64,000 bases of DNA. Origin: Elusimicrobiota bacterium (lineage in GTDB: Bacteria; Elusimicrobiota; Elusimicrobia; UBA1565; UBA9628). The stretch is from contig JAGWUP010000008.1 of the NCBI GenBank assembly GCA_028868375.1, positions 4,751 through 68,750 on the forward strand, in the 5' to 3' direction. The translations under genes and the position numbers were made by a program. Within the stretch, counting starts at the first letter, position 1. The number at the start of each line of letters is the position of its first letter. This document shows positions 1-64,000 of this stretch, in pieces. The notes under the pieces were generated by a model. That model was not told where the DNA came from and did no database searches. It saw only the letters and a program-made list of their open reading frames with translations.

Positions 1-121
1 GGCGCACGGGTAATTGCCGCGGCAAACGAGCAAAGAAAGAAAGTTTCCGATGCCACGACTGCGCTTTCAGGCTTGCAATGATGTCGTTTCGCGCCGGCTC
101 ATGCGCCGGGAATCAGACGTC

Positions 122-131
122 TAGGTCCTTT
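122..131 (+). promoter_or_regulatory. TAGGTCCTTT motif (preceded by AGACGTCT palindrome) ~45 nt upstream of the 1055-aa secreted-protein gene
   Basis: Read directly: gacgtctaggtcctttggccc. Near-identical decamers occur upstream of the two giant genes at 3371 and 15283. Confidence 0.3.
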
Positions 132-176
132 GGCCCTTGCCGGATTTCTCGCGGAGGCGTACTCTTGCGGTAATTC

Positions 177-3100
177 ATGAGCCACGATACCCCTCAGAGC
201 CTATCCCGAATCGCTTGGCTGGCCTGCGCGCTGCTCTTGGGCTTCGCCGCGCGGGCGAGGACGGCGCCCCCGCTGCCGCCGATGCACGCCTGGGCCGTCA
301 TCCACGCCGGGCCGCAGGTCTATTACGTGGACGCGGACAAGGACGGGGCGCGCTACCAGCGGATGCTCAAGCATCAGTTCGGCGGGCCGATCTCGCTGTA
401 CGTCGAGGAGCAGGAGACCGCTCAAGGCAAGCTGAAGACGGTCAAGGCCCCCTCTCATGCGGCGTTGTTCTGCGACGGAGCCGGCGACGATTGGGCCTGC
501 CGAATCGTCGTCAACAAGGGCTCCGGCGGCAACTTCAGCGTCTCGGTGAACATCAACGGCAAGCAGCCGGCGATCGCGCCGACGCTGCTGGCTCCTGCGG
601 AGCGCCGCCCGGAGGGCATCCAGAGGGCGGTTTGGGCCGTCGTCGTCAATTTGGGGCTAAAGGAAAAATACTGGGCGCGCGCGGCCGGGGTGCTGCAGCA
701 GGCGCTGGACCCGAAACGGAACAAGAACGCGGCGGGCTTGAGGGCGGCCGACGCCACCCAGATGTCCGCCTTGTTTAGCGGCATACTGGCCGATTTGGTC
801 AAGCCCGATTCCCCCGACAAGAAGATCGAGAAGAAGATGGTCCAGTACCTGATCGCCAATTCCCCCAAGGCCGCCGCGCCGCCGCGGCCGATCGTGCCCA
901 AGGCCCATGGAGCGCCGGTGGGGCCGGCCGCCGGCAAGCCCGAAGACAAGAAGAAAGCCGAGGACAACGCGATCAACACCCTGGCCTTATTGCTGAAGCA
1001 GCGGCAGCCGCAGGCCGACCTGGCCGGCCGGATCATGGCCTACCTTAAGGCGCCGCAGGGCGCGGCGGCCTTCATCGAGCTGCCCCAGGCGCGTCGCGAG
1101 GCGGGGCTTAAAATGCTGTCCGGCGCCGTGTCGGCTTGGGTGACGAGGGCGGCGAAGACCGCGCAGGGGCGTGGCAAGGAGGCGGGGCTCTACTACGTCC
1201 TGGGCGATTCGCCTAAGGCTTGGTTTGCCGGCCATCCGGTTCTCGACGCGCTCGCAAAGCCCAACGCCGCGCTCCCGGATTTCGACCGCAAGATGGCGAT
1301 CTTCACGGTGGGCGGGGCCAAGCGCGCCCCGGCCAACGCGGGGCCGTTCAAGGGCGACATGGCCTGGCCGGCCGCCATGCTCGAGACGGCGACGGAGTTC
1401 GCGCGGCAGGCGATCAACGACCGCAGGCTCGCCCCCCAGGTCAAGGCCAGCGTCGACACGCACGACCAGGGCCTGCCGGTGCCGGGAGGCCCCGGCGCTC
1501 CGGGCGGCGGACTCAAGCGCGGTTTCAGCGCGCGCGGCTTCAACGTCGCGGACCTCTACGAGAAGGGCGGCGTAACGCAATTTTGGAATATCGATGGCAC
1601 CGAGCCGCCGAAGCATTTGATCTCGATACGCGTCTACTCGAAGGTCTCCAGTTGGGGCCCGCCGCCGCGGATTAGCGATCGCATCGGCATCTTCGACATA
1701 AACCCCGATGAGTTCAAGCACCCCAGCCCGGTCCACCACCTTGTCGGCCAATACTTCTCATTGAACCAGACCGGCGACTCCACATTCCAGTTGGGCAGCG
1801 GGAAGTCGGGCACCTTCAAGCTGAGCATGGGGGCCGACGAGTCGATCAGCCTGGTGCCGGTGGACTCCCAGTCCAAGGAGCCGATTTCCGATCCGCTGAC
1901 GACCAGCATTTCGGCGCTTTTCGCCGCGCGCAAAGGGCTGGCGGCCAGCGAGGGCTACTACGAGAAGATCAACGGCCAGGGCTTCCGCGTCATCGGGCAG
2001 GGCGGCGAGCGCGGCGCGCTGCTCTACTACGCGGTCGGCGCGGACGGCCGGCCCTTGAGCGACGACCCCTCCCTCATCGCCCAGGTCAACGAGGTCAGCG
2101 ACGGCCGCACCCAGCCCCTCTCCGGCGACCGCCCGCTGGGCTACGTCGGCATGAAGGCCGACGGCAAGACTCCGCAGGCCTACGGCTTGGCCTGGAACAA
2201 TGAGACCAAGACCTTCGATCCCAAGGAGATCGACTCGGACGCCCTGGGCGATGCGCCGGGCGCCAGCAGCACGACGGTGGCCTCCAGCGACGGGGCGCCG
2301 GCGGACAAGGGGACCACCGCCGACACCGACGACGACAAGGGCGGCGCCGGCAAGGCCGGCGGCGGCAAGGCCAAGAAGGAGGAGGCCGGCAACGGCGCCG
2401 ACGTCGGCGGCGAGCTGGCGCATTGCGACTACAAGGAGAAGCCGACGGACTATCCAGACGCCGTCTGGTACCACAAGCCGGCGGCGGGCTGGGGCCACGG
2501 TTGGCAATTCTACACGCCGCAGGTGCCGCTAAATCCCAAGACGAATGCAGTCGACTATACGATGGCCAACGCCACCTATATCTGCGTCTACGGCAAGTAC
2601 ATGCTCTTCCTCTCCCAAGGCTTGGTCGCGGACGGCGACATCTCGGTGGAAGGCGACAAGGATATCCTGGACATCCGGACGGCGGTGCCCGACGCCGACA
2701 TCAAGACCAAGAATCTTTTCATCAAGCCCGAGCTGCTGCAGAAAGGCCTGAAGGTGGAGGGGCGCACGCTGGTCTACGGTGGCGGCCTCCGAAGGCCGAT
2801 CACAAGCACTGTCGTGCCATCAACGGAATACTTCATTAAATTGCGCGATCTTAAGAAGCTGCTGCAGCTTTGGGGAGACCGGAGCAGCGTGTTCGCCGCG
2901 GGAGTCAAGAAGGTGGCATGGGTCAGCCGCAACCGCGAGTGGGAGAGCGCCGAGGCATCGGAGGCCTTCACGGTCTATTGGCGGCCGCAGGAGACTCGGC
3001 AGGAAGCGCTGGCGGACATCACCGAAGCGCTTAAGAAATTCATCCCGCATGTAGCGGATGAGAACTACTGCCTAAAGGACGGCAGCCTCCGGCCGGAGCT

Positions 3101-3344
3101 GGCCGATTACCTAGACGACGTGCTGAAAAATCCCGGGGCGAAGAAATGGCTCAACGTTCAGGACAGTTCGCAGAAAGACGATCCTGGCTTCACGCCCCCG
3201 TCCGTTGCCTTCCACTGTTTGAATACTAATGATAGTGCCGACTGGTGGGTTGTGGCGTCCGCCCCGCCCAGTTGGAAGCACATCGGGAGATTGAAGGCGG
3301 TTCCCCAGGATGACGGCACGACGATCCTTAAAACGGCGCCTTGA
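177..3344 (+). CDS. hypothetical large secreted protein (1055 aa), no recognisable catalytic motif
   Basis: Single uninterrupted 3.2-kb ORF. N-terminal signal-peptide-like segment (LSRIAWLACALLLGFAARA). Coding-like composition. The C-terminal 600 nt is lower in GC than the surrounding sequence. Confidence 0.6.
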   Translation: MSHDTPQSLSRIAWLACALLLGFAARARTAPPLPPMHAWAVIHAGPQVYYVDADKDGARYQRMLKHQFGGPISLYVEEQETAQGKLKTVKAPSHAALFCDGAGDDWACRIVVNKGSGGNFSVSVNINGKQPAIAPTLLAPAERRPEGIQRAVWAVVVNLGLKEKYWARAAGVLQQALDPKRNKNAAGLRAADATQMSALFSGILADLVKPDSPDKKIEKKMVQYLIANSPKAAAPPRPIVPKAHGAPVGPAAGKPEDKKKAEDNAINTLALLLKQRQPQADLAGRIMAYLKAPQGAAAFIELPQARREAGLKMLSGAVSAWVTRAAKTAQGRGKEAGLYYVLGDSPKAWFAGHPVLDALAKPNAALPDFDRKMAIFTVGGAKRAPANAGPFKGDMAWPAAMLETATEFARQAINDRRLAPQVKASVDTHDQGLPVPGGPGAPGGGLKRGFSARGFNVADLYEKGGVTQFWNIDGTEPPKHLISIRVYSKVSSWGPPPRISDRIGIFDINPDEFKHPSPVHHLVGQYFSLNQTGDSTFQLGSGKSGTFKLSMGADESISLVPVDSQSKEPISDPLTTSISALFAARKGLAASEGYYEKINGQGFRVIGQGGERGALLYYAVGADGRPLSDDPSLIAQVNEVSDGRTQPLSGDRPLGYVGMKADGKTPQAYGLAWNNETKTFDPKEIDSDALGDAPGASSTTVASSDGAPADKGTTADTDDDKGGAGKAGGGKAKKEEAGNGADVGGELAHCDYKEKPTDYPDAVWYHKPAAGWGHGWQFYTPQVPLNPKTNAVDYTMANATYICVYGKYMLFLSQGLVADGDISVEGDKDILDIRTAVPDADIKTKNLFIKPELLQKGLKVEGRTLVYGGGLRRPITSTVVPSTEYFIKLRDLKKLLQLWGDRSSVFAAGVKKVAWVSRNREWESAEASEAFTVYWRPQETRQEALADITEALKKFIPHVADENYCLKDGSLRPELADYLDDVLKNPGAKKWLNVQDSSQKDDPGFTPPSVAFHCLNTNDSADWWVVASAPPSWKHIGRLKAVPQDDGTTILKTAP

Positions 3345-3370
3345 CCGGACCCCGCGCCGGTCTAGGCCTA

Positions 3371-3380
3371 TAGGTCTTTA
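3371..3380 (+). promoter_or_regulatory. TAGGTCTTTA motif plus CCTATAGG palindrome in a low-GC leader ~30 nt upstream of the giant gene
   Basis: Read directly: ctaggcctataggtctttagtcctattccctctagggcc. It lies in the 64-nt AT-richer gap before the ATG at 3409. Confidence 0.3.
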
Positions 3381-3408
3381 GTCCTATTCCCTCTAGGGCC
3401 TACAGCCC

Positions 3409-6400
3409 ATGGCCGAGGGCCATCCGGCCTGTTACACTCGCTGCATGAAGGCGGCGCTCTGCCTGATCCTGTCGGCGGCCCTGATCCTTTCTTCCGGGGG
3501 GACGTCGCTGCTGGCCAAGCCGGTCACGCACTGGGATCCTCTCTACAGGCGGCTGCGAGTCAGCGACGACGGCGCCTCCACGCCGATCGCGCGCGTCGCC
3601 CGGATGATCGAGCATCTGCCGCCCAAGCTGAGGGCCGCGGCGCTTCAGATCGGCGGAGATCAGAGGCTGTCGCAGGCGGAGCGCGAGCGCGCGCTCGCAT
3701 TTTTGGTGCGCTATCGCCCGGCCCTGGCCGGCGACCAGAAGGCCGCCAAGGAGATCGACGCCACCCTCCACGACTTGCGCGACCCGGAGATCGATCCCGG
3801 CTTGACCTTGGCGCGGATGTTCGATCATCTCTCGCGGACGGCCCGGATGGCCGAGAGGGATCGCACCGACGTGCAGTGGGAGGGGGACCCGAGTCATGAG
3901 GCGACCGCTGTCGTCTCCAATTCCCTGATCGGCAATACGACGTTCATCCAGCATACGGTGCGCAAGGACGCGGACAACTCGATCCGCACGATCACGCGGC
4001 CGGCCGATCCCGACGATCCCTCCTCGCCGCAGCAGTTGGAGGCCGTCGTCTTGGAGCAGAGGCGGGGCGCCGACACCTTGCAGCGGGTCTGCTACAACCG
4101 CCGCATCCACGTGCTGCTGCGCAACCTGCGCAAGCTCTACTACGACCAGTGCTCCCTGGTGCGCCGCGTCAACAACGGGGAGCTGCTGCTGCAAGACACC
4201 CCCTGCCAGGACGCCAAGGGCTGGCGCGACGAGAAGCTGACGCCGGAGGTCCGGCGCAAGCTGCAGGCCTTCTACGACGGCAACCGGCGGCGCTTCCCGC
4301 CGGAGCTGCTGGATTACCTGGACTACCTCGACCGCATGGAGAAGCAGGGCCGGCTGGGCAACCTGCGCGACTGGCGCAAGCTGCAGAGCATGCAGCGCCT
4401 GGCCCTGGCCTTCTACAACGACAACCAGCTCCAGGTCTACCAGCGCGCGGTGATCATGGAGATCACCAATTATTTCTCGCAGTTGACAGGGGTGCAGCCC
4501 AAGCAGAAGCGGGGCGAGGAGATGCTGGACATCGGCGCGCGCAAGCTGGAGGATTTCCAGCGCCTGCTCGATCAGTTCCACAAGGGGCGCATGGAGGGCT
4601 ACTCAAGCTGGCTGGCCGAGCTGGGATTCTCCAAGCTCGACATCAAGAACCGCCGCGACGCCACCAGCCAGGCCATGGACATCGTCTCCGAGGCCTTCGC
4701 CGACGTGGCCTACGCCTACCAGGCCCAGCAGCGCCTGCTGGACCCGGACGCCGAGCTCTCCGGAGCGGAGCGCGACGCCGCCATCGCCGAGACCAGCCAG
4801 TGGCTGCAGCTGGCGCAAATCCAGGTGACGCGCTTCGAGATGCTGACGGAGTCCACCAGCCTGGACCATCTGGCCGCCGGCACCCTGCGCGGCATCGGCA
4901 TCCAGCGCTACGACGAGCAGATGAAGGGCCAGGCCCGCAGGCTGGCCAGCGCCGCGCGCCGGCAGTACTACCCGGCCATCGCCCAGGCCAGCCGGCAGGC
5001 CAAGCGGGAGCTGCTGCGCCAGACGGTCTCGGAGCTCTTCACGACCTTCAACGCCGCCTCCACCTCCTGGCAGTTCCGCCGCCCGCTGAGAGAGAAGCTG
5101 CGGCTGTTGGCGGCCAAGGCCGACCAGTTGCTGCAGCTCTACCTCTCGGCGCAGTTCGAGGCGGCGCGGGACAACCCCTCCTTCCAGCGCGACTTCACCG
5201 AGTCGCAGCGCGTGGAGGGCAGCGAGTACGCTTATTTCCTAAGCCATCTGCCCGCCAACTGCCGGCATGTCCGGGAGCTGGTGTCCTCCCTTAAGGAGGG
5301 GCTGCTGGCCCTGCTCAAGGAGCGGGAGGTCGGCTCCGTCCGGCAGGGCTTGGCTCCCCTGCGCGCGCGCTTTGCCGCCGTCGCGCGCGCCATCTTCGGC
5401 GACGGGGACATCCCGACGCCGCTGCAGATACAGCGCGAGTCCCAGGCCCTCTCCGTGCGGCAGGGCCGGCTCTTCGCCGCGGCCGCCCAGTTCGCCAACA
5501 AGATGCGGCTGTTCGACGCCATCAACGAGCTGGACATCTACGTCGACAAGTACGCGGACAACACGAAGTGGCTGCAGACCGAGAACGACGGCTTTTGGAC
5601 CCAGTTGACCAGCTTCCAGTGGCTTAACTACGCCTTCGGGAAGGTCCCCGGGCGCGAGGCCGCCGCCGACGCGATGCTTCGCAACGCGCACATCGATGCC
5701 ACCCTGCCGCTGCTGGGCGAGGTCCGCGTCGACTACAGGCGCGCCTTCGAGGAGCTTCGGGGCCATCCCGAGCGCCGCTTCAAGATCGACCAGGCCCTGC
5801 GCGAGGGGCGCTTCGACGACGCCTACCGGCTGGTGGCCAAGATCGATCCCGAGGGCGCGCAAAAGGCCGAGAAGGAGGCGCGGCTGGACAAGCTCGACGA
5901 GGACCCCGCCGACCTGCTCGATTTGGACGGCCTGATGAGCCATCAATATCAGGACACCGCCCAGACCCGGGCCTTGGGCAGCATCCAGGGCGCCTTCGTG
6001 CAGTTGCCGAAGCTCATCACCGGCTACGCCCTCGCCACGGCCGTCACCGACACCGTGATCAGCGCGGTGGCCTCGGCGGCGATCATGCCGGTGGCGCCGG
6101 TCTTGTTGGGCGGCCTGGGCGAGGCGACCCTCGGCGTCGGCAGGTTCGTCGAGCTCGTTCCGGCTTTGGACGAGACCGCCTCCGTCGGCCGCATGACGCG
6201 GATTATCCACGGCATCGCCAGCCTTTTCAACGCCGGGAGCTGGGCGGTGGAGTATCCCGGAAAGGTGATGATCTCCACGGCGCGCACGGCCCGCAAGGCC
6301 ATCGGCATGGCGGCTCCCCTGGAGGAGCGCAGCGCCTGGGTCCAGGCCGCCGCGATGTACTTGCCGGGCAGCGGGCTCTACGCCAACGTCGCCTGCGCCT

Positions 6401-9400
6401 CCATCGGCAGCACGGCGATCATGGGCCTGGTCTCGGGGGGGATGAGCGCCTTCACCTACGCCAGGGATCCCGAAACCTCGCGCTACGAGAACGCCGGGGA
6501 GGCCTTCATGCAGGGCCTGGCCCTGGGAGCCTCCTTCGGCTCCAAGGCCGGCATCATCACCCATATCAACCTGGTTCCCGTCTCCGCCTTTCGCGGGTGG
6601 GTCGGCGCCACGATGCGGACCGTCGCCGAGACCCCCGGGCCGGTCAGCCTGGGACTGCAGACCCTGGCCAAGGTGGTCCCGGGCTGGTCCAAGTCGATGC
6701 TGGCCGAGGCGGGGCCGCTGGGCGCCCTCTCCAACGGCGCCTTGGCCCTCAACCCCGTCCTCTACACCCTCGGCAAGGCGGCCGTCTGGGGCGGGGCGAT
6801 GATCGACGGCACCGTCAAGTACATCGGCATCGCCTGGCTGCCGCAGCAATTGGCCCAGGTCGGCATCATGCTGACGGGGCAGTTCAAGGACGCCCATGGC
6901 CACCGCGACGCGACGCTCGAGACGGAGGCGGGCGACACCGCCTTCATGGAGCGCCTGTCCGCGGCCCAGCAGTTCAGCACGAGCTTGGCCCAGTTAAGCT
7001 GGGTGCTGATGCCCTCCAACCCGGCCTTCAGCCACAAGGAGATCTCCGACCAGTCCCGAGCGGCGGCCGCCTTCAACCGAATCGCCCAGGACCCGGAACT
7101 GCTCCGCGTCGTCGAGTCGGCGCCGAAGGACTTCGCCATGCCGGTGGAGCTGCCCTTCTATTACCGCTCCCTGGGCGAGAACGCCCGCGCCGTCCTCGGC
7201 GCCGTTCCGCTGCTGGGCCGGGTCTTGGAGGAGCTGGGCCTGCGCAAGCCGGCCTCCACCGTCGAGTTCCAGGTCACCGAGCAGTGGCGGCAATTGGCCG
7301 CGCGGGAGAGGATGAGGAGGCGATTTAGCACCGCCGAGATCATGGCGATGGCGCTCATGCCCTCGGAGGCGGTCGGCCGGCTATTGGAGCGCTCGCGTCT
7401 GGGAGAGGTCCTGCGCGACCGCAAGGCCTTCATCGAGGAGTCCCTGGCCGACAAGGGCCCGCGCCGCGCGGGCGAGGACGGCCGGCCGCTGATCCTCACC
7501 CCCGCCACCCGCGATCCCGTCGACGTCCGGGTGTTCCGCTACCGCGATCCGGCCACCGGGCGCTGGCGGGACGCCCGGGAGGGTGAGGTCCGCCTGGTCT
7601 GCGCCGCGCCGGTGCCGCTGGGCCAGGCCAGGGGCCGCGATATCCTGGAGGTCGTCGATCCGCAGACCGGACACTGGGTGCCGGCGGGCACACCCGGCTC
7701 TCCCGCGGCGATGGTCCTTCCTTCGGCCAGGCCCGACCAGGTCCGCGTCACCAACGAGGCGATCATGGCGGCGCGCGACGAGCTGTCGGCGCGCTTGCGC
7801 GGGCGTTCCTGGCTGAAGAGGGCTTGGGACGGCCTGCTCGGCCGCGAGGTCTTAGACGGCGCGGCCTTGCGCGGCGAAATCCTCCTCTCCGAAGACGCGC
7901 TGGACTTGGGCAACGGCTGGCAACTCTCCGGCGAGCGGCTGGCGGACTTAAAGAAGGAGGCCGCCTTGGTCCAGCTCGACGCGATGCCGGCCACGCGCAA
8001 CCCGATCGCCTGGGCCCGCGACATGGTCCAGCGCGGCTTCGACACGGTGTTTAGGGGCCGCAAGCTGGAAAGCCAGCAGCAGCGCTGGATGCGCGGGCTG
8101 CGCCCGCAGGTGGAGGCCGACGCCAGGCGCCTGGCCGAGTCCGAGAAGGGCAGCCTGGGCGCGGTGCGCGAGCAGATCCTCGATCTGCTGGGCAAAAACG
8201 ACGACGGCGGCGACATCCTGACCGACGCCGGGGATCGCGCCGTCCTCCAAAGGGCGCTGGACGTCCTGGGCGGCCGCGGCCGCCTTTCCGACCGCCTGGA
8301 AAGCGCCGCTGTCCTGCTCGATGAGGCCGCCGCGCGCAAGGGGCAGGAGAAGGCCGGCCTGCCGCCGAACGCCTTCGCCAGCCTCTCGCGCTCACTGCGC
8401 GGCGAGGTCACCGCCGACTTGCTGATGACGGCCGCCCGCCGCCGCCTTCAGCGCCGCATCGACGCGGCGGGGCCGCTGGACCGCGCGGCCCTGGAGGCCC
8501 TGCGTCAGCCCCTGGAGACCGACGCGGCGCGCCAGGTCGTCATCGCGGAGATGCTCAGGACCTTCGGCCGCGACCGCCTGGCCGCCCGGGATGGGGAGCT
8601 GGACTCTGCCTCGGCGCGCGAGGGCGGCGAGCTCGACCGGGCCCTGGACCTTTACATGGACGTCTGGGAGCGCGCCGTCTTGGGCCAGATGGCCGGCGAG
8701 CGCGTCGCCGCGGTCAAGAACGGCCGCGATGTCCTCGAGTGGAGCATCCCGGCCCGGCGGCAGTTCAAGAATCGTTTCGGGGCGACCATCGGGGAGTTTC
8801 GCGCCTTGCAGAAGCGGGTGATCAAGGAGACCTTGGGCTTCTTCGCCGGCGGCTCGACCCTGGTCTTCGGCGCCATGCCCACCGGCTCCGGAAAGACGCT
8901 GACCAACTGCGTGCTGGCGGAGTTCCTAGACACCATGGCCCGCTCCCGGGGCCGCGACGGCGTGATCTATCTGACCACCAACCCCGACCTCGTCGCCCAG
9001 GCCTACGAGGACTACGTCGGCTTCTTCGGCAAGAAGCCGCCCTTCGAGATCATGACCTACAGCGACCTGTCCGCGCGCGTGGCCCAGGCCAAGGAGCAGG
9101 GCCTGCCCTCGCCGCTGGAGCGCAATTATCTGATCGGCGACGAGGGCGACGCCCCGGCCGGCCAGGTGCCGACCTCGGTGGGCGTCTTCAACGGCCGCAT
9201 GAGCAAGGCCCGCATCGATCCGGTGCAGCAGGCGATGCAGGGCGTCGCACGGCGCTTCGCCGACGGCGACCCCGCCTTCTGGGCCGAGGCGCGCGCCGCC
9301 CACGGCCTGGGCGGCGAGGGGCCGGTGGAGGGGCCGCGGTACGAGGAATTGATGAAGGACGAGGCCTTCCGGCAGCGCATCCTGGAGGGCGAGGGCGGGG

Positions 9401-11196
9401 GCTTCCGGCGCCTGCAGGCCCACTACGGCCTGACCGGGGTGATCGACAAGGATGCCTTCAGGAGGCTTAAGAAGAACGAGGCCTTCATGCGCGACTTCGA
9501 GGATTACGTCCAGGAGGCGGCCGAGGCCATCCGGGAGGCCGCCGTGACCTTGCGCAGCAAGAGCTTCCGCGACGGCATAGACCTGACCCAGTATCCCGAC
9601 TATTACGCCATGGCCGGGGGGGACGCCCAATTGGCCCGGCGCCGCTTGCAGGACCGGATGATCGAGGAATATGATCATATGGTGGCTTCCGCCAAGGCGC
9701 TGCACGGCAGCCTGGAAGGGCGCATGAGGATGTTCCTGGAAGGCGGCATGGAGTTCGCAAGCCTTCCCGAGCGCTCCAAGAAGATCGTTCCCGATCCGGA
9801 CGTCGAGCGGGACGTCTTGAACTTCAACAACGGCATCGCCTACGACAACTTGAGCACGCCGGTCGGCCCCTTCGGCTCCGCCTACTTCGGCCGCAACATC
9901 TCCAACGAGTTCGAGTCGGCCGGGCAGCTCAACTTCGCCCAGTTGATCGAGGAGGCCGTGGCCAACAAGGCGGTCTTCTTCTTGACTTCGGGGACCTGCC
10001 CCTTGAAGGTCCGCGAGCTTTTCCAGGGGCGCTACAGGGCCAAGTTCACCGGGGAGGTCTCGATTCCCGATCCCTTCGAGCCGCGCCTGGCCACCGGGGA
10101 GCTGGCCCAGGTGCTCGACATCGACGCCAAGATCGCGGACGCCAGGGCCGGCGAGCTGCAGATACAGTACGTCCACACCCTGCCGGAGCAGCAGGAGGTC
10201 CTGCGCTTGCTGGAGGAGCGCGGCGTCGACATGAGCCGCGTCTCGGTGCTGGTGCGGCCCGCCTCGGCCCTCGAGAAGCAGGAGCGCCTGGACATGGGGG
10301 TGCGCGCCGAGGCCAACGCAGAGGGCTTCAAGGGCCACAACGTGGACTTCGTCCTGCTGGTCGGGGCCGCCGGCCTGCGCGGCCTGGAGATGAACCTGAA
10401 GGACTACGCCGGGCGCTCCGCGCGCATGGACATACTCGACCCCCAGGAGCTCGACACGGGCAGCTTGACGCAGCTGATCGGCCGCCTAAGCCGCGGCCGC
10501 GCCTGGATGCTCAATGTGCGGCGCTTCACCAGCGTCACCCGCCTGGAGCGCCTGGAGCGCTCCGTCATCCTGCCGCAGGCGGCTGGGGATCTGGCCGGCC
10601 TGGTGGCGGAGGCGGCGTCTGACCGTTCCCCGACCGTCCAGGAAGCCGCGCTCAGGCTCTCGCAATCCATTCGCGCGGACTCGCCGGTCAATCCCATGTC
10701 GGTGACGCCGCAGGACATCATCGAGGCCGTGCAGCGGCACGACGCGGACACGCAGCGCTTCCTGCGCGCCGCCGAGGAGGGGAGGGGCGAGGGCTTCGTC
10801 GCCCAGCGCAACGATCTCTACGACCGCATCCTGCTGCCCATGCTCAAGAATCCCAATCTACCCACGCGGATCACGCGCTACCTGGATTTGATCTCCGAGG
10901 TCGGCCTGCTGCGCCGGGGCTTGAGCTCCCGGCAGCTGGAGTCTGTCCTCGGCGCCTCCGACCCATCGGCCGCGGCGATCCGGCTGTTCAGCGACCCGGC
11001 CGTCCTCTCCCAGCCGGGAGTGCTCGACGTGCTCATCGCCAGCCTCGGGCGCCGCGAGCAGGACCTGGCCATACAGTCCTCGGGCATCCTCGACGAGAGC
11101 AGGCCCTCCGCCCAAAACGGCCCGACGCTGGGCAAGCTGCTGCGGCCCGGCGGCTTGCGGGCCGTGACGCCGCGGGCCCTTCCCGGCCTTCCGTGA
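3409..11196 (+). CDS. giant protein (2595 aa): signal peptide, long helical N-terminal region, hydrophobic/Gly-rich core, embedded SF2 DEAD-box-like helicase core
   Basis: 7.8-kb ORF. An alternative start at ATG 3445 (MKAALCLILSAALILSSGGTSLLA) gives a cleaner signal peptide. Hydrophobic segments lie around aa 880-1200. Helicase motif I is AMPTGSGKT (8872-8898), motif II is LIGDEGDA (9139-9150), motif V-like is VGAAGLRGLEM, and motif VI is QLIGRLSRGR (10471-10500). Confidence 0.7.
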   Translation: MAEGHPACYTRCMKAALCLILSAALILSSGGTSLLAKPVTHWDPLYRRLRVSDDGASTPIARVARMIEHLPPKLRAAALQIGGDQRLSQAERERALAFLVRYRPALAGDQKAAKEIDATLHDLRDPEIDPGLTLARMFDHLSRTARMAERDRTDVQWEGDPSHEATAVVSNSLIGNTTFIQHTVRKDADNSIRTITRPADPDDPSSPQQLEAVVLEQRRGADTLQRVCYNRRIHVLLRNLRKLYYDQCSLVRRVNNGELLLQDTPCQDAKGWRDEKLTPEVRRKLQAFYDGNRRRFPPELLDYLDYLDRMEKQGRLGNLRDWRKLQSMQRLALAFYNDNQLQVYQRAVIMEITNYFSQLTGVQPKQKRGEEMLDIGARKLEDFQRLLDQFHKGRMEGYSSWLAELGFSKLDIKNRRDATSQAMDIVSEAFADVAYAYQAQQRLLDPDAELSGAERDAAIAETSQWLQLAQIQVTRFEMLTESTSLDHLAAGTLRGIGIQRYDEQMKGQARRLASAARRQYYPAIAQASRQAKRELLRQTVSELFTTFNAASTSWQFRRPLREKLRLLAAKADQLLQLYLSAQFEAARDNPSFQRDFTESQRVEGSEYAYFLSHLPANCRHVRELVSSLKEGLLALLKEREVGSVRQGLAPLRARFAAVARAIFGDGDIPTPLQIQRESQALSVRQGRLFAAAAQFANKMRLFDAINELDIYVDKYADNTKWLQTENDGFWTQLTSFQWLNYAFGKVPGREAAADAMLRNAHIDATLPLLGEVRVDYRRAFEELRGHPERRFKIDQALREGRFDDAYRLVAKIDPEGAQKAEKEARLDKLDEDPADLLDLDGLMSHQYQDTAQTRALGSIQGAFVQLPKLITGYALATAVTDTVISAVASAAIMPVAPVLLGGLGEATLGVGRFVELVPALDETASVGRMTRIIHGIASLFNAGSWAVEYPGKVMISTARTARKAIGMAAPLEERSAWVQAAAMYLPGSGLYANVACASIGSTAIMGLVSGGMSAFTYARDPETSRYENAGEAFMQGLALGASFGSKAGIITHINLVPVSAFRGWVGATMRTVAETPGPVSLGLQTLAKVVPGWSKSMLAEAGPLGALSNGALALNPVLYTLGKAAVWGGAMIDGTVKYIGIAWLPQQLAQVGIMLTGQFKDAHGHRDATLETEAGDTAFMERLSAAQQFSTSLAQLSWVLMPSNPAFSHKEISDQSRAAAAFNRIAQDPELLRVVESAPKDFAMPVELPFYYRSLGENARAVLGAVPLLGRVLEELGLRKPASTVEFQVTEQWRQLAARERMRRRFSTAEIMAMALMPSEAVGRLLERSRLGEVLRDRKAFIEESLADKGPRRAGEDGRPLILTPATRDPVDVRVFRYRDPATGRWRDAREGEVRLVCAAPVPLGQARGRDILEVVDPQTGHWVPAGTPGSPAAMVLPSARPDQVRVTNEAIMAARDELSARLRGRSWLKRAWDGLLGREVLDGAALRGEILLSEDALDLGNGWQLSGERLADLKKEAALVQLDAMPATRNPIAWARDMVQRGFDTVFRGRKLESQQQRWMRGLRPQVEADARRLAESEKGSLGAVREQILDLLGKNDDGGDILTDAGDRAVLQRALDVLGGRGRLSDRLESAAVLLDEAAARKGQEKAGLPPNAFASLSRSLRGEVTADLLMTAARRRLQRRIDAAGPLDRAALEALRQPLETDAARQVVIAEMLRTFGRDRLAARDGELDSASAREGGELDRALDLYMDVWERAVLGQMAGERVAAVKNGRDVLEWSIPARRQFKNRFGATIGEFRALQKRVIKETLGFFAGGSTLVFGAMPTGSGKTLTNCVLAEFLDTMARSRGRDGVIYLTTNPDLVAQAYEDYVGFFGKKPPFEIMTYSDLSARVAQAKEQGLPSPLERNYLIGDEGDAPAGQVPTSVGVFNGRMSKARIDPVQQAMQGVARRFADGDPAFWAEARAAHGLGGEGPVEGPRYEELMKDEAFRQRILEGEGGGFRRLQAHYGLTGVIDKDAFRRLKKNEAFMRDFEDYVQEAAEAIREAAVTLRSKSFRDGIDLTQYPDYYAMAGGDAQLARRRLQDRMIEEYDHMVASAKALHGSLEGRMRMFLEGGMEFASLPERSKKIVPDPDVERDVLNFNNGIAYDNLSTPVGPFGSAYFGRNISNEFESAGQLNFAQLIEEAVANKAVFFLTSGTCPLKVRELFQGRYRAKFTGEVSIPDPFEPRLATGELAQVLDIDAKIADARAGELQIQYVHTLPEQQEVLRLLEERGVDMSRVSVLVRPASALEKQERLDMGVRAEANAEGFKGHNVDFVLLVGAAGLRGLEMNLKDYAGRSARMDILDPQELDTGSLTQLIGRLSRGRAWMLNVRRFTSVTRLERLERSVILPQAAGDLAGLVAEAASDRSPTVQEAALRLSQSIRADSPVNPMSVTPQDIIEAVQRHDADTQRFLRAAEEGRGEGFVAQRNDLYDRILLPMLKNPNLPTRITRYLDLISEVGLLRRGLSSRQLESVLGASDPSAAAIRLFSDPAVLSQPGVLDVLIASLGRREQDLAIQSSGILDESRPSAQNGPTLGKLLRPGGLRAVTPRALPGLP

Positions 11197-12929
11197 GCGC
11201 GGCCGCCGCGCTGCTGGCGCTGCTCTACGCGGGGCTGATGGCCGACGGCTTGCGCCCGGATTGGGCCTGGGCCGTCGGCGGATTGTGGCTGGGCGGCTGC
11301 CTGTGGGCTTGCCGGCGCCGAAGCGCCCGTCCGCTGGCGGTCTGGCTGCCTTATCTGGCCTGGGCGCTGCTGTCCGCCGCGGCTTGCGGGGGCAGGCTGG
11401 CCGGCCTTGGCGCCCTCTCGCGCTGGGCCGGGGCGCTGGCCTTCTACGCCGCGGCCGTGACCTTGTGGCGGCCGCGCCACCGGCGCCGGTGGCTTAAGAT
11501 CTTGCTCCTGGCCGGGCCGCTGCTGGGCTTGGCCGCCCTGGCCACCGGCTGGACCCAGGTGCGGGTCTACGGCTCCGGAGAGTCGATGACGGGTTTTCTG
11601 CCGCCCTATTACAACTACACCTGCTTCGTCCTGGCGGCTTGCGGCGCGGCCGCCTTGGGGGCATTGGGCGGCGAGGCGGAGGCCGGCGGCTTGCTCGCCC
11701 GCCCGGCCTTGGGGGTCGTCGCCGGGCTCTGCGCGTCCTTGCTGGTGGTGGCGCGCGCCCGCTCGGCGCTCTTGGGGCTTCTGGCCGGCGCGGTCGTGGC
11801 GGCCTACCGCCAGCATAGCGGCCGCGTCCTCAAGCTGGCCGCGGCCCTGTTGGGCGGCAGCGCCGTGGTCTTTACGGCCGCGATGATGGCCCTGCACGTC
11901 AGCGGCCCGCTCTTGATGCTCAAGCTCGACAAGGCCAAGGCGTTCAAGCGGCCCCAGTTGTGGCTGGCGGCCGCCCAGGTGATCGCCGACCATCCCGTCC
12001 TAGGCGAGGGGCCGGGGCAGTTCGAGAGCGGCTTCCGGCGCCATGTCTTTGCGGCCGGCTACGGGGTGGCGCGCTACCGCTTCACGACGGCCTACGCCCA
12101 CAGCGAGCCGCTGCAGTTGGCGGCCGACACGGGCCTGGTCGGCGCAGTACTCTGGGCCGGCGGTTTGTGGGCCAGCCTGGGTCCGGCCGGCGCCTCTCTA
12201 GAGGCCCAGGCGGCCGTGGCGGCCGCGGCGGCGATGACGGTGCCGCTGGCCTTCGACAATATGCTGCAATTGCCGGCGCTGGCCTTCCTGTTCTTCTCGG
12301 CTCTGGCCGTGGGATTTTCCGACGAGCGCCGGCAAGAGGATCGCGCGGCCCCGCGCGGTTGGGCCGCCGCGGCCCTCTTGGTCGGCGTCCTGGCCCTGGC
12401 GGCCGCGGCGGCCGCCCGCGTCCGCGTGGAGCTTTCCAAGGAGTCCGGGCCGCCGGCCGCGCGGCTTGCGCGCGCGCGCCGCCGGGAGGACTTATGGCCG
12501 CGCGACCCGGGGGGCTTTCAGGCGCAGGCCCGAGCGGACATGGGCATGCGCCCCGCGCGCGTCGAGGAGGCCTTGTCGGCGCTGCGGCGGGCCTCGGCCC
12601 TGGCCCCCTACGACGCCTTCGTCCTGGTCTGGGGCGCCGAGCTTCAGCGCGCCCGCGGGGCCTGGCCGCAGGCGCGGAAGCTGGCCTTGCGCGCGCTGGA
12701 GCTGGAGCCGGATTTTCTCCAGGCGCGGCTCTTGCTGGCGGAATCCCTGCTCAGGCAGCGCCCGGCTGCGGCGCGAGCCGAGCTTTCGGAGCTGGAGCGC
12801 CGCCGCGCCGCGCTGCGCGCGGAGGGCCTCTACGGCCCGGAGCGCTCGCGCTTCACCGACTACGACCGCCAATTGGGCTCGCTCGACCAACGGCGCGAGG
12901 CCCTTCTTCGGGCAGCGCTTCATTCGTGA
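11193..12929 (+). CDS. O-antigen ligase family (Wzy_C / WaaL / PglL-like) polytopic membrane protein with C-terminal TPR-like repeats
   Basis: About 10 predicted TM helices. Large loop with TAYAHSEPLQLAADTGLVGAVLW (a Wzy_C-like H/E/R loop). C-terminal LALRALELEPDFLQARLLLAESLL TPR-like helices. The GTG start overlaps the TGA of the giant gene (GTGA). Confidence 0.6.
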   Translation: MSAAAALLALLYAGLMADGLRPDWAWAVGGLWLGGCLWACRRRSARPLAVWLPYLAWALLSAAACGGRLAGLGALSRWAGALAFYAAAVTLWRPRHRRRWLKILLLAGPLLGLAALATGWTQVRVYGSGESMTGFLPPYYNYTCFVLAACGAAALGALGGEAEAGGLLARPALGVVAGLCASLLVVARARSALLGLLAGAVVAAYRQHSGRVLKLAAALLGGSAVVFTAAMMALHVSGPLLMLKLDKAKAFKRPQLWLAAAQVIADHPVLGEGPGQFESGFRRHVFAAGYGVARYRFTTAYAHSEPLQLAADTGLVGAVLWAGGLWASLGPAGASLEAQAAVAAAAAMTVPLAFDNMLQLPALAFLFFSALAVGFSDERRQEDRAAPRGWAAAALLVGVLALAAAAAARVRVELSKESGPPAARLARARRREDLWPRDPGGFQAQARADMGMRPARVEEALSALRRASALAPYDAFVLVWGAELQRARGAWPQARKLALRALELEPDFLQARLLLAESLLRQRPAAARAELSELERRRAALRAEGLYGPERSRFTDYDRQLGSLDQRREALLRAALHS

Positions 12930-12964
12930 GTAAAAACCGGCCCCGCGTTATATAGAATCCAACC

Positions 12965-13990
12965 GTGGAACAGTTGGCGCGGGTCCGCCGCCGCATCGCC
13001 ACGCTGCTGGGAGTGATCCTCGCCGTCCTGGCCGGCGGGGCGGCGGGCTACCATTTCCTGGAGGGCTGGCCGTGGCTGGACGCGGTCTACATGACCGTCA
13101 TCACGCTGGGGACGGTCGGCTACGAGGAGACCCATCCGCTCTCCAGCGGCGGGCGGGTGTTCACGATGCTGCTGATCTTGGGCGGCATCGCCCTGATGAC
13201 CTACGCCTTCTCGACGATCACCGCGATCATCGTCGAGGGAGAGCTTGCCGGGGCGTTGAAACGGAGGCGCATGCAAAAGGAGATCGGCCGCTTGTCCGGC
13301 CACTACATCGTCTGCGGCAGCGGGCATGCCGCGGGCGTGATCGGCTCGGAGCTGCTGCACACCCGCAGGGAGTTCGTCGTCATCGACGTCGACCAGGAGG
13401 CCCTGCGCCGCTTCTCGGAGCGCCTCGGCGCCGGGCGCTATTTCACGGTGGAGGGCGACGCCGCCGCCGACGAGACCCTGCGCGCGGCCGGCGTGGCGCG
13501 CGCGGCCGGGATTTTCGCCGTCCTGCCCCGAGACCAGGACAACGCCTTCGTGGCCCTTTCGGCCAAGGGCTTGAATCCCGGCATCCGGGTGGTCAGCGCG
13601 CAGAAGGAGCTGGGGGTGCGCGAGCAGTTGCTGCGCAGCGGGGCCGACCGCGTCGTCAATCCCGAGTACATCGGGGGCTTGCGGATGGTCTCCGAGATGA
13701 TCCGCCCCGCGACCGTGGGATTTTTGGACGCGATGATCCGCGAGCGCGGCCAGACCGTCCGCTTCGAGGAGGTCGGCGTGCCAAGCGGCTCGCCCTTCGT
13801 CGGCCGCCCCTTGGAGGCCCTGCGGGCCGCGGCGGCCGGCCCGCTGTTGGTGGCCCTGCAGCCCGCCGGAAGCGGCTCCTACGAGATCAATCCGCCTTCC
13901 TCCAGGCCGATCGCCGCCGGCGACGCCCTGGTGCTGCTGGGAGAGATCGGGCAGCTCGAGGCCCTGCGCCGCGGCGTGGGGGGACTTTAA
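12965..13990 (+). CDS. two-TM potassium-channel family protein with a C-terminal RCK/TrkA-N domain (MthK/Kch-like); selectivity filter is TVGYE
   Basis: TM1-pore-TM2 layout with TVITLGTVGYEETHP (filter codons 13112-13126). Rossmann motif IVCGSGHAAGVIGSEL follows. GTG start. Confidence 0.75.
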   Translation: MEQLARVRRRIATLLGVILAVLAGGAAGYHFLEGWPWLDAVYMTVITLGTVGYEETHPLSSGGRVFTMLLILGGIALMTYAFSTITAIIVEGELAGALKRRRMQKEIGRLSGHYIVCGSGHAAGVIGSELLHTRREFVVIDVDQEALRRFSERLGAGRYFTVEGDAAADETLRAAGVARAAGIFAVLPRDQDNAFVALSAKGLNPGIRVVSAQKELGVREQLLRSGADRVVNPEYIGGLRMVSEMIRPATVGFLDAMIRERGQTVRFEEVGVPSGSPFVGRPLEALRAAAAGPLLVALQPAGSGSYEINPPSSRPIAAGDALVLLGEIGQLEALRRGVGGL

Positions 13991-14130
13991 ATCAACATCT
14001 AAATTAGTTAAACTCAGGCACTAAGCTGGCGTAGCCGGCTTGCGTCTGACCGCAGGGAATGGTTTGACTCCGAAGAATTCGGGAAGAAAACCATGGCCGG
14101 ATAGGGAAAATGCGTCAGGCCATGACGTCC

Positions 14131-14349
14131 GGCGCTGCCACGCAATAACATGAACATTCTGGAGGCCCGAGCTTGAGACGATTTCAAGGCGCGAAGAGAG
14201 GGCATGGCGGTAGTCATGCGGGCGATGAGCAACGCGGAAATCGGCCAACCTCGGGCTTCCCCACAGAGCCGGGCCGTTTTTGGGCTGCGCCTTCGTCGCC
14301 CCGCTCCAAAATCGCGCACGGCAGAGCGACCATCTTATTGCGTGGCAGC
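14131..14349. repeat. ~219-bp element bounded by a perfect 18-bp inverted repeat (GGCGCTGCCACGCAATAA ... TTATTGCGTGGCAGCGCC); MITE-like or structured-RNA element
   Basis: Arms at 14131-14148 and 14332-14349 are exact reverse complements. The interior is lower in GC. The right arm ends 5 nt before the transposase-like ATG. A related element is at 58934-59153. Confidence 0.5.
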
Positions 14350-14354
14350 GCCTA

Positions 14355-15257
14355 ATGGGCCGCCCCCAGCGCTTGCAGCTTCCGGGAGCTTGCTATTACG
14401 TGCTGCTCGAGGGAAACAACAGGCAGGATCTCTTCCTGTCGAGCCAGGACCGCCGCCAGTTCTTGGCCCTGCTGCGCTCCTGCAAGGAGCGCCACGAGCT
14501 GAAGGTCTACGCCTATTGCCTGCTGCCGCAGAAGGTCCACTTGCTCGTCGAGACGGACCGGCCCAACCTCGCCGCCGCCATGCAGAACCTGGGCAGCGTC
14601 TATACCAAGCGCTTCAACGCGGCCCACGATGTCTCCGGGCACCTTTTCGCGGGCCGCTACAAGGCCTGGCTGCTGGACAAGGAGCGCTTCCTGGCCGAGG
14701 CCACGCGGGCCATCCACCTGCAGCCCTCGCGCTCCGGCCTCAGGGACAAGCCTTGGCGCTACCCCTGGTCCAGCTGCTCCGCCTACGTGGAGTCCGAAGC
14801 GGGGGAACCCCTGATCGATTCCCAGCCCGTCCTGGCCCTGTTCGCCTCCGGGCGCCTGAAGCAGTCGGTGCGCTACATGCAGTATCTCAAGGACAGGCTG
14901 AAGTCCTCTTCCGCCGTCTTGCTGCCGGTGGCCCGCGGCCAGGTCATCGGCGGAGAGGAGTTTCTGGCGCGCATGCGAGCCAGGGCCGGGCGAGTCGAGC
15001 CGGCCCGGCCATCCCCGGAGGCGGAGCGCCAGGTCCTGGCGGAGGTCGCCAAGCGCCACGGCCTGGAGCCCGAGGAGCTGACGGGGCCCGGCCGGCGCCG
15101 CAGGGTGGCGGCCGCCAGGCGAGAGGCGGCCTACCGTCTGTCCAAGGAATTGCGCCTGGGCGTGGCCGAATTGGGGCGCCTGTTCCACCGCACTCCCAGC
15201 GCGCTCTGCCAGGCCCTGCGGACGGCTGAAATATCAACTAAAAAACTTAACTCCTGA
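14355..15257 (+). CDS. IS200/IS605-type Y1 (HuH) transposase-like protein fused to a DnaA-C-terminal-like HTH domain; HuH motif degenerate (K-V-H)
   Basis: N-terminal YYVLLEGNNRQDLF, then VHLLVETD, then a Tyr-region YTKRFN, match the Y1_Tnp fold. The C-terminal VAAARREAAYRLSKELRLGVAELGRLFHRTPSALCQALR resembles the DnaA C-terminal DNA-binding domain. The first His of HuH is replaced by Lys (14532-14540). Confidence 0.6.
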   Translation: MGRPQRLQLPGACYYVLLEGNNRQDLFLSSQDRRQFLALLRSCKERHELKVYAYCLLPQKVHLLVETDRPNLAAAMQNLGSVYTKRFNAAHDVSGHLFAGRYKAWLLDKERFLAEATRAIHLQPSRSGLRDKPWRYPWSSCSAYVESEAGEPLIDSQPVLALFASGRLKQSVRYMQYLKDRLKSSSAVLLPVARGQVIGGEEFLARMRARAGRVEPARPSPEAERQVLAEVAKRHGLEPEELTGPGRRRRVAAARREAAYRLSKELRLGVAELGRLFHRTPSALCQALRTAEISTKKLNS

Positions 15258-15265
15258 CACTGACC

Positions 15266-15293
15266 CTAGGACCTAAAATAGCGTAGGTCCTTT
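15266..15293 (+). promoter_or_regulatory. AGGACCTA-N8-TAGGTCCT inverted repeat including TAGGTCCTTTA, ~65 nt upstream of the 4939-aa gene
   Basis: Read directly: ctaggacctaaaatagcgtaggtcctttaatatc. The same TAGGTC(C)TTT decamer occurs at 122 and 3371. AGGAGGAG lies further downstream. Confidence 0.35.
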
Positions 15294-15358
15294 AATATCA
15301 GAGGAGGAGCCAAGGGTTCCTACCGCTTTGGCGCCGCCAAAGCTACTCTAAGGGCCTG

Positions 15359-18300
15359 ATGAAGCGCCTGCTGCGCCAGGCCGTGGCCTGCCTGACCGTC
15401 GCCAGCCTGCTGATCACGGCTCCCGGCCTGGGCCTCTACAGCGCTCTAGCCGCCCAAATGGGGGAGGCGGCCGGCGATATCCCCGAGGGCCTGCCGCCGC
15501 GATTGCCGGGCTCGCCGATCGGCCCGGCGGGGGGCGTCGGCATTTCGGCGCAAGCCGCGGCGAATTGGCGGCGGCGTTTGGATGCGGCACGAGCCCTTGG
15601 AGGAGCCGGCGCCGTTTCCCAACCGGCCCCGCCCCAATCGGCCCAATCGGCACCTGCTCAAGCCTGGCGATCGCTACGAGCGTCGGTCGCCGCGGGCTTG
15701 GTCCCGCCGGGCCAGGGCGGGCGGCAGGCGGCTGCGTCTCCGGCGGCTGCGGCGCAGAGCGGCGCAAGCCCCGAGGCCGCGTCGGGATTGGCGGCCAGGC
15801 TGTTCGACCACTTGAAAAATCTGGGCGGCGGACTGCGCCGCTTGGTGTTCGATTCCGAGGAGGAAGAGCCGGCGGAGGAAGTGCCAGCGGCGGAAGTGCC
15901 AGCGGCGGAAGTGCCCGCTGCGGAGGGGCGGCGGTCGCCCGCTTTAGCGCCCGCCCTGGCGCCGGCATCCGAGCCGGATCCAGCGCAGCCGGAGCCGGCG
16001 CAGCCGCCGGCCGTTGCGAAGCCGGTCGGCGCCAGGCATTGGCTGGGAGCCGCGGGGATGACGGCCCTGTCCGGGGCGATCACCTGGAAATTCGGCGCGC
16101 CGAAGCTGGCGGGCTGGGCCGCCGCCTTGATCCACGCGCCGGCCGCCGCCCCGGCGATCGCGGTGGCGCTGACGGCGCTGCTGACTTACAGCACCGCCAA
16201 GCAGCAGTTCGGCGCGCTCTTGGAGCGCCGCCGGGCCCATCGGCTGGCCGAGATCCGCGAGCGGGAGGGCGAGCTGGCCGCGGTCGATTGGGAGCTGGAG
16301 CAGGCGCCCCGTCCCGCTCCCAACACGGCGCCGCACGAGATCGTCGGCTTGGCCTTGATCGTCGCGGCGGCGGCGGCGGGCCACGCGCTCTGGAGCGGCC
16401 CGGGAGCGGTCGGGGGCTTTCTGCTGGGGGCGTGGTTCTCGGATCGTTGGCTTAGCTTGCGACGGGATCGTTTCAAGGAGGACCGGCAGAAGCGCGACGA
16501 GCTCTTGCGCCGGCGCAAGGCCTTGGGCGGCTCCGAGGCGCAAGAGGCCTCGCCGGACGGCCCCGTCGCGGACGCGCTCGAGCCGCCCCTGGGCGGCTCG
16601 CCGCCCAGGGGCCCTCCCGCCGGGCTGTCGCCTCCGGGAACGGAGCCCTCAGCGGCTTCGCAAGGTCCTCGCGTCTTCGAGGACTTTTTCGGTTTTAGGT
16701 GGGTGCGCGGCCGGCTCCACGAGCCGGCCGCCGAGCCCTCTTCGGGACGGCTAGAAACGCTGACGGCCGGAGCGTTGATCCTGGGCTCGGCCTTCGCCGG
16801 CTTCGCCGCCTTCGGCCTGCTTGGGGCGGCGGGGGGATTGGTCGCGGGCTACGCCCTGGCCTTCCATCGGCAGGCCCGGCTGGCGCGCGGCAGCGCCCGC
16901 GAGGTCCTGCCGCTGTCGGCCACGACGGAGCAGGTCATTCGGGCGCTGGCTCGGGACGGGGGCTGGACGCGCCAGCGCTTGCTGGAATTGATGGCGCCCT
17001 TCGGCTTGGGCGAATCCAGCCCGCTCGACGCTTGGCTGGCGGTCCATGATTGGCTGCGCGTCCACGGCGACCGCGAGCAGTTCAAGCGCTTCGACCATGA
17101 GAAGTCCGACCATTCCTGGCGCGAGCTGGCCAATGTCCGCTACAGCGAGGGCCGGCGCGGCGCGCTCGAACGCCTGGCCGAGGTCCAGAAGCATTCCGCC
17201 GGGGCCTTCGTCCGCTTCCCGTACCATCTCTTCGACCTGTTCGTGCTGGGCTATTTCCGGCAGAACATGGCCTACGAGCTGTTCCATTCCGGGGAGGATT
17301 TCCTGGGCGCCCTCCAGCCGGGCCTGCGCGAGAAATACCTGCTCCATGCCGCAAGCCAGGCGGTGGCCGCGCGCGGCTTCAAGCGCTCGCTGCGCGCCCA
17401 GCCGATCTACCGCGCCTTGGACCGCTACCTGTGGACGCCGTGGCTGGGACCCCTGGGGCAGTTCTTGTCGCGCCGCCTGACCCTGGCCGTCGCCTCGGCG
17501 GTGGCGATGGGGGTGCTGGGCGGCTTGGCCCCGGTGCTGACCGTCTTCGGCCTGCCGCTGTTGTCTCTGTCCTTGACCACGATCCCGCTGCTGGGCCCCG
17601 CCCTCATCGCGATCGTCAACGCCCTCCCGGTGCTGGTGGGCTGGCTTCCGTTCTGCGGCCATGCCCTAGCCCCGGTGGCCGCGGCCGCCGCGCAGAAGCT
17701 CTTGGCCGACCTGGTCGTAGGCCCGATGCTCAACACCCTGATCCTGTCGAGCTTCCTGACCTTCCCGCACGCGGTGCGCCAGAGGCTGGCCGAGCTGGAC
17801 GCCGCCGACCCCGCCCGGCGCCGCGGCCTGCGCTCCCAGGAGCTCTGCGCGGCGGCGCTGGCCGTGGCCTCGTCCTCGGCGTACTGGCGCGCCAACTTGA
17901 AGTCGTTCCTGGCGATGATGACGGTCGGCGCCGAGATCGAGGGCATCATGACCTACGCGGACGTCGCCGATCAGGCGGCCAGCGCCGTCAGCGGCGCGCA
18001 CGTGACGCTGTTCCACGCCCTGGGCTCGGCGGTGGAGCGGCCCCGCGGAAAGAGCCTGATCCCCTTCGGCGGGGCGATCACCTGGGGCAACGTCCTGCTT
18101 TACAAGGCGCAGAATTGGCTGGGCTTCAACCTCTCCGACGCGGTGGCCCATGGCGTCTCCGTTTTCATCGGAGACCGGCTGCCGGGGGTGGTCCATGCCC
18201 AGACCCTGCTGGCCGTGGCCGAGGGGCGCTACCGCGGCGCCCGCGGCCCCAAGCCCGCGCCCTTCGACAAGACCCTCTATCGCAAGTCTCCGGGCCAGGT

Positions 18301-21300
18301 CTGGCGGCGCTTGAAGGACCTGGCCAGCCGCGGCGGCGACCTAGAGTCCCGGATCGCCCAGGCCAAGGCGCGGGCCGAGGCGGCGAGGCGGGAACTGGCG
18401 AGCGAGCGCAAGCGCTTCGCGGCGCTGGAGGCTTCCCTGCCGCCCTCGGTGACCCCCGCCCAGCGCGCCGAACTGGAGCGCTTGAACGCGCGCTACGCCT
18501 CCGCCCGGGACGAGGACTACGCCCGCGGCAAGCTGGCGGAGGACGGCGACCTGGCCGCCGCCCCGGACGCGGCGCGGCTGGCGCGCTTGCGGGCGCTCAA
18601 GCAGAGTTACGCGGACGATCTGGTGGCGCGCGACGGGCGGCGCCCGGCCGTCTCCGACGCGCTGGCCGCGCGCCGGGCCCAGCTGCTGGCGCTGGAGCGC
18701 AGCCTCTCCTCCGTCGTGGAGAAGGGGACGGTGGCGCTGCCGAATGGGACGGCGGCCCGCCTGCCGGACGCCACCGTGACGCAGATCGCCCAACTGGTCA
18801 AGACGATCGAGGACCTGCGCTCCCAGGCCAAAGGGGAAATGGCCAACCGCGACGCCGAAAGCCGGCTCTTGGGAGTGCTCGCGCAGGCGCGGCACAACGC
18901 CCTGCGCGAGCGCCGCAACGGGCGGGGGATGAGCGATTTTCACCGCAACCTGGCGCGCCTGGACACCGTGATGAGCCTGGCCCTCTCCCTCAACGAGATC
19001 GCGGCGGCCGAGCAGGCCATCCACCAGATGATGGCCCTGCTGGACGCCAAGATCGCCAAGATCAACGCCGCCGCGCAGCAGAACCAGCAGAACCTGGCCC
19101 AGGCCCAGCAGAATCAGCAGCAGACTCAAAAGTGGAAAGACGAGGCCAACCAGGTCATCAGCGCCGACCAGAGCACCCAGAAGACGATCGTCGACTACGA
19201 GAACCGCACGGCCCTGGCCGCGGAGCGCGTCGGCTCCTTCCAGCACGACCTCTCCGCGCTGATCGGCGTGATCAACGCCCGCGACGGCGGCCAGAGCCGC
19301 GACGCGCTGACGGAGTACGCGCGGCGCCTGGCCCTGCTGCCCCAGGTGGCGGACTGGCGGACCAACGGCAATCCCAACGATTCCTCCGCATTCTCCCTGA
19401 AGACCTTCCAGGACGACCTCTCCCAGGTCGACGGCTATATCCAAAAGGTCCAGGACGGGATCGGGCAGCTGCGCCAGACTCCCCTGGAGGCGGCCGGAGT
19501 GGCCATCATCCTGGTGCCTGGGCCCGACGTGACGATCCACAATCCGACCAAGGAGCAGACGCTGCAGATACTGGCCGACCGCAAGACCTATTGGCAGAGG
19601 CAGTCCCAGCAGTACCGAGACGACCTGGCGCGGATCAATCGGATGATGGATCCGGGCAACACGAACACGACGACCGACGAGTTCGGCGATTCCGCTCCGG
19701 AGTCGCTGCCGCGCTACCTCAGCCAAGAACAGGGCATCGAGCAGACGGCGCGGGCCAATGTCCAGCAGTACGCGGCCCAGATCGACGCGGCCGCCGACCA
19801 GATCAACTCCGTGGCCGGCTCCAACCTGCCCCATCTCTCCGGCCTGCCGCTCGACCAGCTTGAGAGCGTCATCACGAATTACGGCAACCTGGCGCGCGCG
19901 GTCAAGCTTCCGGACAGCGGCGGCAACGACGCGGCCTACCTGGCCTCGATGAACATGCTCTCCTTGGCCAAGCTCATCCCCTACGCGGCCGACAACGTGG
20001 TCCAGTGGGCCAAGGCCGACGCGACGATCACCTCGATCAACTCGGCGATGGCCACGACCCTGCCGCAGGCCAAGACGCGCCTGACGGCCATCGTCCAGGT
20101 GTTCGACGACGTCCTGGCCGACGACGACGCCGACGTGGCCTACGTCACCCATGGCGGCGACCCGCAGGCCCTGCTTAACCGCAAGATCGATCTGCTGCAG
20201 AACAAGGTGCTGCCCGCGCTGCAGGGAGCCGACGATCTGCTGCGCAACGTGCTGATTCCCTACCAGCGGCAGAGCATCGCCCAGGTCCAGGTCGACGCCT
20301 CGGCGCCGCTCTACCAGCTTCTGACCAGCCAGCAGACGCTGGCCCAGAGCGTCTCGCAGCTCTACAACTCCGACGTGGCCTGGGCCCTGGCCAGCTTCGG
20401 CGGCAGCAAGAGCGACCCCGCCGGCAGCCGCGCCAGCATCGCGGCCTGGAAGAAGACGATCGAGCAGAACTTGAACGGCTACGACGACGCCCAGGGCCAC
20501 CATGAGGGCGTCAACGAGTACATCGTCGAGGTCCAGCATCGCAAGGATCCCAACTACGCGGGGCCGGAGACGACGGACTATTTAAAGGACCCCAACTATC
20601 CGGACGGCGGCCCCTTCAGCCTGCCGCGCAAGATCGCCCTATACTCCGCCGAGCGCGCCCAGCGCGTCGCCCAGCTCAACGCCCAGGACGCCCAGATCAA
20701 CGACATCCTAAGCCATATCGAGACCGTCTCCAAGGGGCGCTACAACCTGCAATCCTTCCGCCTGCCCACCGACCTGACCGGCGACGCCGCCGGCGCCAGC
20801 CGGGCCCAGGCGCTGTTCGACTCCAACCTGATCCAGAACCTCGGCGGAGAGCTCCAGCAGATCGCGGCCGACAACCAGTCCTCCGGCGCCGGAATCTCGG
20901 TGGCGGACCAAGGCTCGGCCGGGCCTCCGACCGGCACGCAGCCGCCGATCACGGCCTCCGACGCCCAGACCCTTTCCCTGCTGGCCTTGGACGCGGCCAA
21001 GCGCATCGTCCCGTCTTCCTTGCAGCAGCCGCAGACCGCGCCGGCCTCCTACGCCTTGGCCCGCTTGCTCTACTCCAACGGCACCCTCTCGGCCGCCCAG
21101 GACGCCCTGACCAACCAGATCCCCGTGGCCGAGACGGTCCTGGCCCATGCCCAGGCGGTGCTGACGGCGGCGGACGACACCAGCAAGGACGAGGCCTACG
21201 TCGACTCCAATGGGACCAGCGAAAGCGCCGACTCCGTCTACGCGCGCAAGGTGGCGCTTTTTAGCAGCCTCAACGCCTTTTTGCAGGAGGGGGCCAACTT

Positions 21301-24300
21301 CTTCAACCTGAAGGGGCAGTGGGACATGGCCTCGCTCAACACCGTCGACCAGGTCTCCCAATATTACGGCGGACTGGGCACGATCTACGGCGGCGCCTCC
21401 AGCACCACCAGCGGGGAGCTGCAGGCGGCCACCCAGATGAAGGCGGCGCTGCAGACGACGCTGGACGGCCTGGAGCAGAGCAGGACCAAGGTCAAAGGCT
21501 GGATGTCCCAGCTCGACGATCCGCACGACAGCGCCCTGGCGCGCGTCAGCGAATCGGTGGCCACCCTCCAGGACCAGACCCGCAAGGTCCTGGAGGCCAA
21601 CGTCCAATGGCAAGGCGTCCGAGACCAATTGCGGCGCAGCGACGATATCGTCGCGGCCAAGTTGGGCGAGCTCGACGAGGCCCAGCAGCGGCTGGTCCGC
21701 CTGCTCGACCGCCCCGACGTCAGCGGCGGCGGCTTGCCGCCGGACTTGATCAACCGCATCGAGGCCCTCCGTCTGGCCGGCGGAAGCTGGGCCTGGGGCG
21801 GCTCCGACGGCAGTCCCGAGGCGATCGCCGTCAAGAAATCGGACTTCGGCGGCTTCGTCGAATCTCTCCTTGACGCCCTGGGCGCGCGCGGCTCCTCGGA
21901 GAACCTGCCGCTGTTGCGCCAGGACCTGCTCTCCAACCCCGGCGGGCTCTCGGCCCTGCTGCCGGACGCCAAGATGCTCGAGTTCGGCGGCGACGACGGC
22001 TTCTACTTGATCTATCAGTCCCGCTTCTCGGTGCCGAACGGCCTTGAGACCGGCACCGACGTCACCCTGGGCAACGCGGCGCGCCTGGGCGGCAACAACA
22101 TCTCGGTGGGGGGCTACCAGCTCGCCAGCCAGCCCAGCGACGCCAGCGCCCCCTACGGCGACAAGGGGGCGTGGGTGCAGGTGGAAAGCCTGCGGGGCAA
22201 GAACTGGGTCAACTACCTCAACGTCGACCTGCACCGCTTCATCTTCGACATCCCTCCGGACGCCAAGCCGATCTCGCAATTGCGCGAGAGCCGCCTCCTG
22301 GTCTTCGACGACTTCGCCATGCTGCTCTTCGGCGACCGCCTCTACGTCGGCCTGGCCGGCTTCGCCGACCGGGCCGTCGACCAGCCCGGCCAGCACCCGT
22401 CCTATTACGGCGGCAACCTCAAGACCTCGATCCGCCTCAACGGGGTCATGCGCCTCAACGCCGAGCAGAGGGAGCTTTTCGCCAACGATCCGCGCAAGTT
22501 CCTGGAGACGGTCAACCTGGACTTCACCGGCTTCGATCCGGACTTAAACCAGACCTTCGCCATCCAGGCCCACGGCGACAACAAGCATTACTCGCGCACC
22601 CAGGTCGGCCCCAGCTTCGACGTGGGCAAGCTCTTGGGCAGCAAGGACGCCTTCACACTCGACCTCTACTGGGCCAAGACGACGGGCAGCGACGACATCC
22701 ACCAGGAATCGCTGGGCGTCTCCATCCTGAAGGGCTTCACCCTGGCCGACGCCGACGGCAAGCCCTGGGCCGTCATCGACAACCAGGCCAACGCCGAGCT
22801 GGGCCAGCAATACCCGGCCTACCGGGACCGCCTGTCGGTGACCCTGCCGCGCCAGGGCATCGTCGTCAGCGGCCAGGGCCAGATCCTGGGCCCCACCAGC
22901 GCCTATTACGGTGAGATCTCGAAGAGCTTCGGCGACCACTCGACGGTGAGGGTGGGCTACGGCTCGCGCTACGTCGGGATCAAGGACCGCCTGTCGCTGG
23001 AGATGAACACCTCCTTCACCCTGCGGCAGCTCTATGAAGCGGTGCTCGCCCACGGCCGCTCGCAGCTCAAGGGAGGCCGGCAATTAAGCCGCTTCAACAC
23101 GGATATTAAGAACTTCTTCGACTCCGACCGGGACGGCGGCGGCTCGGGAACGCGCGTGGAGGCCTTGCGCCGCGTCTTCGATCAGGACGTGGGCCGCAAG
23201 CTGCTGACCCAGGACATCGGAACCTTGCGCCGGGACATCGACCAGTTGCGCGGCGCGGGCGCCTTCCTTGATAACACCCGCGTGCAGGGGATGATCGGCT
23301 TCATCTCCAATCCCGTCTCCAGCGACCAGGCCGACGTCACGGTCGGCGGAGGCCCGGTGGCCGCCACCCAGACGGAGCTGACGCTGACCCGCTCGCAGAA
23401 GGCGCTGATCCAAGCCAAGACCCAGGCCCTGTTCTTGGACGGCCTGCGCCTGCAGCAGCGGCTGCTGGAGCTGTCGCGGCGCTGGCAGGAGGACGTGGCC
23501 CAGATCGCGCGCGCGCAGTGGGACTTGAAGCTGGCTTCCTTCATGCGCCAGAACGCCGGCACCGAGGCCCTGCGCCGCCAGGCGGGAGTCCTGGCCGCGG
23601 ACGCCTCGGACCGGCTGCACCAGGCCCTGCTCGACTATAACGCCTTGTCCGGCCGCTCGCCGGACGCCCCGGTCCCGTTCAAGGATCTCAGTGCCTCCGA
23701 CCTGCGCGAGCTGACGGCCGCCATCCGCGGCACGCTGTCCGGCGGCGACCGCCTCAAGGCCATCCTCCACGAGCTCGATCCGGCTCAAATGAAGGAGCGG
23801 CTGGGTCCGGAGGCCTTCAACCTCCTCGACTGGCTGCCGTTTCTCGATCGCATGACGCTGAGCATCGGCGCCCAGCTTCAGGACTCCCTGGCCAACCAGG
23901 CGATGACCGTCGGGGTCAGCTTGCGCATACCGGTCTACGATCCCTCCTCCGGGCACGCGGACAAGGCCTACCGCCTGGAAAGCCGGGCGACGATCGCCCA
24001 GATGGCCGAGCTGCAGGCGGAGCGGCGGCTTGAGGCCGATCGCCAGGACGCGCAGGCCCGGCTGAGCGCCGGACAGGCCAAGGCCGCCCAGGCCGGCCTG
24101 CCTCGCGCCGCGCGCGCCTTGTCCTTGGCCATTCGAGCCTACCGCAACGGCTTGATCGGCGAGGCCGAGCTGCAGCAGGCCTTCGATACCTGGCGCTGGT
24201 ACGCGCGCGAGGCCTTGGACGGCGAGATCGAGTCCTCCCTGTCCGCCGCCTGGGCCGCCTCCGGCCGATACCTGGCCGGCTCGACGGACGACGGGAATGG

Positions 24301-27300
24301 GGACGGGAGCGGGAACGAGAACGGCAGCCTCGCCTTGGGCTCGCTGGACGAGGCGTTCTCGCAAGCCGAGTCGCGCTCGGGCAGCCTGGCCGAGGTGGCG
24401 CTGCGCGAGCAGGCCGCGGCCGAGATGGCGCGCGACAACGCCCATCGCATCCAGAAGGTCCTCCTCGATTTGAACATCGGCACCGGCTTGACGGCCAGCG
24501 GCGACGGCTGGCTGCCGGCCGTCGGCCTGACCGGCTACCCGGTGATGCCGATCGTCCGCTTCGAGTTCAAGCCGGAGGAATTGCGGGAGCTGCAGGCCGA
24601 GGAGGGGCGCGGCCAGACGGAGTACTACCGGCAGCTCAAGGCCGAGCTGGAGGGGGAGCTGGCCTTGGAGCTCTATCAGAGCGTCGTCGCCTATCAAAGC
24701 GCCTCCGCCGCCGTCTCGCGCTACGACGACTCCCTGCTGCCGGGGCTGCGGGAGCGGGCCGAGGTCGAGGGGCAAGGCAGCGGCGGGGCCGCCGTCAAGG
24801 CCCAGCGGCGCCTGGACGCGGCCTTGGAGAAGCGCGCGCAGGCGGCCTTGGCGCGGCGGCAGGCGCTGGCGACGCTGAACTTCCTCTTGGGGCGCCGGGG
24901 CGACGCTCCGTTGCAGGTGGGAATCGACGCGGACCAGGCCCTGGCCTGGCTGCGCGCCGCCCTCTCGCGGGAGAACCCGGTGGCGGCGCGGCAGCGGCTG
25001 CTTAAGGCGCGCGTTCAGACGGCCCAGGCCGTCGAGACGGTGGTCGACAAGGACCTCAGGGCCCAGCAGCTTGCCCTGGAGCCGGTCTCGCTGGTGGCGC
25101 GCTCGCTGGGGCGGCTGATCGATGTCTTGGGCGGCGGCAAGCCCGGACGTCCCCAACTGCTGGCGGAGGCCCGCGCGCAGACCTTGAGGGAGCAGCGCGC
25201 GCTCGACGCCTATCCAGGCCAGCGGCGAGCCGCGATCGCGCAGGCGAAAGCCCAGTTGAACTTGGTCCGCTCCCGCTTGGAAAGCCTCTCCAACGGCGGC
25301 GACGCCGCCCAGCGCGAGCTGTTGCTCGGCCGCGAGCGGATACTCTTGGGCGCCCTGTGCGCCTTGGGCGCCGACGGGCAGGACGCCGCCCCGCAGAGCT
25401 ACTCCGAGCTCCCGCATTCCTTCGACGAGTTGGGCGAGCGCCTGGCGCAAGCGCGACAGGACATGTCGGCGCGACAGCCGGGCTCGCCGGTCGAGCTGCT
25501 GGCGCCGGCAACGCAGCGGCAGCGGCCCGCCGGCTTCGCCCGCTATTACTACGCCCAGCAGACGCTGGGAAAGGTTGCCATCGACAAGAGCTACGTCGAG
25601 GGCTGGCTTGAGACGCGGCTGCGCGACTACGAGACCGATCCGAAGGTCCTGCTGCGCCTGGCGCAGTTGAGCGGCCGCAAGGCAGACGAGCTTCATCGCG
25701 TCGAGGTCGCGGGCTCGCGCGCCCAGGGCGAGATGCTGGCGGCCGATTTCGAGGCGGAGGCGCGGCTGCTGCGCTGGGCCGAGACCGCGCGCGGGCAGGA
25801 AGGGGCGGATTTGCGGGCCTCCCTGCTCAAGGAGCTGGAGGCACGGAGAGCCGAGATCGTCGCCCTGTTGAACCTTCCCCCGGACACCGGTCTCGACTCT
25901 CTGCTGGCCCTGGTGCCCGCCCAATCGCGGGGGGACGGCGATCCCTCCGCGCTTGCGAGCGGCTTCTCCGGGCAGATCCGCCGGCTGGGGCTGGGCGAGC
26001 TGGAGAGATCATTGTTCGCCGACGGGCAATTGGCGGGCTTGGGAACGGATGCGGACCTCCTCTCCCGCTTGCGCGCCGGCCTGCTGGCCGAGCGGATGAG
26101 CTACGACGGCCTGACCCCCGTCCTGGCCTTCGGCCTCTTCCGCGGCACGCCGACGGGCGGGGCCGTCCTCGAGGTCCCCGACCCGCGCCAGATCGAGCAT
26201 GGGTTGGACAACATGCTCTCCGAGGCGCTGCGCAAGGACTTGGAATCCTCCGGCCGGCTGCGGGAGCTGTCCCTGGGCCTGCGCGCGCTGATGGCCAAGG
26301 TCCAGGACGAGGAGGTGGAGGTCGAGCGCAGCGCCCGCCTGGTCCAGGCGGCGGAGGCGGACTATCGCGCCCAAATGGGCCTGGTGGGCGAGGGCGGCGA
26401 CCTCGCCGAGGCGGAGGCGGCGCGCTCCCGGCTGCTCAAGGCCTGGCTGGGATTCTCGCGGCGGCTCTCCGGGGCCAGGGCCGATTTCGTCGAGCTCGTC
26501 ACCGAGCTGGAGGCCCTCAATCCCGGCCGGCGGGCCGGCTTAAGGCCGCTGGTCCATCCCCTGCGCGCGCAGCCGCCGACCTTGAGGTCCGACCCCCGCC
26601 GGCGGCTCTTGTCCTATTGGACCGACCGGATGCTGGACGCGGATTTCCGCGCCGACCTGTCCCGCCGGCTGGACTTGATCGCCGCTCGCGCCTCCCCCGC
26701 CCAAGGGAAGGCCTTGTCGCAGTTGCGCCGGCGCCTGGAGGAGGACGCCGGGCTGTACTCGACCGCGGATCGGGACGCCGCGGCCGTGCTGGCCAAGGAC
26801 TTCTCGGACGCGGAGCGCCTCGACCTGCTCTCGCGCAACGATCGGGAAGGCAAGCGGGAGGCGCTGAGCTTCGATCTGGGCCGGCTCTTGGAGGCTTGCG
26901 GCGGGCTGTCGCAGCGCGACGATCCGTTGGTGGCCTTCCTGGTCCGGGACATCGACGCCCAGGCCCGGCGCGCCGCCGCAGCGCGCGACGACTTCGCCGC
27001 GCTAGACGGCGCGCTCAGGCAGGCCGCCTGGAGCGCGGACGACCCGGCGCGGGGGATCTTCCAGCGCTTGGAGGCCGCGCGCCAAACGATGGAGACGGCG
27101 CGGCAGGCCCTCTGGGCGGACGACGACGGTCTGGAAGAGAACGCGACGCGGGTGCTGCTCAAGGACAGCCGGCTGGACGACTTCTTGAAGGCGCAGCAGC
27201 GCTACGACGCCGAGGTCGTGGGGACCTTCCAATCCGAGGCCGTGCGCCGCGATCGCTCCCTGGCCTGGCGTCTCGACGCCTTCTTCGACCTCGACGCCGC

Positions 27301-30178
27301 CCTCGACCGGCAGATCGACGCCGCGCGCGGGGGCCGCGGGATGCTGGCCATGGACGCCTTGATCGCCCTGGAGCGCTCGCGCTTGCTGGCCGCGCGCTGG
27401 GAGGGCCGTCCCCCCGGCGAGCTGGACGCGCTGGCCGCCAACTTGCAGGCCCTGCGCGACAGGCGGCAGGCCTGGCGCTCCGGCGCCTCCGACGTGGAGC
27501 CGCTCTACGCGGTGACCAGGATCGAGCGCGACGGCCGCCGCCTCTGGAGCGTGGAGGGCTGGATGACGCGCCGAGAGTTCGAGGCCGAGCGCGCCGCCGG
27601 GCGAGTCAAGTCCGTCGACGGGCGCATGATCTGGAGCGGGGGGGCAGCCCCGCGCGAGTTGATCGGCGGCATCGACGCGGCGCGCGCTGACTTGGACTCG
27701 GCCCGGTCGGCCGCGCGGGACAACGGAGCGGTCCTTTCCCGGCAGGGCCTGCTGGAGCGCTACGATTACGTGCCGGATCGCCCCTTGCGCGGGGACCGGG
27801 CCCCCGCCCGCGAGGGGCTCTCCGTCGAGGATCTTTTCGGCGCCGCGGGCCTGGGCCGCCAAGGCCGGCTGTTATTCTTCAAGGCGCCCAAGCCCGGCGA
27901 GCCCGCCGGCTCCGAGCACCAGGCCTTGGACCCGATCGCGGCGCTGAGCCTGAGCCCGGACGATTACGTCGTCTACGCCTACGACGGCGGCAAGCCCTTG
28001 GACAAAGGCGCCTTCCCGAGCCTGGAAAGCCTCAAGGACTCCGAGCGCCGCAGCGATTTTGCGCGGCTGACTCTTTCCCCCTCGGGGGCGCGGGATCTGG
28101 GCGCGCGCCTGGAGCGGCAGCGCCAGGCGGAGCTCGAAGCCGGCTGGGTCGACGTCAAGCTGGACGGCTACGGCTTCGCGCGCGACGCCAAGGGCGACGT
28201 CGTCCAGATTTACCTGACCCGAGACGACTTCCGCGCCCAGCGAAAGGCCTTCGCCAACGCCGCGCGCGACTTGGAGGCGCTGCGGGCCGCAAGCCGCCGC
28301 GCCCAAGAGCGGGAGCAGCGCGCCAAGGGCGAGCTGGAGGCCCGGCGCGCGGCGCTCGAGCATGCCCGACCGGCCTACGAGGCCGCCCGGGCGCGGCGCT
28401 CAAGCGACAAGGCGGGCTTTGATTCCGCCCAGGCCGCTTTCGACGCCCTGTCGAAGGCCTCCAGCCGGGCGCAGGCGGACTATGAGGCCGCCAACGCCGC
28501 GGCGCAGAACGCCAGGCGGGCGGTGACGGAGGAGAAGAGCACATTGGCGCGGTCGAAGGCCTGGAGCCTCTATCGCAGCCGCGATCTATCCCTGTCGCTC
28601 GACGCCGACGGGACGATCGTCGCCGCGGCGGCGCAGCCCGTCTACGGCGCGCAGACCCTCTCGCAGCCGGTGGCCTCGGGAGGGCCGGTCGCCCGGGTGC
28701 TCTCCGGGGAGCTGCTGGCGGCGGCCCTGGACTCCCAAGGCCGCCTGGTCGGCTATTACCAGGACCCCGAGGCGCTGGCGGCCGACGCCCGGCGCTGGAA
28801 GCTGGTGACCGTGTCCCTGGGCGCGGGCTCCGAGCTGCCGGCGGCGGCGAGGACGGTCGATCCCCGCGCGCGCCTGGACCATTACGAGCTGCCGCTGCCC
28901 GGAGGGGGCTCGGCGCCCATCGCCCTCAACCGCCGCTACCTGATCGCCCAGGTCCAAGACGCCCGCGCCAAGCTCCATGCCGCGGACCATTACGCCGTCC
29001 TGCCTTGGCATTGGGGCGACTTGCTGCTCGAGCTTCCGCGCGGGGTGGCCGGCGCCCCGCTGGAATTATTGGGCGGCCGAGATCCCCGCCAGCAGCATTA
29101 CCTGGGCCGCGCGGCCATGTACCGGACGGAGGGCGGCTCCACGGAGCGTCAGGGTTTCTTCCGCCGGGCGGCGGGCTTGATCGACATACTGGACTTCCTG
29201 CCCGATCCGGTCGAGCGCTTCTTCGACCCCAGCCAGTTCCCGGATCATGTCGCCGTCGATTCCCCGCTGCTGCCCGGCCAGAGCGTGTTCGACAAGGGCA
29301 TGCGGACCTTGGACGGCAGAAAGGACATCCACTTCGGCGCCACGGCGCTGCGGCGCGAGCTTTCCTACTCCCTGGAGGATCTCGCCGCCGAACAACGGCG
29401 CGCCCTGGAGCATTTCCACGGCGGCGAGGAGACGCTGCTCGTCTCAAGCTGGAGGGGGCGCTCCGGCCTCTACCAGGACTCCACGCGCTCCGGCGCCGCG
29501 GGGCCGCAAGCCCTGCGCTCCGCCCTGAATGAGCCCTCCTTCTCCGCCGAGCTGCCGGACAGCCTGGCCGTCGAGGGCTTGCGGCGCGTGGTGCGGCCGC
29601 GCCTGGGCGCCGACGAGCTGGCCCAGGAGGAGGCGGCGCTGAAGGGCTATCCCGAGGCCTTCTTGCGGCGGCTGGGCCTGAGGCGCTCAAGGCAAGCCGG
29701 GCTTGAACAGCGCTCGGCCCGGGCCCAAGCGACTCTTAAGCGCGCCCAGGCGGCGCGCCGCGGGGCTCATGCGCGCGCCGAGGCGCTGTGGTCGCGGCGC
29801 GAGGCGCTGGCCGAGCGCGTCTCCGCCTACGACGCCGCGCGGACCCGGTTGGAGCGCTCGCGCGCAAGGCAGGCGGAGCTGGCCCGCAGCCTGGCGTTCT
29901 GGCGGCACGAGCTGGCGCGGCTGAACGCGCGGGCCCAGGGCTTGAGGCCCGCGGGTCCCCGGCGCGATTTTCCGGCGAAGGCATCCCCTCTTGCCGCCCC
30001 GTCGGCAGCTCCCGCGGCCCCCGCCCGACTGCCCGCCCCCGCTCCCGCGACCCATGGGGAAAAACCGGCGCCAGCCTCGCGAAGCCTGCCTTGGGGCCTG
30101 GGCTTGGCCGGCGCCATCCTGACGGCCGCGCTGTTGTGGTGGAAGCGGCGCTGGGCCTTAAGGCCTAGTCATTCATAG
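15359..30178 (+). CDS. giant envelope protein (4939 aa): signal peptide, Pro/Ala-rich linker, polytopic membrane domain, coiled coils, beta-rich region, TolC/OEP-like module, long helical C-terminal part, C-terminal TM anchor
   Basis: Single 14.8-kb ORF. N-terminal MKRLLRQAVACLTVASLLITAPGLG. At least 10 hydrophobic helices in aa 220-900. A Q/N-rich coiled coil follows. The TolC-like segment (about 23350-24900) includes VSLRIPVYD, AIRAYRNGLIGEAELQQAFDTW and LATLNFLLG. The C-terminus is LPWGLGLAGAILTAALLWWKRRW. Confidence 0.7.
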   Translation: MKRLLRQAVACLTVASLLITAPGLGLYSALAAQMGEAAGDIPEGLPPRLPGSPIGPAGGVGISAQAAANWRRRLDAARALGGAGAVSQPAPPQSAQSAPAQAWRSLRASVAAGLVPPGQGGRQAAASPAAAAQSGASPEAASGLAARLFDHLKNLGGGLRRLVFDSEEEEPAEEVPAAEVPAAEVPAAEGRRSPALAPALAPASEPDPAQPEPAQPPAVAKPVGARHWLGAAGMTALSGAITWKFGAPKLAGWAAALIHAPAAAPAIAVALTALLTYSTAKQQFGALLERRRAHRLAEIREREGELAAVDWELEQAPRPAPNTAPHEIVGLALIVAAAAAGHALWSGPGAVGGFLLGAWFSDRWLSLRRDRFKEDRQKRDELLRRRKALGGSEAQEASPDGPVADALEPPLGGSPPRGPPAGLSPPGTEPSAASQGPRVFEDFFGFRWVRGRLHEPAAEPSSGRLETLTAGALILGSAFAGFAAFGLLGAAGGLVAGYALAFHRQARLARGSAREVLPLSATTEQVIRALARDGGWTRQRLLELMAPFGLGESSPLDAWLAVHDWLRVHGDREQFKRFDHEKSDHSWRELANVRYSEGRRGALERLAEVQKHSAGAFVRFPYHLFDLFVLGYFRQNMAYELFHSGEDFLGALQPGLREKYLLHAASQAVAARGFKRSLRAQPIYRALDRYLWTPWLGPLGQFLSRRLTLAVASAVAMGVLGGLAPVLTVFGLPLLSLSLTTIPLLGPALIAIVNALPVLVGWLPFCGHALAPVAAAAAQKLLADLVVGPMLNTLILSSFLTFPHAVRQRLAELDAADPARRRGLRSQELCAAALAVASSSAYWRANLKSFLAMMTVGAEIEGIMTYADVADQAASAVSGAHVTLFHALGSAVERPRGKSLIPFGGAITWGNVLLYKAQNWLGFNLSDAVAHGVSVFIGDRLPGVVHAQTLLAVAEGRYRGARGPKPAPFDKTLYRKSPGQVWRRLKDLASRGGDLESRIAQAKARAEAARRELASERKRFAALEASLPPSVTPAQRAELERLNARYASARDEDYARGKLAEDGDLAAAPDAARLARLRALKQSYADDLVARDGRRPAVSDALAARRAQLLALERSLSSVVEKGTVALPNGTAARLPDATVTQIAQLVKTIEDLRSQAKGEMANRDAESRLLGVLAQARHNALRERRNGRGMSDFHRNLARLDTVMSLALSLNEIAAAEQAIHQMMALLDAKIAKINAAAQQNQQNLAQAQQNQQQTQKWKDEANQVISADQSTQKTIVDYENRTALAAERVGSFQHDLSALIGVINARDGGQSRDALTEYARRLALLPQVADWRTNGNPNDSSAFSLKTFQDDLSQVDGYIQKVQDGIGQLRQTPLEAAGVAIILVPGPDVTIHNPTKEQTLQILADRKTYWQRQSQQYRDDLARINRMMDPGNTNTTTDEFGDSAPESLPRYLSQEQGIEQTARANVQQYAAQIDAAADQINSVAGSNLPHLSGLPLDQLESVITNYGNLARAVKLPDSGGNDAAYLASMNMLSLAKLIPYAADNVVQWAKADATITSINSAMATTLPQAKTRLTAIVQVFDDVLADDDADVAYVTHGGDPQALLNRKIDLLQNKVLPALQGADDLLRNVLIPYQRQSIAQVQVDASAPLYQLLTSQQTLAQSVSQLYNSDVAWALASFGGSKSDPAGSRASIAAWKKTIEQNLNGYDDAQGHHEGVNEYIVEVQHRKDPNYAGPETTDYLKDPNYPDGGPFSLPRKIALYSAERAQRVAQLNAQDAQINDILSHIETVSKGRYNLQSFRLPTDLTGDAAGASRAQALFDSNLIQNLGGELQQIAADNQSSGAGISVADQGSAGPPTGTQPPITASDAQTLSLLALDAAKRIVPSSLQQPQTAPASYALARLLYSNGTLSAAQDALTNQIPVAETVLAHAQAVLTAADDTSKDEAYVDSNGTSESADSVYARKVALFSSLNAFLQEGANFFNLKGQWDMASLNTVDQVSQYYGGLGTIYGGASSTTSGELQAATQMKAALQTTLDGLEQSRTKVKGWMSQLDDPHDSALARVSESVATLQDQTRKVLEANVQWQGVRDQLRRSDDIVAAKLGELDEAQQRLVRLLDRPDVSGGGLPPDLINRIEALRLAGGSWAWGGSDGSPEAIAVKKSDFGGFVESLLDALGARGSSENLPLLRQDLLSNPGGLSALLPDAKMLEFGGDDGFYLIYQSRFSVPNGLETGTDVTLGNAARLGGNNISVGGYQLASQPSDASAPYGDKGAWVQVESLRGKNWVNYLNVDLHRFIFDIPPDAKPISQLRESRLLVFDDFAMLLFGDRLYVGLAGFADRAVDQPGQHPSYYGGNLKTSIRLNGVMRLNAEQRELFANDPRKFLETVNLDFTGFDPDLNQTFAIQAHGDNKHYSRTQVGPSFDVGKLLGSKDAFTLDLYWAKTTGSDDIHQESLGVSILKGFTLADADGKPWAVIDNQANAELGQQYPAYRDRLSVTLPRQGIVVSGQGQILGPTSAYYGEISKSFGDHSTVRVGYGSRYVGIKDRLSLEMNTSFTLRQLYEAVLAHGRSQLKGGRQLSRFNTDIKNFFDSDRDGGGSGTRVEALRRVFDQDVGRKLLTQDIGTLRRDIDQLRGAGAFLDNTRVQGMIGFISNPVSSDQADVTVGGGPVAATQTELTLTRSQKALIQAKTQALFLDGLRLQQRLLELSRRWQEDVAQIARAQWDLKLASFMRQNAGTEALRRQAGVLAADASDRLHQALLDYNALSGRSPDAPVPFKDLSASDLRELTAAIRGTLSGGDRLKAILHELDPAQMKERLGPEAFNLLDWLPFLDRMTLSIGAQLQDSLANQAMTVGVSLRIPVYDPSSGHADKAYRLESRATIAQMAELQAERRLEADRQDAQARLSAGQAKAAQAGLPRAARALSLAIRAYRNGLIGEAELQQAFDTWRWYAREALDGEIESSLSAAWAASGRYLAGSTDDGNGDGSGNENGSLALGSLDEAFSQAESRSGSLAEVALREQAAAEMARDNAHRIQKVLLDLNIGTGLTASGDGWLPAVGLTGYPVMPIVRFEFKPEELRELQAEEGRGQTEYYRQLKAELEGELALELYQSVVAYQSASAAVSRYDDSLLPGLRERAEVEGQGSGGAAVKAQRRLDAALEKRAQAALARRQALATLNFLLGRRGDAPLQVGIDADQALAWLRAALSRENPVAARQRLLKARVQTAQAVETVVDKDLRAQQLALEPVSLVARSLGRLIDVLGGGKPGRPQLLAEARAQTLREQRALDAYPGQRRAAIAQAKAQLNLVRSRLESLSNGGDAAQRELLLGRERILLGALCALGADGQDAAPQSYSELPHSFDELGERLAQARQDMSARQPGSPVELLAPATQRQRPAGFARYYYAQQTLGKVAIDKSYVEGWLETRLRDYETDPKVLLRLAQLSGRKADELHRVEVAGSRAQGEMLAADFEAEARLLRWAETARGQEGADLRASLLKELEARRAEIVALLNLPPDTGLDSLLALVPAQSRGDGDPSALASGFSGQIRRLGLGELERSLFADGQLAGLGTDADLLSRLRAGLLAERMSYDGLTPVLAFGLFRGTPTGGAVLEVPDPRQIEHGLDNMLSEALRKDLESSGRLRELSLGLRALMAKVQDEEVEVERSARLVQAAEADYRAQMGLVGEGGDLAEAEAARSRLLKAWLGFSRRLSGARADFVELVTELEALNPGRRAGLRPLVHPLRAQPPTLRSDPRRRLLSYWTDRMLDADFRADLSRRLDLIAARASPAQGKALSQLRRRLEEDAGLYSTADRDAAAVLAKDFSDAERLDLLSRNDREGKREALSFDLGRLLEACGGLSQRDDPLVAFLVRDIDAQARRAAAARDDFAALDGALRQAAWSADDPARGIFQRLEAARQTMETARQALWADDDGLEENATRVLLKDSRLDDFLKAQQRYDAEVVGTFQSEAVRRDRSLAWRLDAFFDLDAALDRQIDAARGGRGMLAMDALIALERSRLLAARWEGRPPGELDALAANLQALRDRRQAWRSGASDVEPLYAVTRIERDGRRLWSVEGWMTRREFEAERAAGRVKSVDGRMIWSGGAAPRELIGGIDAARADLDSARSAARDNGAVLSRQGLLERYDYVPDRPLRGDRAPAREGLSVEDLFGAAGLGRQGRLLFFKAPKPGEPAGSEHQALDPIAALSLSPDDYVVYAYDGGKPLDKGAFPSLESLKDSERRSDFARLTLSPSGARDLGARLERQRQAELEAGWVDVKLDGYGFARDAKGDVVQIYLTRDDFRAQRKAFANAARDLEALRAASRRAQEREQRAKGELEARRAALEHARPAYEAARARRSSDKAGFDSAQAAFDALSKASSRAQADYEAANAAAQNARRAVTEEKSTLARSKAWSLYRSRDLSLSLDADGTIVAAAAQPVYGAQTLSQPVASGGPVARVLSGELLAAALDSQGRLVGYYQDPEALAADARRWKLVTVSLGAGSELPAAARTVDPRARLDHYELPLPGGGSAPIALNRRYLIAQVQDARAKLHAADHYAVLPWHWGDLLLELPRGVAGAPLELLGGRDPRQQHYLGRAAMYRTEGGSTERQGFFRRAAGLIDILDFLPDPVERFFDPSQFPDHVAVDSPLLPGQSVFDKGMRTLDGRKDIHFGATALRRELSYSLEDLAAEQRRALEHFHGGEETLLVSSWRGRSGLYQDSTRSGAAGPQALRSALNEPSFSAELPDSLAVEGLRRVVRPRLGADELAQEEAALKGYPEAFLRRLGLRRSRQAGLEQRSARAQATLKRAQAARRGAHARAEALWSRREALAERVSAYDAARTRLERSRARQAELARSLAFWRHELARLNARAQGLRPAGPRRDFPAKASPLAAPSAAPAAPARLPAPAPATHGEKPAPASRSLPWGLGLAGAILTAALLWWKRRWALRPSHS
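15872..15925 (+). repeat. in-frame 15-bp tandem repeat (~3.5 copies) encoding (A)EVPAA
   Basis: gcggaggaagtgcca / gcggcggaagtgcca / gcggcggaagtgccc / gctgcggagg, located inside the giant gene. Confidence 0.6.
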
Positions 30179-30182
30179 GACC

Positions 30183-31499
30183 ATGGACCTGTGGCAGCGC
30201 CCGCCGATCCTGTTAGACTATGGCATGGCCCCGTTCTTCTTGGCCGCCCTGCTGGCCGTCCAGGCCAGGTCCGCCCCGCTCGTCGAAGGGGCTGGCCCGC
30301 GGCTTTTGGGTGCGGCGCCGCTGGCCGGCCCTGCGAACGTCGGCGCGGCCCGGCCGGGGCTGGGATTGCCGCCGGGCATCGATTTTTCGGCGGCGCCGCA
30401 GTTGCCGACGCTTCCGGGCAGCGAGGGGATACCGGCCCTGCCGCCCAGCGCGATCGTCGGGGACGGGATCGGGGCCGTTCCCGAAGCGGCCGGGCTCGGC
30501 GCGGCGCCGGCGGCCGCGGGCATTGGGCTGCGCGCGCGGCTTGCGGCGCCGGGGGCGGCCGCGTCGGAGGGGCTGACCGCGACAGCGGCCGGGCGGGCTC
30601 TGGCGGCATCGGCGGCCGGCCGAGAGGCGGCGCGCGCTCAAGCGGCGGGCGCTCAAGCGGCGCCGGACGGCGCCGAGGAATCCGCGGTCGGCCGGCAGCG
30701 GCGGTTTTGGGACCGGCAGGGCCCGGAGGGGAGCGATCTAGCGGCGCCCGCAGTCGCCGCCGGCGCCGCCATCGGCGCTTCGTTCGGCGGAACCTTCAGC
30801 GCGGCTCGATTGGCGCGGCCATTGGCCGCCGGCCGCCGGGGCGATTTTTCGGCGCGCGGGCGCGGGCAGAGACTTTCCGGCTCGCCGGCGTTGACGCCGG
30901 CGCCGGCTTCTTCCGGAGAGCCCGCCCGCTCGATGTCGCCGCCGGTGCCGTTGCTTTCCTTGCGGGTGGCCGGGCTGGCTTTGATCGTCGCCGAGGCTTG
31001 CGCGCAGCCGGCCGTCGTCTCCGGCTCCGCGGCCGCCGCGCGCGCCGCGCTGGCGCTGGCTGGCCGCCAAGCAGACGAGCGGGCTTCCGAAGCGCTTGAA
31101 GGCCGCGCCGCGGGCTGGTGGACTACTCTTGCTTCGGCACAAGGCCAGTTCTTCCAGGAAGCGTCGCCGGCGCGCCCCGCTGTTTTTCTCGGGAGCTTTG
31201 GTCCCGGGCCGGCGGCAAAATTGGCCGGGATGCCGGCGCGGCTCCAGAATCGGCGCCAAGCCGCCTTCCTGGAACCGGGGGTCGTCGCGGCAAGCGCGTC
31301 GAGGGCCCCCGCGCTCTCGCTGGCGGCCAACCAGCGGACGGCAGGCGCGGCAGGCAGGCTGGCGCGCGGCGCAGGCGCGGCGAACGATTCGCCGTTCTCC
31401 CCGTCGCCGGACGGCATGCCGGGGGCGGGAACATTCCCGGCCATGGCGCTGCTAACGGCGGGAGCGGTCTTGGCGTTGTCTTACCGTCGCGGATTCTAA
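30183..31499 (+). CDS. Ala/Gly/Arg-rich low-complexity membrane protein with N-terminal and C-terminal TM segments, C-terminal TM followed by RRGF
   Basis: ATG is 5 nt after the giant-gene stop. N-terminal MAPFFLAALLAVQA. C-terminal AMALLTAGAVLALSYRRGF. Extreme low complexity, so the call is uncertain. Confidence 0.4.
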   Translation: MDLWQRPPILLDYGMAPFFLAALLAVQARSAPLVEGAGPRLLGAAPLAGPANVGAARPGLGLPPGIDFSAAPQLPTLPGSEGIPALPPSAIVGDGIGAVPEAAGLGAAPAAAGIGLRARLAAPGAAASEGLTATAAGRALAASAAGREAARAQAAGAQAAPDGAEESAVGRQRRFWDRQGPEGSDLAAPAVAAGAAIGASFGGTFSAARLARPLAAGRRGDFSARGRGQRLSGSPALTPAPASSGEPARSMSPPVPLLSLRVAGLALIVAEACAQPAVVSGSAAAARAALALAGRQADERASEALEGRAAGWWTTLASAQGQFFQEASPARPAVFLGSFGPGPAAKLAGMPARLQNRRQAAFLEPGVVAASASRAPALSLAANQRTAGAAGRLARGAGAANDSPFSPSPDGMPGAGTFPAMALLTAGAVLALSYRRGF

Positions 31500-31550
31500 T
31501 CCGGGCATGCGCTCGCTCTCCGGTCTTCGGCCGAGCGTCCATGTTATTAC

Positions 31551-32117
31551 TTGACAGCGCCTTACGTCCTCACCTTCTTTCTGATCAACGCGTCGATCTG
31601 GACGGCCATGCTGCTGCCGGGCAGCGCGGGCTCGCCGCAGGCCTTCCTCCAGAACGCCGTCGCGCCGATCCTCTGCATCGCGCCGATCCTCTGGGTCCAA
31701 TACCGCCTGCTCGCCCGGATATTCCCCAACGTGCTTTTGGAGATTCTGGTCCAGTACGCCTCCTTCGCGCTGTTCATGTTTCTCAGCGGCTTTCTGATGT
31801 CGATAGGCCAGCAGGTCGGCTCCAGTTCCGCCCGCAATCCCCTGGGCTGGCTCGACGGCGGCCTGCGCGTCGCCCTGCTGGGGCAGTTTATCGGGATCGT
31901 GCCCTTAGAATTCAGGGATACGCGCCGCCGAGAGGGGCGGACGGGCGCTCGGCGCAACCCCGAGAAACGCCTTCTGTTGGTCCGCCGGAGCCAGCAGGCC
32001 CAAGATCGTCGAGCCGTCCTCCTGGCGCTCCGGCTTGACCGGCGGGCGATAGGCGGTCCTGACGTCGGCGTCGGCCGTGGTGACGACGTAGCCCCAGGTG
32101 GCGGGGTTTCCGCTTAG
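31551..32117 (+). CDS. possible small membrane protein in a low-GC island; the last ~70 codons overlap the convergent gene and look non-coding
   Basis: The first ~125 aa are hydrophobic with non-local codon usage (TFFLINASIWTAMLL...). The R-rich tail overlaps 31905-32117 of the minus-strand gene. Confidence 0.25.
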   Translation: MTAPYVLTFFLINASIWTAMLLPGSAGSPQAFLQNAVAPILCIAPILWVQYRLLARIFPNVLLEILVQYASFALFMFLSGFLMSIGQQVGSSSARNPLGWLDGGLRVALLGQFIGIVPLEFRDTRRREGRTGARRNPEKRLLLVRRSQQAQDRRAVLLALRLDRRAIGGPDVGVGRGDDVAPGGGVSA

Positions 32118-33635
32118 GATCGAGGCGGGGATCGTCACGCGCACCTGGCGGGTATCCGCGTCGGTGGCGACGCCGGGGTGGCCGACGAGGACCGGGGAGC
32201 CGAGGGACCTGGACCTATAAAGGAAGGCGCCCCAGGCCGAGATCGCCAGGGCGTATTCCCAAGCGTCCCGCGGCTGTATGAAAGCGCCGCGGTCGAACAG
32301 AAGCCTGGTCGAGCCGGCGCGCTGCACGTGGTTGAGGTCGATGTAGGTCTCCAGCAGCACCCGCCCCAGATCGGGCGCCACCCTCGGGGCCGGCTGAAAC
32401 AAGCTATTGGCGTCCAGGCGCGCCATCGTGTAGATCAGCGTCTCGCCGGCCTCGCTGGATTCGATGCGCAGGCTTTCGATCCGCCACAATGAGGACGGCG
32501 GCGCTCCGCCCTGCAGCTCCAGCCCGAGCGGGGCCAGGGTCAAGCCGTCGGGATTGTCGAATTGGATCCAACCCTGGCCCTGCTCGACGCGCAGGTCGGC
32601 GGAAACGGCGGCGCTGGAGACGGCCACGTCCAGCAGCGAATCGGGGGGAGTGCGGCCCAGGTCGCGGTAGATATTGGCCAGATGGGAGTGGAATTCCGCC
32701 GCGATCGCGGCGGCTTGTCCTTGCGGCGGCGCGCGGTAATAGCGGTTGGCTTGGGCGGCGTAGAGCTCGTTGGTGGCCTCGTCCAACTGCTTGAGGTCCG
32801 CCGTCCCCGAGTTCTGGTACTGGTCGAGCAGGCGGGCGGCCTGCCCGTACAGCGACCAGGCTGTTTGGGCGCTGGCGCTGGAGGTCCACTCCTCCAAATC
32901 GCCGGTCCATGCCGGCCAGGAGCCGGCGGCGGCGGGCGCCAGGGACCGGGAGGCGAGGGCCTTGGAGACGGTGGACCAATCGCAGGCGGAAACGGCGGAA
33001 GAGCGCAGCCAGCGCAGCAGGGAGCCTTCCGCGACCAAGCCGTCTGACTCGTCGACGACGACCGGGCCGCCGGTCAGGTCGGGGACGGCGACGGAGGAGC
33101 TGTCGGAGCGGACGGCGCGCAAGGGCACGGCGGCGACGCCGTCGTAGGAGGACCATGCGGCGTCCGGGGAATACGCTCCGGTCGCCGCCCAGCGCAGTCC
33201 CATCGAGCCCAGCGTGCCCAGCAGCTCGCGCGAGGCCGCTCCCGCGCCCGGCGCGAAGCCGGCCGGCGTAAAGCCCGCCGCCGCCTTCCAGCGCTCCAGC
33301 TCCACGGCCAGCCTGGCCGCGGGGTCCTCGGGGCGGGGCGCCTCGGCTTGCCCGGCGATCAAGGGAAGCAGCGGATCCCCGTCCAGGCGCAGGGCGGCCT
33401 CCAGGCGGCCGTCGTCAATCCATGGTTTTAGGGCGCGCAGGGCCGAGGGGTTGAGCATGTCCTCGGAGACTCCCACGGTCAGGCGCAGGCCGCGATGGTC
33501 CTTGAGCAGGGCGTCGAGCTGGCTCCAGGCGGAGAAGGAGGGCGGCGGAATCCACAGCACGGTGCATCGCGGGGCCGCGGCGGCGCGGGCCGCCAAGGCC
33601 AGCAGCAGGCAGGAGGTCAGCGCCGGCGGCCTCAT
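31905..33635 (-). CDS. secreted protein of unknown function; possibly carbohydrate-active, based on pairing with the CBM48 gene
   Basis: Signal peptide MRPPALTSCLLLALAARAAAAP. 576-aa ORF. ATGA overlap with the upstream CBM48-like gene. Confidence 0.5.
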   Translation of the reverse strand: MRPPALTSCLLLALAARAAAAPRCTVLWIPPPSFSAWSQLDALLKDHRGLRLTVGVSEDMLNPSALRALKPWIDDGRLEAALRLDGDPLLPLIAGQAEAPRPEDPAARLAVELERWKAAAGFTPAGFAPGAGAASRELLGTLGSMGLRWAATGAYSPDAAWSSYDGVAAVPLRAVRSDSSSVAVPDLTGGPVVVDESDGLVAEGSLLRWLRSSAVSACDWSTVSKALASRSLAPAAAGSWPAWTGDLEEWTSSASAQTAWSLYGQAARLLDQYQNSGTADLKQLDEATNELYAAQANRYYRAPPQGQAAAIAAEFHSHLANIYRDLGRTPPDSLLDVAVSSAAVSADLRVEQGQGWIQFDNPDGLTLAPLGLELQGGAPPSSLWRIESLRIESSEAGETLIYTMARLDANSLFQPAPRVAPDLGRVLLETYIDLNHVQRAGSTRLLFDRGAFIQPRDAWEYALAISAWGAFLYRSRSLGSPVLVGHPGVATDADTRQVRVTIPASILSGNPATWGYVVTTADADVRTAYRPPVKPERQEDGSTILGLLAPADQQKAFLGVAPSARPPLSAARIPEF

Positions 33636-34087
33636 CGCACGATCTTGACCGAGGCCTTGCGGCCGTCGATCTCCACGACCTCGCGGCTGGAGGAGTCCAG
33701 CTCCGGCTCGCCGTCCACGATAAAGAGGTAGCGCTGCCGCCCGCGCGGCAGGGGCAAGGTCAAGGTCCAGCGCCCGCCTGGGCCGCGGCGCATGGGCAGG
33801 GCGCGCGGGCTCCAGCCGTTGAAGTCGCCGACCAAGCCCACGCTCTTGGCGCGCGGCCGGCGCGCGGAGAAATCGACGAAGCTCAGGGAGGATTCCGGGG
33901 GCGGGCCGCTTGTATCGCGGTCTGGGATTAAGCGCACCCGAGTCGGCCGCAGGGCCGCGGCGTTCAGGCCGTCGACGGCGCGCTTATAGCGCGCCGCGGC
34001 CTTGAGCAGCAGGGTCGAGGGCGCCAGCAGTATCGCCAGGGCAACCGCGCCCGCGGCCCAGATCGCGGGCTTGTTGCGCTCATCCAC
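33632..34087 (-). CDS. membrane-anchored protein with a CBM48 / AMPK-beta glycogen-binding-like domain
   Basis: N-terminal TM (AIWAAGAVALAILLA). VGLVGDFNGWSP...RWTLTLPLPRGRQRYLFIVDGE matches the E-set/CBM48 fold signature. Confidence 0.55.
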   Translation of the reverse strand: MDERNKPAIWAAGAVALAILLAPSTLLLKAAARYKRAVDGLNAAALRPTRVRLIPDRDTSGPPPESSLSFVDFSARRPRAKSVGLVGDFNGWSPRALPMRRGPGGRWTLTLPLPRGRQRYLFIVDGEPELDSSSREVVEIDGRKASVKIVR

Positions 34088-34120
34088 GCTTGGATGGTAC
34101 CAAACTCCGGGCGCCGGGGT

Positions 34121-35458
34121 TTAGCGCGCCGCCCGCTTCAAGCGGGGATGTCTGCGCAGGAATTCCTTGGTGTCGCGCGCCACGAGCGGGTTTTCGCTGT
34201 TTCGATCGAGATTAAGATCGCGTCGCGTGGGGGCGGGCAATCGCCCCAGCAGCATGAGGGCCAGCGGCTTTTGCGCGGCCGCGCGGACCAGCGGATGGGT
34301 GACGGTGTATTTGCTCAGGATGCGAGCGGCGATCTTGGAGCGGTAGCTCTCGCGATCCCAGGATAGGGGGAAATACGTCGAACCTTGATAGAGGCGGCCC
34401 AGCAGCGCCATCTGGAGCTCATGATGAGCCTGGAAAGCGTAACGCTCCGTTAACAGGACTTCGAAATGAGCCTCGATCTCCCAGACGCCATCCTCCGCCC
34501 TGCGGATCAAGTTATCCTCCAAGTCGGGGGAAAGCCTGGACAGGGAGGCTCTCCAGCGCCGGGCCAGCCGCTCGATGTTTCGTTCCAGGAAGACTTGAAA
34601 GCGCACATGGGCCAGCTCATGGATCAGGACCAGGAAGCTGTCGATCTCGTCCGGCCGCTCCTCTCCATTGGCAATCAGCACCGTGTAGCGGCGCGTCGCC
34701 AGCGCGGCGTTAAACGCACTGCCAGCTTCTTGGTTGATTGTTTGGGCTGACATAGTCGAGAATTGCCTCAGGGGAGCTTCTTCCTCCGGGCGATGCATGC
34801 AGCCGAGTGATGAGTCGCGAAGCTTGAAAGAACGCCGGACCTCGGGCGTCAGATCCCGGACGTCGATGTCTTGCGCCAACGCCTTGACGAGCATTCGCTT
34901 GAGATGGGGCGGGGCGTCTTGGCGGCGCAGCAATTGGAGGGCCAGATCGCGCAGGCGCGGCACATTGGCGAGCTTTCGGGACACGAGAGCCTCTCCGTCG
35001 AAGTCGACGCGCGGCAGGGCTTGCCCGCCCCGGGAGGCCGCGGGGCCCGGGAATGCCGGCGCCAGCATCGCGTAGGCCGGCGCGGCAGGGGGGCCGGAAA
35101 GGCTTAGCGCCACGGGTAGAGCCGCCGGCAGAGCCAGCGACTGCATCGCTAGCGGCGATCGCGTCAGGGCCGCGAGGAATCCCGGGGCGGCAAGAGCCGG
35201 GTCGGGCCGCGCCCGGGCGCCGAGCGCCAGCTCTCCCGCGGCCGGCGAGCCGGGGGGAACAAGGGGAGCCTGCCAGGAGGCCGCCCGCGCCAAGGCGCAA
35301 AACAGCAGCGCGCGCGATAGTAGCACGGCCTTAAAATACCAGAAATGCCGCTCGGGGACCTGGGCCGTCCGGCCCCTCCGGCGGCGGTCTTTCGGCCCGG
35401 AAAATGTAGTAGGATGCGGGCATGAGCGCCGAAACCAAATCCCCGCTGAGAATCCCAC
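34121..35458 (-). CDS. HExxH-motif protein (putative zinc metallopeptidase-like); start uncertain
   Basis: LVLIHELAHVRF motif. A signal-like segment at about aa 45-62 suggests a later, non-ATG start. The ORF start overlaps divergent gdh by 37 nt. Confidence 0.45.
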   Translation of the reverse strand: MGFSAGIWFRRSCPHPTTFSGPKDRRRRGRTAQVPERHFWYFKAVLLSRALLFCALARAASWQAPLVPPGSPAAGELALGARARPDPALAAPGFLAALTRSPLAMQSLALPAALPVALSLSGPPAAPAYAMLAPAFPGPAASRGGQALPRVDFDGEALVSRKLANVPRLRDLALQLLRRQDAPPHLKRMLVKALAQDIDVRDLTPEVRRSFKLRDSSLGCMHRPEEEAPLRQFSTMSAQTINQEAGSAFNAALATRRYTVLIANGEERPDEIDSFLVLIHELAHVRFQVFLERNIERLARRWRASLSRLSPDLEDNLIRRAEDGVWEIEAHFEVLLTERYAFQAHHELQMALLGRLYQGSTYFPLSWDRESYRSKIAARILSKYTVTHPLVRAAAQKPLALMLLGRLPAPTRRDLNLDRNSENPLVARDTKEFLRRHPRLKRAAR

Positions 35459-36756
35459 CCATGATTCAAAAAACCGAGAAGCAACCCGCGTCGGCCGAGC
35501 GCAGGGAAGTCCTGGAGACCAACCCCTGGCACATGGCGATGCAGCAGCTCGATCGCGCCGGCACCAAGATGAACATGGAGCCCTTGGTGCTCGAGCGCCT
35601 GCGGCACTGCAAGCGCATCCTGACGGTGTCGGTGCCGGTGCGCATGGACGACGGGACGCTGCGGGTCTTCGAGGGCTACCGCATCCAGCACAACCTGGAC
35701 CGCGGGCCGGCCAAGGGCGGCATCCGCTTCCACCCGCAGGTCTCGCTCGACGAGGTCAAGGCCCTGGCCTTCTGGATGACGATGAAGTGCTCGGTGGTCA
35801 ACCTGCCCTACGGCGGGGCCAAGGGCGGCATCATCTGCGACCCCAAGAAGATGTCGATCGGGGAGCTGGAGCGCATGACGCGGCGCTACACCTCGGAGAT
35901 CTCGATCCTCATCGGCCCGGACAAGGACATCCCCGCTCCCGACGTCAACACCAACGAGCAGATCATGGGCTGGATCATGGACACCTACTCGATGACCATC
36001 GGTTATTCCTGCCCGGGCGTGGTCACCGGCAAGCCGATCGACGTCGGCGGCTCGCTGGGCCGGCGCGAGGCCACCGGTCGCGGGGTCTTCTACGTGACCC
36101 GCGAGCTGGCCTGCGCGCGCGGCTTCGACTTGCGCAAGGCCCCGGTGGCGATCCAGGGCTTCGGCAACGTCGGCTCCAACGCGGCCAAGGTCTTCGCCGA
36201 GCACGGCTGCAAGGTGGTCGGCATCTCCGACGTGGGCGGCGGGCTCTACGATCCGAAGGGCTTGGATATCGACGAGATCATGCTCTACCGCGCCAAGAAC
36301 GACACCATCGCCGACTATCCCAAGGCGGAGCACGTGGCGGCGGACAAGTTCGTGGAGCTGCCCTGCGAGATCCTCGTTCCCGCCGCGATGGAGAACACGA
36401 TCACCGCGGAGAACGCGCCGCGCGTCAAGGCCAAGTACATCGTCGAGGGCGCCAACGGCCCGACGACCAACGAGGCCGACCGCGTGCTCAATCAACGCGG
36501 CGTCGTCGTGGTCCCGGACATCCTCGCCAACGCCGGGGGCGTGACGGTCTCCTATTTCGAGTGGGTGCAGGACATCCAGTCCTTCTTCTGGAGCGAGAAG
36601 GAGATCAACGCGCGGCTGCAGGACATCATCGTCAAGGCCTTCCGCGAGGTCGAGGAGGTGGCCCAGCGCGAGAAGGTGGACCTGCGCCTGGCCGCCTTCA
36701 TGGTGGGGCTGACGCGCCTGGCCAAGGCCGTCCGCATCCGCGGCACCTTCCCTTAA
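35422..36756 (+). CDS. gdh: glutamate dehydrogenase (Glu/Leu/Phe/Val dehydrogenase family, RocG/GudB-like)
   Basis: KGGIRFHP, LPYGGAKGGIICDP, and a Rossmann-type GFGNVGSNAA motif. Confidence 0.9.
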   Translation: MSAETKSPLRIPPMIQKTEKQPASAERREVLETNPWHMAMQQLDRAGTKMNMEPLVLERLRHCKRILTVSVPVRMDDGTLRVFEGYRIQHNLDRGPAKGGIRFHPQVSLDEVKALAFWMTMKCSVVNLPYGGAKGGIICDPKKMSIGELERMTRRYTSEISILIGPDKDIPAPDVNTNEQIMGWIMDTYSMTIGYSCPGVVTGKPIDVGGSLGRREATGRGVFYVTRELACARGFDLRKAPVAIQGFGNVGSNAAKVFAEHGCKVVGISDVGGGLYDPKGLDIDEIMLYRAKNDTIADYPKAEHVAADKFVELPCEILVPAAMENTITAENAPRVKAKYIVEGANGPTTNEADRVLNQRGVVVVPDILANAGGVTVSYFEWVQDIQSFFWSEKEINARLQDIIVKAFREVEEVAQREKVDLRLAAFMVGLTRLAKAVRIRGTFP

Positions 36757-36789
36757 ACTGAAATCTAGGGTCTGACCCTAGATTTCAGT
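36757..36789. promoter_or_regulatory. perfect 33-bp palindrome (16-bp arms, 1-nt centre) filling the gdh-glxK gap; operator or terminator-like
   Basis: actgaaatctagggtc t gaccctagatttcagt. Starts right after the gdh TAA and ends 5 nt before the glxK ATG. AT-richer than its context. Contains CTAGGG. Confidence 0.5.
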
Positions 36790-36794
36790 ATGCG

Positions 36795-37913
36795 ATGCGG
36801 GTTTTAGTCGCTCCCAACGCCTTCAAGGGCAGCCTGACCGTGCTCGCGGCGGCGCGGGCCTTTTCGCGCGGAGCGCGGAGCGCCCAGCCCCGCGCCAACG
36901 TGGATCTCATGCCCATCGCCGACGGCGGCGACGGGGTCATGGACTGCCTCCTGGCCGCCAAGGGGGGAAGGCGGGTTTACGCGACGGTGCGCGGCCCCCT
37001 GGGCCGTCCGACGCGCGCGCCGCTGGCGCTCTTGAGCGACGGCTCGGCCTGCGTGGAGCTGGCCCGCGCCTCGGGGCTGGCGCTTCTGGCGGGCGCGCCG
37101 CCGCGGGTGATGAGCGCCACCTCCTACGGCACCGGAGAGCTGATCGCGGCCGCGCTCTCGCGCGGGGCGCGGAGGGTGATCGTGGGCTTGGGCGGCAGCG
37201 CCAGCTCGGACGGCGGGGCGGGCCTGGCCCAGGCCCTGGGCGCGCGGCTGCTCGACGAGGCGGGGCGGGAGCTGGGGCCGGGGGCGGCGCAGCTCTCAAG
37301 CTTGTCTTACGTCGACGCCGAGGCCTTGCGCCGGCGCCTGGCCGGAGTCGAGATCCTGGCGGTCACCGACGTCGACAATCCGCTGCTGGGGCCTTTGGGC
37401 TCGGCGCGCGTCTACGGGCCTCAGAAGGGAGCCAGCCCGGCGCAGGTCGCCGCGCTGGAGCGCGCGCTGAAGCGCTACGCCGGCATCCTGCGCCGCGATC
37501 TGGGGGTCTCGGTGGCCTACAGCCCCGGAGCCGGGGCCGCCGGCGGTTGCGGCGCCGGGCTTTTGGCCTTCTTGCGCGCCCGCGTCGTCCGGGGAGCGGC
37601 CTTCGTGCTTAAGGCCTGCGAGGCCGAGCGCCGGGTCGCCCGCGCCGACCTCGTGCTGACCGGCGAGGGCAGGCTGGACCGAACGAGCTTCTACGGCAAG
37701 GCCCCCATCGAGCTGGCCCGCCTGGCGCGGCGCCTGGGAACGCCCGTGGCCATGGTCTGCGGCTCCATAGAGCCTTCCTGCCGGCCGCGCCTTGCACGGC
37801 TCGGGGTGCGCCGCGCGGTCGCGCTCTCGGAGGCCGGCGCCACGCCGGAGGGCTCGCTGCGCGATGCGGCGCGTTGGGCCGCGCGGGCGGCCGCGTTGGC
37901 CTGCTCCGGTTGA
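36795..37913 (+). CDS. glxK: glycerate kinase (GarK/GlxK family)
   Basis: MRVLVAPNAFKGSLT, PIADGGDG, and C-terminal GKAP motifs. Confidence 0.8.
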   Translation: MRVLVAPNAFKGSLTVLAAARAFSRGARSAQPRANVDLMPIADGGDGVMDCLLAAKGGRRVYATVRGPLGRPTRAPLALLSDGSACVELARASGLALLAGAPPRVMSATSYGTGELIAAALSRGARRVIVGLGGSASSDGGAGLAQALGARLLDEAGRELGPGAAQLSSLSYVDAEALRRRLAGVEILAVTDVDNPLLGPLGSARVYGPQKGASPAQVAALERALKRYAGILRRDLGVSVAYSPGAGAAGGCGAGLLAFLRARVVRGAAFVLKACEAERRVARADLVLTGEGRLDRTSFYGKAPIELARLARRLGTPVAMVCGSIEPSCRPRLARLGVRRAVALSEAGATPEGSLRDAARWAARAAALACSG

Positions 37914-37920
37914 CGCCGGC

Positions 37921-38475
37921 TTAAAGCTGGTAGCGCGTGCCGATGAGCTCCAGCTCGTCGGCCACTTCCCGGAGGCGGGCGCGCTCTTCTTCGCCGGCGG
38001 CTTGGGCGCCGGCGGCCTTAAGCTTTTCCAGGGCGCGCGCGAGGCGGTCGCGGTCCTCCTGCAGCAGGGAGCGCAGGCCTTCCTGCATCTGCGCGAACTC
38101 GCGCACGAGCTCCTGGTGCGTGTCGGTGGAGCGGATGCGGGGGGACAGGGACAAATTGCCTTGCTTAAGCCGAGCCATCGCGGCCGAGAGCACGCGCAGG
38201 GGGCCGGCGAAGCGATGGGACCAGACCAGCGTCAGCAGCCCGGAGGCCAGGATGGCCAGGCAGGAGGAGAGGATCAGCGGGCCGCGCATCGTCTCGCGCA
38301 CCCAGTCCAGGGAGTGGACGATCGTGTGCTCCCGGAGCGAGGCCATCGACAGGGCCCGCGTGATGCTGAAGCTGACCAAGAGCAGGCTGGCCGCCACCAG
38401 GGCCAGGACGTAGCCCAGCATCCGCAGCTGAAGCGGAGCGTCGATCCAGAAGTGCTTTCGTTTGTAATGCGCCAA
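37921..38475 (-). CDS. membrane protein with a HAMP-like domain and coiled coil, no output domain
   Basis: Two TM helices followed by RFAGPLRVLSAAMARLKQGNLSLSPRI (HAMP-like). TTG start. Last gene of the pan operon strand. Confidence 0.45.
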   Translation of the reverse strand: MAHYKRKHFWIDAPLQLRMLGYVLALVAASLLLVSFSITRALSMASLREHTIVHSLDWVRETMRGPLILSSCLAILASGLLTLVWSHRFAGPLRVLSAAMARLKQGNLSLSPRIRSTDTHQELVREFAQMQEGLRSLLQEDRDRLARALEKLKAAGAQAAGEEERARLREVADELELIGTRYQL

Positions 38476-38486
38476 CCGCCGCTATC

Positions 38487-39338
38487 CTAATTAAACACGG
38501 GGATATTGTCAATCAGGCGGGTCTTGCCCAACCATACGGCCGCCAGCAGGCGCAGGCGGCCGCGCGCGCGCTCGGCCGGCCGCAGGGTGCGGGCGTCGAC
38601 CAGCTCGACGTAGTCCACCCGGGCCTGCGGGATGGAGGCCAGGATGCGGGCCCTGGCGCGGCGCTCCACCGCTTTCGGGCTGGCGCCGCCGCGGGCCAGG
38701 CCGCGCGCCGCAACGAGGGCCGCGTGGATGGCGGGGGCCAGGGCGCGCTCTCGCGGCGAGAGGTAGGCGTTGCGGGAGGAGAGGGCCAGGCCGTCCGGCT
38801 GCCGCGCGGTCGGGCAGCCGACGATGGCGACGCCGAGGTCCAGGTCGCTGGCCATGCGGCGCACCAGCGTCAATTGCTGGTAATCCTTCTCGCCGAAATA
38901 GGCGCGCTCGGGCCGGGTCGTCTCCAGGAGCTTGAGCACCACGGTGGCCACGCCGCGGAAATGCCCGGGGCGGAATTTCCCCTCGAGGCGCTCGGAGAGG
39001 CCGGAGACCTGGACGGCGGTGGAGAATCCCTCCGGATAGACCTGGGAGACGCCGGGGTGATAGACGGCGTCGGCGCCGCAGCGGCGGCAGAGCGCCAGGT
39101 CCCGGGAGAGGGCGCGCGGGTAGCGCGCGTAGTCCTCCCCGGGCCCGAACTGCGCGGGGTTGACGAAGATGGAGACGACGACCCGGTCGTTGCCGCGGCG
39201 GGCGCGGCGGATGAGCGAGGCATGGCCCTCGTGCAGGGCGCCCATGGTCGGCACCAAGCCGATCGAGAGGCCCTGCTCGCGCCAGCGGCGGACCAGCTCC
39301 GACATCCGGCGCCGCCGCGTGCAGAGGAGGAGGCTCAT
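38487..39338 (-). CDS. panC: pantoate--beta-alanine ligase
   Basis: GLVPTMGALHEGHASLIRRAR. The ATG at 39338 overlaps the upstream stop (ATGA). The ORF-track N-extension to 39413 is probably not translated. Confidence 0.85.
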   Translation of the reverse strand: MSLLLCTRRRRMSELVRRWREQGLSIGLVPTMGALHEGHASLIRRARRGNDRVVVSIFVNPAQFGPGEDYARYPRALSRDLALCRRCGADAVYHPGVSQVYPEGFSTAVQVSGLSERLEGKFRPGHFRGVATVVLKLLETTRPERAYFGEKDYQQLTLVRRMASDLDLGVAIVGCPTARQPDGLALSSRNAYLSPRERALAPAIHAALVAARGLARGGASPKAVERRARARILASIPQARVDYVELVDARTLRPAERARGRLRLLAAVWLGKTRLIDNIPVFN

Positions 39339-40228
39339 GCCGCGGCCGCCAGATGTCGTCGAAAGAAGCCCGCCACGCGCGCCTCGTACTCCAGCCCCGC
39401 GACCTGCCGGCACTTTCCGTGGGAGGCCCCGTGGATGACCCAGAGGGATTTAGGCTCCTTGGCCAGGGCAAAGAGGGCGCGCACGTCCCATTCCGGCATC
39501 AGGATGTCCTCGCTGCCGGCGATCATCAGCACCGGCCGGGGGGAGAGCTCGGAGACGAAGCGCCTCGGGCTGTAGCTGTCCACCTTCGAGGTGCCCACCC
39601 GCGCGCGCAGGAACAGCAGGGACAGCTTGACCAGCGGGAAGTACGGCAGGTGGAAGTGGTTCCAGGCGTATTGGCGCACGACTCGGCGGTAGTCGGTGAA
39701 GGGGCTCTCCAGCACGACGGCCTTGACCTCTGGATGCTTGGGCACGGCCATGCAGGCCACCGCGGCCCCCATCGAGAAGCCGAACACCCCCAGGCGCCGG
39801 GCATGATCCGGCTTGGCTTGCGCGAGGAAGCGTATCGCCGCCTCGAAGTCGAGCGTCTCCAGGTAGCCGATCGTCGTGATCTCTCCCTCGCTGTCGCCGT
39901 GCGAGCGGCTGTCGAAATAGAGGAGGTTGAAGCCCGCCTCGTGAAGGAACGCGGTCTCGCGCAGCAGCTCGCCCTTGTTGTCGCCCCAGCCGTGGCACAA
40001 GAGAAGGGTGCGGCGCTCCGCAGGCTCCGGGGCCGCAATCCACCAGCCCTTCAAGGTCAAGCCGTCGCTGGTCTTGAACTGGATGCGCTCATGGGGCAGT
40101 CCGAACTGCTCCGGAAACACCGTCAGGCGGGACATGGCGGGGGGATGCAGGATCACGCCGGCTCCCCAATAGCAGAAGAAGACGACCGTGACGACGAGGA
40201 CGAGCAGGGAAAGGGCCCAGGGAGTCAC
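39335..40228 (-). CDS. alpha/beta-hydrolase fold protein with N-terminal TM anchor, inserted between panB and panC
   Basis: GFSMG nucleophile elbow and HGWGDNKGE. TM WALSLLVLVVTVVFFCYWG. A GTG start at 40228 overlaps the panB TGA (GTGA). Confidence 0.65.
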   Translation of the reverse strand: MTPWALSLLVLVVTVVFFCYWGAGVILHPPAMSRLTVFPEQFGLPHERIQFKTSDGLTLKGWWIAAPEPAERRTLLLCHGWGDNKGELLRETAFLHEAGFNLLYFDSRSHGDSEGEITTIGYLETLDFEAAIRFLAQAKPDHARRLGVFGFSMGAAVACMAVPKHPEVKAVVLESPFTDYRRVVRQYAWNHFHLPYFPLVKLSLLFLRARVGTSKVDSYSPRRFVSELSPRPVLMIAGSEDILMPEWDVRALFALAKEPKSLWVIHGASHGKCRQVAGLEYEARVAGFFRRHLAAAA

Positions 40229-41085
40229 GCGCTGGCTTCGGGAGCCTGCGCGAAGGAGTGCTCCCGGCCGGGGAAGCTTCCGTTTCGGACCTCGCGGCAA
40301 TACTCTTGGACTGCCTCCCGCATCTGGCCGCGCAGCTCCGCGTAGCGCTTGACGAAGGTCAGGCTGGCCTCCGTCATGCCCAGCATGTCGTCTACGACCA
40401 GAATCTGGCCGTCGCAGTCCGGCCCCGCCCCGATGCCGATCGTGGGGATCCCGATCTTCTTGGTGATCTCTCCCGCCAGCTTGGCCGGCACGCACTCCAG
40501 CACCAGCGCGAACGCCCCCGCCGCCTCGAGGATGCGGGCGTCGGTGAGCAGCTTCTCGGCTTCCTGGGGCTTGCGGCCCTGGACCTTGTAGCCGCCCAGG
40601 CGCAGCACGCTCTGGGGGGTCAAGCCCAGATGGGCCATGACCGGGATGTTCACGCGGACCAGCTCCTTGACGACCGGGGCGATCTCGATGCCGCCCTCCA
40701 GCTTCACCGCCCCCGCGCCGCCTTCCTTTATATAGCGGCCAGCCTGGCGCAGGGCTTCCTTAGCGTCGATCTCGTAGGAGAGAAAGGGCATGTCGGCCAC
40801 CAGCAGGGCGCGGCCGTTGCCGCGCTTGACCGCCTTGAGGTGGTGGAGGACCTCCTCGACGGTGACCGGGAGGGTGCTCTCGTAGCCCAGCTTGACCATG
40901 CCGACGGAGTCGCCGACCAGGATGACGTCGACTCCGGCCTCGTTGAGGAGGGCGGCGGTCGGCGCGTCGTAGGCCGTCAGCGCCGTGATCCTGTGCCCCT
41001 TGCGCTTCATGTCGAGGAGCTTGGTCGTGGAGACCGCGGCGGCTTTCTGCGGGGCGTTATAAGGCATCGGCGAAGATTCTAACAC
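40225..41085 (-). CDS. panB: 3-methyl-2-oxobutanoate hydroxymethyltransferase
   Basis: RITALTAYDAPTA...ILVGDSVGMV...GAVKLEGG family motifs. Confidence 0.9.
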   Translation of the reverse strand: MLESSPMPYNAPQKAAAVSTTKLLDMKRKGHRITALTAYDAPTAALLNEAGVDVILVGDSVGMVKLGYESTLPVTVEEVLHHLKAVKRGNGRALLVADMPFLSYEIDAKEALRQAGRYIKEGGAGAVKLEGGIEIAPVVKELVRVNIPVMAHLGLTPQSVLRLGGYKVQGRKPQEAEKLLTDARILEAAGAFALVLECVPAKLAGEITKKIGIPTIGIGAGPDCDGQILVVDDMLGMTEASLTFVKRYAELRGQMREAVQEYCREVRNGSFPGREHSFAQAPEASA

Positions 41086-41551
41086 TTGAGGCGGGCGGCT
41101 TCAAAACGGCCAGGCGCGATGCCGCCGTGCCCCCGCCGGGCAGGCGCAGGGAGGGGGCGATGTCGCGGAGGGGCGCCAGGGCGAAGGCCCTCTGGCATAG
41201 GCGCCGATGCGGCAGCGTCAGCCAGGGGCCGGAAAGACGGCGCGAGCCGAAGGCCAGGATGTCGATGTCCAGCGGCCGCGCGGCCCAGCGCCTGCCGGCT
41301 CGCCTGCCGGCCAGGGCCTCCAGCCTCTTGCATTCGACCAGCAGGCCCATGGGCGAGAGTGACGTTCTCAGCGCGAGGGCGGCGTTGAGATAGGGGCGCC
41401 GGCTGGGGCCGACGGGGGCCGTCTCGTAGACGCGAGAGCGCCTCAACAGCCGCGAGCCCGGCAGGGCCGCCAAGGCGCGCTTGGCCCAACGCAAGCGCCG
41501 CAGGCGCTGGCCCTTGTTGCCGCCCAACAATAATAGCGCCGTCTCGGCCAT
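41057..41551 (-). CDS. folK: 2-amino-4-hydroxy-6-hydroxymethyldihydropteridine pyrophosphokinase
   Basis: LLLGGN...VYETAPVGP...LDIDILAFG motifs. 29-nt overlap with the panB start. Confidence 0.8.
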   Translation of the reverse strand: MAETALLLLGGNKGQRLRRLRWAKRALAALPGSRLLRRSRVYETAPVGPSRRPYLNAALALRTSLSPMGLLVECKRLEALAGRRAGRRWAARPLDIDILAFGSRRLSGPWLTLPHRRLCQRAFALAPLRDIAPSLRLPGGGTAASRLAVLKPPASSVRIFADAL

Positions 41552-41560
41552 CCAGGATTC

Positions 41561-41935
41561 CTAGCGCTTGGCGCGGCAGCGCCGGTCGGCGTCGCGGTAG
41601 AGGCGATGCAGCGCCCAGACGAGGAGCGCGCAGAGCGCCAGCGCCCCCAGGTTGCCCAGCCAACCCTCGAAGACGCCGTGATCCCAAGGGCCGCGCCAGC
41701 CGAAGTCGGCCGTGGTTTTCAAGCCCAGCAGGACTTGAAGTCCGGGCCCCAGCTTGACGAACAGCCCGCCCTCGAAGACCAGCAGGGTCCAGAGCAGCCA
41801 ATAGAGGGCTCCGACGGCGGTCAGGGTCAGCAGGAGGGCCGCCCCGAGATGGACGGGATCGTAGGCCGGCTCGCCCGGGTCGTCCTCGGCGTCGAAGGCG
41901 TCCCAAAGCTCGCGCAGCGTACGGGAAAGCCTCAT
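41561..41935 (-). CDS. small membrane protein (~124 aa), hypothetical
   Basis: The C-terminal part of the 446-aa track ORF begins at MRLSRTL with an ATGA overlap to the dapB stop. Three hydrophobic helices. Confidence 0.4.
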   Translation of the reverse strand: MRLSRTLRELWDAFDAEDDPGEPAYDPVHLGAALLLTLTAVGALYWLLWTLLVFEGGLFVKLGPGLQVLLGLKTTADFGWRGPWDHGVFEGWLGNLGALALCALLVWALHRLYRDADRRCRAKR

Positions 41936-42630
41936 CGCGGCGGGACTCCAAGCAGGTCGTCCATCCCGTAGAGGCCGGGCTTGCGCTCCCGAATCCATAG
42001 CGCCGCCTCCAGCGCGCCGCGCGCGAAGGCGGCGCGGGATTGGGCGCGGTGCGTCAGCTCCAGGCGCTCGAAGGCCCCGGCCAGGGTCAAGGTGTGCTCG
42101 CCGACGGCGCCGCCCAGGCGCTGGGAGACGATGGGGACCTGCGCGCCGTCCGAACGCCCCAGCGCGACGGCACGGCGCAGCGCCAGCGCCGTGCCGGAGG
42201 GTGCGTCCCGCTTGGCGCAGTGGTGCAGCTCGAAGATTCCGGCCTCGAAGTCGGGCAGCAGGCGGGCGGCCTGCTCGGCCAAGCGGCGCAATAGCGCCAC
42301 GCCGCGGCTGAAGTTGGGGGCGAGGAAAACGGCCGTGCCCGCGGCGGCCCGGCGCAGGCGCCGCGACTGCTCCCGGGAAAATCCGGTCGTGCCTATGACG
42401 ACCGGGCGGCCGATCGCGGCCGCGGCTTCGAGCAGCCGCAGGCTGGCTTGCGGGGTCGAGAAATCGACGGCGACGTCGGCCTTGGCCAGCGCCGAGGCCA
42501 GCGTGCGCGCGCTTGAGCCGCGCTCGATGCCGGCGACGAGCTCGAAGCGGGAATCGCCGCGCGAGAGCTTCGCCACGCAGGAGCCCATGCGGCCGCGCGC
42601 GCCGCAGAGGACCAGACGCGTTTTCGCCAC
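41932..42630 (-). CDS. dapB: 4-hydroxy-tetrahydrodipicolinate reductase
   Basis: RLVLCGARGRMG Rossmann motif, then VVIGTTGFS and ELHHCAKRDAPSGTA motifs. GTG start. Confidence 0.85.
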   Translation of the reverse strand: MAKTRLVLCGARGRMGSCVAKLSRGDSRFELVAGIERGSSARTLASALAKADVAVDFSTPQASLRLLEAAAAIGRPVVIGTTGFSREQSRRLRRAAAGTAVFLAPNFSRGVALLRRLAEQAARLLPDFEAGIFELHHCAKRDAPSGTALALRRAVALGRSDGAQVPIVSQRLGGAVGEHTLTLAGAFERLELTHRAQSRAAFARGALEAALWIRERKPGLYGMDDLLGVPPR

Positions 42631-42695
42631 GTTCCGATGATACTAAAAAGGAGTATAATCCTCTTAATCTGCCCACCGCCCCGCCACTGGAATCC

Positions 42696-43301
42696 ATGAA
42701 ACTATCCCGCTTGCCGGCCGTCCTAACCCTGCTTGTCTGCGCCGCCGCCTGGTCTGCCGTTCGCTGCCGCGCGGCGATCGCTCCCGAGACGATCGAACGG
42801 TGGACCATGGAGCTGACCGACGAGCTGGGCCGGCAGGGCTTCAATGAAGCCAGGCCGTCGCTTAAGACCGACAGGCCGAGCCGAATCCTTGGCGGCCCCA
42901 ACGTGGCCTCGGTTCATGCCGTCACCGACCATCAACTGCGAGCCCTCTTCGAGGCCTTGCGCGCCGATCGCTCCGAATTGACCTGGATGTCCGGCTACAC
43001 CCTGGAGGTCGTCGTCGACGGCGGGGGCGGCGCCTACCGCGACTCCATTCCCTACGCCGGTCCCTCCGTGCCGGCGGCGCAGGCGGCTTCGGTCTTGAGG
43101 CGCCTGGGCGGGGAGACGATCTCCGTCTACGAGCCCTTGGCCTACGTGTCCGGCATTTACCGCTTCGGCGAACGCCCCGCTTCGGACTCGAGCCTGGAGA
43201 ATCCCGCGGGCGGCTGGTCGCTGCATCAGCGCATGGTCGCTCATCCGCGCGCGGCGCAGGATTTTTATCTTATCAGGCGGTACGACGGGGAGGCGCGATG
43301 A
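42696..43301 (+). CDS. secreted hypothetical protein (~201 aa)
   Basis: Signal peptide MKLSRLPAVLTLLVCAAAWSA. TATAAT at 42654. The ORF-track N-extension from 42513 is unlikely to be translated. Confidence 0.5.
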   Translation: MKLSRLPAVLTLLVCAAAWSAVRCRAAIAPETIERWTMELTDELGRQGFNEARPSLKTDRPSRILGGPNVASVHAVTDHQLRALFEALRADRSELTWMSGYTLEVVVDGGGGAYRDSIPYAGPSVPAAQAASVLRRLGGETISVYEPLAYVSGIYRFGERPASDSSLENPAGGWSLHQRMVAHPRAAQDFYLIRRYDGEAR

Positions 43302-44713
43302 ACGGCGGCGAAACTGCGGTGGCGGTGACGGAACAGGCCGCGGCCGCTCAGGGCGAGTGGTTCGGCCACCCCAAGGGCCTCTACGTGCTTTTCCTGACGG
43401 AGATGTGGGAGCGCTTCTCTTACTATGGGATGCGCGCGCTGCTGGTTCTCTACATGACGAAGTACCTGATCCTCCACGCCGACCAGGGGATGAAGGTCTT
43501 CGGCTACGCGGCCGTCCATGCCTTCATCCAGTGGTTCGTCGGGCTCTTCGGCGTCCACGATCGCCTCTCGGTGCAGGCCTTGTCGTCCCAGATTTACGGC
43601 CTCTACACCGGCTTCGTCTATTTCACGCCCTTCTTCGGCGGCATTCTGGCCGACCGCGTCTTCGGCCAGCGCAAGTCCGTCTACATCGGCGGGGTGCTGA
43701 TGGCCATCGGGCATTTCCTCATGGCCAGCCAGCGGCTCTTCTTCTTGGCCCTGTTGTTCTTGATCCTCGGCAACGGCTGCTTCAAGCCGAACATCTCCAC
43801 TCAGGTCGGCAACCTCTATCCCGAGGGAGACCACCGGCGCGACTCCGCCTTCACCATCTTCTACATGGGCATCAACCTCGGCGCGCTGTTCTCGCCGCTG
43901 GTCTGCGGCACTCTGGGCCAGACGATCGGCTGGGACTGGGGCTTCGGCGCCGCCGGGGTCGGCATGCTGGCCGGCCTGTGCATCTACCACTTCAGCCGCC
44001 ACTTGCTGCCGCCGGACCGCATCATGAAGAAGGCCGAGAGCGACGATCAGGCGGCGGAGCAGAAGATCACGGCCACCGAGTGGAAGGCGATCGGCTCGCT
44101 GATCTTTCTGTGCATCATCAACATCGTGTTCTGGGCCGTCTACGAGCAGCAGGGCAACACCCTGCAGCTCTGGGCCGACCAGCACACGCGCTGGACCTTC
44201 TTCGGCGTCCATCTGCCGTCGAGCTGGTATCAGACCTTCAATCCCTTCTTCATCATCCTCTTCGCCCCGCTGCTCGACAAGTTCTGGGAGCGGCAGAGCG
44301 CCCGCGGCAAGGAACCCTCCAGCGTCACGAAGATGGGCATCGGCTGCGTGCTGCTGGGCGGCGCCTTCCCGATCATGATTCTCGCCTCCAAGGTCATCGG
44401 GCAGGGCCAGGGCAGCCTGCTGTGGCTGGTGTCGACGACGTGGCTGTTCACCATGGGCGAGCTCTACCTCTCGCCGATCGGCCTGTCCTTCGTGACCAAG
44501 GTCTCCCCGGCGCGGATGGTCTCGATGATGATGGGCATGTGGTTTCTGTCCAGCTTCTTCGGCAACTACCTGGCGGGGTTCATCGGGGGCTTCTACGGCG
44601 TGATGACCAAGGAAGCCTTCTTCACCCTGCTGACCGCCCTGGGCATCGGCGCCGGCCTGATCTTCTTCGCCGTCAACAAGCCGCTGCGCAAGGCGATCGG
44701 GCACGATATCTAG
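43298..44713 (+). CDS. POT/PTR2 family di/tripeptide:H+ symporter (MFS)
   Basis: ERFSYYGMRALLVLYM and FYMGINLGALFSPLVCG signature motifs. About 12 TM segments. Confidence 0.85.
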   Translation: MNGGETAVAVTEQAAAAQGEWFGHPKGLYVLFLTEMWERFSYYGMRALLVLYMTKYLILHADQGMKVFGYAAVHAFIQWFVGLFGVHDRLSVQALSSQIYGLYTGFVYFTPFFGGILADRVFGQRKSVYIGGVLMAIGHFLMASQRLFFLALLFLILGNGCFKPNISTQVGNLYPEGDHRRDSAFTIFYMGINLGALFSPLVCGTLGQTIGWDWGFGAAGVGMLAGLCIYHFSRHLLPPDRIMKKAESDDQAAEQKITATEWKAIGSLIFLCIINIVFWAVYEQQGNTLQLWADQHTRWTFFGVHLPSSWYQTFNPFFIILFAPLLDKFWERQSARGKEPSSVTKMGIGCVLLGGAFPIMILASKVIGQGQGSLLWLVSTTWLFTMGELYLSPIGLSFVTKVSPARMVSMMMGMWFLSSFFGNYLAGFIGGFYGVMTKEAFFTLLTALGIGAGLIFFAVNKPLRKAIGHDI

Positions 44714-44766
44714 ACTGGCATCGGCCGGTCTGGACCAGCCGAGTATCTTGTATAATCGACGCCTGC

Positions 44767-44838
44767 GAGCCCGTAGCTCAGGGGTAGAGCACGCGCCTTT
44801 TAAGCGTGGGGTCGTGGGTTCGAATCCCACCGGGCTCA
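44767..44838 (+). tRNA. tRNA-Lys (anticodon UUU)
   Basis: Acceptor GAGCCCG/CGGGCTC. Anticodon stem CGCGC/GCGTG with loop CTTTTAA. T-arm GTGGG-TTCGAAT-CCCAC. No encoded CCA. TATAAT at 44751-44756. Confidence 0.85.
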
Positions 44839-44854
44839 CGGTTTTCCGAATCTC

Positions 44855-44926
44855 GCCTCCATCGTCTATCGGCTAGGACGCGGCCCTTTCAAGGCTGAAA
44901 GAGGGGTTCGACTCCCCTTGGAGGCA
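44855..44926 (+). tRNA. tRNA-Glu (anticodon UUC)
   Basis: Acceptor GCCTCCA/TGGAGGC. Anticodon stem CGGCC/GGCTG with loop CTTTCAA. T-arm AGGGG-TTCGACT-CCCCT. Confidence 0.8.
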
Positions 44927-45014
44927 TTATCTCCCCCTCCTGGGTATCCCGCCTTGACAAAATTCCGTTTTTAGGCCAAGCTCTAGCATAATCCCCGTTA
45001 AGGAGAACTCAGCG

Positions 45015-48000
45015 ATGGCCAAAACCAGGAGCATCCTTTTTTGCGCATTGGCCCTTTTGGCGTGGCAAGCGCCGGCCCAGGCGGCGACCCTGCTGGTCAC
45101 CAACAATAGCGACTGCTCAACCAACGGCTGCGGCTCTCTGCGCGCGGCGATCTCCCAGGCCGCGGCGGGCGACACCATCCAGTTCAACCTCCCAGCAAAC
45201 CTCGTGACCATCTCCCTGACCTCGGATCTGCCCGCCATCAGCCAGAACGTGACCATAGACGGCTCCAACGGCGGCGCGCAGGTCACCGTCGACGGGCAGA
45301 GCGCCCATCAGATATTCACGGTCATGGCGGGCAACGTCACGATCGAGAACATCAGCGTCGCCCACGGCAAGGCCCAGGGAGCCAACGGTGCTTCGGGCGG
45401 CAATGCCGGCTATGGCGGCGGCGGCGGCGGCGCGGGGATGGGAGGCGGACTTTTCGTCAATAATAACGCGAACGTGACCCTGACCAACGTCTCCTTCGCC
45501 AACAACGGAGCCGTCGGAGGAAACGGCGGGGCGTTCAACGGCGGCCCGGCCGGAGCCGGCGGCGGCGGCGCCGGCTCGGTGAGCTCGATCGCTCAACAGG
45601 GCGGAAACGGCAGTTCTGGAAACGGCGACGCCAGCGCCGGAGGCGGCGCCAACGGCGGCTCTGCCGGCGCCGATAATGCTGCCGGCAGCGGACAGAACGG
45701 CGGCAATTTCACCGGCACCGCGGCGCAGGGCGGCGGCGGCGGCGGCGGGGGAGCCGCCACGGGCGGCGGCAGCGGCGCCGTGGGCGGCGGCGGCGGCAAC
45801 GGCGGAGATTTCAGCGGCGGCGGCGGCGGGGGAAGCACCAACTCGACGGGTCACGGCGGCGATGGCGGCAGCGGAGGCTACGGCGCCGGCGGCGGCGGCG
45901 GCGGAGCGGTGTTCGGCGGCTCCGGGGGCGTTGCCGGAGGCCAGGGCGGCGTCGGCGGCGTCGGCGGCGGAGGAGGAGGCGGCGGCTCGGCCTTGGGGCT
46001 GCCCGGAAGCGGCGGCAACGGCGGCTTCGGCGGCGGCAACGGCGCCGTTGGCGGCGGCGGCGGCGGCGGCGCGGGGCTTGGCGGCGCCGTTTTCGTGCGC
46101 CAAGGCGGCTCCCTGACGATTCATGACGGCAGCAAGATCGACAATACGAATTCCGTCACCGCCGGGTTGGGCAACGGCGGCGGCACGCAAAACGGCCAGG
46201 CCGTCGGCGGCGGCATCTTCTTGGACCGGAACGTTCAGGCAGAGTTCAATCCGGCAGCGGGCCAGAGCGTGACCGTCGGCGGCTCGATCGGAGGCGGCAA
46301 CGGGGATTCCGGCATCCTGATGAACGGCCCCGGCACGCTGGACTTGAGCCTGGGCGGGGCCAACACCTATTCCGGCGGGACGACGATCGACCAGGGGGTT
46401 GTGCGCATCGGCGCCGACAACAACCTCGGGGATGCGGCGGGGGGCCTGACCTTCAACGGCGGCACCCTGCAGACCTTCACCGGCAACGGCTCGATCACGA
46501 CCAACCGGACGATGATGATCAACGCCGGCGGGGCGACGATCGACACCCACGGCGGGACGTTCACGATGGCCGGCCAGGTTTCCGGAGTCGGCGGCCTGAC
46601 CCTGAATGATTCCGCGGCGGGTTCCGGCAAGCTGACCTTGTCCAACACCCTCAACAATTATTCGGGCGGGACCACGATCGACAATGGGATCCTGAGCGTG
46701 GCGGACGATAGGGAGCTCGGCACTGGAGGCGTCACGCTCAACGGCAATTCGGCGACGCTGCTGACGACCTCCGGCCTGACGACGGCGCGGACCATCACGC
46801 TCAACGGCGGCGGGAACCTGGATTCCGGCGGCAATACCTCGACCTTCTCGGGCGTCATCAGCGGCAACGGAGGGCTCGATATCGCCAGCTCACAGGGCGG
46901 CGGGATGGTCGTGCTCAGCAACGTCGGCAACAACTATACCGGGGACACGACGATCAACACCGGGAGCCTCAGCATCTCGGATGACAGAGAGCTCGGCGGC
47001 CTCGCCGGAAGCGTTAGGATCGGGAATAAATTCAACGAGTTGCAGTTCACCTCGGGGGTCAACTCCGCGCGGAGCATCGTTCTCGGAGTCGGCACTGCCC
47101 CCGGCGGAGGAACCCTCGACTACACCGGCGGCCAGACGAGCCTATCCGGCGTGATCAGCGGCTCCGGCGGCCTGTTCATCACGCATTCCTCGGGGAGCAA
47201 TGGGCAGATCTATCTTAGCGGGCCCAACACCTACACCGGCGACACGACGGTCACCAGCGCGGTGCTGGCGGTCGATAGGGACGCCAACCTCGGCGATGTC
47301 TCCGGCAATATCTTTTTGAATAACAAGGGCGTGCTGGTGGCGAATTCCGATAATTTTTCCAGCGCGCGAGCCATCACTCTCGGCAACGGCGGTTTCGGCT
47401 CCGGCGGCGGCGGTCTCGACGAGGACGGGCATACGGCGACGTTCTCCGGGGACATCATCGGCATCGGCGGGCTGGCGATCAAGAACTCCGGCGCCGCCGA
47501 CGTCGGCAGTGTCGTCTTGAGCGGGCACAACGCCTTCACCGGCGGCCTTACCATCGGCGGCGGCGCGACGCTGTCGGCAGCCAACGATTACAACCTCGGA
47601 TCGACCGCGGCCGGCAACGACCTGACGATCAAGGGCGGCACTCTGGACACGACGACGGGCATCGACACCAGCCGCAACCTGACGCTCAACGGCGGCGGCA
47701 CGGTCGAGATCGAGGGAGACGGCGCCATCACTTATCTACGCGGCACGGTCGGCGGCAGCGGCGGCCTGACGATCGCCAACACCACCGGCGGCACCGCGGG
47801 CGTCGTGTTGACGAACAGCAACAACTATACAGGAGACACGACGATCAACTCCGGATTTTTGGGGGTCACCAGCGACCAGAGCCTGGGAGACGTCTCGGGT
47901 GCAGTCGCGATCAACAACCACGCCACTTTGGCGACGGTCGGTGTCGTCAATTCCGCGCGCTCGATCACGCTGGGCGGCGCGGGCGGCGGGCAGATCGACA

Positions 48001-50927
48001 CGCACGGCAACGTCTCGTCGTTTTCCGGGCCCATCGGCGGCAGCGGCGGCCTGACGATCTACAGCGACAATGGCGGGGGCATAGCGGACGGGGCGATTTT
48101 TCTGTCCGGGGCCAACACCTACACGGGCGGCACGACGGTCGATAACGGCGTGCTCAACGTCAACTCGGATTCCAACCTGGGCGACGCCTCCGGGGGCGTG
48201 ACGCTCAACAACGGCTCCGGGCTCTTCCTCCAGCAGGCGATGAGCTCGGCGCGCTCGATCACGCTGGGCGCCGGCGGCGGCGTGGTGAACACGAAGGGGC
48301 ACAGTTCTTCGTTGACCGGCGTGATTGGCGGAACCGGCGGGCTGAGCGTCACCGACGACGTCGGCGGCGGCTCTTTGGCTCTGTCGGGAAACAACACGTT
48401 CACGGGCGGAGTGACGATCGACGGGGGGGCCCTGTCGGTGGCGAGCGACGCCAACCTGGGCGACGCCTCTGGCGGCGTGACGATCAATAAGGATGCGGTC
48501 TTCGAGACGGGCGCCAACATGTCCACCGCGCGGGCGTTCACGCTCAGCGGCGGCGGCAAGATCGACACGCACGGGCACGTGTCGACCCTCTCGGGCGCCA
48601 TCGGCGGCTCGGGCGGCCTGACCATGTTCAACGACTTGGGCGGGTCCTGGATCGGGGGCGGCGCGTTTTTCCTGTCGGGCAACAACACGTACACCGGCGG
48701 GACGACGATCAACAACGGAATTTTGAACATCAACTCCGACGATAACTTGGGCGACGCCTCGGGGCATGTCGCGATCAGCAATCTTTCCGGGTTGTGGCTG
48801 AATAATGCCATGACGATCAACCGTGGGATCACCCTCAACGGCGCCGGCGGCACCATCAACTCGGCCGGTCACGACTCGACGCTGGCCGGCGTCATCGACG
48901 GCGCCGGGAAGTTGCAGGTCATGGACGACGTGGGCGGGGGGAAATTGACGTTGAGCGGCGCCAACACTTATAGCGGGGGCACCTTCATCCAGGACGGCGC
49001 CCTGCTGTCGATCTCGGCCGACGACAATTTGGGCGACGCCTCCGGCGGGATCACCTTCAACGGCGGCACTTTGCAGACTTCCGCGGGGATCTCCTCCTCG
49101 CGCGGCGTCACCATGAACGTCGACGGGATCATCGACACCAACGGCTACGATTCCACCCTGTCCGGAGTCGTGAGCGGAAGCGCCGGCCTGGATAAGATCG
49201 GCGCGGGCACGCTGAAGCTGAACGCCGTCAACACCTACGGCGGAGCGACGACGGTCAACGCGGGCACGCTGGCGCTGGGCGTCGCCGGCGCCTTGCCGGC
49301 CAACGCGCTGACGGTGGCCTCCGGCGCCGCGTTGGACATGGCGGGGCACGATCAAAGCGTGGGCGCGACGGTCAACAACGGCACGATCAACGCCGGAGCG
49401 GGGCAATTGACGATCCACGGGGATCATTCCGGGACCGGCAATTTGAACGTCACGCTTCAAAGCGGCGTCACGAACGTCGTCGTCACCGGCAACGCCACGT
49501 TGACCGGCGAGACGCTCAACCCCAGCGTGTCCGCGGTTCCAGCGGTGGGCGACGTCTTCACGGTGGTCTCGGCCGGGGCCCTGAGCGGGCAGTTTACCGC
49601 CATCAACGACCCGACGGGGGTGTATCTGGTGCCCACCTACAGCGGCACCCAGCTCGTGCTGAAGGCGGCCATCCCCTCCTTCCAGCAGGCCGAGCAGGAC
49701 TCCACCTCGGGTTCCGTGGGAACCGCCCTCGACACCATGCGCGCCAACGGCGGCTTCTCCTCGCCGGACGGAACAGTCGTCCTCAACAGCCTCAATTTCC
49801 TGACATCCTCCCAGTTCCAGAAGGCGCTCAACGACATCACGCCCAACCACGCGGGGCAGGCCATGGGCGCGGCCGGGCCGACCTTCTCCGGCCTGGCGGT
49901 GGGCTTGGGCGGCGGGGGCGGCGCCTTGGCGATGCGCGCCAACGACTTGCTGCACGGCCCCTCCGGCGCGCAGGAGCCGCTGGTGGCGCACTACAGCGTC
50001 AGCGGCGTGTCCTACCCCGGAACCCTGATCGCCTACGCCAGCGACGACTTGGGCGCCCTGGGCTTGGACGCGCCCTCGGATCAGGACGGCTCGGCCTCGC
50101 GGTTGGGCTTCTTCACCTCGGCCTTGGGCTCCGAGGGACGCTTGAACGACAGCGACGGCGGGCCGGGCTACGGCTACACGGCGGGGGGATTCTCCAGCGG
50201 CGCCGACTACCGCTTCAACGACAACTTCACCGGCGGAGCGATGCTGAGCTACGTCTACGGCCGCTCGATCATCAGCCAGGGAGGCGGCGAGGTCAACAGC
50301 CAGAGCGTGCGCCTCGGCGTCTATTCCGTCAGCCGCGAAAACGAATGGTACTCGACTTTTTATCTGGGCGGCGCCAAGGATTTCTTCAGCGTCACGCGCA
50401 ACATCAACTTCCCCGGGATCGCCCGCACCGCCACCAGCTCGCCCGGTGGCCTTGAGGTCAACGCGGACTCGCAGTTCGGCTACGACGTTTCCGCGGGACG
50501 CTATACGGTCTCCCCGTTCGTGGGCCTGGCCTTCGACGAGGTGCGCGTCGGCCATTATACGGAGAGCGGCGCGGGAGCGCTGGACTTAAGCGTAGGCCAG
50601 CAGAAGGCGGACTCGCTTCGCACGACGGCCGGCATGAAGCTGTCGCCGCGCTCGAAAGCCGGCGCTCGATGGCGGCCGTACCTGAGCCTGGCCTGGCAGC
50701 GCGAGTTGCGAAACCCGGTCCGCTCGATCGACGCCCAGCTCGACAGCGGGGCGGGCAGCGCCTTCGCCTCCCAGACCGCTCCGGCCAGCGCGAACGCGGC
50801 TTTGCTGGGCCTGGGGCTGACGGCGATGCTCCGCAGCGACCTGACGGGCAAGCTCGCCTACACCGGGGATTTCCGCTCGAACTTCATCGACCACACGCTC
50901 GACGCCGAGCTGCGCTTCAGGTTCTAA
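45015..50927 (+). CDS. autotransporter (type Va) adhesin-like protein (1970 aa) with Gly-rich N-terminal region and about 20 autotransporter-associated beta-strand (PATR) repeats
   Basis: Signal peptide MAKTRSILFCALALLAWQAPAQA. Repeated LSGANTYTGGTTI(N/D)xGxL...NLGD units. C-terminal beta-barrel ending ...LDAELRFRF. AGGAGA Shine-Dalgarno 9 nt upstream. Confidence 0.85.
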   Translation: MAKTRSILFCALALLAWQAPAQAATLLVTNNSDCSTNGCGSLRAAISQAAAGDTIQFNLPANLVTISLTSDLPAISQNVTIDGSNGGAQVTVDGQSAHQIFTVMAGNVTIENISVAHGKAQGANGASGGNAGYGGGGGGAGMGGGLFVNNNANVTLTNVSFANNGAVGGNGGAFNGGPAGAGGGGAGSVSSIAQQGGNGSSGNGDASAGGGANGGSAGADNAAGSGQNGGNFTGTAAQGGGGGGGGAATGGGSGAVGGGGGNGGDFSGGGGGGSTNSTGHGGDGGSGGYGAGGGGGGAVFGGSGGVAGGQGGVGGVGGGGGGGGSALGLPGSGGNGGFGGGNGAVGGGGGGGAGLGGAVFVRQGGSLTIHDGSKIDNTNSVTAGLGNGGGTQNGQAVGGGIFLDRNVQAEFNPAAGQSVTVGGSIGGGNGDSGILMNGPGTLDLSLGGANTYSGGTTIDQGVVRIGADNNLGDAAGGLTFNGGTLQTFTGNGSITTNRTMMINAGGATIDTHGGTFTMAGQVSGVGGLTLNDSAAGSGKLTLSNTLNNYSGGTTIDNGILSVADDRELGTGGVTLNGNSATLLTTSGLTTARTITLNGGGNLDSGGNTSTFSGVISGNGGLDIASSQGGGMVVLSNVGNNYTGDTTINTGSLSISDDRELGGLAGSVRIGNKFNELQFTSGVNSARSIVLGVGTAPGGGTLDYTGGQTSLSGVISGSGGLFITHSSGSNGQIYLSGPNTYTGDTTVTSAVLAVDRDANLGDVSGNIFLNNKGVLVANSDNFSSARAITLGNGGFGSGGGGLDEDGHTATFSGDIIGIGGLAIKNSGAADVGSVVLSGHNAFTGGLTIGGGATLSAANDYNLGSTAAGNDLTIKGGTLDTTTGIDTSRNLTLNGGGTVEIEGDGAITYLRGTVGGSGGLTIANTTGGTAGVVLTNSNNYTGDTTINSGFLGVTSDQSLGDVSGAVAINNHATLATVGVVNSARSITLGGAGGGQIDTHGNVSSFSGPIGGSGGLTIYSDNGGGIADGAIFLSGANTYTGGTTVDNGVLNVNSDSNLGDASGGVTLNNGSGLFLQQAMSSARSITLGAGGGVVNTKGHSSSLTGVIGGTGGLSVTDDVGGGSLALSGNNTFTGGVTIDGGALSVASDANLGDASGGVTINKDAVFETGANMSTARAFTLSGGGKIDTHGHVSTLSGAIGGSGGLTMFNDLGGSWIGGGAFFLSGNNTYTGGTTINNGILNINSDDNLGDASGHVAISNLSGLWLNNAMTINRGITLNGAGGTINSAGHDSTLAGVIDGAGKLQVMDDVGGGKLTLSGANTYSGGTFIQDGALLSISADDNLGDASGGITFNGGTLQTSAGISSSRGVTMNVDGIIDTNGYDSTLSGVVSGSAGLDKIGAGTLKLNAVNTYGGATTVNAGTLALGVAGALPANALTVASGAALDMAGHDQSVGATVNNGTINAGAGQLTIHGDHSGTGNLNVTLQSGVTNVVVTGNATLTGETLNPSVSAVPAVGDVFTVVSAGALSGQFTAINDPTGVYLVPTYSGTQLVLKAAIPSFQQAEQDSTSGSVGTALDTMRANGGFSSPDGTVVLNSLNFLTSSQFQKALNDITPNHAGQAMGAAGPTFSGLAVGLGGGGGALAMRANDLLHGPSGAQEPLVAHYSVSGVSYPGTLIAYASDDLGALGLDAPSDQDGSASRLGFFTSALGSEGRLNDSDGGPGYGYTAGGFSSGADYRFNDNFTGGAMLSYVYGRSIISQGGGEVNSQSVRLGVYSVSRENEWYSTFYLGGAKDFFSVTRNINFPGIARTATSSPGGLEVNADSQFGYDVSAGRYTVSPFVGLAFDEVRVGHYTESGAGALDLSVGQQKADSLRTTAGMKLSPRSKAGARWRPYLSLAWQRELRNPVRSIDAQLDSGAGSAFASQTAPASANAALLGLGLTAMLRSDLTGKLAYTGDFRSNFIDHTLDAELRFRF

Positions 50928-50968
50928 GCCCGCGTCAGCGGGCTTAGGCGATTTGATATCATCGCGCC

Positions 50969-52219
50969 GTGCGCCGAGTGCCCGCCGACGGGATCAACCT
51001 GTTCCAGTCGATCTACGGCCTCTTGCGCGGCTACTCTGAGAAGACGGGCCTGCCGCCCTTGAACCTCTCCCTGGGCAATCCGGACGGCGTGCCGCCGGAG
51101 CCGATCCGCGCGCTGAAGGCGAAGTTCGCCGCCGACCCCAGGCTGGACTACCACGCCTACGCCGAGGACCGCGACCTGCACGGGTTTGCCGAGGCGATGG
51201 TGGAGCTGCACGGCGGCATACGGGTCCGGGAGCACGGCGGCTTGCGCGCCCTTCCCATTCCCGGCATCAAGACAGCCTCGGCGCTGATCCCCCTGGCTTG
51301 CGGCCTGCACCTGCCCGGCGCGCGGCGCCGCGAGCGCTTCGTCTTGGCCGTCAACGCGCCGGCCTACGACGTCGCCGGCGTCTGGGCCGCTCAGTATCTG
51401 GCCGGGCGGCGCTTGGTTTGGCCGCTGGAGAGCGCCAGCGACATGAGGCTCAAGGCGGGACGCCTGGAGCGGGCCCTGCGCGAGGAGGGCCTGGAGCGCG
51501 CGGACCTGGTGTTCGTCATCCGCCCCGGCAACCCGGCCTCCGTGGGCGCCGGCGCCGCGGAGTGGCGCGCCCTCATCGCGCATTGCCTTCGGCGCGGGAC
51601 CCGGCTGGTCAACGACGCGGCCTACGCCGGCCTGGCCGGCCCGGGGCATGTGCCGCTGGCCGCCGTGGCCAAGGACTTCCCCGGGCTGGAGTGGCTGGAG
51701 CTCTACTCTGTCTCCAAGTCCTTCAGCGATCCCGGCGCGCGCCTGGGGGCCCTCGTCGGCTCGGCGGATTTCGTCGCCGATTTCGCGACGATCAAGGGCA
51801 ACGCCGAGTCCGGGCCGGTGCCGAGCGTGATGGCGGCCTACGGGCAATTCCTGGGAGAGCGCGCCGCGGCGCGCTCCGTCCTCGAGGGCCTGCGCTCCCT
51901 CTATCGCGCTCGCCTGGACTACCTCATCCCCCGGCTTAAGGCCGCCGGCTTGCGCCCGGCCTGCCCCACGGAGGCCGGCTTCTTCACCCTGTGGCGCGTT
52001 CCGCGCCGGGTCCTGGGCGTCGACTTGGCGAAGGACCTGCGCTGCGCCGGACTGCCAGCGGCGGAGGCCTTCAACCGCTTGGTCGCCGCCGAGACCGGCA
52101 TCGTCGGAGTCCATTTCCCAGGCTTGATCCGCTACGCGGTCTGCGCCGATGTCCTGTCCGCGGACTTCCAAGGTCGTTTCGAGAAGGGGTTGCGAAAACT
52201 TCGTCCGGAATACGACTGA
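50969..52219 (+). CDS. class I/II PLP-dependent aminotransferase
   Basis: LYSVSKSFSDPGARLG (PLP-Lys region) and GNPDGVPPEP. GTG start. Confidence 0.7.
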   Translation: MRRVPADGINLFQSIYGLLRGYSEKTGLPPLNLSLGNPDGVPPEPIRALKAKFAADPRLDYHAYAEDRDLHGFAEAMVELHGGIRVREHGGLRALPIPGIKTASALIPLACGLHLPGARRRERFVLAVNAPAYDVAGVWAAQYLAGRRLVWPLESASDMRLKAGRLERALREEGLERADLVFVIRPGNPASVGAGAAEWRALIAHCLRRGTRLVNDAAYAGLAGPGHVPLAAVAKDFPGLEWLELYSVSKSFSDPGARLGALVGSADFVADFATIKGNAESGPVPSVMAAYGQFLGERAAARSVLEGLRSLYRARLDYLIPRLKAAGLRPACPTEAGFFTLWRVPRRVLGVDLAKDLRCAGLPAAEAFNRLVAAETGIVGVHFPGLIRYAVCADVLSADFQGRFEKGLRKLRPEYD

Positions 52220-52239
52220 CAAAATGCTAACCTAGCCTC

Positions 52240-52653
52240 ATGCCAGGAATTTATCGCAAGAAGCGGCGTCAAAAGGGACCAAGCAAGAACGAGGAAAAGG
52301 TCGAGCGGGCCAGGCAGGCGGAGGCCATCGCCCGCCCCGCCAACAGCCTGGCCTCGCGCTTTCCGACGCTGCGGGCCTTGACCGTGACGCTGTCCTTCAC
52401 CGGCGCCCAGGGCCAGACCTTGGGCGAGGAGACGCGCCGCTACGGGCCGCAGGACCCCTGCGATTTCTCCGTGCCCTGCCCCGGACTCTGCGGGGTTGGC
52501 TCCTTTGACCTGGCCGCCAAGATCGAGCAGATCGCGGCGGCTGGCGAGACCGATTCCGAGAGCAACGGGGTCTGCCAGGAAATCCTGCAGACCGGAGGCT
52601 CCTGCGCCTGCGCCTTGAAATGCCGGGTCCAGGCCAGCTACCTGGAGAAATGA
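52240..52653 (+). CDS. Cys-rich small hypothetical protein (8 Cys), translationally coupled to SCO
   Basis: CDFSVPCPGLCGVGSF ... GVCQEILQTGGSCACALKC. The stop overlaps the downstream ATG (ATGA). Confidence 0.4.
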   Translation: MPGIYRKKRRQKGPSKNEEKVERARQAEAIARPANSLASRFPTLRALTVTLSFTGAQGQTLGEETRRYGPQDPCDFSVPCPGLCGVGSFDLAAKIEQIAAAGETDSESNGVCQEILQTGGSCACALKCRVQASYLEK

Positions 52654-53186
52654 GCCGCCTGCTGGCGGCCTGCCTCATCGCCGTCTCATTCTGCGGATGC
52701 CGCCGCCCGCGCCCCGTCTACGGCGCCCTGCCGGATTTCACGCTGACCGCCGTCTCCGCCGGAAGACCGGCCGCGCCCCTGCGCCGGCAGGACCTGCTCG
52801 GCCGCGTCTGGATCGCCGATTTCATCTATACCACCTGCTCCGGCCCCTGCCCCGCCCTCTCCGCCGAGATGGAGCGCCTGCAAAAGGAACTGCCGGACCG
52901 CGTCGGCTTGCTGAGCTTCACGGTCGACCCGGAGCACGACGACGCGGCGGTCCTGGCGGCCTACGCCAAGCGCTTCGGCGCCCGGCCCGCGCGCTGGCTC
53001 TTCGTCACCGGCCCCAAGGACGCCCTCTCCCGCCTGCTCCTCAAGGGCTTCCTGGTCTCCGGAGGCATGACCCACAGCACCCGCCTGGTGCTGCTCGACA
53101 GCCGAGCCCGCCTGCGCGGCTACTTCGACGGCCTGGACCCCGCCTCGCGGGCCGCGCTGCGCAAGGCCGCAGAAAGCCTGGATTAG
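52650..53186 (+). CDS. SCO1/SenC family copper chaperone / thiol-disulfide protein, lipoprotein-like
   Basis: CxxxC motif TCSGPCP in a thioredoxin-like context. N-terminal LIAVSFCGC lipobox-like sequence. Confidence 0.75.
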   Translation: MSRLLAACLIAVSFCGCRRPRPVYGALPDFTLTAVSAGRPAAPLRRQDLLGRVWIADFIYTTCSGPCPALSAEMERLQKELPDRVGLLSFTVDPEHDDAAVLAAYAKRFGARPARWLFVTGPKDALSRLLLKGFLVSGGMTHSTRLVLLDSRARLRGYFDGLDPASRAALRKAAESLD

Positions 53187-53290
53187 GCCGGTTAGGACCA
53201 TCGTCCCGGCCCGGTAGGCCGAAAGGCCTCTCCGCCCTGCCCCAAAGCCCCAGGTTTTAAGGGGGCTTCCCCCGTACAATACCCGTATCA

Positions 53291-55090
53291 ATGATCGAGG
53301 CACCATCGGGGAAATGCGCGTTGCTGGCGCTGCTCTTGGCGCTGCCGCTGCCGTCCGGCGCCGGGCCCCTCGAGGGCGGGCCGGCGCGCGACTTGGCGGC
53401 GGCGGGGCCTAAGGAAGGGCTTGCGCGCTGCGCGGCCTTGACCCCCGAGGCTCTCAACTCCCTTTTGGGCGTTCGCGGCAATCCCTATCAGGCCAATGCG
53501 CTGAGCGGCCTCTCCCTGCTGCTTGGCGAGAGCTCGCCGGCGGAGCCTGGGCGGGAGCGGGCCGAGCGATTGTTGGCGCAGGCCGTCTACGTGAAGATGC
53601 TCTCGCTGTCGGCGAATGCCCTGTCCGCGCGGGCGACGCTGCCCGGGATCGAGGGCAATCTCCGGAATCTCCGGTCCCTGGGGAGGATCTTCGGCGTTCC
53701 AAACGGCCTTCAAGGGATCGAGGGGCCGATGCGGCGCCGCGCCGACATGATGCGGTCGGCCCGAGCCTGGAACCGCGCCCGCTTGATGGCCGCGGCCCTG
53801 TCCGCGCAAACCGATGCCACCTCCGAGGCGGCGATGGCGCAGAGGCTGCGCGACCTGGCCGTCCACGGCGGCGATGAGGCCTTCCAAAACCACGTCGTCT
53901 CGGCTTTGGGCGCCCGCCTGGCCCGGCATTATTCGCATCGGGGCCGGATGGTGGAGCTCTACCTTTCCCATCTGCGCGATATCGAGCGGCGCAGCGCCCG
54001 GCCCGGCGTCAAGGCGGCCGTGGCGCGCGTCCTGTTGGCGGCTAACCCGCGCGACAGGCGAGGCCTAGCCATCGTCCGGCACGCGGGCGCCAGCGCGGCA
54101 GAGCCGGCGCAGGCGGGGGCGGTCCTTCGGCTCATCGAGGCGGCTTGGGATCGGGGGCATGGCGGCCATCTGCTCTACCAGGCCGGCCTGGCCGTCGAAT
54201 CGGCGCGGCTGGCGGGGATCGCCAAGCGCGGGGGCTCTGAACCGGATCCCCAAGCCGCAAGGCTGCGGCGGCGCCACGCGCTGGGCTACTGGTCGTTGGG
54301 CTTTTTCGCTTCCGGGTCGGCTGTCTTGGCGACGACAGTCGCCACGGCGTTGGCCCGCCGGCCGTTGCCCGAGTTCCGCGCGGCCGCAGCGGCGGTTCTC
54401 ATAGTTTTAGCCTTCAAAGCGTTCACGCGCCGGCGCGCCCTTTCCACGCCCGCCTATCCCTGGAAGGAGGAGGCGTACGCGGCGAGGGCGTCCCTGCAAA
54501 CCGCGGGCAACGGAGCGAGGCTTGAGGGTTTGGAGCGCGCGCTGTTGGCCTCGGCGTCGTCGCTCGATGCGGAAGCGGCAAGGCAGCGGTTGGATGAAGC
54601 GCTCGAGGCCATCAAGACCGCCGGGGAAACCGCTCCCGATCTCGAGAGCAAGGCCGCCATCCTCGGCTTGATCGAGAAGGCTTGGGATCGGCGCCCGGCC
54701 GATGACCATGACTATTCCCGCCGATTGAGCTCGGCCGCCCGCGCCATCGAGAGCTCGCGTCTGGCCCTGCTTGAGCAGCTTGGACTTCCCCTCCCGCAGC
54801 CGCAGCCGGACAGGAGGGCGCGCTGGTTGGCGTATGCGGGGCGGATCAAGCTTTATGCGAAGTTGTCCGCGCTCATGCTCGTTTCGGCGGGGCTTGCACT
54901 CTTCATGCGAACGCTGGCGCCGCCGTCCGTGGGCGTAGCGCTTGCCGCTCTGAGCTTGCTTTCAGGCGCCGCCTTCGCCTATCAGGCGTCGAGATATCTC
55001 AAGCGCCTCAGGGGGCTTCGCTACCCATGGCGGCAGGAGGCGCGCGCATCCTTCGTCCCCGGGGCAGGCGAGCCTATCTCAAGTCCCTGA
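53291..55090 (+). CDS. hypothetical secreted/membrane protein with an internal two-fold duplication (each unit: LIExAWDR..., TM hairpin, YPW(K/R)(E/Q)EA)
   Basis: Signal peptide MIEAPSGKCALLALLLALPLP. Repeat units around aa 270-400 and 460-590. Confidence 0.5.
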   Translation: MIEAPSGKCALLALLLALPLPSGAGPLEGGPARDLAAAGPKEGLARCAALTPEALNSLLGVRGNPYQANALSGLSLLLGESSPAEPGRERAERLLAQAVYVKMLSLSANALSARATLPGIEGNLRNLRSLGRIFGVPNGLQGIEGPMRRRADMMRSARAWNRARLMAAALSAQTDATSEAAMAQRLRDLAVHGGDEAFQNHVVSALGARLARHYSHRGRMVELYLSHLRDIERRSARPGVKAAVARVLLAANPRDRRGLAIVRHAGASAAEPAQAGAVLRLIEAAWDRGHGGHLLYQAGLAVESARLAGIAKRGGSEPDPQAARLRRRHALGYWSLGFFASGSAVLATTVATALARRPLPEFRAAAAAVLIVLAFKAFTRRRALSTPAYPWKEEAYAARASLQTAGNGARLEGLERALLASASSLDAEAARQRLDEALEAIKTAGETAPDLESKAAILGLIEKAWDRRPADDHDYSRRLSSAARAIESSRLALLEQLGLPLPQPQPDRRARWLAYAGRIKLYAKLSALMLVSAGLALFMRTLAPPSVGVALAALSLLSGAAFAYQASRYLKRLRGLRYPWRQEARASFVPGAGEPISSP

Positions 55091-56582
55091 CGGCCTTGCG
55101 CCAGGCGCGATAGAGGGGGGTCGGGCGGCCGGAGTCGGGCAGCATTTGCTCTAGGGCCTGCGACCAGAAGACGCCGCCCAGGCAGCGCTCGAGGCCGCAA
55201 GAGGCGGGGGTGAGCCAAGCCAGCAGGTCCGCGCGGGCCGGCGCGCTCTCGGCGTCGCCCCACCAGTAACCCGGCGCGGGGCCGTCGGAGTAGCCCAGGC
55301 TTCCCAGCATCAAGGGCTTGCCGGGCAGCGCGCGCGCCAGGATGGCGAAGGCGCGCTCGAGCGACATGCCGACCGGGCTGTCGCGGGGCCAGAGGCTCAG
55401 GGCGACGACGTCGACGTTCTTGCCGAAGCCCAGGGGGACGTAGTTGGCCAGCCAGCCTTGCAGGGAATGCTCGGCGTCGGGGGAGGCGCCCTCCCACCAG
55501 TACAGCGTGTCGACGACCTCGATTTTGGGATCGAGCTCCTTGACTTGCGCCGAGGCGGCCGAGACGATGTCGTAGACGCGCCGCGCCGGCAGGGCTTGGC
55601 CCCGGCCGCCCAGCCAGTCCCCGTTGAGCTCGCTGCCGAGCTCCCAGCTCCCAATCCGTCCTTTATAATGCCGCACGAGATCGAGCGCCCTCCGGGAGTA
55701 GAGCTCGGGGGTGAGGCCCGCAGGCCATTGGGTGGAATCCAGCACGCAGCCCATCACGCGCAGCCCGGAGTCGTCGAGGGCGCGGACGATTGCGTCGTAC
55801 TCGTTGAAGGAGGCTTGGCGCTCGTAGGCGAAGTCTCCGGGATTAAGGCGAAAGACCAGGCGCGCCCAGTTGGCCCCGGAGCGGCGGACTTCCTTGACGA
55901 TCCAGCGGTACTGCCGGATGCGGTCGACCATGGAGCCGTCCAGGGTCAGGCCCAGGCGCAGCGCGCCGCCGGCTTTCGAGCGGGCGCGCTGCCGGCCGCA
56001 GTCGACCTGCAGCGCGCGCCAAGCTTGGGAGGTGGCGGACAGCGACCGGCCGAAGAGGCGGGCGCGCTCCGGCGGATTTTCGCCCGCGTCGGCCCTGGCG
56101 ACGGCGTCGCGCGCGGCTTGGGCCAGGCGCAGCGCTTGGCGGCCGGGCTTGCAGCCGGAGGCCTCGTGGCGAAGCCGCGCCTCCTTGAAGAGCCGGTACT
56201 GCGTCAGGGCCAGTTCCTCGTTGAGGCGGATCGTCTCGCCGTCCGCGATGCCCCGCCCGCCGCGATCGACCAGGAGCGTCGAGAAGCCCTCCGCCGGCAG
56301 GGGCCAGGGCAGGCTGAGGATGAGGCGGGGCGGCCCGTCCCAGGACAGCGCGATGCCCTGCTTGTCCTGCGACAGCTTGGGCCTGGACAGTATCGTCCCG
56401 TCCGGGGCCAGGCCCCAGAGGGCCGGGATTGCGCCGTCGCCGCGGCCGATGAAGGCGGCCAGGGCGGAGGCGTCCAGCGGCCGGCCGTCGTTGTCGAAGG
56501 CCAAGAGATGGGCCGAGCATGGGCGGGCGGCGGCGGGAGCCGGCGCGGCCAGGGCCGCGCAGAGCCAGAGGGCCAGGCTCAC
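55074..56582 (-). CDS. secreted TIM-barrel glycoside-hydrolase-like protein (clan GH-A-like), GTG start
   Basis: Signal peptide VSLALWLCAALAAPAPAAA. SWELGSELNGDW resembles the GH5/GH26 acid/base strand. The real start is GTG 56582, overlapping the upstream stop (GTGA); the 713-aa track ORF is a merge. Confidence 0.5.
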   Translation of the reverse strand: MSLALWLCAALAAPAPAAARPCSAHLLAFDNDGRPLDASALAAFIGRGDGAIPALWGLAPDGTILSRPKLSQDKQGIALSWDGPPRLILSLPWPLPAEGFSTLLVDRGGRGIADGETIRLNEELALTQYRLFKEARLRHEASGCKPGRQALRLAQAARDAVARADAGENPPERARLFGRSLSATSQAWRALQVDCGRQRARSKAGGALRLGLTLDGSMVDRIRQYRWIVKEVRRSGANWARLVFRLNPGDFAYERQASFNEYDAIVRALDDSGLRVMGCVLDSTQWPAGLTPELYSRRALDLVRHYKGRIGSWELGSELNGDWLGGRGQALPARRVYDIVSAASAQVKELDPKIEVVDTLYWWEGASPDAEHSLQGWLANYVPLGFGKNVDVVALSLWPRDSPVGMSLERAFAILARALPGKPLMLGSLGYSDGPAPGYWWGDAESAPARADLLAWLTPASCGLERCLGGVFWSQALEQMLPDSGRPTPLYRAWRKAVRDLR

Positions 56583-57223
56583 CGGTAGCGGCGGCGCCGC
56601 CAGGCTTGCTTGAGCTCGAAGGCGTGCTCGCCGCCGTAGAAGAGGGCGTAGTTGACCAGGCCGCTGACGACGGCCAGGCGGTCGACGTAGCCTCCGAAGA
56701 GCAGTATCCAGGCGATGCAGGCCCAGACCACCGCGCCGATCCAGCGGATCTTGACCGGGATGACGAAGAAGAGCAGGATGCGCACCTCGGGGCTCTCGCG
56801 CGCGAAGGCCAAAAACAGGCTCGTCACGAACATCCCGCTGCCCAGCGCCACGCCCACCGCGGTCGAGGCCGCGGCGATCGTCAAGGCGCCCAGCAGCACG
56901 TACAGCGTCAGGCGGAAGGAGCCCCACGATCGCTCCAGGCCGCTCAGGTAGGAGAAGTACAGCAACAGCCAGAAGAACAGCAGCAGGGCGGACAAGTCGG
57001 GGGGGACCAGGACGAAGGTCAGCATGCGCCAGATTTGCCCGCGCAGGACCAGGGAGGGCTCGAGCAGCAGTTGCGCGGGGAACTCCGGCTTGACGTAGGT
57101 CAGCACCGCGCAGAGCACGTTCATGCCCGCCAGGAAGGCGGCGAGGTCCGGGATTTCCAGGAAACGCAGCGGTCGCTCCAGCCGGTCGACCCAGCGCGCT
57201 GTCATGAAGCCGCATAATAACAT
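56579..57223 (-). CDS. polytopic membrane protein (214 aa), hypothetical
   Basis: Six or more hydrophobic helices. Coupled to the downstream GH-like gene. Confidence 0.5.
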   Translation of the reverse strand: MLLCGFMTARWVDRLERPLRFLEIPDLAAFLAGMNVLCAVLTYVKPEFPAQLLLEPSLVLRGQIWRMLTFVLVPPDLSALLLFFWLLLYFSYLSGLERSWGSFRLTLYVLLGALTIAAASTAVGVALGSGMFVTSLFLAFARESPEVRILLFFVIPVKIRWIGAVVWACIAWILLFGGYVDRLAVVSGLVNYALFYGGEHAFELKQAWRRRRYR

Positions 57224-57241
57224 AAATGGTAAGATGCGCCG

Positions 57242-58144
57242 GTGCCGCGGGAATGGGCCGTCGAGCTCAAGAAAAAGTTGCCGCAGGCGAGGCTCGATGA
57301 ACCCCTGGCGCGCTACACCACCTTCCGCATCGGCGGCCCCGCCGACGCCTACGTGGAGTTGGGCTGCCGCGCCGAGCTGCGCCTTCTGCTGGAGTGCTGC
57401 CGCCGCTACGGCGCGGCGCTGACCGTCCTCGGCTTCGGCTCGAACCTCCTCGTGCGCGACCGCGGGGTGCGCGGGGTCGTGGCGCGGCTGCGCGGGGAGT
57501 TCGAGTCCGTGGAGTTCCTGCCCGATCGGCGCGCGCGCTGCGGGGCCGGGGTGCGGATGCCGCGGCTGGTGACCCTCTGCGCCGAACGCGGGCTGGGCGG
57601 CCTTGAGCCGCTGGTCGGCGTGCCCGGGACGCTCGGCGGCGCGCTCGTGATGAACGCCGGCACGCGCGAGGGGGAGATCGGAGCGCTGGTCGAGGAGGTC
57701 GAGGCCCTCGATCCGGCCCGGGCGTCCGAGCTGCGCCTGGCCGGAAGCGAGCTGAGCTTCGGCTATCGCAGCAGCAACCTCGCCGGCTTGGTCGTGACCG
57801 CCGGGCTGCTTCGATTGAAGGCCGCAGGCAAAGCTGATATAATGGACCGCGTTTCAAGGCTTCAGCAGAGACGCTCCCGGACGCAACCGATACACACTTT
57901 CAACGTGGGCTCAACCTTCAAGAATCCTCCCGGCCAGTTCGCCGCGCGGCTCATCGAGCAGGCCGGGCTCAAGGGTGCCTCCGTGGGCGGCGCGCGTCTC
58001 TCCCCCTTGCACGCCAATTTTATCGAGAACTTCGGCGCGGCCAGCGCGAAGGACGTCCTGGCCCTGGTCGATCGGGTGCGCGCCGCGGTGCTGCGCGACA
58101 GCGGAGTCGCGCTCGAGCTCGAGATGAAGGTCATCGGTGAGTAG
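57242..58144 (+). CDS. murB: UDP-N-acetylenolpyruvoylglucosamine reductase
   Basis: LARYTTFRIGGPADAY, GFGSNLLV, and ELEMKVIGE C-terminus. Confidence 0.85.
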   Translation: MPREWAVELKKKLPQARLDEPLARYTTFRIGGPADAYVELGCRAELRLLLECCRRYGAALTVLGFGSNLLVRDRGVRGVVARLRGEFESVEFLPDRRARCGAGVRMPRLVTLCAERGLGGLEPLVGVPGTLGGALVMNAGTREGEIGALVEEVEALDPARASELRLAGSELSFGYRSSNLAGLVVTAGLLRLKAAGKADIMDRVSRLQQRRSRTQPIHTFNVGSTFKNPPGQFAARLIEQAGLKGASVGGARLSPLHANFIENFGAASAKDVLALVDRVRAAVLRDSGVALELEMKVIGE

Positions 58145-58943
58145 GCGGGCCCGCGTGCGGGTCAGCCTGCGGCCCAGGCAGCGCCGGCGCCGCAATCATC
58201 TGGCGCTGGCCCTCGCCGCGGCGGCGCTGCTGGGGGTCGCGGCCGCATCCGCCCTGCGCCACGACGCCGGCGGCATCGACGGTTCCTTGGCACGCTTGCA
58301 TCGCGCGCTTACGCCGGCCGCGACACGGCTGGAACTGTCCTGCCCCATCGAGCGCGTCCGCCGTTCCGCAGCCGGGCTCCTCGCCTCGCGGGGCCGGCTG
58401 TCTCCCGCCGCGGCCGCCGCCGCCATCCGGCGGAGCTTCCCGTATCTGCGCGTCGTCGTTCGCCGCCATTGGCTGCGGCGCGCGGCAAGCCTGGAGCTGT
58501 CCCTGCGCGCGGCCGTGGCCGTGACGGCCGCCCCGGGAGCGCGCCGGGACTATCTGTCGGACGACGGAATCGTCTTCGGCGCGCCGGGGGGGCTCTACGC
58601 GCTCGCCGCTCCCTTGGTGGAGACCGCGCGGGCCTCCCCGGCCCAGTTGCGCGAGGCCTCGGCCATCTGCGAGCAGGCGGCCGAGCCGGGCGCCCTTCCC
58701 TCGCCGCTCCAATCCCTGCGCCTGGCCGCCTCTCCGCAGGACGGCTGGGCGGCCCGCTTGGCCGACGGCACCGAGGTTCTTTTCGGGGACGGGCGCTGGC
58801 TGGGCCAGAAGTTTTCCAGGCTCAATCAGGTCCTGGCCGACGCGCGCGCGCGCCCCGCCGTGGCGCCGCCCTTCACGGCGGACTTGCGTTATTTCGGGGA
58901 CGGCAAGATTCTTCTTCGACCTTTAGGACCTGCGTCGCAATAA
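58137..58943 (+). CDS. ftsQ: cell division protein FtsQ/DivIB-like (N-terminal TM + POTRA)
   Basis: Position between murB and ftsA. TM LALALAAAALLGVAAASAL. POTRA-like IRRSFPYLRVVVRRHWLRRAASLELSL. GTG start overlapping murB by 8 nt. Confidence 0.6.
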   Translation: MSRRARVRVSLRPRQRRRRNHLALALAAAALLGVAAASALRHDAGGIDGSLARLHRALTPAATRLELSCPIERVRRSAAGLLASRGRLSPAAAAAAIRRSFPYLRVVVRRHWLRRAASLELSLRAAVAVTAAPGARRDYLSDDGIVFGAPGGLYALAAPLVETARASPAQLREASAICEQAAEPGALPSPLQSLRLAASPQDGWAARLADGTEVLFGDGRWLGQKFSRLNQVLADARARPAVAPPFTADLRYFGDGKILLRPLGPASQ

Positions 58944-59153
58944 TATGATGATTTTGGACGGGCGCTTTTGTAGCGAGACAAGGAGCGACGAGCGATGTGG
59001 GCGCAACCCAAAAGCGTCCGTCCCCTTCGGGGCGACCCGATGCCGGCCGATTTCATCGTTGCTCGTCGGTCACATGGCCTGCGGCCATGCTCCCTCCTCG
59101 CGCCTCGAAATCGCCACGGACTCGGGTCGCCAAAATGATCATATTATTGCGAC
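58934..59153. repeat. ~220-bp element bounded by a 24-bp near-perfect inverted repeat (GTCGCAATAATATGATGATTTTGG / CCAAAATGATCATATTATTGCGAC) in the ftsQ-ftsA intergenic region; contains nested stems and a CCCC-UUCG-GGGG tetraloop hairpin
   Basis: 23/24 complementary arms. The left arm overlaps the ftsQ TAA. It shares the CGCAATAAYATGA...TCATRTTATTGCG termini and its length with the element at 14131-14349. Confidence 0.5.
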
Positions 59154-59176
59154 GCAGCTCCTTAGCGAGGTGATCG

Positions 59177-60424
59177 ATGGCTAGCTCCAAACAGGATGTC
59201 GTCGCGGGTCTGGACATGGGCAGCGGGCGGGTGACCTGCCTTATCGGCGCCGGCGACGAGGCGGGCTGCATGCACGTGCTGGGAGGCTCCAGCGTCTCCT
59301 GCCGCGGCGGCCTCAACGGCGGAGTCGTCGTCAACATCATGGAGACCGCAAACGCCGTGACCCAGGCCGTGGAGGAGGCGGAGGCCCAGGCCAAGCGGGA
59401 GGTGCGCAACGTCTTTCTCGGGGTGCGCGGACACCACCTTCAATCCTTCAACAATCGCGGGGCCTTCAACATCGCCCGCACCGACAAGGAGATCACCGCC
59501 GAGGACGTGGACTCCGTCATCGCCAACGCGAAGGCGGTCCCGCTTTCCTCCGACCGCGAGATCCTGCACGTCCTGCCGCAGAGCTTCTCCTTGGACCGGC
59601 AGCGCGGCATCCCGCACCCCGTGGGCATGGAGGGCTCCCTCTTGGAGGTCGACGTCCATATCGTCACCGCCGCCTCCGGGCACCTCAACAACCTCATCAA
59701 GACCGTCGCCAAGGCGGGCTTCGAGGTCGTCGAGCCGGTCTACAGCCTGCTCGCCTCGGGAGAGATGCTGGTCACCGCGGAGGAAAAGGAGCTGGGCTGC
59801 CTGCTGGTGGATTTGGGAGGGCAGTCGGTGTCGATCGGGGTCTACGCGGAGGGCAGCATCCGCTACTCCAAGGAGCTGCCGATCGGCTCCGATTTCATCA
59901 CCAAGGATCTCGCCATCGGCCTGCGGACCTCCCTGCTGACGGCGGAGAAGATCAAGGTGGAGCACGGCATCGCCCATCCCTCGCTGCTCAACGGCGACGA
60001 TGAAATCGAGTTCCGGGGCCCGGACGGGCGCACGGCGCAATCGGTCAAGACCAGCTATATGATGAACCTCATCCTGCCGCGCGTCGAGGAGATCTTCTCG
60101 GTGATCGAGGAAGAGCTGCAGGCCTCCTCCTACGCCGACGTGGTCGTCCCGGGAGGGCTGATCCTGACCGGCGGCGGCGCGCTGATGCGCGGCACCCTAC
60201 AGGCCGCCGAGCAGATCCTGCGCATGCCGGTGCGCCTGGGCTTGCCGCATCCCGACGCCATCGTCGCCGAGGACCAGTGGCTGACTCCCACCTACGCCAC
60301 CGCGATGGGCCTGCTGGGCTATTCCAGGCATCTGCGCTACGGCCTGACCAACGCGCGCCAGACCGACCGCAAGAAGCCGGTCTGGATGCGGAAGCTCTCC
60401 GCCGTCTTCGAGGACCTATTCTGA
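59177..60424 (+). CDS. ftsA: cell division protein FtsA
   Basis: VVAGLDMGSGRV actin-like phosphate-1 motif. Full-length actin-fold ATPase. AGGTGA Shine-Dalgarno. Confidence 0.9.
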   Translation: MASSKQDVVAGLDMGSGRVTCLIGAGDEAGCMHVLGGSSVSCRGGLNGGVVVNIMETANAVTQAVEEAEAQAKREVRNVFLGVRGHHLQSFNNRGAFNIARTDKEITAEDVDSVIANAKAVPLSSDREILHVLPQSFSLDRQRGIPHPVGMEGSLLEVDVHIVTAASGHLNNLIKTVAKAGFEVVEPVYSLLASGEMLVTAEEKELGCLLVDLGGQSVSIGVYAEGSIRYSKELPIGSDFITKDLAIGLRTSLLTAEKIKVEHGIAHPSLLNGDDEIEFRGPDGRTAQSVKTSYMMNLILPRVEEIFSVIEEELQASSYADVVVPGGLILTGGGALMRGTLQAAEQILRMPVRLGLPHPDAIVAEDQWLTPTYATAMGLLGYSRHLRYGLTNARQTDRKKPVWMRKLSAVFEDLF

Positions 60425-61551
60425 TGCGCATCCAAGTGTCCAGGGATTTCTCCTCCGTCCGGGCCGTCATCAAGGTCATCGGCGTCGGGGGGGCCGGCGG
60501 CAACGCGATCAACCGGATGGCGGAGGCCGGCATCCAGGGCGTGGAGCTGATCGCGGCCAACTCGGACGCCCAGGACCTGCGGCGCAACTTGGCCGAGGTC
60601 AAGATCCAGGTCGGTTCCGAGGGCTTGGGCGTGGGCGGCGACCCCTCCAAGGGCCGCTCCGCGATGCTGCAGACGGAGGAGGAGGTCCGGGAATATCTGC
60701 AGGGCGCCAATCTGGTCTTCGTCACCGCCGGCATGGGCGGCGGCACAGGCACCGGGGGTGCCCCGATCGTCGCCCGCCTGGCCAAGGAGATGGGGGCCTT
60801 GACGATCGGCGTGGTCACCAGGCCCTTCGAGTTCGAGAAGCTCAACCGCGCCGCCATCGCCGACCAGGGCATCCAGGAGATGCGGCAGAACGTCGACACC
60901 CTGCTGGTGATCCCCAACCAGAGGCTGCTCGAGATCATCGACCACGACACGACGGCCGACGCCGCCTTCAAGCTGGCCGACGACGTGCTGCTGCGCTCCA
61001 TCCGCTCGATCTCGGACGTGCTGACGAGCTCCGGCCAGATCAACATGGACTTAAACGACCTGCGCGCCATCATGAAGGACGCCGGCGACGCCTTGATCGG
61101 CATGGGCGAGGCCAGCGGCCTGGGGCGGGCGCTGAAGGCCGCGAAGGCCGCGGTCCAGTCGCCTCTCCTGGAGAACGTCGTGATGGACGGCGCCAAGGGC
61201 TTGATCATCAACATCACCGGCTCCAAGGCCGGAGCGGCCAGCCTCAAGCTCTCGGAGATCGAGGAGGCGACTGCCTACATCACCGGCGCCGCCAGCCCGG
61301 ACGCCAAGACCAAGCCCGGCTACGCCTACGACGACGCCCTGGCCGACGCCATCCGGATCACGGTGATCGCCACCGGCTTTCCGGCCCGGCGGCGCAGCCT
61401 GGCCCGCCTCGGCCACCGCGCGGGCTCCGCGCTCGCGCCCAGGGCCCCCAGGCATCCGCTGGACGCCGAGCCCGCCCGCGGCGCGGCCAGCCCTCCGGAG
61501 GATTGGTCCAAGCCCGCGTTCATGAGATTGAAGGTGAGGAGGCTTAAATAG
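60424..61551 (+). CDS. ftsZ: cell division GTPase FtsZ
   Basis: IKVIGVGGAGGNAINRM and GGGTGTGGAP tubulin signature. The ATG overlaps the ftsA TGA. The upstream 49 codons of the ORF-track call are not translated. Confidence 0.9.
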   Translation: MRIQVSRDFSSVRAVIKVIGVGGAGGNAINRMAEAGIQGVELIAANSDAQDLRRNLAEVKIQVGSEGLGVGGDPSKGRSAMLQTEEEVREYLQGANLVFVTAGMGGGTGTGGAPIVARLAKEMGALTIGVVTRPFEFEKLNRAAIADQGIQEMRQNVDTLLVIPNQRLLEIIDHDTTADAAFKLADDVLLRSIRSISDVLTSSGQINMDLNDLRAIMKDAGDALIGMGEASGLGRALKAAKAAVQSPLLENVVMDGAKGLIINITGSKAGAASLKLSEIEEATAYITGAASPDAKTKPGYAYDDALADAIRITVIATGFPARRRSLARLGHRAGSALAPRAPRHPLDAEPARGAASPPEDWSKPAFMRLKVRRLK

Positions 61552-62636
61552 TGGCGGCCAATTTGCAGCAACTGCTCCAGATCCTCGTCGACCAGCGCGG
61601 CAGCGACCTGCACGTGCGCTCCGGAAGCCCGGCGTACCTGCGCGTCGACGGCCTGCTGCGGCAGGCCTCCCCGGACGTCTTTAGCCAGCCGGAGGTCGAG
61701 GCCATGCTTTCCTCGGTGATGACGCCCCATGCCCGCGCTCTCTTCGAGCGCGAGCGCGAATGCGACTTCTCCTTTCAATCCGGGGAGGCGGCGCGCTTCC
61801 GCGTCAACGCCTTCCGCCAGCGCCAGAGGCTGTGCCTGGCGATCCGCCACATTTCGGCCAAGATTCCGAGCATCCAGGAATTGGGCCTGCCGGTCGCCAC
61901 CGTCCGCAAGATCGCCGACAACAGCCGCGGGCTGGTGCTGGTCACCGGGGTGACCGGCTCCGGGAAATCCTCGACCTTGGCGTCGATGGTCGACTACATC
62001 AACGAGTCCCGTTCCGAGCACATCATCACGATCGAGGATCCGATCGAGTTCGTGCACAAGGACAAAAAGGGCATCGTCTCGCAGCGGGAAGTCGGGGAGG
62101 ACACGAGCTCGTTCGCGGAGAGCCTGCGCATGGCGATGCGCCAGGACCCGGACGTCATCATGGTCGGGGAGATGCGGGACCTGGAGACGACCTCCGCCGC
62201 GCTGACCGCCGCCCAAACCGGGCATCTGGTGCTGGGCACGCTGCACACCGTCGACGCGATCCAGACCATCACCCGCATCGTCGACCTCTATGCGCCGCAC
62301 CAGCAGCCGGTGATGCGGGTGCAATTGGCCGAGACGCTGAAGGCGGTCGTCAGCCAGAGGCTATTGCCCTGCTCCAAGGGCGGGCGCGTGCCCGCCGTCG
62401 AGATATTGATCGTGACCGCGCACGTGCGCAAGTGCATCGAGGAAAACAAGTCCAGCGAGATCGTCCAGGCTTGCGCCAAGGGCCAGTTCTACGGGATGCA
62501 GACGTTCAACCAGGCGCTGGTCAAGCTCTTCAAGGAGGGGCTGGTCAGCGAGGCGGATATTCTCGAGGCCGCCTCCAGCCCCGACGACGTCAGGCTGGCG
62601 CTGCGCGGCATCGAGCCGGAGCTGAAGGCCGGCTAG
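61551..62636 (+). CDS. pilT: type IV pilus retraction ATPase PilT (twitching motility)
   Basis: GVTGSGKSSTLASMVDYIN Walker A, DPIEFVH, and His-box GHLVLGTLHT. The GTG start overlaps the ftsZ TAG by 1 nt. Confidence 0.85.
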   Translation: MAANLQQLLQILVDQRGSDLHVRSGSPAYLRVDGLLRQASPDVFSQPEVEAMLSSVMTPHARALFERERECDFSFQSGEAARFRVNAFRQRQRLCLAIRHISAKIPSIQELGLPVATVRKIADNSRGLVLVTGVTGSGKSSTLASMVDYINESRSEHIITIEDPIEFVHKDKKGIVSQREVGEDTSSFAESLRMAMRQDPDVIMVGEMRDLETTSAALTAAQTGHLVLGTLHTVDAIQTITRIVDLYAPHQQPVMRVQLAETLKAVVSQRLLPCSKGGRVPAVEILIVTAHVRKCIEENKSSEIVQACAKGQFYGMQTFNQALVKLFKEGLVSEADILEAASSPDDVRLALRGIEPELKAG

Positions 62637-62660
62637 TCCACCAGGAACGGGAGGAGGAGC

Positions 62661-63386
62661 ATGTTTGCGGAAGGCTACATCGGCATCGCGGGCACCATCG
62701 GGGTCGGCAAGTCGACCCTGACGGTCGATCTGGCCCGCGCCCTGAACTTCGAGCCGGTTCTCGAGGAGGTCGACGGCAACCCCTACCTCGAGGGCTTCTA
62801 CGGCGACATGAAGCGCTACGGCACGATGATGCAGGTCTGGCTGCTTAATCACCGCTTCCGCCAGCATCGCGAGTTCGTCACCCGCATCAGCCTCGGCAAG
62901 ATCCGCGGGGTCGTGCAGGACCGCACGATCTGGGAGGACACCATCTTCGCCCGCATGCTCAACCGGCACCCCGACAAGATCATCTCCGACCTCGACTACA
63001 ACACCTACCTGGACCTCTTCGACAACATGGTCCTGCGCGAGCTGGTCTTCCCGCAGCTGCTGATCTATCTGGACTGCCGCCCGGAGACGGCGGCCAAGCG
63101 CATCGGCGCGCGCGGCCGCGGGATGGAGAGCGGGATATCGCTGGAGTACCTGCGCATGCTCCGGCAGAACTACGAGCAGTTCATCTCCGAGATGGAGCTG
63201 GCCGGCGTGCGCATACTGCGCGTGGACTGGGAGAGCTTCCGCCCCGTCTCCGAGGTCGTGCGGCTGGTGCACGAGTACTCCCTCAAGCCTTCCGGTTTCA
63301 CGAAATGGGTCCGTCCGCTGCGACAATTGCCGGCCGCCCAGAAGCCGGCGCCTTCCGCGGCCCCGGCCAAGCCGGTCGCGGCGTAA
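62661..63386 (+). CDS. deoxynucleoside kinase (dAdo/dCyd/dGuo kinase family)
   Basis: GIAGTIGVGKSTL P-loop. ERS-like DRTIWEDTIFA. LDCRPETAAKRI lid. Confidence 0.8.
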   Translation: MFAEGYIGIAGTIGVGKSTLTVDLARALNFEPVLEEVDGNPYLEGFYGDMKRYGTMMQVWLLNHRFRQHREFVTRISLGKIRGVVQDRTIWEDTIFARMLNRHPDKIISDLDYNTYLDLFDNMVLRELVFPQLLIYLDCRPETAAKRIGARGRGMESGISLEYLRMLRQNYEQFISEMELAGVRILRVDWESFRPVSEVVRLVHEYSLKPSGFTKWVRPLRQLPAAQKPAPSAAPAKPVAA

Positions 63387-63403
63387 GATTTGTTAGAGTT
63401 GCG

Positions 63404-64000
63404 ATGATGGTGGCCATTGAGGACCTCAACGTCCATGTCGATCGGCGCCTGGCGGAGGCGGGCTTCGCGGGCGGCGTGACGACGAGGGCCATGGGCGACA
63501 TGGCGCAGGCCGACAATCGGGCCCGCGCGCTGGAGCGCGCAGGCCTAGCCTCCTGGCCGGGCTGCGTCCTTCGCCAGAAGCACGGGAGCGTCGTGCGCGC
63601 GCTGGACGCCGAGACAGAGCAGTCGCCCGAAGGCGACGGTTGGCTGCTCGACGCCGCGGGCCGCGTCGCCCTGGTCTACGTCGCCGATTGCATGCCGATT
63701 TTCATCTGGGACCGGGGAGGGCGCGCCGCGGCCCTACTGCACTCCGGCTGGAGGGGCACGCGGGCCAATATCGCCGCCGCCGCGGTGGAGGCTCTTGCCT
63801 TGCGGGGCGTTAAGCCCGCGGAGCTGCGGGCCTGGGTCGGCCCTCATGCGGGGGCATGCTGCTACGCCGTGGGAAGCGATTTCAAGGCGCTGTTTCGCCC
63901 CGAGAGCCTCGAGCCGAGGGGGGGCAGGCTGTATCTTGATCTCGGCAAGGAGGCCGCGGCGCAGTTGCTCGAGGCCGGCTTAAGCCGCGAGGCGATCGCG
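63404..64000 (+). CDS. pgeF: peptidoglycan editing factor PgeF/YfiH (DUF152 laccase-domain protein), 3'-truncated by the window end
   Basis: VADCMPIFIWD and HSGWRG motifs. The ORF runs off the window. Confidence 0.7.
   Translation, partial: MMVAIEDLNVHVDRRLAEAGFAGGVTTRAMGDMAQADNRARALERAGLASWPGCVLRQKHGSVVRALDAETEQSPEGDGWLLDAAGRVALVYVADCMPIFIWDRGGRAAALLHSGWRGTRANIAAAAVEALALRGVKPAELRAWVGPHAGACCYAVGSDFKALFRPESLEPRGGRLYLDLGKEAAAQLLEAGLSREAIA

Follow-up and report, generated by a model that had tools for sequence, protein, structure and literature searches.

Organization of the locus

The gene studied here lies in a window of 64 kb (the whole stretch of DNA analysed) and is followed on the same strand by a giant gene. 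The features of the locus, with the evidence for each, are the following.

14008..14021, + strand: upstream box TTAAACTCAGGCAC, a putative relic transposon end (box match in the window, equivalents in relatives)
14131..14352, no strand assigned: MITE-like, inverted-repeat-bounded insertion of 222 bp between the upstream box and the ATG (inverted-repeat arms, second copy)
14355..15257, + strand: coding sequence of a TIRYT-type protein of 300 aa, predicted to be catalytically dead, with a Y1/HUH fold and a DnaA-domain-IV-like HTH (homologues, profiles, fold)
14388..14732, + strand: Y1/HUH transposase-fold domain, residues ~12-126 (Pfam PF01797, Foldseek)
14532..14540, + strand: degenerate HuH, K60-V61-H62, with Lys for the first metal-binding His (hhalign to 4ER8)
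14709..14726, + strand: degenerate 'Y---NP' motif A119-I-H-L-Q123-P, Tyr to Ala and Asn to Gln (alignment to TnpA-REP)
15015..15251, + strand: DnaA-domain-IV-like HTH, residues ~221-299, recognition helix R279-T-P-S-A-L-C-Q286 (profiles, fold)
15247..15260, + strand: downstream box TTAACTCCTGACAC, a putative relic transposon end overlapping the stop codon (box match, right-TIR position and orientation of intact TIRtrons)
15262..15299, + strand: GGNCC-box cluster and hairpin (stem 15268-15275 with 15284-15291, loop 15276-15283), then a T-rich tail (conserved in 13 loci)
15359..30178, + strand: giant gene of 4939 aa, the probable regulatory target (downstream orthologues in relatives)

The reading frame at 14355-15257 is uninterrupted over 300 codons, and its start was assigned to the ATG at 14355 rather than the TTG at 14280, because MGRP is the N-terminus of all homologues. 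About 115 full-length homologues of ~300 aa, with 48-63% identity to the window protein, were found in separate assemblies of Elusimicrobia. In the giant protein, Pfam matched nothing but residues 2846-2941, an OEP/TolC-like segment.

A Y1/HUH transposase fold joined to a DnaA-domain-IV-like HTH

A reading of the sequence without database searches (hereafter the sequence-only reading) had proposed a Y1/HuH transposase-like N-terminus, and this was borne out by profile and fold. Pfam Y1_Tnp (PF01797) matched residues 18-109 with 28.4 bits against a threshold of 23, and the Foldseek top match was E. coli TnpA-REP (4ER8, E=7.6e-7), with 4ER8, 2XMA, 2VIC and 2F4F, among them ISDra2 and IS608 TnpA, all retrieved at probability 1.00. 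The AF2 model of the protein has a mean pLDDT of 88. A sequence search of the PDB did not retrieve the transposase fold, which was found by the fold search. The motifs on which the proposal had been based were located at residues 14-27 (YYVLLEGNNRQDLF), 61-66 (VHLLVE) and 83-88 (YTKRFN).

For the C-terminus, which had likewise been called DnaA-C-like, the single-sequence match to Pfam Bac_DnaA_C (residues 226-289, 28.4 bits, E=1.7e-6) narrowly missed the threshold of 31.5. PF08299 is a precomputed match in many clade members, the family profile of the clade matched Aquifex DnaA with E=1.5e-8, and the HTH superposed on the DNA-binding domain of M. tuberculosis DnaA with an rmsd of 1.6 Å over 74 columns. 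Homology of this HTH to DnaA domain IV is therefore well supported, although the formal Pfam threshold is missed. The recognition helix (R-T-P-S-A-I-S-Q) is conserved to at least 93% in the clade and is similar in intact relatives (R-D-P-S-x-V-S), and the window HTH deviates at four otherwise conserved positions, Q247R, W248R, W263S and S285C. Unlike DnaA, the window protein gave no AAA+ match in the profile searches, and the base-contacting residues R399, P423, D433, H434, T435 and H439 of E. coli DnaA correspond here to R(Q), V, T, P, S and Q.

The assignment to the IS200 family that had been proposed holds at the level of the Y1_Tnp superfamily, but the window protein is closest to RAYT-like class 2 (TIRYT subclass 2.1) rather than to classical IS200. 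The IS200/IS605 TnpA proteins (IS608, ISDra2) share the Y1/HUH fold and PF01797 with the window protein, but they are ~130-155 aa long, lack an HTH, carry a Y---Q signature and are catalytically active, and they belong to multi-copy mobile elements with subterminal hairpins in place of TIRs. The RAYT TnpA-REP (E. coli YafM, 4ER8) is nearer, being the best structural match and the best NCBIfam model (RAYT equivalog NF047646, 60.2 bits, below the cutoff of 80), and, as a 'domesticated' Y1 protein, it likewise occurs in single copy and is passed on vertically. RAYTs differ, however, in being active nucleases with HuH and Y---NP and without a C-terminal HTH. On either side of their genes stand GTAG-tagged REP hairpins, a repeat dispersed in high copy, whereas the boxes that flank the window gene are TIR-tip-like and found at this locus only. 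The two domains of the window protein, a RAYT-like Y1 core and a DnaA-C/HTH tail in ~300 aa, are those of the TIRYTs encoded by TIRtrons (Di Nocera et al., 2013; PMC3733652), which correspond to TnpA-Y1 subclass 2.1 with its Bac_DnaA_C-like C-terminus (Quentin et al., 2018; PMC6006769), a class 2 group with the 'Y---NP' signature (PMC6006769). Relatives with an intact catalytic site carry the HTH fusion too, which makes it ancestral to the family and not a feature of domestication.

Loss of the catalytic residues in the Elusimicrobia clade

Lys in place of the first His of the HuH pair, at codons 14532-14540, had been noticed from the sequence, and hhalign agreed, placing K60-V61-H62 on H59-M-H61 of 4ER8. 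Further losses accompany it: A119-I-H-L-Q123-P aligned to Y115-I-Y-I-N119-P of E. coli TnpA-REP, with Ala119 (codon 14709-14711) for the catalytic Tyr and Gln123 for the metal-binding Asn. His-u-His and the catalytic Tyr occurred together in none of the 117 clade members, compared with 75 of 77 members of an outgroup of more distant relatives. By column tally, the first His is present in 12/117 clade members, the catalytic Tyr in 64/117 and the metal-binding Asn in 1/117, each against 75/77 in the outgroup. Within the clade the canonical active-site positions are free to vary, with 64 different HuH/Tyr combinations, while at 96 other columns conservation reaches 90% or more. Judged from these alignments, the window protein and its clade are predicted to be catalytically dead.

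Two outgroup members, L014 and L066, have also lost the catalytic residues, and neither TIR relics nor a neighbouring giant gene was found in their surroundings; the link to the giant gene is thus specific to the Elusimicrobia clade. The published TIRYT and subclass 2.1 members all have HuH and the catalytic Tyr (PMC3733652, PMC6006769), and in both papers Elusimicrobia and inactive members go unmentioned. Our literature search found no description of inactive TIRYTs or of the Elusimicrobia clade. What is new here is the state of this clade, in which the catalytic residues are lost, and not the two-domain architecture.

Purifying selection, single copy and a fixed address

The ~115 Elusimicrobia homologues are under purifying selection, with dN/dS values of 0.02-0.26 for the closest pairs in the clade, far below 1. 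The copy-number check proposed with the sequence-only reading gave one copy of the transposase-derived gene in the window, and ten GTDB Elusimicrobia genomes had a single locus each. At 14 of 17 loci the next gene downstream, on the same strand, is an orthologous giant gene of 4,000-6,000 aa; the orthologues (downstream in L003-L012, L083 and L084) are 36-48% identical over 900-3,100 aa, and the same neighbours are kept across genomes diverged to ~50% protein identity. This synteny may do no more than reflect that the site of the first insertion was inherited vertically. The case for domestication is stronger than had first been argued from the degenerate HuH, with Tyr and Asn also gone, no intact active site among the 117 members, purifying selection, a single copy and 14/17 syntenic loci.

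Candidate relic transposon ends on both sides of the gene

A 14-nt box, TTAAAGYCTGRCAC, is essentially confined to the sequence immediately before and immediately after the gene. In the window, TTAANNNCWGRCAC matched only twice, at 14008-14021 and 15247-15260, on either side of the gene. Over 16 loci, which are related to one another, 30 of the 74 core matches fell within the 1.25% of sequence that adjoins the gene, where 0.9 would be expected (binomial P ~2e-37). Equivalent upstream boxes in relatives lie 27-106 nt before the start codon, and the downstream box lies 4-35 nt past the stop codon in most loci.

In the relatives at 27-37% identity that have kept their catalytic residues, TIRs bearing the published tip GGGGWSAS stand on both sides of the gene. 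These TIRs (GGGGTCAGRYCTT) occupy the positions of the boxes, one lying 45-60 nt before the start and the other overlapping the stop. The boxes also match the TIR tip GGGGTCAGRYCTT in sequence (GTGYCAGRCTTTA), the upstream one as its reverse complement. What persists is a tip GTGYCAGR (here ...CWGRCAC) of only ~14 nt at both gene ends in the positions of the TIRs; box orientation differs among loci, and in some genomes, including that of the window, where both lie on the + strand, the boxes are direct and not inverted. By sequence and position, the boxes are best read as relics of former terminal inverted repeats. The clade resembles TIRtrons in its proteins and in its boxes, and differs from them in that HuH and Tyr are intact in no member and the gene occurs once and in conserved synteny, with only the tips left.

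The boxes at 14008-14021 and 15247-15260 are the best candidate binding sites. A palindrome near 15260-15300 had been put forward as the site; the palindrome exists, at 15268-15291, but the boxes are preferred over it alone. The spacing from the upstream box to a conserved extended -10 (TGCTAnAAT) ranges from 8 to 18 nt across loci and the box orientation flips between loci; an operator therefore fits better than a fixed -35 element, which is unlikely. A sigma-54 promoter was considered and rejected: TGGCAC is part of the box, yet the -12 TTGC is absent or mis-spaced in most loci. Nor is the conserved box a DnaA box, as TTWTNCACA is absent from the flanks and the base-contact residues of the HTH differ. 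The boxes may instead be promoter elements of some kind or sites for another factor. Words resembling TAGGACCTA numbered 8 in the window, where 2.1 would be expected, but they form no REP family around the gene.

Hairpin cluster and inverted-repeat insertion

The downstream box is followed by a GGNCC cluster with a hairpin, the palindrome AGGACCTA/TAGGTCCT at 15268-15291, and this arrangement is conserved in 13 loci. The nine-pair helix has a standard pair in 78% of cells, and covariation is modest, with double changes in 4 of the 9 pairs and an invariant core. The hairpin could be a terminator, perhaps simply that of the transposase-derived gene, an RNA leader or a set of protein-binding boxes. 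Simple terminator and promoter scans did not call the hairpin at 15268-15291 and called no promoter.

The inverted-repeat-bounded element that the sequence-only reading had seen beside the gene is present at 14131-14352. It measures 222 bp, its 31-nt arms are 84% complementary, and a second copy, 73% identical and in the opposite orientation, lies at 58921-59160. The element is specific to the window genome and absent from all related loci. The 222-nt stretch folds strongly (z = -5.5), and a search of 13900-15450 against Rfam at a permissive E-value gave no match; a conserved leader RNA was considered for this stretch and rejected, since it is instead a repeated, inverted-repeat-bounded element without counterpart in relatives.

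Proposed function and alternatives

We consider it fairly probable that the gene is an exapted (domesticated) transposase that acts, via the relic ends, as a DNA-binding regulator of itself and probably of the giant gene. An ancestral TIRtron would have inserted upstream of the giant envelope-protein gene in the ancestor of the Elusimicrobia clade. The active-site residues (His-u-His, Tyr and Asn) would then have been lost and the gene passed down vertically, in single copy, as a gene of the host, while both parts of the protein that serve DNA binding, the Y1 fold and the DnaA-domain-IV-like HTH, were retained. The former TIR tips would persist as the two boxes, one in the promoter region of the gene itself and the other in the interval from its stop codon to the giant gene. 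The protein would bind both sequence-specifically, the upstream box serving autoregulation and the downstream box control of giant-gene transcription, and the two may be bridged by dimerization of the Y1 domain. The role as a regulator is suggested by cis-element conservation and synteny, and we infer binding to the boxes, the sign of regulation and DNA looping. Against this reading stand the direct orientation of the upstream box in the window, the 222-bp insertion that parts it from the ATG, the failure of the scans to find a clear promoter, and the four deviating positions of the window HTH.

More speculative, and in our view rather doubtful, is that a transpososome-like, non-catalytic paired-end complex on the relic ends switches transcription into the 15-kb giant gene, insulating or opening it. 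In such a complex the boxes would be occupied by the HTH domains, and the dimeric Y1 core would either join the boxes or hold the neighbouring GGNCC hairpin as ssDNA or RNA.

The protein may also be domesticated and yet not control transcription of the giant gene, being a nucleoid, replication or repair DNA-binding protein or an autoregulator only. Adjacency to the giant gene would then be a frozen accident, and the downstream box would have survived through its overlap with the C-terminal codons and the stop, or through serving another factor. We give this explanation a real, if minor, chance. It is favoured by the 3 of 17 loci at which the transposase-derived gene has no giant neighbour, and by one of these, L085, where the box overlapping the stop codon is kept though no giant gene follows; targeting of the replication fork has moreover been speculated for the DnaA-like domain of subclass 2.1 (PMC6006769). 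The other two loci without a giant gene, L002 and L086, point the other way, as the downstream box is missing from both. At L008, where an insertion parts the two genes, the downstream box and the GGNCC cluster remain beside the giant gene, 1.8 kb from the stop codon, and the position of the box past the stop codon in most loci places it outside coding constraint, which does not explain it.

That the gene is a decaying, non-functional transposase relic, clade-wide or at least in the window genome, where the MITE-like element cuts off the promoter box, is improbable. The insertion does separate the upstream box from the ATG, no sigma-70-like promoter was found and no clear promoter seen for the window gene, and the protein departs from 7 of the 96 conserved columns (clade median 2) and is only 61% identical to its nearest neighbour (clade median 83%), an isolation that few members exceed. 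Against this, the 300-codon frame is intact and 89/96 conserved positions are kept, ten clade members are as deviant as the window protein or more, dN/dS in the clade is far below 1, and ~115 full-length homologues stand in separate assemblies. An active mobile element (TIRtron- or IS200-like), with catalysis taken over by residues such as Y83, Y102 and H121, is very improbable: TIR-like boxes do persist at both ends and the clade shows almost no variation at Y14, Y83, Y102 and H121, but these residues are conserved to the same degree in intact relatives and are therefore family features, not replacements, while the gene is single-copy with neighbours unchanged across ~50% protein divergence, its active-site positions vary freely and the window boxes are direct repeats.

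Significance

Domestication of transposases as regulators is well documented in eukaryotes and rare in bacteria. Transposon proteins exapted as transcription factors do exist, among them the TnpB-derived TldR, which, like the protein proposed here, is a transposon DNA-targeting protein retained as a regulator after loss of nuclease activity; TldR belongs to an unrelated protein family and is RNA-guided, whereas here recognition would be between protein and DNA at relic ends. To our knowledge, the sole accepted 'domesticated' members of the HUH/Y1 family are the RAYTs, which are still active nucleases.

A whole clade with predicted dead active sites, purifying selection, a fixed address and both putative relic ends makes a clean, testable case, with a concrete candidate operator, TTAAAGYCTGRCAC, and a candidate target, the orthologous envelope-protein gene of 4,000-6,000 aa. 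It bears on a question in the TIRYT literature, whether the protein recognizes the TIR tips, as indirect evidence, the tips being what selection appears to have kept. If the paired-end complex were real, regulation here would have been built from a fossil transposition synapse, and this would be the first HUH/Y1 transposase known to have been exapted as a bacterial transcription factor.

A dead Y1 transposase core joined to a DnaA-like tail

The studied gene is a transposase-derived ORF whose product is here called the window protein, and the gene order around it is as follows:

3409-11196, second giant gene of the window, 2595 aa
11193-12929, Wzy_C (O-antigen-ligase-like) gene
12965-13990, TrkA-type K+ channel gene
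14355-15257, + strand, studied gene, ORF of 300 aa
15359-30178, same strand, giant gene, 4939 aa

The start was placed at ATG 14355 and not at TTG 14280, which would open an alternative longer frame, because all homologues open with MGRP. A partial protein from an Elusimicrobia MAG (P0001) was 100% identical to the window protein, which places the window within Elusimicrobia. The sole Pfam match in the 4939-aa protein was an OEP/TolC-like segment (residues 2846-2941), and this protein also carries a hydrophobic segment at its N-terminus and short tandem peptide repeats (PAAEV, three times); orthologues from related genomes are as long as 5,940 aa or more (locus L084). The 2595-aa protein contains a ResIII/DEAD-like segment at residues 1796-1879. 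An 87-nt tRNA-Trp called by ARAGORN at 13109-13195, within the K+ channel CDS, was unsupported by Rfam and is therefore probably a false positive; the genuine tRNA genes of the window are tRNA-Lys (44767-44839) and tRNA-Glu (44855-44926).

The sequence-only reading had described a Y1/HuH transposase-like N-terminus and a DnaA-C-type HTH, and both were borne out. Pfam Y1_Tnp matched residues 18-109 above its threshold (28.4 vs 23 bits), and Bac_DnaA_C, scored on the single sequence, fell just below its own at residues 226-289 (28.4 vs 31.5 bits, E=1.7e-6), while the family profile matched domain IV of Aquifex, M. tuberculosis and E. coli DnaA (best E=1.5e-8). The best NCBIfam model, REP-associated tyrosine transposase, scored 60 bits, below its cutoff of 80. 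In a confident AlphaFold2 model built from the family alignment (mean pLDDT 88), the N-terminal half was closest to the E. coli REP-associated transposase 4ER8, followed by ISDra2, IS608 and IS200 TnpA, and the C-terminal 74 residues superimposed with an rmsd of 1.6 A on the DNA-binding domain of M. tuberculosis DnaA.

The active site was mapped by aligning E. coli TnpA-REP (chain 4ER8_A) to the family profile. The degenerate K-V-H noticed earlier, K60-V61-H62 (14532-14540), aligned to H59-M-H61, A119 to the catalytic Y115 and Q123 to the metal-binding N119, positions that agree with the class-2 signature 'Y---NP' (Quentin et al., PMC6006769). The window protein has thereby lost three of its four active-site residues, where the earlier reading had seen one.

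An intact active site is lacking throughout an Elusimicrobia clade

The two-domain architecture is already known: a RAYT-like Y1 core with a Bac_DnaA_C-like tail defines TnpA-Y1 subclass 2.1 (Quentin et al. 2018, PMC6006769), which that paper equates with the TIRYTs (Di Nocera et al. 2013, PMC3733652). These tyrosine transposases have a terminal inverted repeat (TIR) with a GGGGWSAS tip on either side, and gene and repeats together form a 'TIRtron'. The homologue search returned two groups with a clear gap between them, a near group of some 115 proteins, each about 300 residues long and at 48-63% identity, whose taxon-labelled members are all Elusimicrobia save one MAG labelled Proteobacteria, and a distant group of 27-37% identity from Nitrospirota, Desulfobacterota and others. 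In a single alignment of 194 sequences, His-u-His and Tyr were all intact in 0/117 near-clade and 75/77 distant sequences, and the Asn of Y---NP was kept in 1/117 and 75/77, respectively.

The active-site positions vary freely in the clade (64 different combinations), 96 other alignment columns are at least 90% conserved, and dN/dS of the closest pairs is 0.02-0.26. Judged from these alignments, the pattern is the one expected when catalysis has long been lost and the protein is retained for another purpose, and the level of conservation excludes a neutral relic for the clade as a whole. HuH and the catalytic Tyr are kept in every published TIRYT according to both papers (PMC6006769, PMC3733652), neither of which mentions Elusimicrobia or inactive members, whereas no member of the Elusimicrobia clade has His-u-His and Tyr intact. 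In the searchable literature, a syntenic clade of this kind, without catalytic activity and with retained TIR tips, appears to be undescribed.

Two Desulfuromonadales relatives of 32-34% identity, L014 (1895-2836) and L066 (10001-10939), likewise lack HuH and Tyr (SLK/D and AVH/H); TIRs and a nearby giant gene were not detected at these loci, which suggests that TIRYTs were inactivated independently, once or more, outside the Elusimicrobia clade.

A fixed address beside a giant gene

The studied gene is present once in the window, and ten GTDB species-representative Elusimicrobia genomes carry one locus apiece. Among 17 loci with enough flanking DNA, a giant ORF lies downstream on the same strand in 14, and in 11 of these it matches the 4939-aa protein with 36-48% identity over 900-3,100 aa (there was no match at L007, and the contig of homologue P0031 was outside the comparison). 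The giant neighbour is absent at L002, L085 and L086, and at L008 one inserted stretch parts the two genes, which stand about 1.8 kb from each other. On the upstream side, relatives frequently have either that K+ channel gene or a further giant gene. A mobile, active element is excluded by the lost catalytic residues, the single copy and the synteny with the giant gene. The same observations, together with the low dN/dS, support domestication; the earlier observation is confirmed and its interpretation supported and sharpened.

The gene is flanked by relic transposon ends

Within the 64 kb, the motif TTAANNNCWGRCAC has exactly two matches: 14008-14021, and 15247-15260, where it overlaps the stop codon. 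In relatives, the box consensus TTAAAGYCTGRCAC is nearly confined to two places, 27-106 nt 5' of the start and 4-35 nt 3' of the stop; across 16 loci, which are related, 30 of the 74 core matches fell within the 1.25% of sequence adjoining the gene (expected 0.9, P ~2e-37). Intact distant relatives are flanked by TIRs GGGGTCAGRYCTTG... (variants such as GTGTCAGACTTGCC), the left one 45-60 nt 5' of the start and the right one overlapping the stop, and the clade box, read in reverse complement as GTGYCAGRCTTTAA, is their TIR tip at the same two positions. From this match in tip sequence and position, the boxes are read as fossil TIRtron ends, retained where the proteins have diverged to about 50% identity.

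In two genomes, two catalytically intact TIRYT copies occur within one locus, at L081 (10001-11613, adjacent, same strand) and L074 (318-2224, ~900 nt apart), and doubled TIR tips at the right end at L049, L052, L055 and L071. In a subclade without a giant neighbour, the upstream boxes of L002 (9900-9990, two copies) and L086 (~7960-7975) are full palindromes TGGTGTCWGACACCA, the classic operator form for a dimeric HTH protein.

The window copy is a divergent member

An additional element separates the upstream box from the gene:

14131-14352, 222-bp inverted-repeat element with 31-nt arms, between the upstream box and the ATG

A second copy at 58921-59160 is 73% identical, in opposite orientation and upstream of another ORF, which reads as ftsA by its first residues. 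These elements, roughly 225-240 bp with inverted repeats of about 30 nt at their borders (tip ...CTGCGTCGCAATAATATGAT...), fold strongly (z = -5.5), have no Rfam match and are absent from all related loci; they are either MITE-like or an uncatalogued structured RNA family. Without the 222 bp, the upstream box would stand ~110 nt from the ATG, as at L006, L007 and L009. No sigma-70-like promoter was detected for the studied gene in the window. Both window boxes are on the + strand, whereas TIRtron ends are inverted, and the protein differs from the clade at 7 of the 96 conserved columns, four within the HTH. The insertion, the box orientation and these departures therefore mark the window copy as a divergent member, not a wreck, and constraint may be relaxed in this one genome.

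The boxes adjoin putative control elements

In the clade, the upstream box adjoins a conserved extended -10 (TGCTAnAAT) at a spacing of 8-18 nt and in variable orientation, and because spacing and orientation vary it resembles an operator more than a -35 element. A GGNCC cluster begins 0-25 nt beyond the downstream box and can fold into a hairpin, which a T-rich tail usually follows; pairing in the hairpin is conserved (78% of cells are standard pairs) and covariation is modest. At L008, the box and GGNCC cluster precede the giant gene and do not lie 3' of the stop of the transposase-derived gene, and the downstream box is missing from L002 and L086, the two loci of this set that lack a giant gene. 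From these loci, the downstream box behaves like an element of the putative control region 5' of the giant gene. A domesticated protein with a function unrelated to the giant gene is the serious alternative, against which stand these observations, at three loci only.

Directly 5' of the 2595-aa giant gene, a cluster of AGGNCYTA / GGTCTTTAGTCCTA boxes (3361-3402) resembles the GGNCC cluster 3' of the downstream box (e.g. GGTCCTTAGTCCCA in L004 and L005); it has no TIR-relic box. Such clusters may be a cis-element common to giant-gene leaders. A near-perfect 19-nt palindrome at 15325-15343, GCTTTGGCG-C-CGCCAAAGC, ends ~15 nt 5' of the giant-gene ATG; it may serve as an operator or fold as a hairpin in the 5' leader.

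A proposed regulator of itself and the giant gene

Clade members share a nearly unchanging HTH recognition helix (R-T-P-S-A-I-S-Q), to which that of intact relatives is similar (R-D-P-S-x-V-S), and it differs from DnaA at the base-contacting residues; by its residues, the helix would fit a TIR-type site over a DnaA box. In the proposed model, the exapted protein would occupy the two boxes, autoregulating its own gene from the upstream one and controlling the giant gene from the downstream one, and the normally dimeric Y1 core may bridge the two. Lost activity, selection, synteny and the origin of the boxes are computational results; box binding, the sign of regulation and any bridging are inferred. 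On the sequence evidence, the clade protein is most likely an inactive, exapted TIRYT that would bind the former transposon ends and regulate both itself and the giant gene.

Follow-up and report, generated by a model that had tools for sequence, protein, structure and literature searches.

Outer-membrane channels of the TolC type are among the best understood parts of the diderm cell envelope. A canonical outer-membrane factor (OMF) is a homotrimer that forms a 12-strand barrel and a 12-helix tunnel. It works with two partners, an adaptor (MFP) and a transporter in the inner membrane, and the genes of these partners are often not linked to the OMF gene. The known channels (TolC, OprM/OprN, CusC/SilC, CmeC, MtrE, VceC; PF02321) are stand-alone proteins of about 450 aa, with their own signal peptide or lipobox and a usual length of about 420-500 aa. 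In contrast, the locus described here encodes a chain of 4,939 aa in which a predicted TolC-type module is internal and makes up about 10% of the length. The module is flanked by about 2,800 aa N-terminally and about 1,700 aa C-terminally, it is preceded by a predicted porin-like barrel and a possible third half-repeat, and no adaptor or pump genes are linked to it.

Other large or barrel-bearing envelope proteins also differ from this arrangement. TamB/YhdP/AsmA-like bridges are very large, are anchored in the inner membrane and span the periplasm to an outer-membrane barrel; they have beta-rich groove folds, and the barrel is a separate Omp85 protein. The giant protein has no AsmA/TamB Pfam match, its arms are helical, and its barrel would lie in cis. 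The beta-domain of type Va autotransporters is C-terminal and has 12 strands, whereas the barrel predicted in the giant is internal and much larger, with about 20 strands.

Tripartite pumps and type I secretion systems (AcrAB-TolC, HlyBD-TolC) span the envelope, with a TolC-type duct at the outer membrane and the other end in the inner membrane (PMC8277102). However, these are three separate proteins with an energised transporter and an adaptor, and the giant is a single chain in which neither domain is detectable. OMF fusions are rare, as a 2021 review shows by referring to Bucl8 of Burkholderia, an OMF with a collagen-like C-terminal extension, as an 'unexpected unique architecture' (PMC8277102). 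Like the giant, Bucl8 combines an OMF-type module with a large non-OMF extension, but its OMF forms the N-terminal bulk of the protein and is followed by a short collagen-like, low-complexity tail. In the giant the OMF-type module is internal, the extensions are conserved, non-repetitive and thousands of residues long, and membrane anchors are present. The closest functional analogues are the tether-porins OmpM of diderm Firmicutes and SlpA of Deinococcus, which anchor to peptidoglycan via SLH domains and have no TolC module (PMC10628300, PMC9388160). They are far smaller than the giant, which has transmembrane anchors and a TolC-type module instead of SLH domains. The building blocks are known; the architecture, the size and the presumed attachment to both membranes are new. 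The reading preferred here, with a probability of roughly 0.5, is that the protein is a trans-envelope strut or tether coupling the outer to the inner membrane, whose outer-membrane hub may also conduct.

The gene, its family and its neighbours

The window, that is, the whole 64,000-nucleotide stretch of DNA analysed, has a GC content of about 70% and belongs to a high-GC lineage of uncultivated Elusimicrobiota. The giant open reading frame (ORF) begins with ATG, encodes 4939 aa and ends in one stop; its GC3 is 0.91 and its codon bias is of the coding type. Gene calls on three contigs (NCBI GCA_028865065.1; Logan SRR32006840) give the same 4939-aa product, and consequently the ORF is not an assembly or frameshift artefact. 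Two size classes emerge when the frame around each match is read through: 13 other assemblies have 4634-5785 aa without interruption (long form), and 5 assemblies have 3843-3934 aa (short form). The single ORF described in the earlier, sequence-only reading is thus confirmed by these contigs and orthologous frames, and the frameshift which that reading named as a possible refutation does not appear in the three contigs, where the ORF is intact. For the window gene, the idea of a frameshifted gene or pseudogene is ruled out by the identical products and the uninterrupted orthologous frames. This is a real gene that relatives have kept intact.

Homologues of three query segments were found only among Elusimicrobiota proteins, mostly partial and on short contigs. 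A scan of GTDB species representatives yielded 45 loci with 59-77% GC, all but three of them titled Elusimicrobia or Elusimicrobiota MAGs (the three records say 'bacterium' only), and several genomes contain two copies. When 1.84 billion cluster representatives were searched exhaustively with an HMMER profile, only 103 proteins came up: giants of 3.4-5.9k aa, fragments of such giants, and a distant subgroup at 21-25% identity. Taken as a whole, the relatives are 2.6-5.9k aa long or are pieces of proteins of that size. A core of about 3,600 residues (aa ~1140-4770) is colinear, at 31-46% identity, in all long and short members. Residues 510-930 and the C-terminal anchor are common to the long form only, and aa 1-500 have no counterpart in any relative. 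One long and one short paralogue are often found together in the same genome. The short paralogues and the distant subgroup have a signal peptide only and lack both anchors; therefore, the core function needs no inner-membrane attachment in cis.

In CP096137, a closed genome, and in ERZ26871208 the gene is present in 5-9 fragments that are colinear with the window protein, with a frame change at each called gene boundary. Because one of these two contigs is named Nanopore-polished, sequencing error is the likely cause of the breaks, with pseudogenisation as the alternative there. Long-read assemblies split the gene into 5-9 false genes, and annotation pipelines give relatives the names 'hypothetical', 'TolC family protein' or 'exonuclease VII small subunit'. 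Consequently, databases effectively conceal the family. Literature searches turned up no account of it. The unusual architecture to which the earlier reading pointed, with a TolC-like module inside a giant protein, holds.

Only one gene is consistently linked, the one for the Y1-transposase-like/DnaA_C protein; in 14 long-form loci it immediately precedes the giant gene, with 50-57% identity. A K+ channel gene is found further upstream in 4 loci. The short paralogue has no consistent neighbours, and no adaptor, pump or ATPase genes are conserved near the long-form or short-paralogue loci. An SLH-like Glucodextran_C protein is encoded nearby on the other strand and occurs near the giant in only 2 other loci; the giant itself contains no SLH domain in a Pfam scan. 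A classical autotransporter (type V secretion) is encoded in the same window, and therefore the organism is diderm and able to assemble barrels. The features of the locus are collected in Table 1.

Table 1. Features of the giant gene and its upstream neighbour, in window coordinates
Feature	Residues (aa)	Nucleotides	Strand	Basis or remark
Upstream partner, 325-aa Y1-transposase-like (PF01797) + DnaA_C HTH (PF08299) protein		14280..15257	+	conserved
Giant gene, 4939 aa		15359..30178	+	long-form member of Elusimicrobiota-restricted family
Signal-peptide-like N-terminus: K/R, hydrophobic core, '...TAPGLGLYSALAAQ'	1-33	15359..15457	+	putative cleavage
Ala/Pro-rich non-conserved region with EVPAA/PAQPE linkers, 3-4 hydrophobic helices	34-500	15458..16858	+	no relative aligns
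Long-form conserved domain, FKRFD and RFPYHLFDxFxFGYFRQ motifs	510-704	16886..17470	+	no known family
Conserved block of ~4 transmembrane helices	705-804	17471..17770	+	hydropathy, conservation
Invariant motifs TVGAEIEGIMTYA, AVERP, IPFGGAITWGNVLLYK	845-916	17891..18106	+	invariant alignment columns
N-terminal arm of conserved core; coiled coil and Q/N-rich run (~1240-1255) at start	1140-2214	18776..22000	+	
Predicted ~20-strand outer-membrane beta-barrel	2215-2555	22001..23023	+	
Extra beta-hairpin with 51-aa and 29-aa helices	2640-2764	23276..23650	+	model
Predicted TolC/OMF-type protomer: two units of beta-hairpin, 66-residue helix, 34-39-residue helix	2797-3240	23747..25078	+	model
Pfam PF02321 (OEP) match, profile positions 64-157 of 187	2846-2941	23894..24181	+	24.7-29.6 bits, cutoff 22
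C-terminal arm of core, mostly helical, Arg-rich	3241-4770	25079..29668	+	no known domain
C-terminal anchor 'LPWGLGLAGAILTAALLWW-KRRW'	4909-4939	30083..30175	+	

The predicted barrel and TolC-type module

The first predicted fold of the central region is the porin-like barrel. In the model its strands run antiparallel and close into a barrel with lipid-facing alternation, which superposes on outer-membrane barrels of known structure. The Pfam Autotransporter domain (PF03797) has no match in the giant, while the true autotransporter of the window scores 2.7e-47.

The module that follows had been recognised from TolC-like strings, each of which was located where it had been quoted: VSLRIPVYD at aa 2853-2861 (nt 23915), AIRAYRNGLIGEAELQQAFDTW at aa 2924-2945, and LATLNFLLG at aa 3170-3178 (nt 24866). 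The Pfam check proposed at that time gives a significant PF02321 match, with E-values from 2.4e-5 (whole protein) to 7.3e-7 (segment). This profile is reached by only 2 of 36 family members (E<=0.01). Pfam recognises a single repeat in each chain. In the window protein it is repeat 1; in P0081, a distant relative of 3,776 aa carrying the NCBI name 'TolC family protein', it is repeat 2, and the OEP match there has an E-value of 1.4e-6. Transferred via the family HMM, the P0081 match falls on window aa 2998-3153, the other half of the module.

Broader sequence comparisons were negative. Searched against the PDB, the 36-sequence family profile retrieves no OMF chains even at E<=10, and aa 2560-3800 give no match with phmmer. 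In addition, hhalign against a profile of TolC, CusC and MdtP (3 E. coli sequences only) returns a probability of 0.3%. There are no canonical OEPs among the 103 matches in 1.84 billion representatives. Beyond the OEP stretch, no domains were found by Pfam in sub-segments of aa 2201-3800 or by NCBIfam on the whole protein, and no ABC, RND, MFS or HlyD/MFP domains were detected in the giant. Membership of the module in the OEP sequence family is not established. Searches for internal sequence repeats in the protein, including its ~3,600-residue core, found none and gave weak secondary domains only; consequently, the arms are not degenerate OEP repeats.

Structure prediction gives a more definite picture. 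A first AlphaFold2 model, from 11 sequences, had a pLDDT of 44.7 and was too poor to trust; its top 31 Foldseek matches were all OMFs. A second model, covering aa 2210-3409 and using 25 sequences, reached a mean pLDDT of 69.9, with pLDDT values of 80-93 in the long helices, and a pTM of 0.57. Both OEP-type repeats are present in the AlphaFold2 prediction, along with a possible third. In Foldseek the second model aligns with TolC, ST50, SilC/CusC and OprM along ~420-450 columns, and the TM-scores, normalised to the target, are 0.57-0.63. The features that define the OMF fold, namely four beta-strands and long antiparallel helices superposable on solved OMFs, are seen in the model, and the alternation of hydrophobic and polar residues in the hairpin strands is kept across the family. 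These predictions make a TolC-type fold in the module highly probable. The embedded TolC/OEP-like module proposed in the sequence-only reading accordingly stands as a predicted fold, and not as an established member of the OEP sequence family. As modelled, the module is shaped like an OMF and may work like one; it departs from OMFs in stand-alone size, profile-recoverable homology and linked partners. Predicted folds cover the central 1,200 residues; for about 75% of the chain no fold is assigned.

The extra hairpin and helices ahead of the protomer are possibly a third OEP-like half-repeat, modelled at low confidence (pLDDT 42-62). If this half-repeat is real, two chains, not three, could build a six-repeat TolC-like barrel. 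A two-chain barrel would fit the frequent co-occurrence of long and short paralogues.

The resemblance to TolC might also be spurious. In a helical giant rich in Ala and Arg, the long antiparallel helices and short hairpins could draw a marginal OEP match and steer AlphaFold to a memorised fold. The protein would then be helical and of a different kind, located in the periplasm or the cytoplasm. The low Pfam score (24.7 bits against a cutoff of 22, in 2 of 36 members), the negative outcome of all profile-based sequence tests and the poor first model from a shallow alignment are consistent with such an artefact. This explanation is considered very improbable.

Predicted membrane anchors and flanking arms

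The N-terminus is consistent with the earlier claim of a signal peptide: aa 8-32 are hydrophobic and end in an AxA-like 'SALAAQ', which is a putative cleavage site. The motif 'PG..Y.ALA(A)(E/Q)' recurs at the N-terminus of long, short and distant relatives. The reported linkers are also present, with EVPAA repeats at aa 174-188 and PAQPE at aa 208-216. The number of hydrophobic helices, given earlier as at least 10, has to be reduced; counted by Kyte-Doolittle (KD) hydropathy, there are 8-9 in aa 1-805. The helices at aa 249-281, 320-352 and 464-503 are insertions specific to the lineage of the window. Only the block of about four helices is conserved in relatives. An inner-membrane-type polytopic domain is an overstatement.

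This block has uncharged loops, flanks that are both net positive, and KD values of up to 2.2. Two lines of evidence on its orientation conflict: by the positive-inside rule both flanks would be cytoplasmic, but relatives that have a signal peptide and no helix in between point to the periplasm. The invariant stretch that follows it possibly contains further membrane-embedded segments. No match to the membrane module was found in Pfam or the PDB. At the other end of the protein, the positive-inside rule assigns the C-terminal tail to the cytoplasm and the preceding arm to the outside. The topology check proposed earlier thus gives an assignment for the C-terminal end, and for the N-terminal module the positive-inside rule yields no self-consistent topology.

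These features bear on whether the protein is primarily a channel. In such a scheme, the TolC-type module would serve export or efflux as the exit duct, with the arms and inner-membrane module taking the place of the adaptor and the inner-membrane component, so that one or two chains would make up the whole trans-envelope conduit. The predicted fold is in line with this, the charged and polar residues that are invariant within and behind the membrane block (TVGAEIEGIMTYA, AVERP, GGAITWG) resemble a functional site more than a passive anchor, and the long form is membrane-anchored at both ends. However, the protein has none of the ABC, RND, MFS or HlyD/MFP domains and none is conserved nearby, the membrane module is unmatched in known structures and families, and in the short and distant forms the duct is present and the inner-membrane part absent. 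A primary channel role is therefore regarded as unlikely, and since the protein contains no energising domain, a strut or tether is favoured.

The arms complete the architecture. The Q/N-rich coiled coil noted previously corresponds to a Q/N-rich run at aa 1240-1255 and a coiled coil in the same start of the N-terminal arm. From aa ~1250 the composition becomes Arg-poor and N/Q/T/S/D-rich, and a low-Arg, N/Q/T-rich zone extends over aa 1250-2750. The ~1700 aa of helical sequence described after the module agree with a C-terminal arm that is mostly helical, and the C-terminal transmembrane segment and KRRW tail are found as a hydrophobic stretch at aa 4909-4927 followed by KRRW at aa 4929-4932. 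The design of this end is kept in the long form: a Pro/Asn/Asp-rich run, PWxW, ~20 hydrophobic residues, and RRR or KRR. None of the curated CTERM sorting models (PEP-CTERM, MYXO-CTERM etc.) reaches its cutoff, with sub-threshold generic matches for 7 family C-termini, and NCBIfam gives no CTERM match for the whole protein.

A scaffold or surface protein anchored in the outer membrane, with no link to the inner membrane, is another way to read both ends. The signal peptide would be cleaved, the C-terminal motif, transmembrane segment and basic tail would be removed by a sortase-like enzyme, and aa ~1250-2200 would reach the cell surface through the neighbouring barrel, as autotransporter passengers do. 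The C-terminus does have the three-part layout of sortase and exosortase signals, the composition shifts in aa 1250-2750, the barrel lies immediately after the region to be exported, the short and distant relatives have a signal peptide only, and the organism uses type V secretion. On the other hand, no known CTERM model matches at cutoff, and the hydrophobic four-helix block found in the long form is difficult to account for unless it inserts into the inner membrane. In addition, the barrel is much larger than a 12-strand autotransporter domain and lacks the corresponding Pfam match. Taken together, this reading is judged rather improbable.

A possible strut between two membranes

In the preferred reading, the strut or tether, the membrane location, oligomeric state, arm topology and function are all inferred. 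The centre of the protein would sit in the outer membrane through the tandem of the ~20-strand porin-like barrel and the TolC-type unit (aa ~2797-3240). By analogy with TolC, this unit would oligomerise, its copies sharing one beta-barrel and extending a long tunnel of alpha-helices into the periplasm. In an even-stranded barrel, as in a TolC protomer, the N- and C-terminus both face the periplasm, and because of this the flanking non-repetitive, mostly helical arms, of 1,000-1,500 residues each, would be periplasmic. In the long subfamily a single helix, with its KRR tail in the cytoplasm, would hold the C-terminus in the inner membrane, and the conserved block of about four helices would do the same for the N-terminal part. 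Such a strut would mechanically couple the two membranes, and its hub would perhaps be a pore or duct. Of the earlier suggestion of a trans-envelope conduit or scaffold, the architecture stands, and the function is proposed.

Several observations weigh against the strut. The evidence for its structure comes from prediction throughout, and sequence searches at the level of the family do not support the OEP link. The orientation of the N-terminal block is in conflict between the positive-inside rule and the relatives, and the short and distant forms are without both anchors. Finally, the composition of aa 1250-2750 could mean surface exposure and not a periplasmic location.

It is suggested only tentatively that the family represents a hitherto unrecognised class of trans-envelope machine. 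One giant chain, or a pair of long and short paralogues, would then bring together an inner-membrane part carrying invariant charged residues, a pair of arms that cross the periplasm, a porin-like barrel of its own and a duct of the TolC type. Such ducts, like porin-type barrels, are known as separate proteins of modest size; in this family the two would stand in tandem in a conserved, non-repetitive chain of 3,600-5,800 residues, which in one subfamily would also be anchored in the inner membrane. The family also bears on the extent to which the TolC fold can diverge, because it is invisible to profile-to-sequence searches. Its assembly would pose a problem of its own, namely how two barrel modules are inserted into the outer membrane from a chain with inner-membrane anchors at both ends. 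If the strut reading is true, these Elusimicrobiota would have a new way of connecting two membranes, which bears on the tethering and spacing of the outer membrane in diderms outside the model phyla.

Genes neighbouring the giant

The gene immediately upstream of the giant encodes a protein in which an IS200-like Y1 transposase domain and a DnaA_C helix-turn-helix are found in one chain. In 14 loci, the long form of the family, which carries membrane anchors and includes the window giant, is directly preceded by this 325-aa protein, with 50-57% identity. The Y1/DnaA_C protein behaves like a domesticated partner that is inherited vertically rather than like a mobile element, and perhaps it serves as a regulator.

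Farther upstream are two other very large genes, for a 2595-aa and a 1055-aa protein. The 2595-aa protein matches Pfam only through a short ResIII/DEAD helicase motif (aa ~1796-1879), and its homologues occur near the giant only at loci L021 and L023. Pfam searches gave no match for the 1055-aa protein or for the 438-aa ORF directly downstream of the giant. The latter has a hydrophobic N-terminus (MDLWQRPPILLDYGMAPFFLAALLAV...) and is not conserved beside the giant in other genomes. Envelope, wall and division genes are located elsewhere in the window and are listed in the table.

Genes of the window around and beyond the giant (window positions)
Feature	Position	Strand	Remarks
1055-aa protein	177-3344	+	upstream of giant, same strand
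2595-aa protein	3409-11196	+	upstream of giant, same strand
Y1-transposase-like/DnaA_C protein	14280-15257	+	325 aa
438-aa ORF	30183-31499	+	starts 4 nt past giant stop codon
576-aa protein, SLH-like Glucodextran_C module	31905-33635	-	adjoins CBM48 protein
Classical type Va autotransporter	45015-50927	+	1970 aa; Autotransporter beta-domain E 2.7e-47; 8 PATR repeats
Cell-division/wall cluster: murB, ftsQ-like, ftsA	57242-60424	+	
PilT/T2SSE-type ATPase	61551-62636	+	

Composition of the giant and variation among its relatives

Between aa 1250 and 2750 of the giant (window 18000-24000), arginine falls from 10-16% to 3-6%, while N, Q, T, S and D increase; the same stretch has a lower GC content (0.67-0.69) and a negative GC skew. 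This shift may mark a part of the protein with a different location, possibly surface-exposed.

Some long-form relatives (P0011 and P0017) contain repeated units of ~90 aa that follow the signal peptide and precede the conserved domain (columns ~400-700 of the N-terminal alignment A3). These units have the pattern 'RLAPDARLV.VAINL..P..HWIFVFRS..KR.ELTVWTKR' and may resemble PepSY-type periplasmic domains. The sole match outside Elusimicrobiota is P0113 (MBI4846161.1, Candidatus Omnitrophota, 6932 aa), in which aa 498-789 align with just the first ~260 residues of the beta-barrel region (E 6e-10) and ~15 hydrophobic helices are clustered close to the C-terminus.

Annotation of the family in databases

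Family members are named inconsistently: P0020 (JGI/IMG, 4644 aa) is an 'exonuclease VII small subunit', P0081 (NCBI, 3776 aa) a 'TolC family protein', and the remaining members are each a 'hypothetical protein'. At loci L001/L011 (CP096137.1) and L004 (ERZ26871208 contig_222295_np1212), annotation breaks the giant up into 5-9 'hypothetical' genes, since the reading frame shifts at every boundary, with colinearity to the window protein intact. One of these contigs bears a Nanopore-polished label. For giant high-GC genes, splitting by frame changes is a general hazard for annotation.

What the first reader, a model, noticed from the sequence alone, without database searches (positions are those of the whole stretch)
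58934..59176. Highly structured AT-rich leader between ftsQ and ftsA with a UUCG tetraloop hairpin
The 234-nt ftsQ-ftsA spacer is unusually long for a dcw cluster. It folds on paper into an outer 24-bp stem, an inner stem (ACGGGCGCTTTTG / CAAAAGCGTCCGT) and a CCCC-UUCG-GGGG hairpin. It may be an inserted repeat that now acts as an RNA element (terminator, attenuator or processing site) modulating ftsA/ftsZ expression.
Basis: seen in the sequence. Interest (0 to 1): 0.5.

Follow-up and report, generated by a model that had tools for sequence, protein, structure and literature searches.

The report
Small transposon inserted between ftsQ and ftsA
The long, highly folded ftsQ-ftsA spacer in this Elusimicrobia genome is a 236-bp non-coding mobile element (a MITE) that landed in the last codons of ftsQ; it is an ordinary kind of insertion, not a conserved regulatory leader.

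Summary
They belong to a discrete 236-bp element at 58926-59161. It has 32-nt terminal inverted repeats that differ at 2 positions and is flanked by a direct TTA/TTA repeat.

- **Insertion, not leader.** The four closest relatives (FtsA 78-89% identical, same gene order) have only 1-3 nt between ftsQ and ftsA. Removing the element plus one TTA restores the conserved "...R-stop, 1-3 nt, ATG" junction.
- **Effect on the genes.** The element supplies a new ftsQ tail (GPASQ) and stop codon. The ftsA ribosome-binding site stays intact outside it.
- **Repeat family.** A second copy (14131-14352, 73% identical, opposite orientation) and a solo arm (about 31522-31561) lie in the same window. Four of five arms abut TTA or TAA.
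- **Not an assembly artefact.** The same FtsQ tail occurs under three NCBI accessions, and an independent read-set assembly reproduces the left junction exactly.
- **Negative searches.** No Rfam match, no terminator, no parent insertion sequence, and no copies outside this lineage.

Verdict: a MITE, a new member of a known kind. "Inserted repeat" is right. A regulatory RNA role is untested and is disfavoured as the origin of the element.

The parts
58923..58925 (+). Left copy of the 3-bp target-site duplication (TTA). It is also the Leu codon of the ancestral ftsQ tail ...RPL.
   Evidence: Sequence. TTA directly abuts the left arm and is repeated at 59162-59164. TTA plus TAA make up only 0.42% of trinucleotides in the window.
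58926..58957 (+). Left terminal inverted repeat, GGACCTGCGTCGCAATAATATGATGATTTTGG. It encodes the new FtsQ tail GPASQ and the stop codon TAA (58941-58943).
   Evidence: It differs from the right arm at 2 of 32 positions.
58956..59023 (+).
   Evidence: An analogous stem forms in copy E2 despite a 14-nt deletion.
59023..59034 (+). CCCC-TTCG-GGGG mini-hairpin.
   Evidence: It is not conserved in E2, which has CCCCACAGAGCC at the aligned position, so it is probably incidental.
59031..59131 (+). Hairpin B, a long imperfect hairpin of about 32 pairs capped by CATGGCC-TGC-GGCCATG. It is the best conserved part of the family.
   Evidence: E1 and E2 differ by five double-sided compensatory changes in it. 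Covariance model R1 finds only E1 and E2.
59130..59161 (-). Right terminal inverted repeat; its reverse complement is GGAGCTGCGTCGCAATAATATGATCATTTTGG.
59162..59164 (+). Right copy of the TTA target-site duplication.
59165..59176 (+). Ancestral 3' end of ftsQ (gcg agg TGA) overlapping the ftsA Shine-Dalgarno sequence GAGGTGA (59167-59173). It now serves only as the ftsA ribosome-binding site.
   Evidence: Excising 58926-59164 gives ...LLRPLAR*. Relatives end ...LR* or ...MR* with AGG-TGA or AGG-TAA plus 1-3 nt before the ATG.
58137..58943 (+). ftsQ (268 aa). Its last 5 codons and its stop codon come from the element.
   Evidence: Pfam FtsQ_DivIB_C. The exact protein is held under 3 NCBI accessions.
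59177..60424 (+). ftsA (415 aa), intact.
   Evidence: 100% identical to an NCBI Elusimicrobia MAG FtsA.
14131..14352 (-). E2, the second full copy of the family (222 bp). It lies in the opposite orientation to E1, between a K+ channel gene and a Y1_Tnp/DnaA_C gene. TAA is present on the right side only.
   Evidence: 73% identity over 180 nt. Fold z -5.7. It is absent from the syntenic relative L009, which has an 88-nt spacer, and from L008.
31522..31561 (+). E3, a solo-arm remnant of the family, followed by TTA (31562-31564).

Best explanation
The spacer is a 236-bp non-autonomous transposable element (a MITE) from a small repeat family of this Elusimicrobia lineage.

**How it arrived (inferred).** A transposase supplied in trans recognised the conserved about 22-nt termini (GGnnCTGCnnCGCAATAAnATG). 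It integrated the element at a TTA in the last codons of ftsQ and duplicated that 3-bp target. A 3-bp TWA duplication is the style of the IS5 family (IS1031 group) and of PIF/Harbinger elements. That assignment is a lead only; no parent element was found.

**What it changed (shown).**
- It replaced the FtsQ end ...LAR-stop with ...LGPASQ-stop, using a TAA inside its own arm.
- It pushed the ancestral stop codon and ribosome-binding site 239 nt downstream, where that sequence still serves ftsA.
- It turned a 1-3-nt, probably translationally coupled, junction into a 233-nt structured gap.

**Origin of the folding (inferred).** The extreme folding comes from the element's architecture: inverted termini plus two internal hairpins that the family maintains. 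It is not an adaptation of the dcw operon.

**Likely consequence (inferred, untested).** The element is transcribed within the dcw mRNA. Its roughly 32-bp near-perfect double-stranded stem is a plausible RNase III substrate. The insertion is tolerated because both genes stay intact.
For: 1. **Empty site in relatives.** Four relatives with FtsA 89, 85, 82 and 78% identical and the same DER1-like / murB / ftsQ / ftsA / ftsZ / pilT order have 1-3 nt between ftsQ and ftsA.
2. **Inverted termini.** The arms are 33 nt and 94% complementary. They are the strongest inverted repeat with AT-rich arms in the window.
3. **Target-site duplication.** TTA/TTA flanks the arms exactly. Excision restores ...LLRPLAR* and the AGG-TGA-nnn-ATG junction shared with relatives. 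Four of five family arms abut TTA or TAA, which together are 0.42% of trinucleotides.
4. **Repeat family.** E2 (14131-14352) is 73% identical over 180 nt and oppositely oriented. E3 is a solo arm. E2 is also missing from syntenic relatives.
5. **Non-coding.** Translations of the element have no relatives among 5.8 billion proteins or 1.8 billion representatives.
6. **Not an artefact.** The FtsQ with the element-derived tail is held under three NCBI accessions. A Logan contig from an independent read set matches window 48155-59036 at 100%, across the left junction.
7. **Consistent with more copies.** The fetched Logan contig stops inside E1 at 59036. Contigs from three separate runs all start inside E2 at 14169.
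8. **Matches the published definition.** Under 500 bp, terminal inverted repeats, direct repeats in young copies, stable stem-loops (PMC10969869). A 3-nt target is typical of the IS1031 group of IS5 (PMC2516522).
Against: - No autonomous element with matching termini was found in the window or in any collection.
- Only 2.5 copies are documented, all within one 64-kb window. The rest of the genome could not be read.
- The exact empty-site allele (...RPLAR*) is not in the protein collection. Relatives carry 5-7 extra tail codons, so the duplication is inferred from the flanking repeat and not seen as an empty site.
- E2 lacks the repeat on its left side (TCC).
- The internal hairpin is kept by compensatory changes. 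A plain 'ends-only' MITE model does not predict that.
Confidence: 0.8

Rival explanations
1. REPIN-like element mobilised by the Y1 (HUH) transposase-like protein with a DnaA_C domain encoded at 14355-15257. In this reading the family's hairpins are single-strand DNA recognition structures. The TTA would be a target or cleavage motif, not a duplication.
For: - E2 ends 2 nt before the start codon of a Y1_Tnp + Bac_DnaA_C gene. JGI names homologues of this gene 'REP element-mobilizing transposase RayT'.
- The whole element folds strongly as single-stranded DNA as well (z -7.0).
- The inner hairpin is maintained by compensatory changes.
- No DDE-type parent element was found.
Against: - The homologous Y1 genes of relatives lack any such element upstream. 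L009 keeps the same K+ channel neighbour; L008 has different neighbours. E2 therefore looks like a secondary insertion next to a resident gene.
- No copy lies on the other side of the gene.
- E1 has symmetrical termini reaching the very ends plus a flanking 3-bp direct repeat. IS200/IS605 elements and REPINs do not produce these (established knowledge of those families).
- TTA/TAA sites are rare and concentrate at gene boundaries in a 69% GC genome. Adjacency to a start codon is therefore expected by chance.
Confidence: 0.08
2. A dedicated cis-regulatory RNA leader (attenuator, terminator or processing site) selected to tune ftsA/ftsZ expression.
For: - The fold is very stable on the sense strand.
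- It lies inside an otherwise tightly coupled operon.
- MITEs elsewhere are known to be cleaved by RNase III or to alter mRNA decay (PMC10969869; PMC2649163 abstract).
- The insertion occurs under three NCBI accessions, and the fetched independent read-set assembly reproduces its left junction.
Against: - It is absent from all four nearest relatives.
- There is no terminator-like site and no Rfam family.
- The - strand folds even better than the sense strand.
- The homologous copy E2 is in the opposite orientation next to unrelated genes.
- The UUCG hairpin is not conserved.
Confidence: 0.08
3. Assembly artefact: a chimeric or fold-back join in a metagenome-assembled genome.
For: The window comes from a MAG. 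Palindromic artefact contigs do exist in public data, for example L005.
Against: - An identical FtsQ with the element-derived tail is held under three NCBI accessions.
- An independent Logan assembly is 100% identical across the left junction.
- Both flanks are colinear with relatives.
- Homologous copies exist elsewhere in the window.
Confidence: 0.02

Closest known systems
Chunjie MITE of Geobacter uraniireducens Rf4 (Chen et al. 2008, as described in PMC3184786 and PMC10969869)
   Same: It is about 178-235 bp and non-coding, with terminal inverted repeats and flanking direct repeats. Its predicted RNA structure is very stable (about -98 to -130 kcal/mol; here -122 to -127). [quoted passage not shown] Full, shortened and partial copies coexist.
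   Different: Chunjie has 21-bp inverted repeats and 9-bp direct repeats. This element has 32-nt inverted repeats and a 3-bp TTA repeat. No sequence similarity was tested or expected. Chunjie has dozens of documented copies; here only 2.5 are visible.
Correia repeat-enclosed elements of Neisseria
   Same: Both are small MITEs with inverted-repeat ends that are co-transcribed with neighbouring genes. The Correia terminal-repeat hairpin is bound or cleaved by RNase III, and the element can carry promoters or IHF sites (PMC2649163 abstract; PMC10969869). This is the model for the inferred effect on the dcw mRNA.
   Different: From my own knowledge, Correia elements are about 100-155 bp with a TA duplication. 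RNase III cleavage, promoters and IHF binding are not shown here. Only one weak promoter-like match spans the left junction, and one 8-of-9 IHF-like match lies in the left arm.
IS5-family elements of the IS1031 group, and PIF/Harbinger-derived 'Tourist' MITEs
   Same: They share a 3-bp target duplication at T-N/W-A sites. PMC2516522 supports a three-nucleotide target for the IS1031 group. TTA/TAA for PIF/Harbinger comes from my own knowledge. Their termini also start with G-G or G-A.
   Different: No transposase gene or full-length element with these termini was found, so membership is only a lead.
REP/REPIN sequences with RAYT transposases
   Same: Both are highly palindromic repeats, and one copy here sits next to a RAYT-like Y1 gene.
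   Different: This element is about 230 bp with three helices, true terminal inverted repeats and a flanking duplication. The Y1 genes of relatives lack such neighbours.

Membership tests
Prokaryotic MITE | Short length (under about 500 bp) and no coding capacity | tested here: met
   The element is 236 bp (E2 is 222 bp). Translations have no relatives, and no gene for it is in the protein collection.
Prokaryotic MITE | Terminal inverted repeats reaching the element ends | tested here: met
   The arms are 32 nt and differ at 2 positions in E1, and 31 nt at 84% in E2.
Prokaryotic MITE | Flanking direct repeat (target-site duplication) | tested here: met
   TTA/TTA flanks E1. TAA is present on one side of E2 and TTA beside E3. 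Excision restores the conserved ftsQ end.
Prokaryotic MITE | Presence/absence polymorphism: empty site in related genomes | tested here: met
   Four relatives lack E1. Two relatives lack E2. The exact empty allele of the same species was not found.
Prokaryotic MITE | Multiple dispersed copies in the genome | tested here: inconclusive
   Two full copies plus one remnant lie within 64 kb. The rest of the genome was unavailable. Breaks of read-set contigs inside both copies hint at more.
Prokaryotic MITE | A cognate autonomous insertion sequence sharing the termini | tested here: not met
   None was found in the window. Pattern scans of genome, metagenome and viral collections gave only chance hits. 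Many accepted type II MITEs also lack a known parent.
IS5 family (IS1031 group) / PIF-Harbinger derivative | 3-bp duplication at TNA/TWA | tested here: met
   Four of five arms abut TTA or TAA. Literature: PMC2516522.
IS5 family (IS1031 group) / PIF-Harbinger derivative | Termini homologous to those of a member insertion sequence, mobilised by its DDE transposase | not testable with these tools
   No ISfinder-type library was available, and no transposase gene is linked to the element.
REP/REPIN-RAYT system | Repeats flank the RAYT gene, and the association is conserved | tested here: not met
   The repeat lies on one side only. It is absent next to the homologous Y1 genes in L008 and L009.
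REP/REPIN-RAYT system | No target-site duplication, and short (about 20-40 nt) palindromic units | tested here: not met
   E1 has a TTA duplication, and the unit is about 230 bp with three helices.
Curated cis-regulatory RNA (Rfam) | Match to a covariance model, and conservation at the locus | tested here: not met
   There were no matches above noise. The spacer is absent in relatives.
Intrinsic terminator / attenuator | GC-rich stem followed by a U tract | tested here: not met
   Zero terminator-like sites were found on either strand of 58600-59500.

The most novel reading that the evidence does not exclude
The family is not a cut-and-paste MITE. It would instead be a structured, hairpin-based mobile element serviced by the conserved Elusimicrobia Y1(HUH)-DnaA_C protein that copy E2 abuts. 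That would make it a large REPIN-like system with a three-helix fold kept by compensatory changes. It would be the first cargo or substrate assigned to this widespread Y1-DnaA_C gene family.
Probability: 0.07. Interest if true: 0.6.

Novelty: new member of a known kind. Interest (0 to 1): 0.25.

Why it matters
- **Annotation.** The odd spacer should be labelled as a mobile-element insertion with a chimeric ftsQ 3' end, not as a regulatory leader.
- **Natural experiment.** A transposon can land between two essential, normally translationally coupled division genes and persist. It did so by donating a stop codon and sparing the downstream ribosome-binding site.
- **Taxonomic record.** It documents a MITE family in Elusimicrobia. 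A full-text search for MITEs in this phylum returned a single paper that mentions each term only once.
- **If RNase III does cut the stem.** That would be a lineage-specific rewiring of ftsQ versus ftsA/ftsZ mRNA stability. This is speculative.

Tried and rejected
- **Rfam.** Scans of the locus, the E2 locus and the whole window found nothing except two tRNAs.
- **Terminator and promoter scan.** No terminators; one weak promoter-like match across the left junction.
- **Single-arm pattern in genome contigs.** One chance hit in an AT-rich Spirochaetota spacer: a single arm with no partner.
- **Single-arm pattern in metagenome contigs.** Nothing.
- **Two-arm degenerate pattern in metagenome contigs.** Three chance or artefact hits: a palindromic contig and a coding gene.
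- **Viral contigs.** Two scans gave nothing or chance hits.
- **Plasmid BLAST.** One irrelevant weak hit.
- **nhmmer and covariance model.** About 50 kb of non-redundant DNA from relatives contained no copies.
- **Searching spurious ORF translations of the element.** This was a way to find copies in metagenomes. The word-indexed search gave none, and the exhaustive search gave two unrelated repeat proteins.
- **Exact look-up of the reconstructed empty-site FtsQ.** Not in the collection.
- **Attempts to read beyond the window.** Look-ups with FtsA and PilT failed. The PilT query has a GTG start, which may have been translated as Val.
- **The UUCG tetraloop as a meaningful feature.** Rejected because it is not conserved in E2.
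- **A TA (IS630-type) duplication.** Rejected because it would make the two arms unequal in length, whereas TWA fits all four flanked arms.

Full report
**1. What is there**

ftsQ (58137-58943) and ftsA (59177-60424) are separated by 233 nt. The repeat finder reports three inverted repeats:
- a 33-nt repeat, 94% complementary, with arms at 58925-58957 and 59130-59162;
- an inner repeat with arms at 58956-58970 and 59009-59023;
- a third with arms at 59031-59045 and 59117-59131.

The sense strand folds at -121.8 kcal/mol (z -6.2). The antisense strand folds at -127.3 kcal/mol (z -8.0). None of 200 shuffles does as well. The core without the outer arms still gives z -3.3. As single-stranded DNA the element gives z -7.0. 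The CCCC-TTCG-GGGG hairpin is at 59023-59034.

- The outer stem is longer than the 24 bp stated.
- It begins inside ftsQ and contains the ftsQ stop codon.
- Only the arms are AT-rich (44% GC). The core is 66% GC, against 69% for the window.

**2. It is an insertion**

The window's FtsA is 100% identical to a protein of an Elusimicrobia MAG. The four nearest relatives whose DNA or gene table could be read have FtsA 89, 85, 82 and 78% identical. The two whose fetched DNA extends upstream (L002, L003) also show the same DER1-like / murB / ftsQ / ftsA / ftsZ / pilT order; the other two records are cut within ftsQ. In all four, ftsQ and ftsA are 1-3 nt apart.

The other junctions in this cluster are also tight. 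murB/ftsQ overlap by 8 nt. ftsA/ftsZ and ftsZ/pilT overlap by 1 nt.

The arms are flanked by TTA (58923-58925) and TTA (59162-59164). Deleting 58926-59164 gives an ftsQ ending ...LLRPLAR-TGA, followed by 3 nt and the ftsA ATG. Relatives end ...LR or ...MR, then TGA or TAA, then 1-3 nt and ATG. In the window the stop overlaps the ribosome-binding sequence GAGGTGA.

The insertion had three effects:
- It swapped the last two residues (AR) for GPASQ.
- It donated a TAA stop from its own arm.
- It left the ftsA ribosome-binding site untouched 5 nt beyond its right end.

One caveat applies. Relatives carry 5-7 more tail codons, and the exact empty allele is not in the protein collection. The duplication is therefore inferred from the flanking repeat. 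TTA is 0.24% of window trinucleotides, so two such codons at both element ends by chance is unlikely.

**3. It belongs to a repeat family**

A degenerate search with the terminal 18 nt found a second element at 14131-14352, named E2. E2 is 222 bp, lies in the opposite orientation and is 73% identical to E1 over 180 nt. It folds similarly, with z -5.7.

A solo arm, E3, lies at about 31522-31561. The five arms share GGnnCTGCnnCGCAATAAnATG. Four of them abut TTA or TAA. That pattern fits a 3-bp TWA target duplication. It does not fit a TA duplication, which would make the arms unequal.

E2 is also lineage-specific. The syntenic relative L009 has 88 nt between the K+ channel gene and the Y1 gene, against 364 nt here. 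L008 also lacks the element. E2's arms are more diverged (84%) and it has lost one flanking repeat. This fits an older copy, since direct repeats decay with age (PMC10969869).

Neither nhmmer nor a covariance model of the central hairpin finds further copies. Both searched the window and about 50 kb of non-redundant DNA from relatives.

**4. Structure conservation**

Across E1 and E2, all 71 consensus pairs form in both copies. Nine pairs changed on both sides. Four of these are in the terminal arms and five in the long central hairpin. Slid-register controls give 0-2 such pairs.

With two sequences, and a structure derived from them, this is suggestive only. It does show that the family keeps its arms and its central hairpin. 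The UUCG mini-hairpin is not kept. Possible causes are:
- symmetric protein-binding sites;
- hairpin-templated repair;
- a single-strand DNA or RNA intermediate.

**5. Real, fixed, and probably multicopy**

The FtsQ protein with the element-encoded tail is held under three NCBI accessions. It is also present, with a shorter start call, on three Logan contigs, of which one was fetched. That contig is 100% identical to window 48155-59036 and stops inside E1.

Contigs from three runs all start at 14169, inside E2. Such consistent breaks suggest graph branching at repeats, meaning more copies or variants. A coverage effect of the hairpins cannot be excluded.

**6. What it is not**

- It matches no Rfam family.
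- No terminator-like site lies on either strand.
- Its translations have no protein relatives.
- The collection scans found no copies elsewhere. No autonomous element with these termini was found in genome, metagenome, viral or plasmid collections; all hits were chance or artefact.

**7. The Y1 gene next to E2**

E2 ends 2 nt before the ATG of a 300-aa protein with Y1_Tnp and Bac_DnaA_C domains. The gene is widespread in Elusimicrobia at 50-63% identity. At least one relative keeps the same upstream neighbour.

This raises a REPIN/RAYT-like alternative. Three observations argue against it:
- The genes of relatives have no such element upstream.
- There is no copy downstream of the gene.
- E1 has true terminal repeats plus a duplication.

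In a 69% GC genome, TTA/TAA targets concentrate at gene ends and starts, which explains the adjacency. I give this alternative 7-8%.

**8. Mechanism and consequences**

The following points are shown:
- the element is a discrete insertion;
- it has inverted termini;
- it carries a flanking 3-bp repeat;
- it belongs to a family;
- it created a chimeric ftsQ end;
- it preserved the ftsA ribosome-binding site.

The following points are inferred:
- mobilisation in trans by a DDE transposase of the IS5 (IS1031-group) or Harbinger style, because of the TWA duplication (PMC2516522; otherwise my own knowledge);
- transcription within the dcw mRNA;
- loss of ftsQ-ftsA translational coupling;
- possible RNase III cleavage of the roughly 32-bp stem, by analogy with Correia elements (PMC10969869; PMC2649163 abstract).

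The closest analogue in form is the Chunjie MITE. [quoted passage not shown] It differs in having 21-bp terminal repeats and 9-bp direct repeats.

**9. Verdict**

This is a MITE insertion: a new member of a known kind. The regulatory-leader idea is not supported as an origin and is untested as a side effect. Interest is modest. The main value is correct annotation, plus a tidy example of a transposon tolerated between essential, coupled division genes.

Noticed in passing
window 14355-15257 (+): A 300-aa gene with Y1_Tnp (IS200-like) and Bac_DnaA_C domains. Homologues at 50-63% identity occur in many Elusimicrobia MAGs. At least one relative (L009) has the same upstream K+ channel neighbour. 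It looks like a resident ('domesticated') RAYT-like gene of unknown function.
   Followed up: partly
window 14131-14352 and 31522-31561: A second full copy (E2) and a solo-arm remnant (E3) of the same repeat family. E2's left flank (GACGTCC) and E3's outer flank (GGACGTAA on the arm-oriented strand) share GACGT just outside the arm. This may be chance, or a trace of recombination between copies.
   Followed up: partly
window 15266-15290; L008 4217-4226: A hairpin, TAGGACCT-aaaatagcg-TAGGTCCT followed by TTTAATAT, lies just after the Y1 gene stop. Its stem matches the outermost 7 nt of E1 (AGGACCT). TAGGACCTA also follows or overlaps the stop of the homologous gene in relative L008. It may be a terminator; any relation to the element is unexplained.
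   Followed up: no
window 15359-30178 (+): A giant 4939-aa ORF directly downstream of the Y1 gene, with no Pfam hit on record.
   Followed up: no
window 59036 and 14169: The fetched Logan contig ends at 59036, inside E1. Contigs from three SRA runs start at exactly 14169, inside E2. Both break points lie at the base of the central hairpin. This suggests repeat-induced graph branching or hairpin-related coverage loss.
   Followed up: partly
window 45629-46071: A GC-rich (GGC-type) low-complexity inverted repeat. An NCBI contig of a sister assembly ends near 45875 and a Logan contig starts at 45911, so this region also breaks assemblies.
   Followed up: no
window 44767-44838 and 44855-44926 (+): Two adjacent tRNA genes. 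These are the only Rfam gathering-score matches in the window.
   Followed up: no
L005 (JAAUXZ010022450.1) 150-500: A public metagenome contig that is a near-perfect long palindrome, probably a fold-back assembly artefact. It is unrelated to the finding.
   Followed up: no
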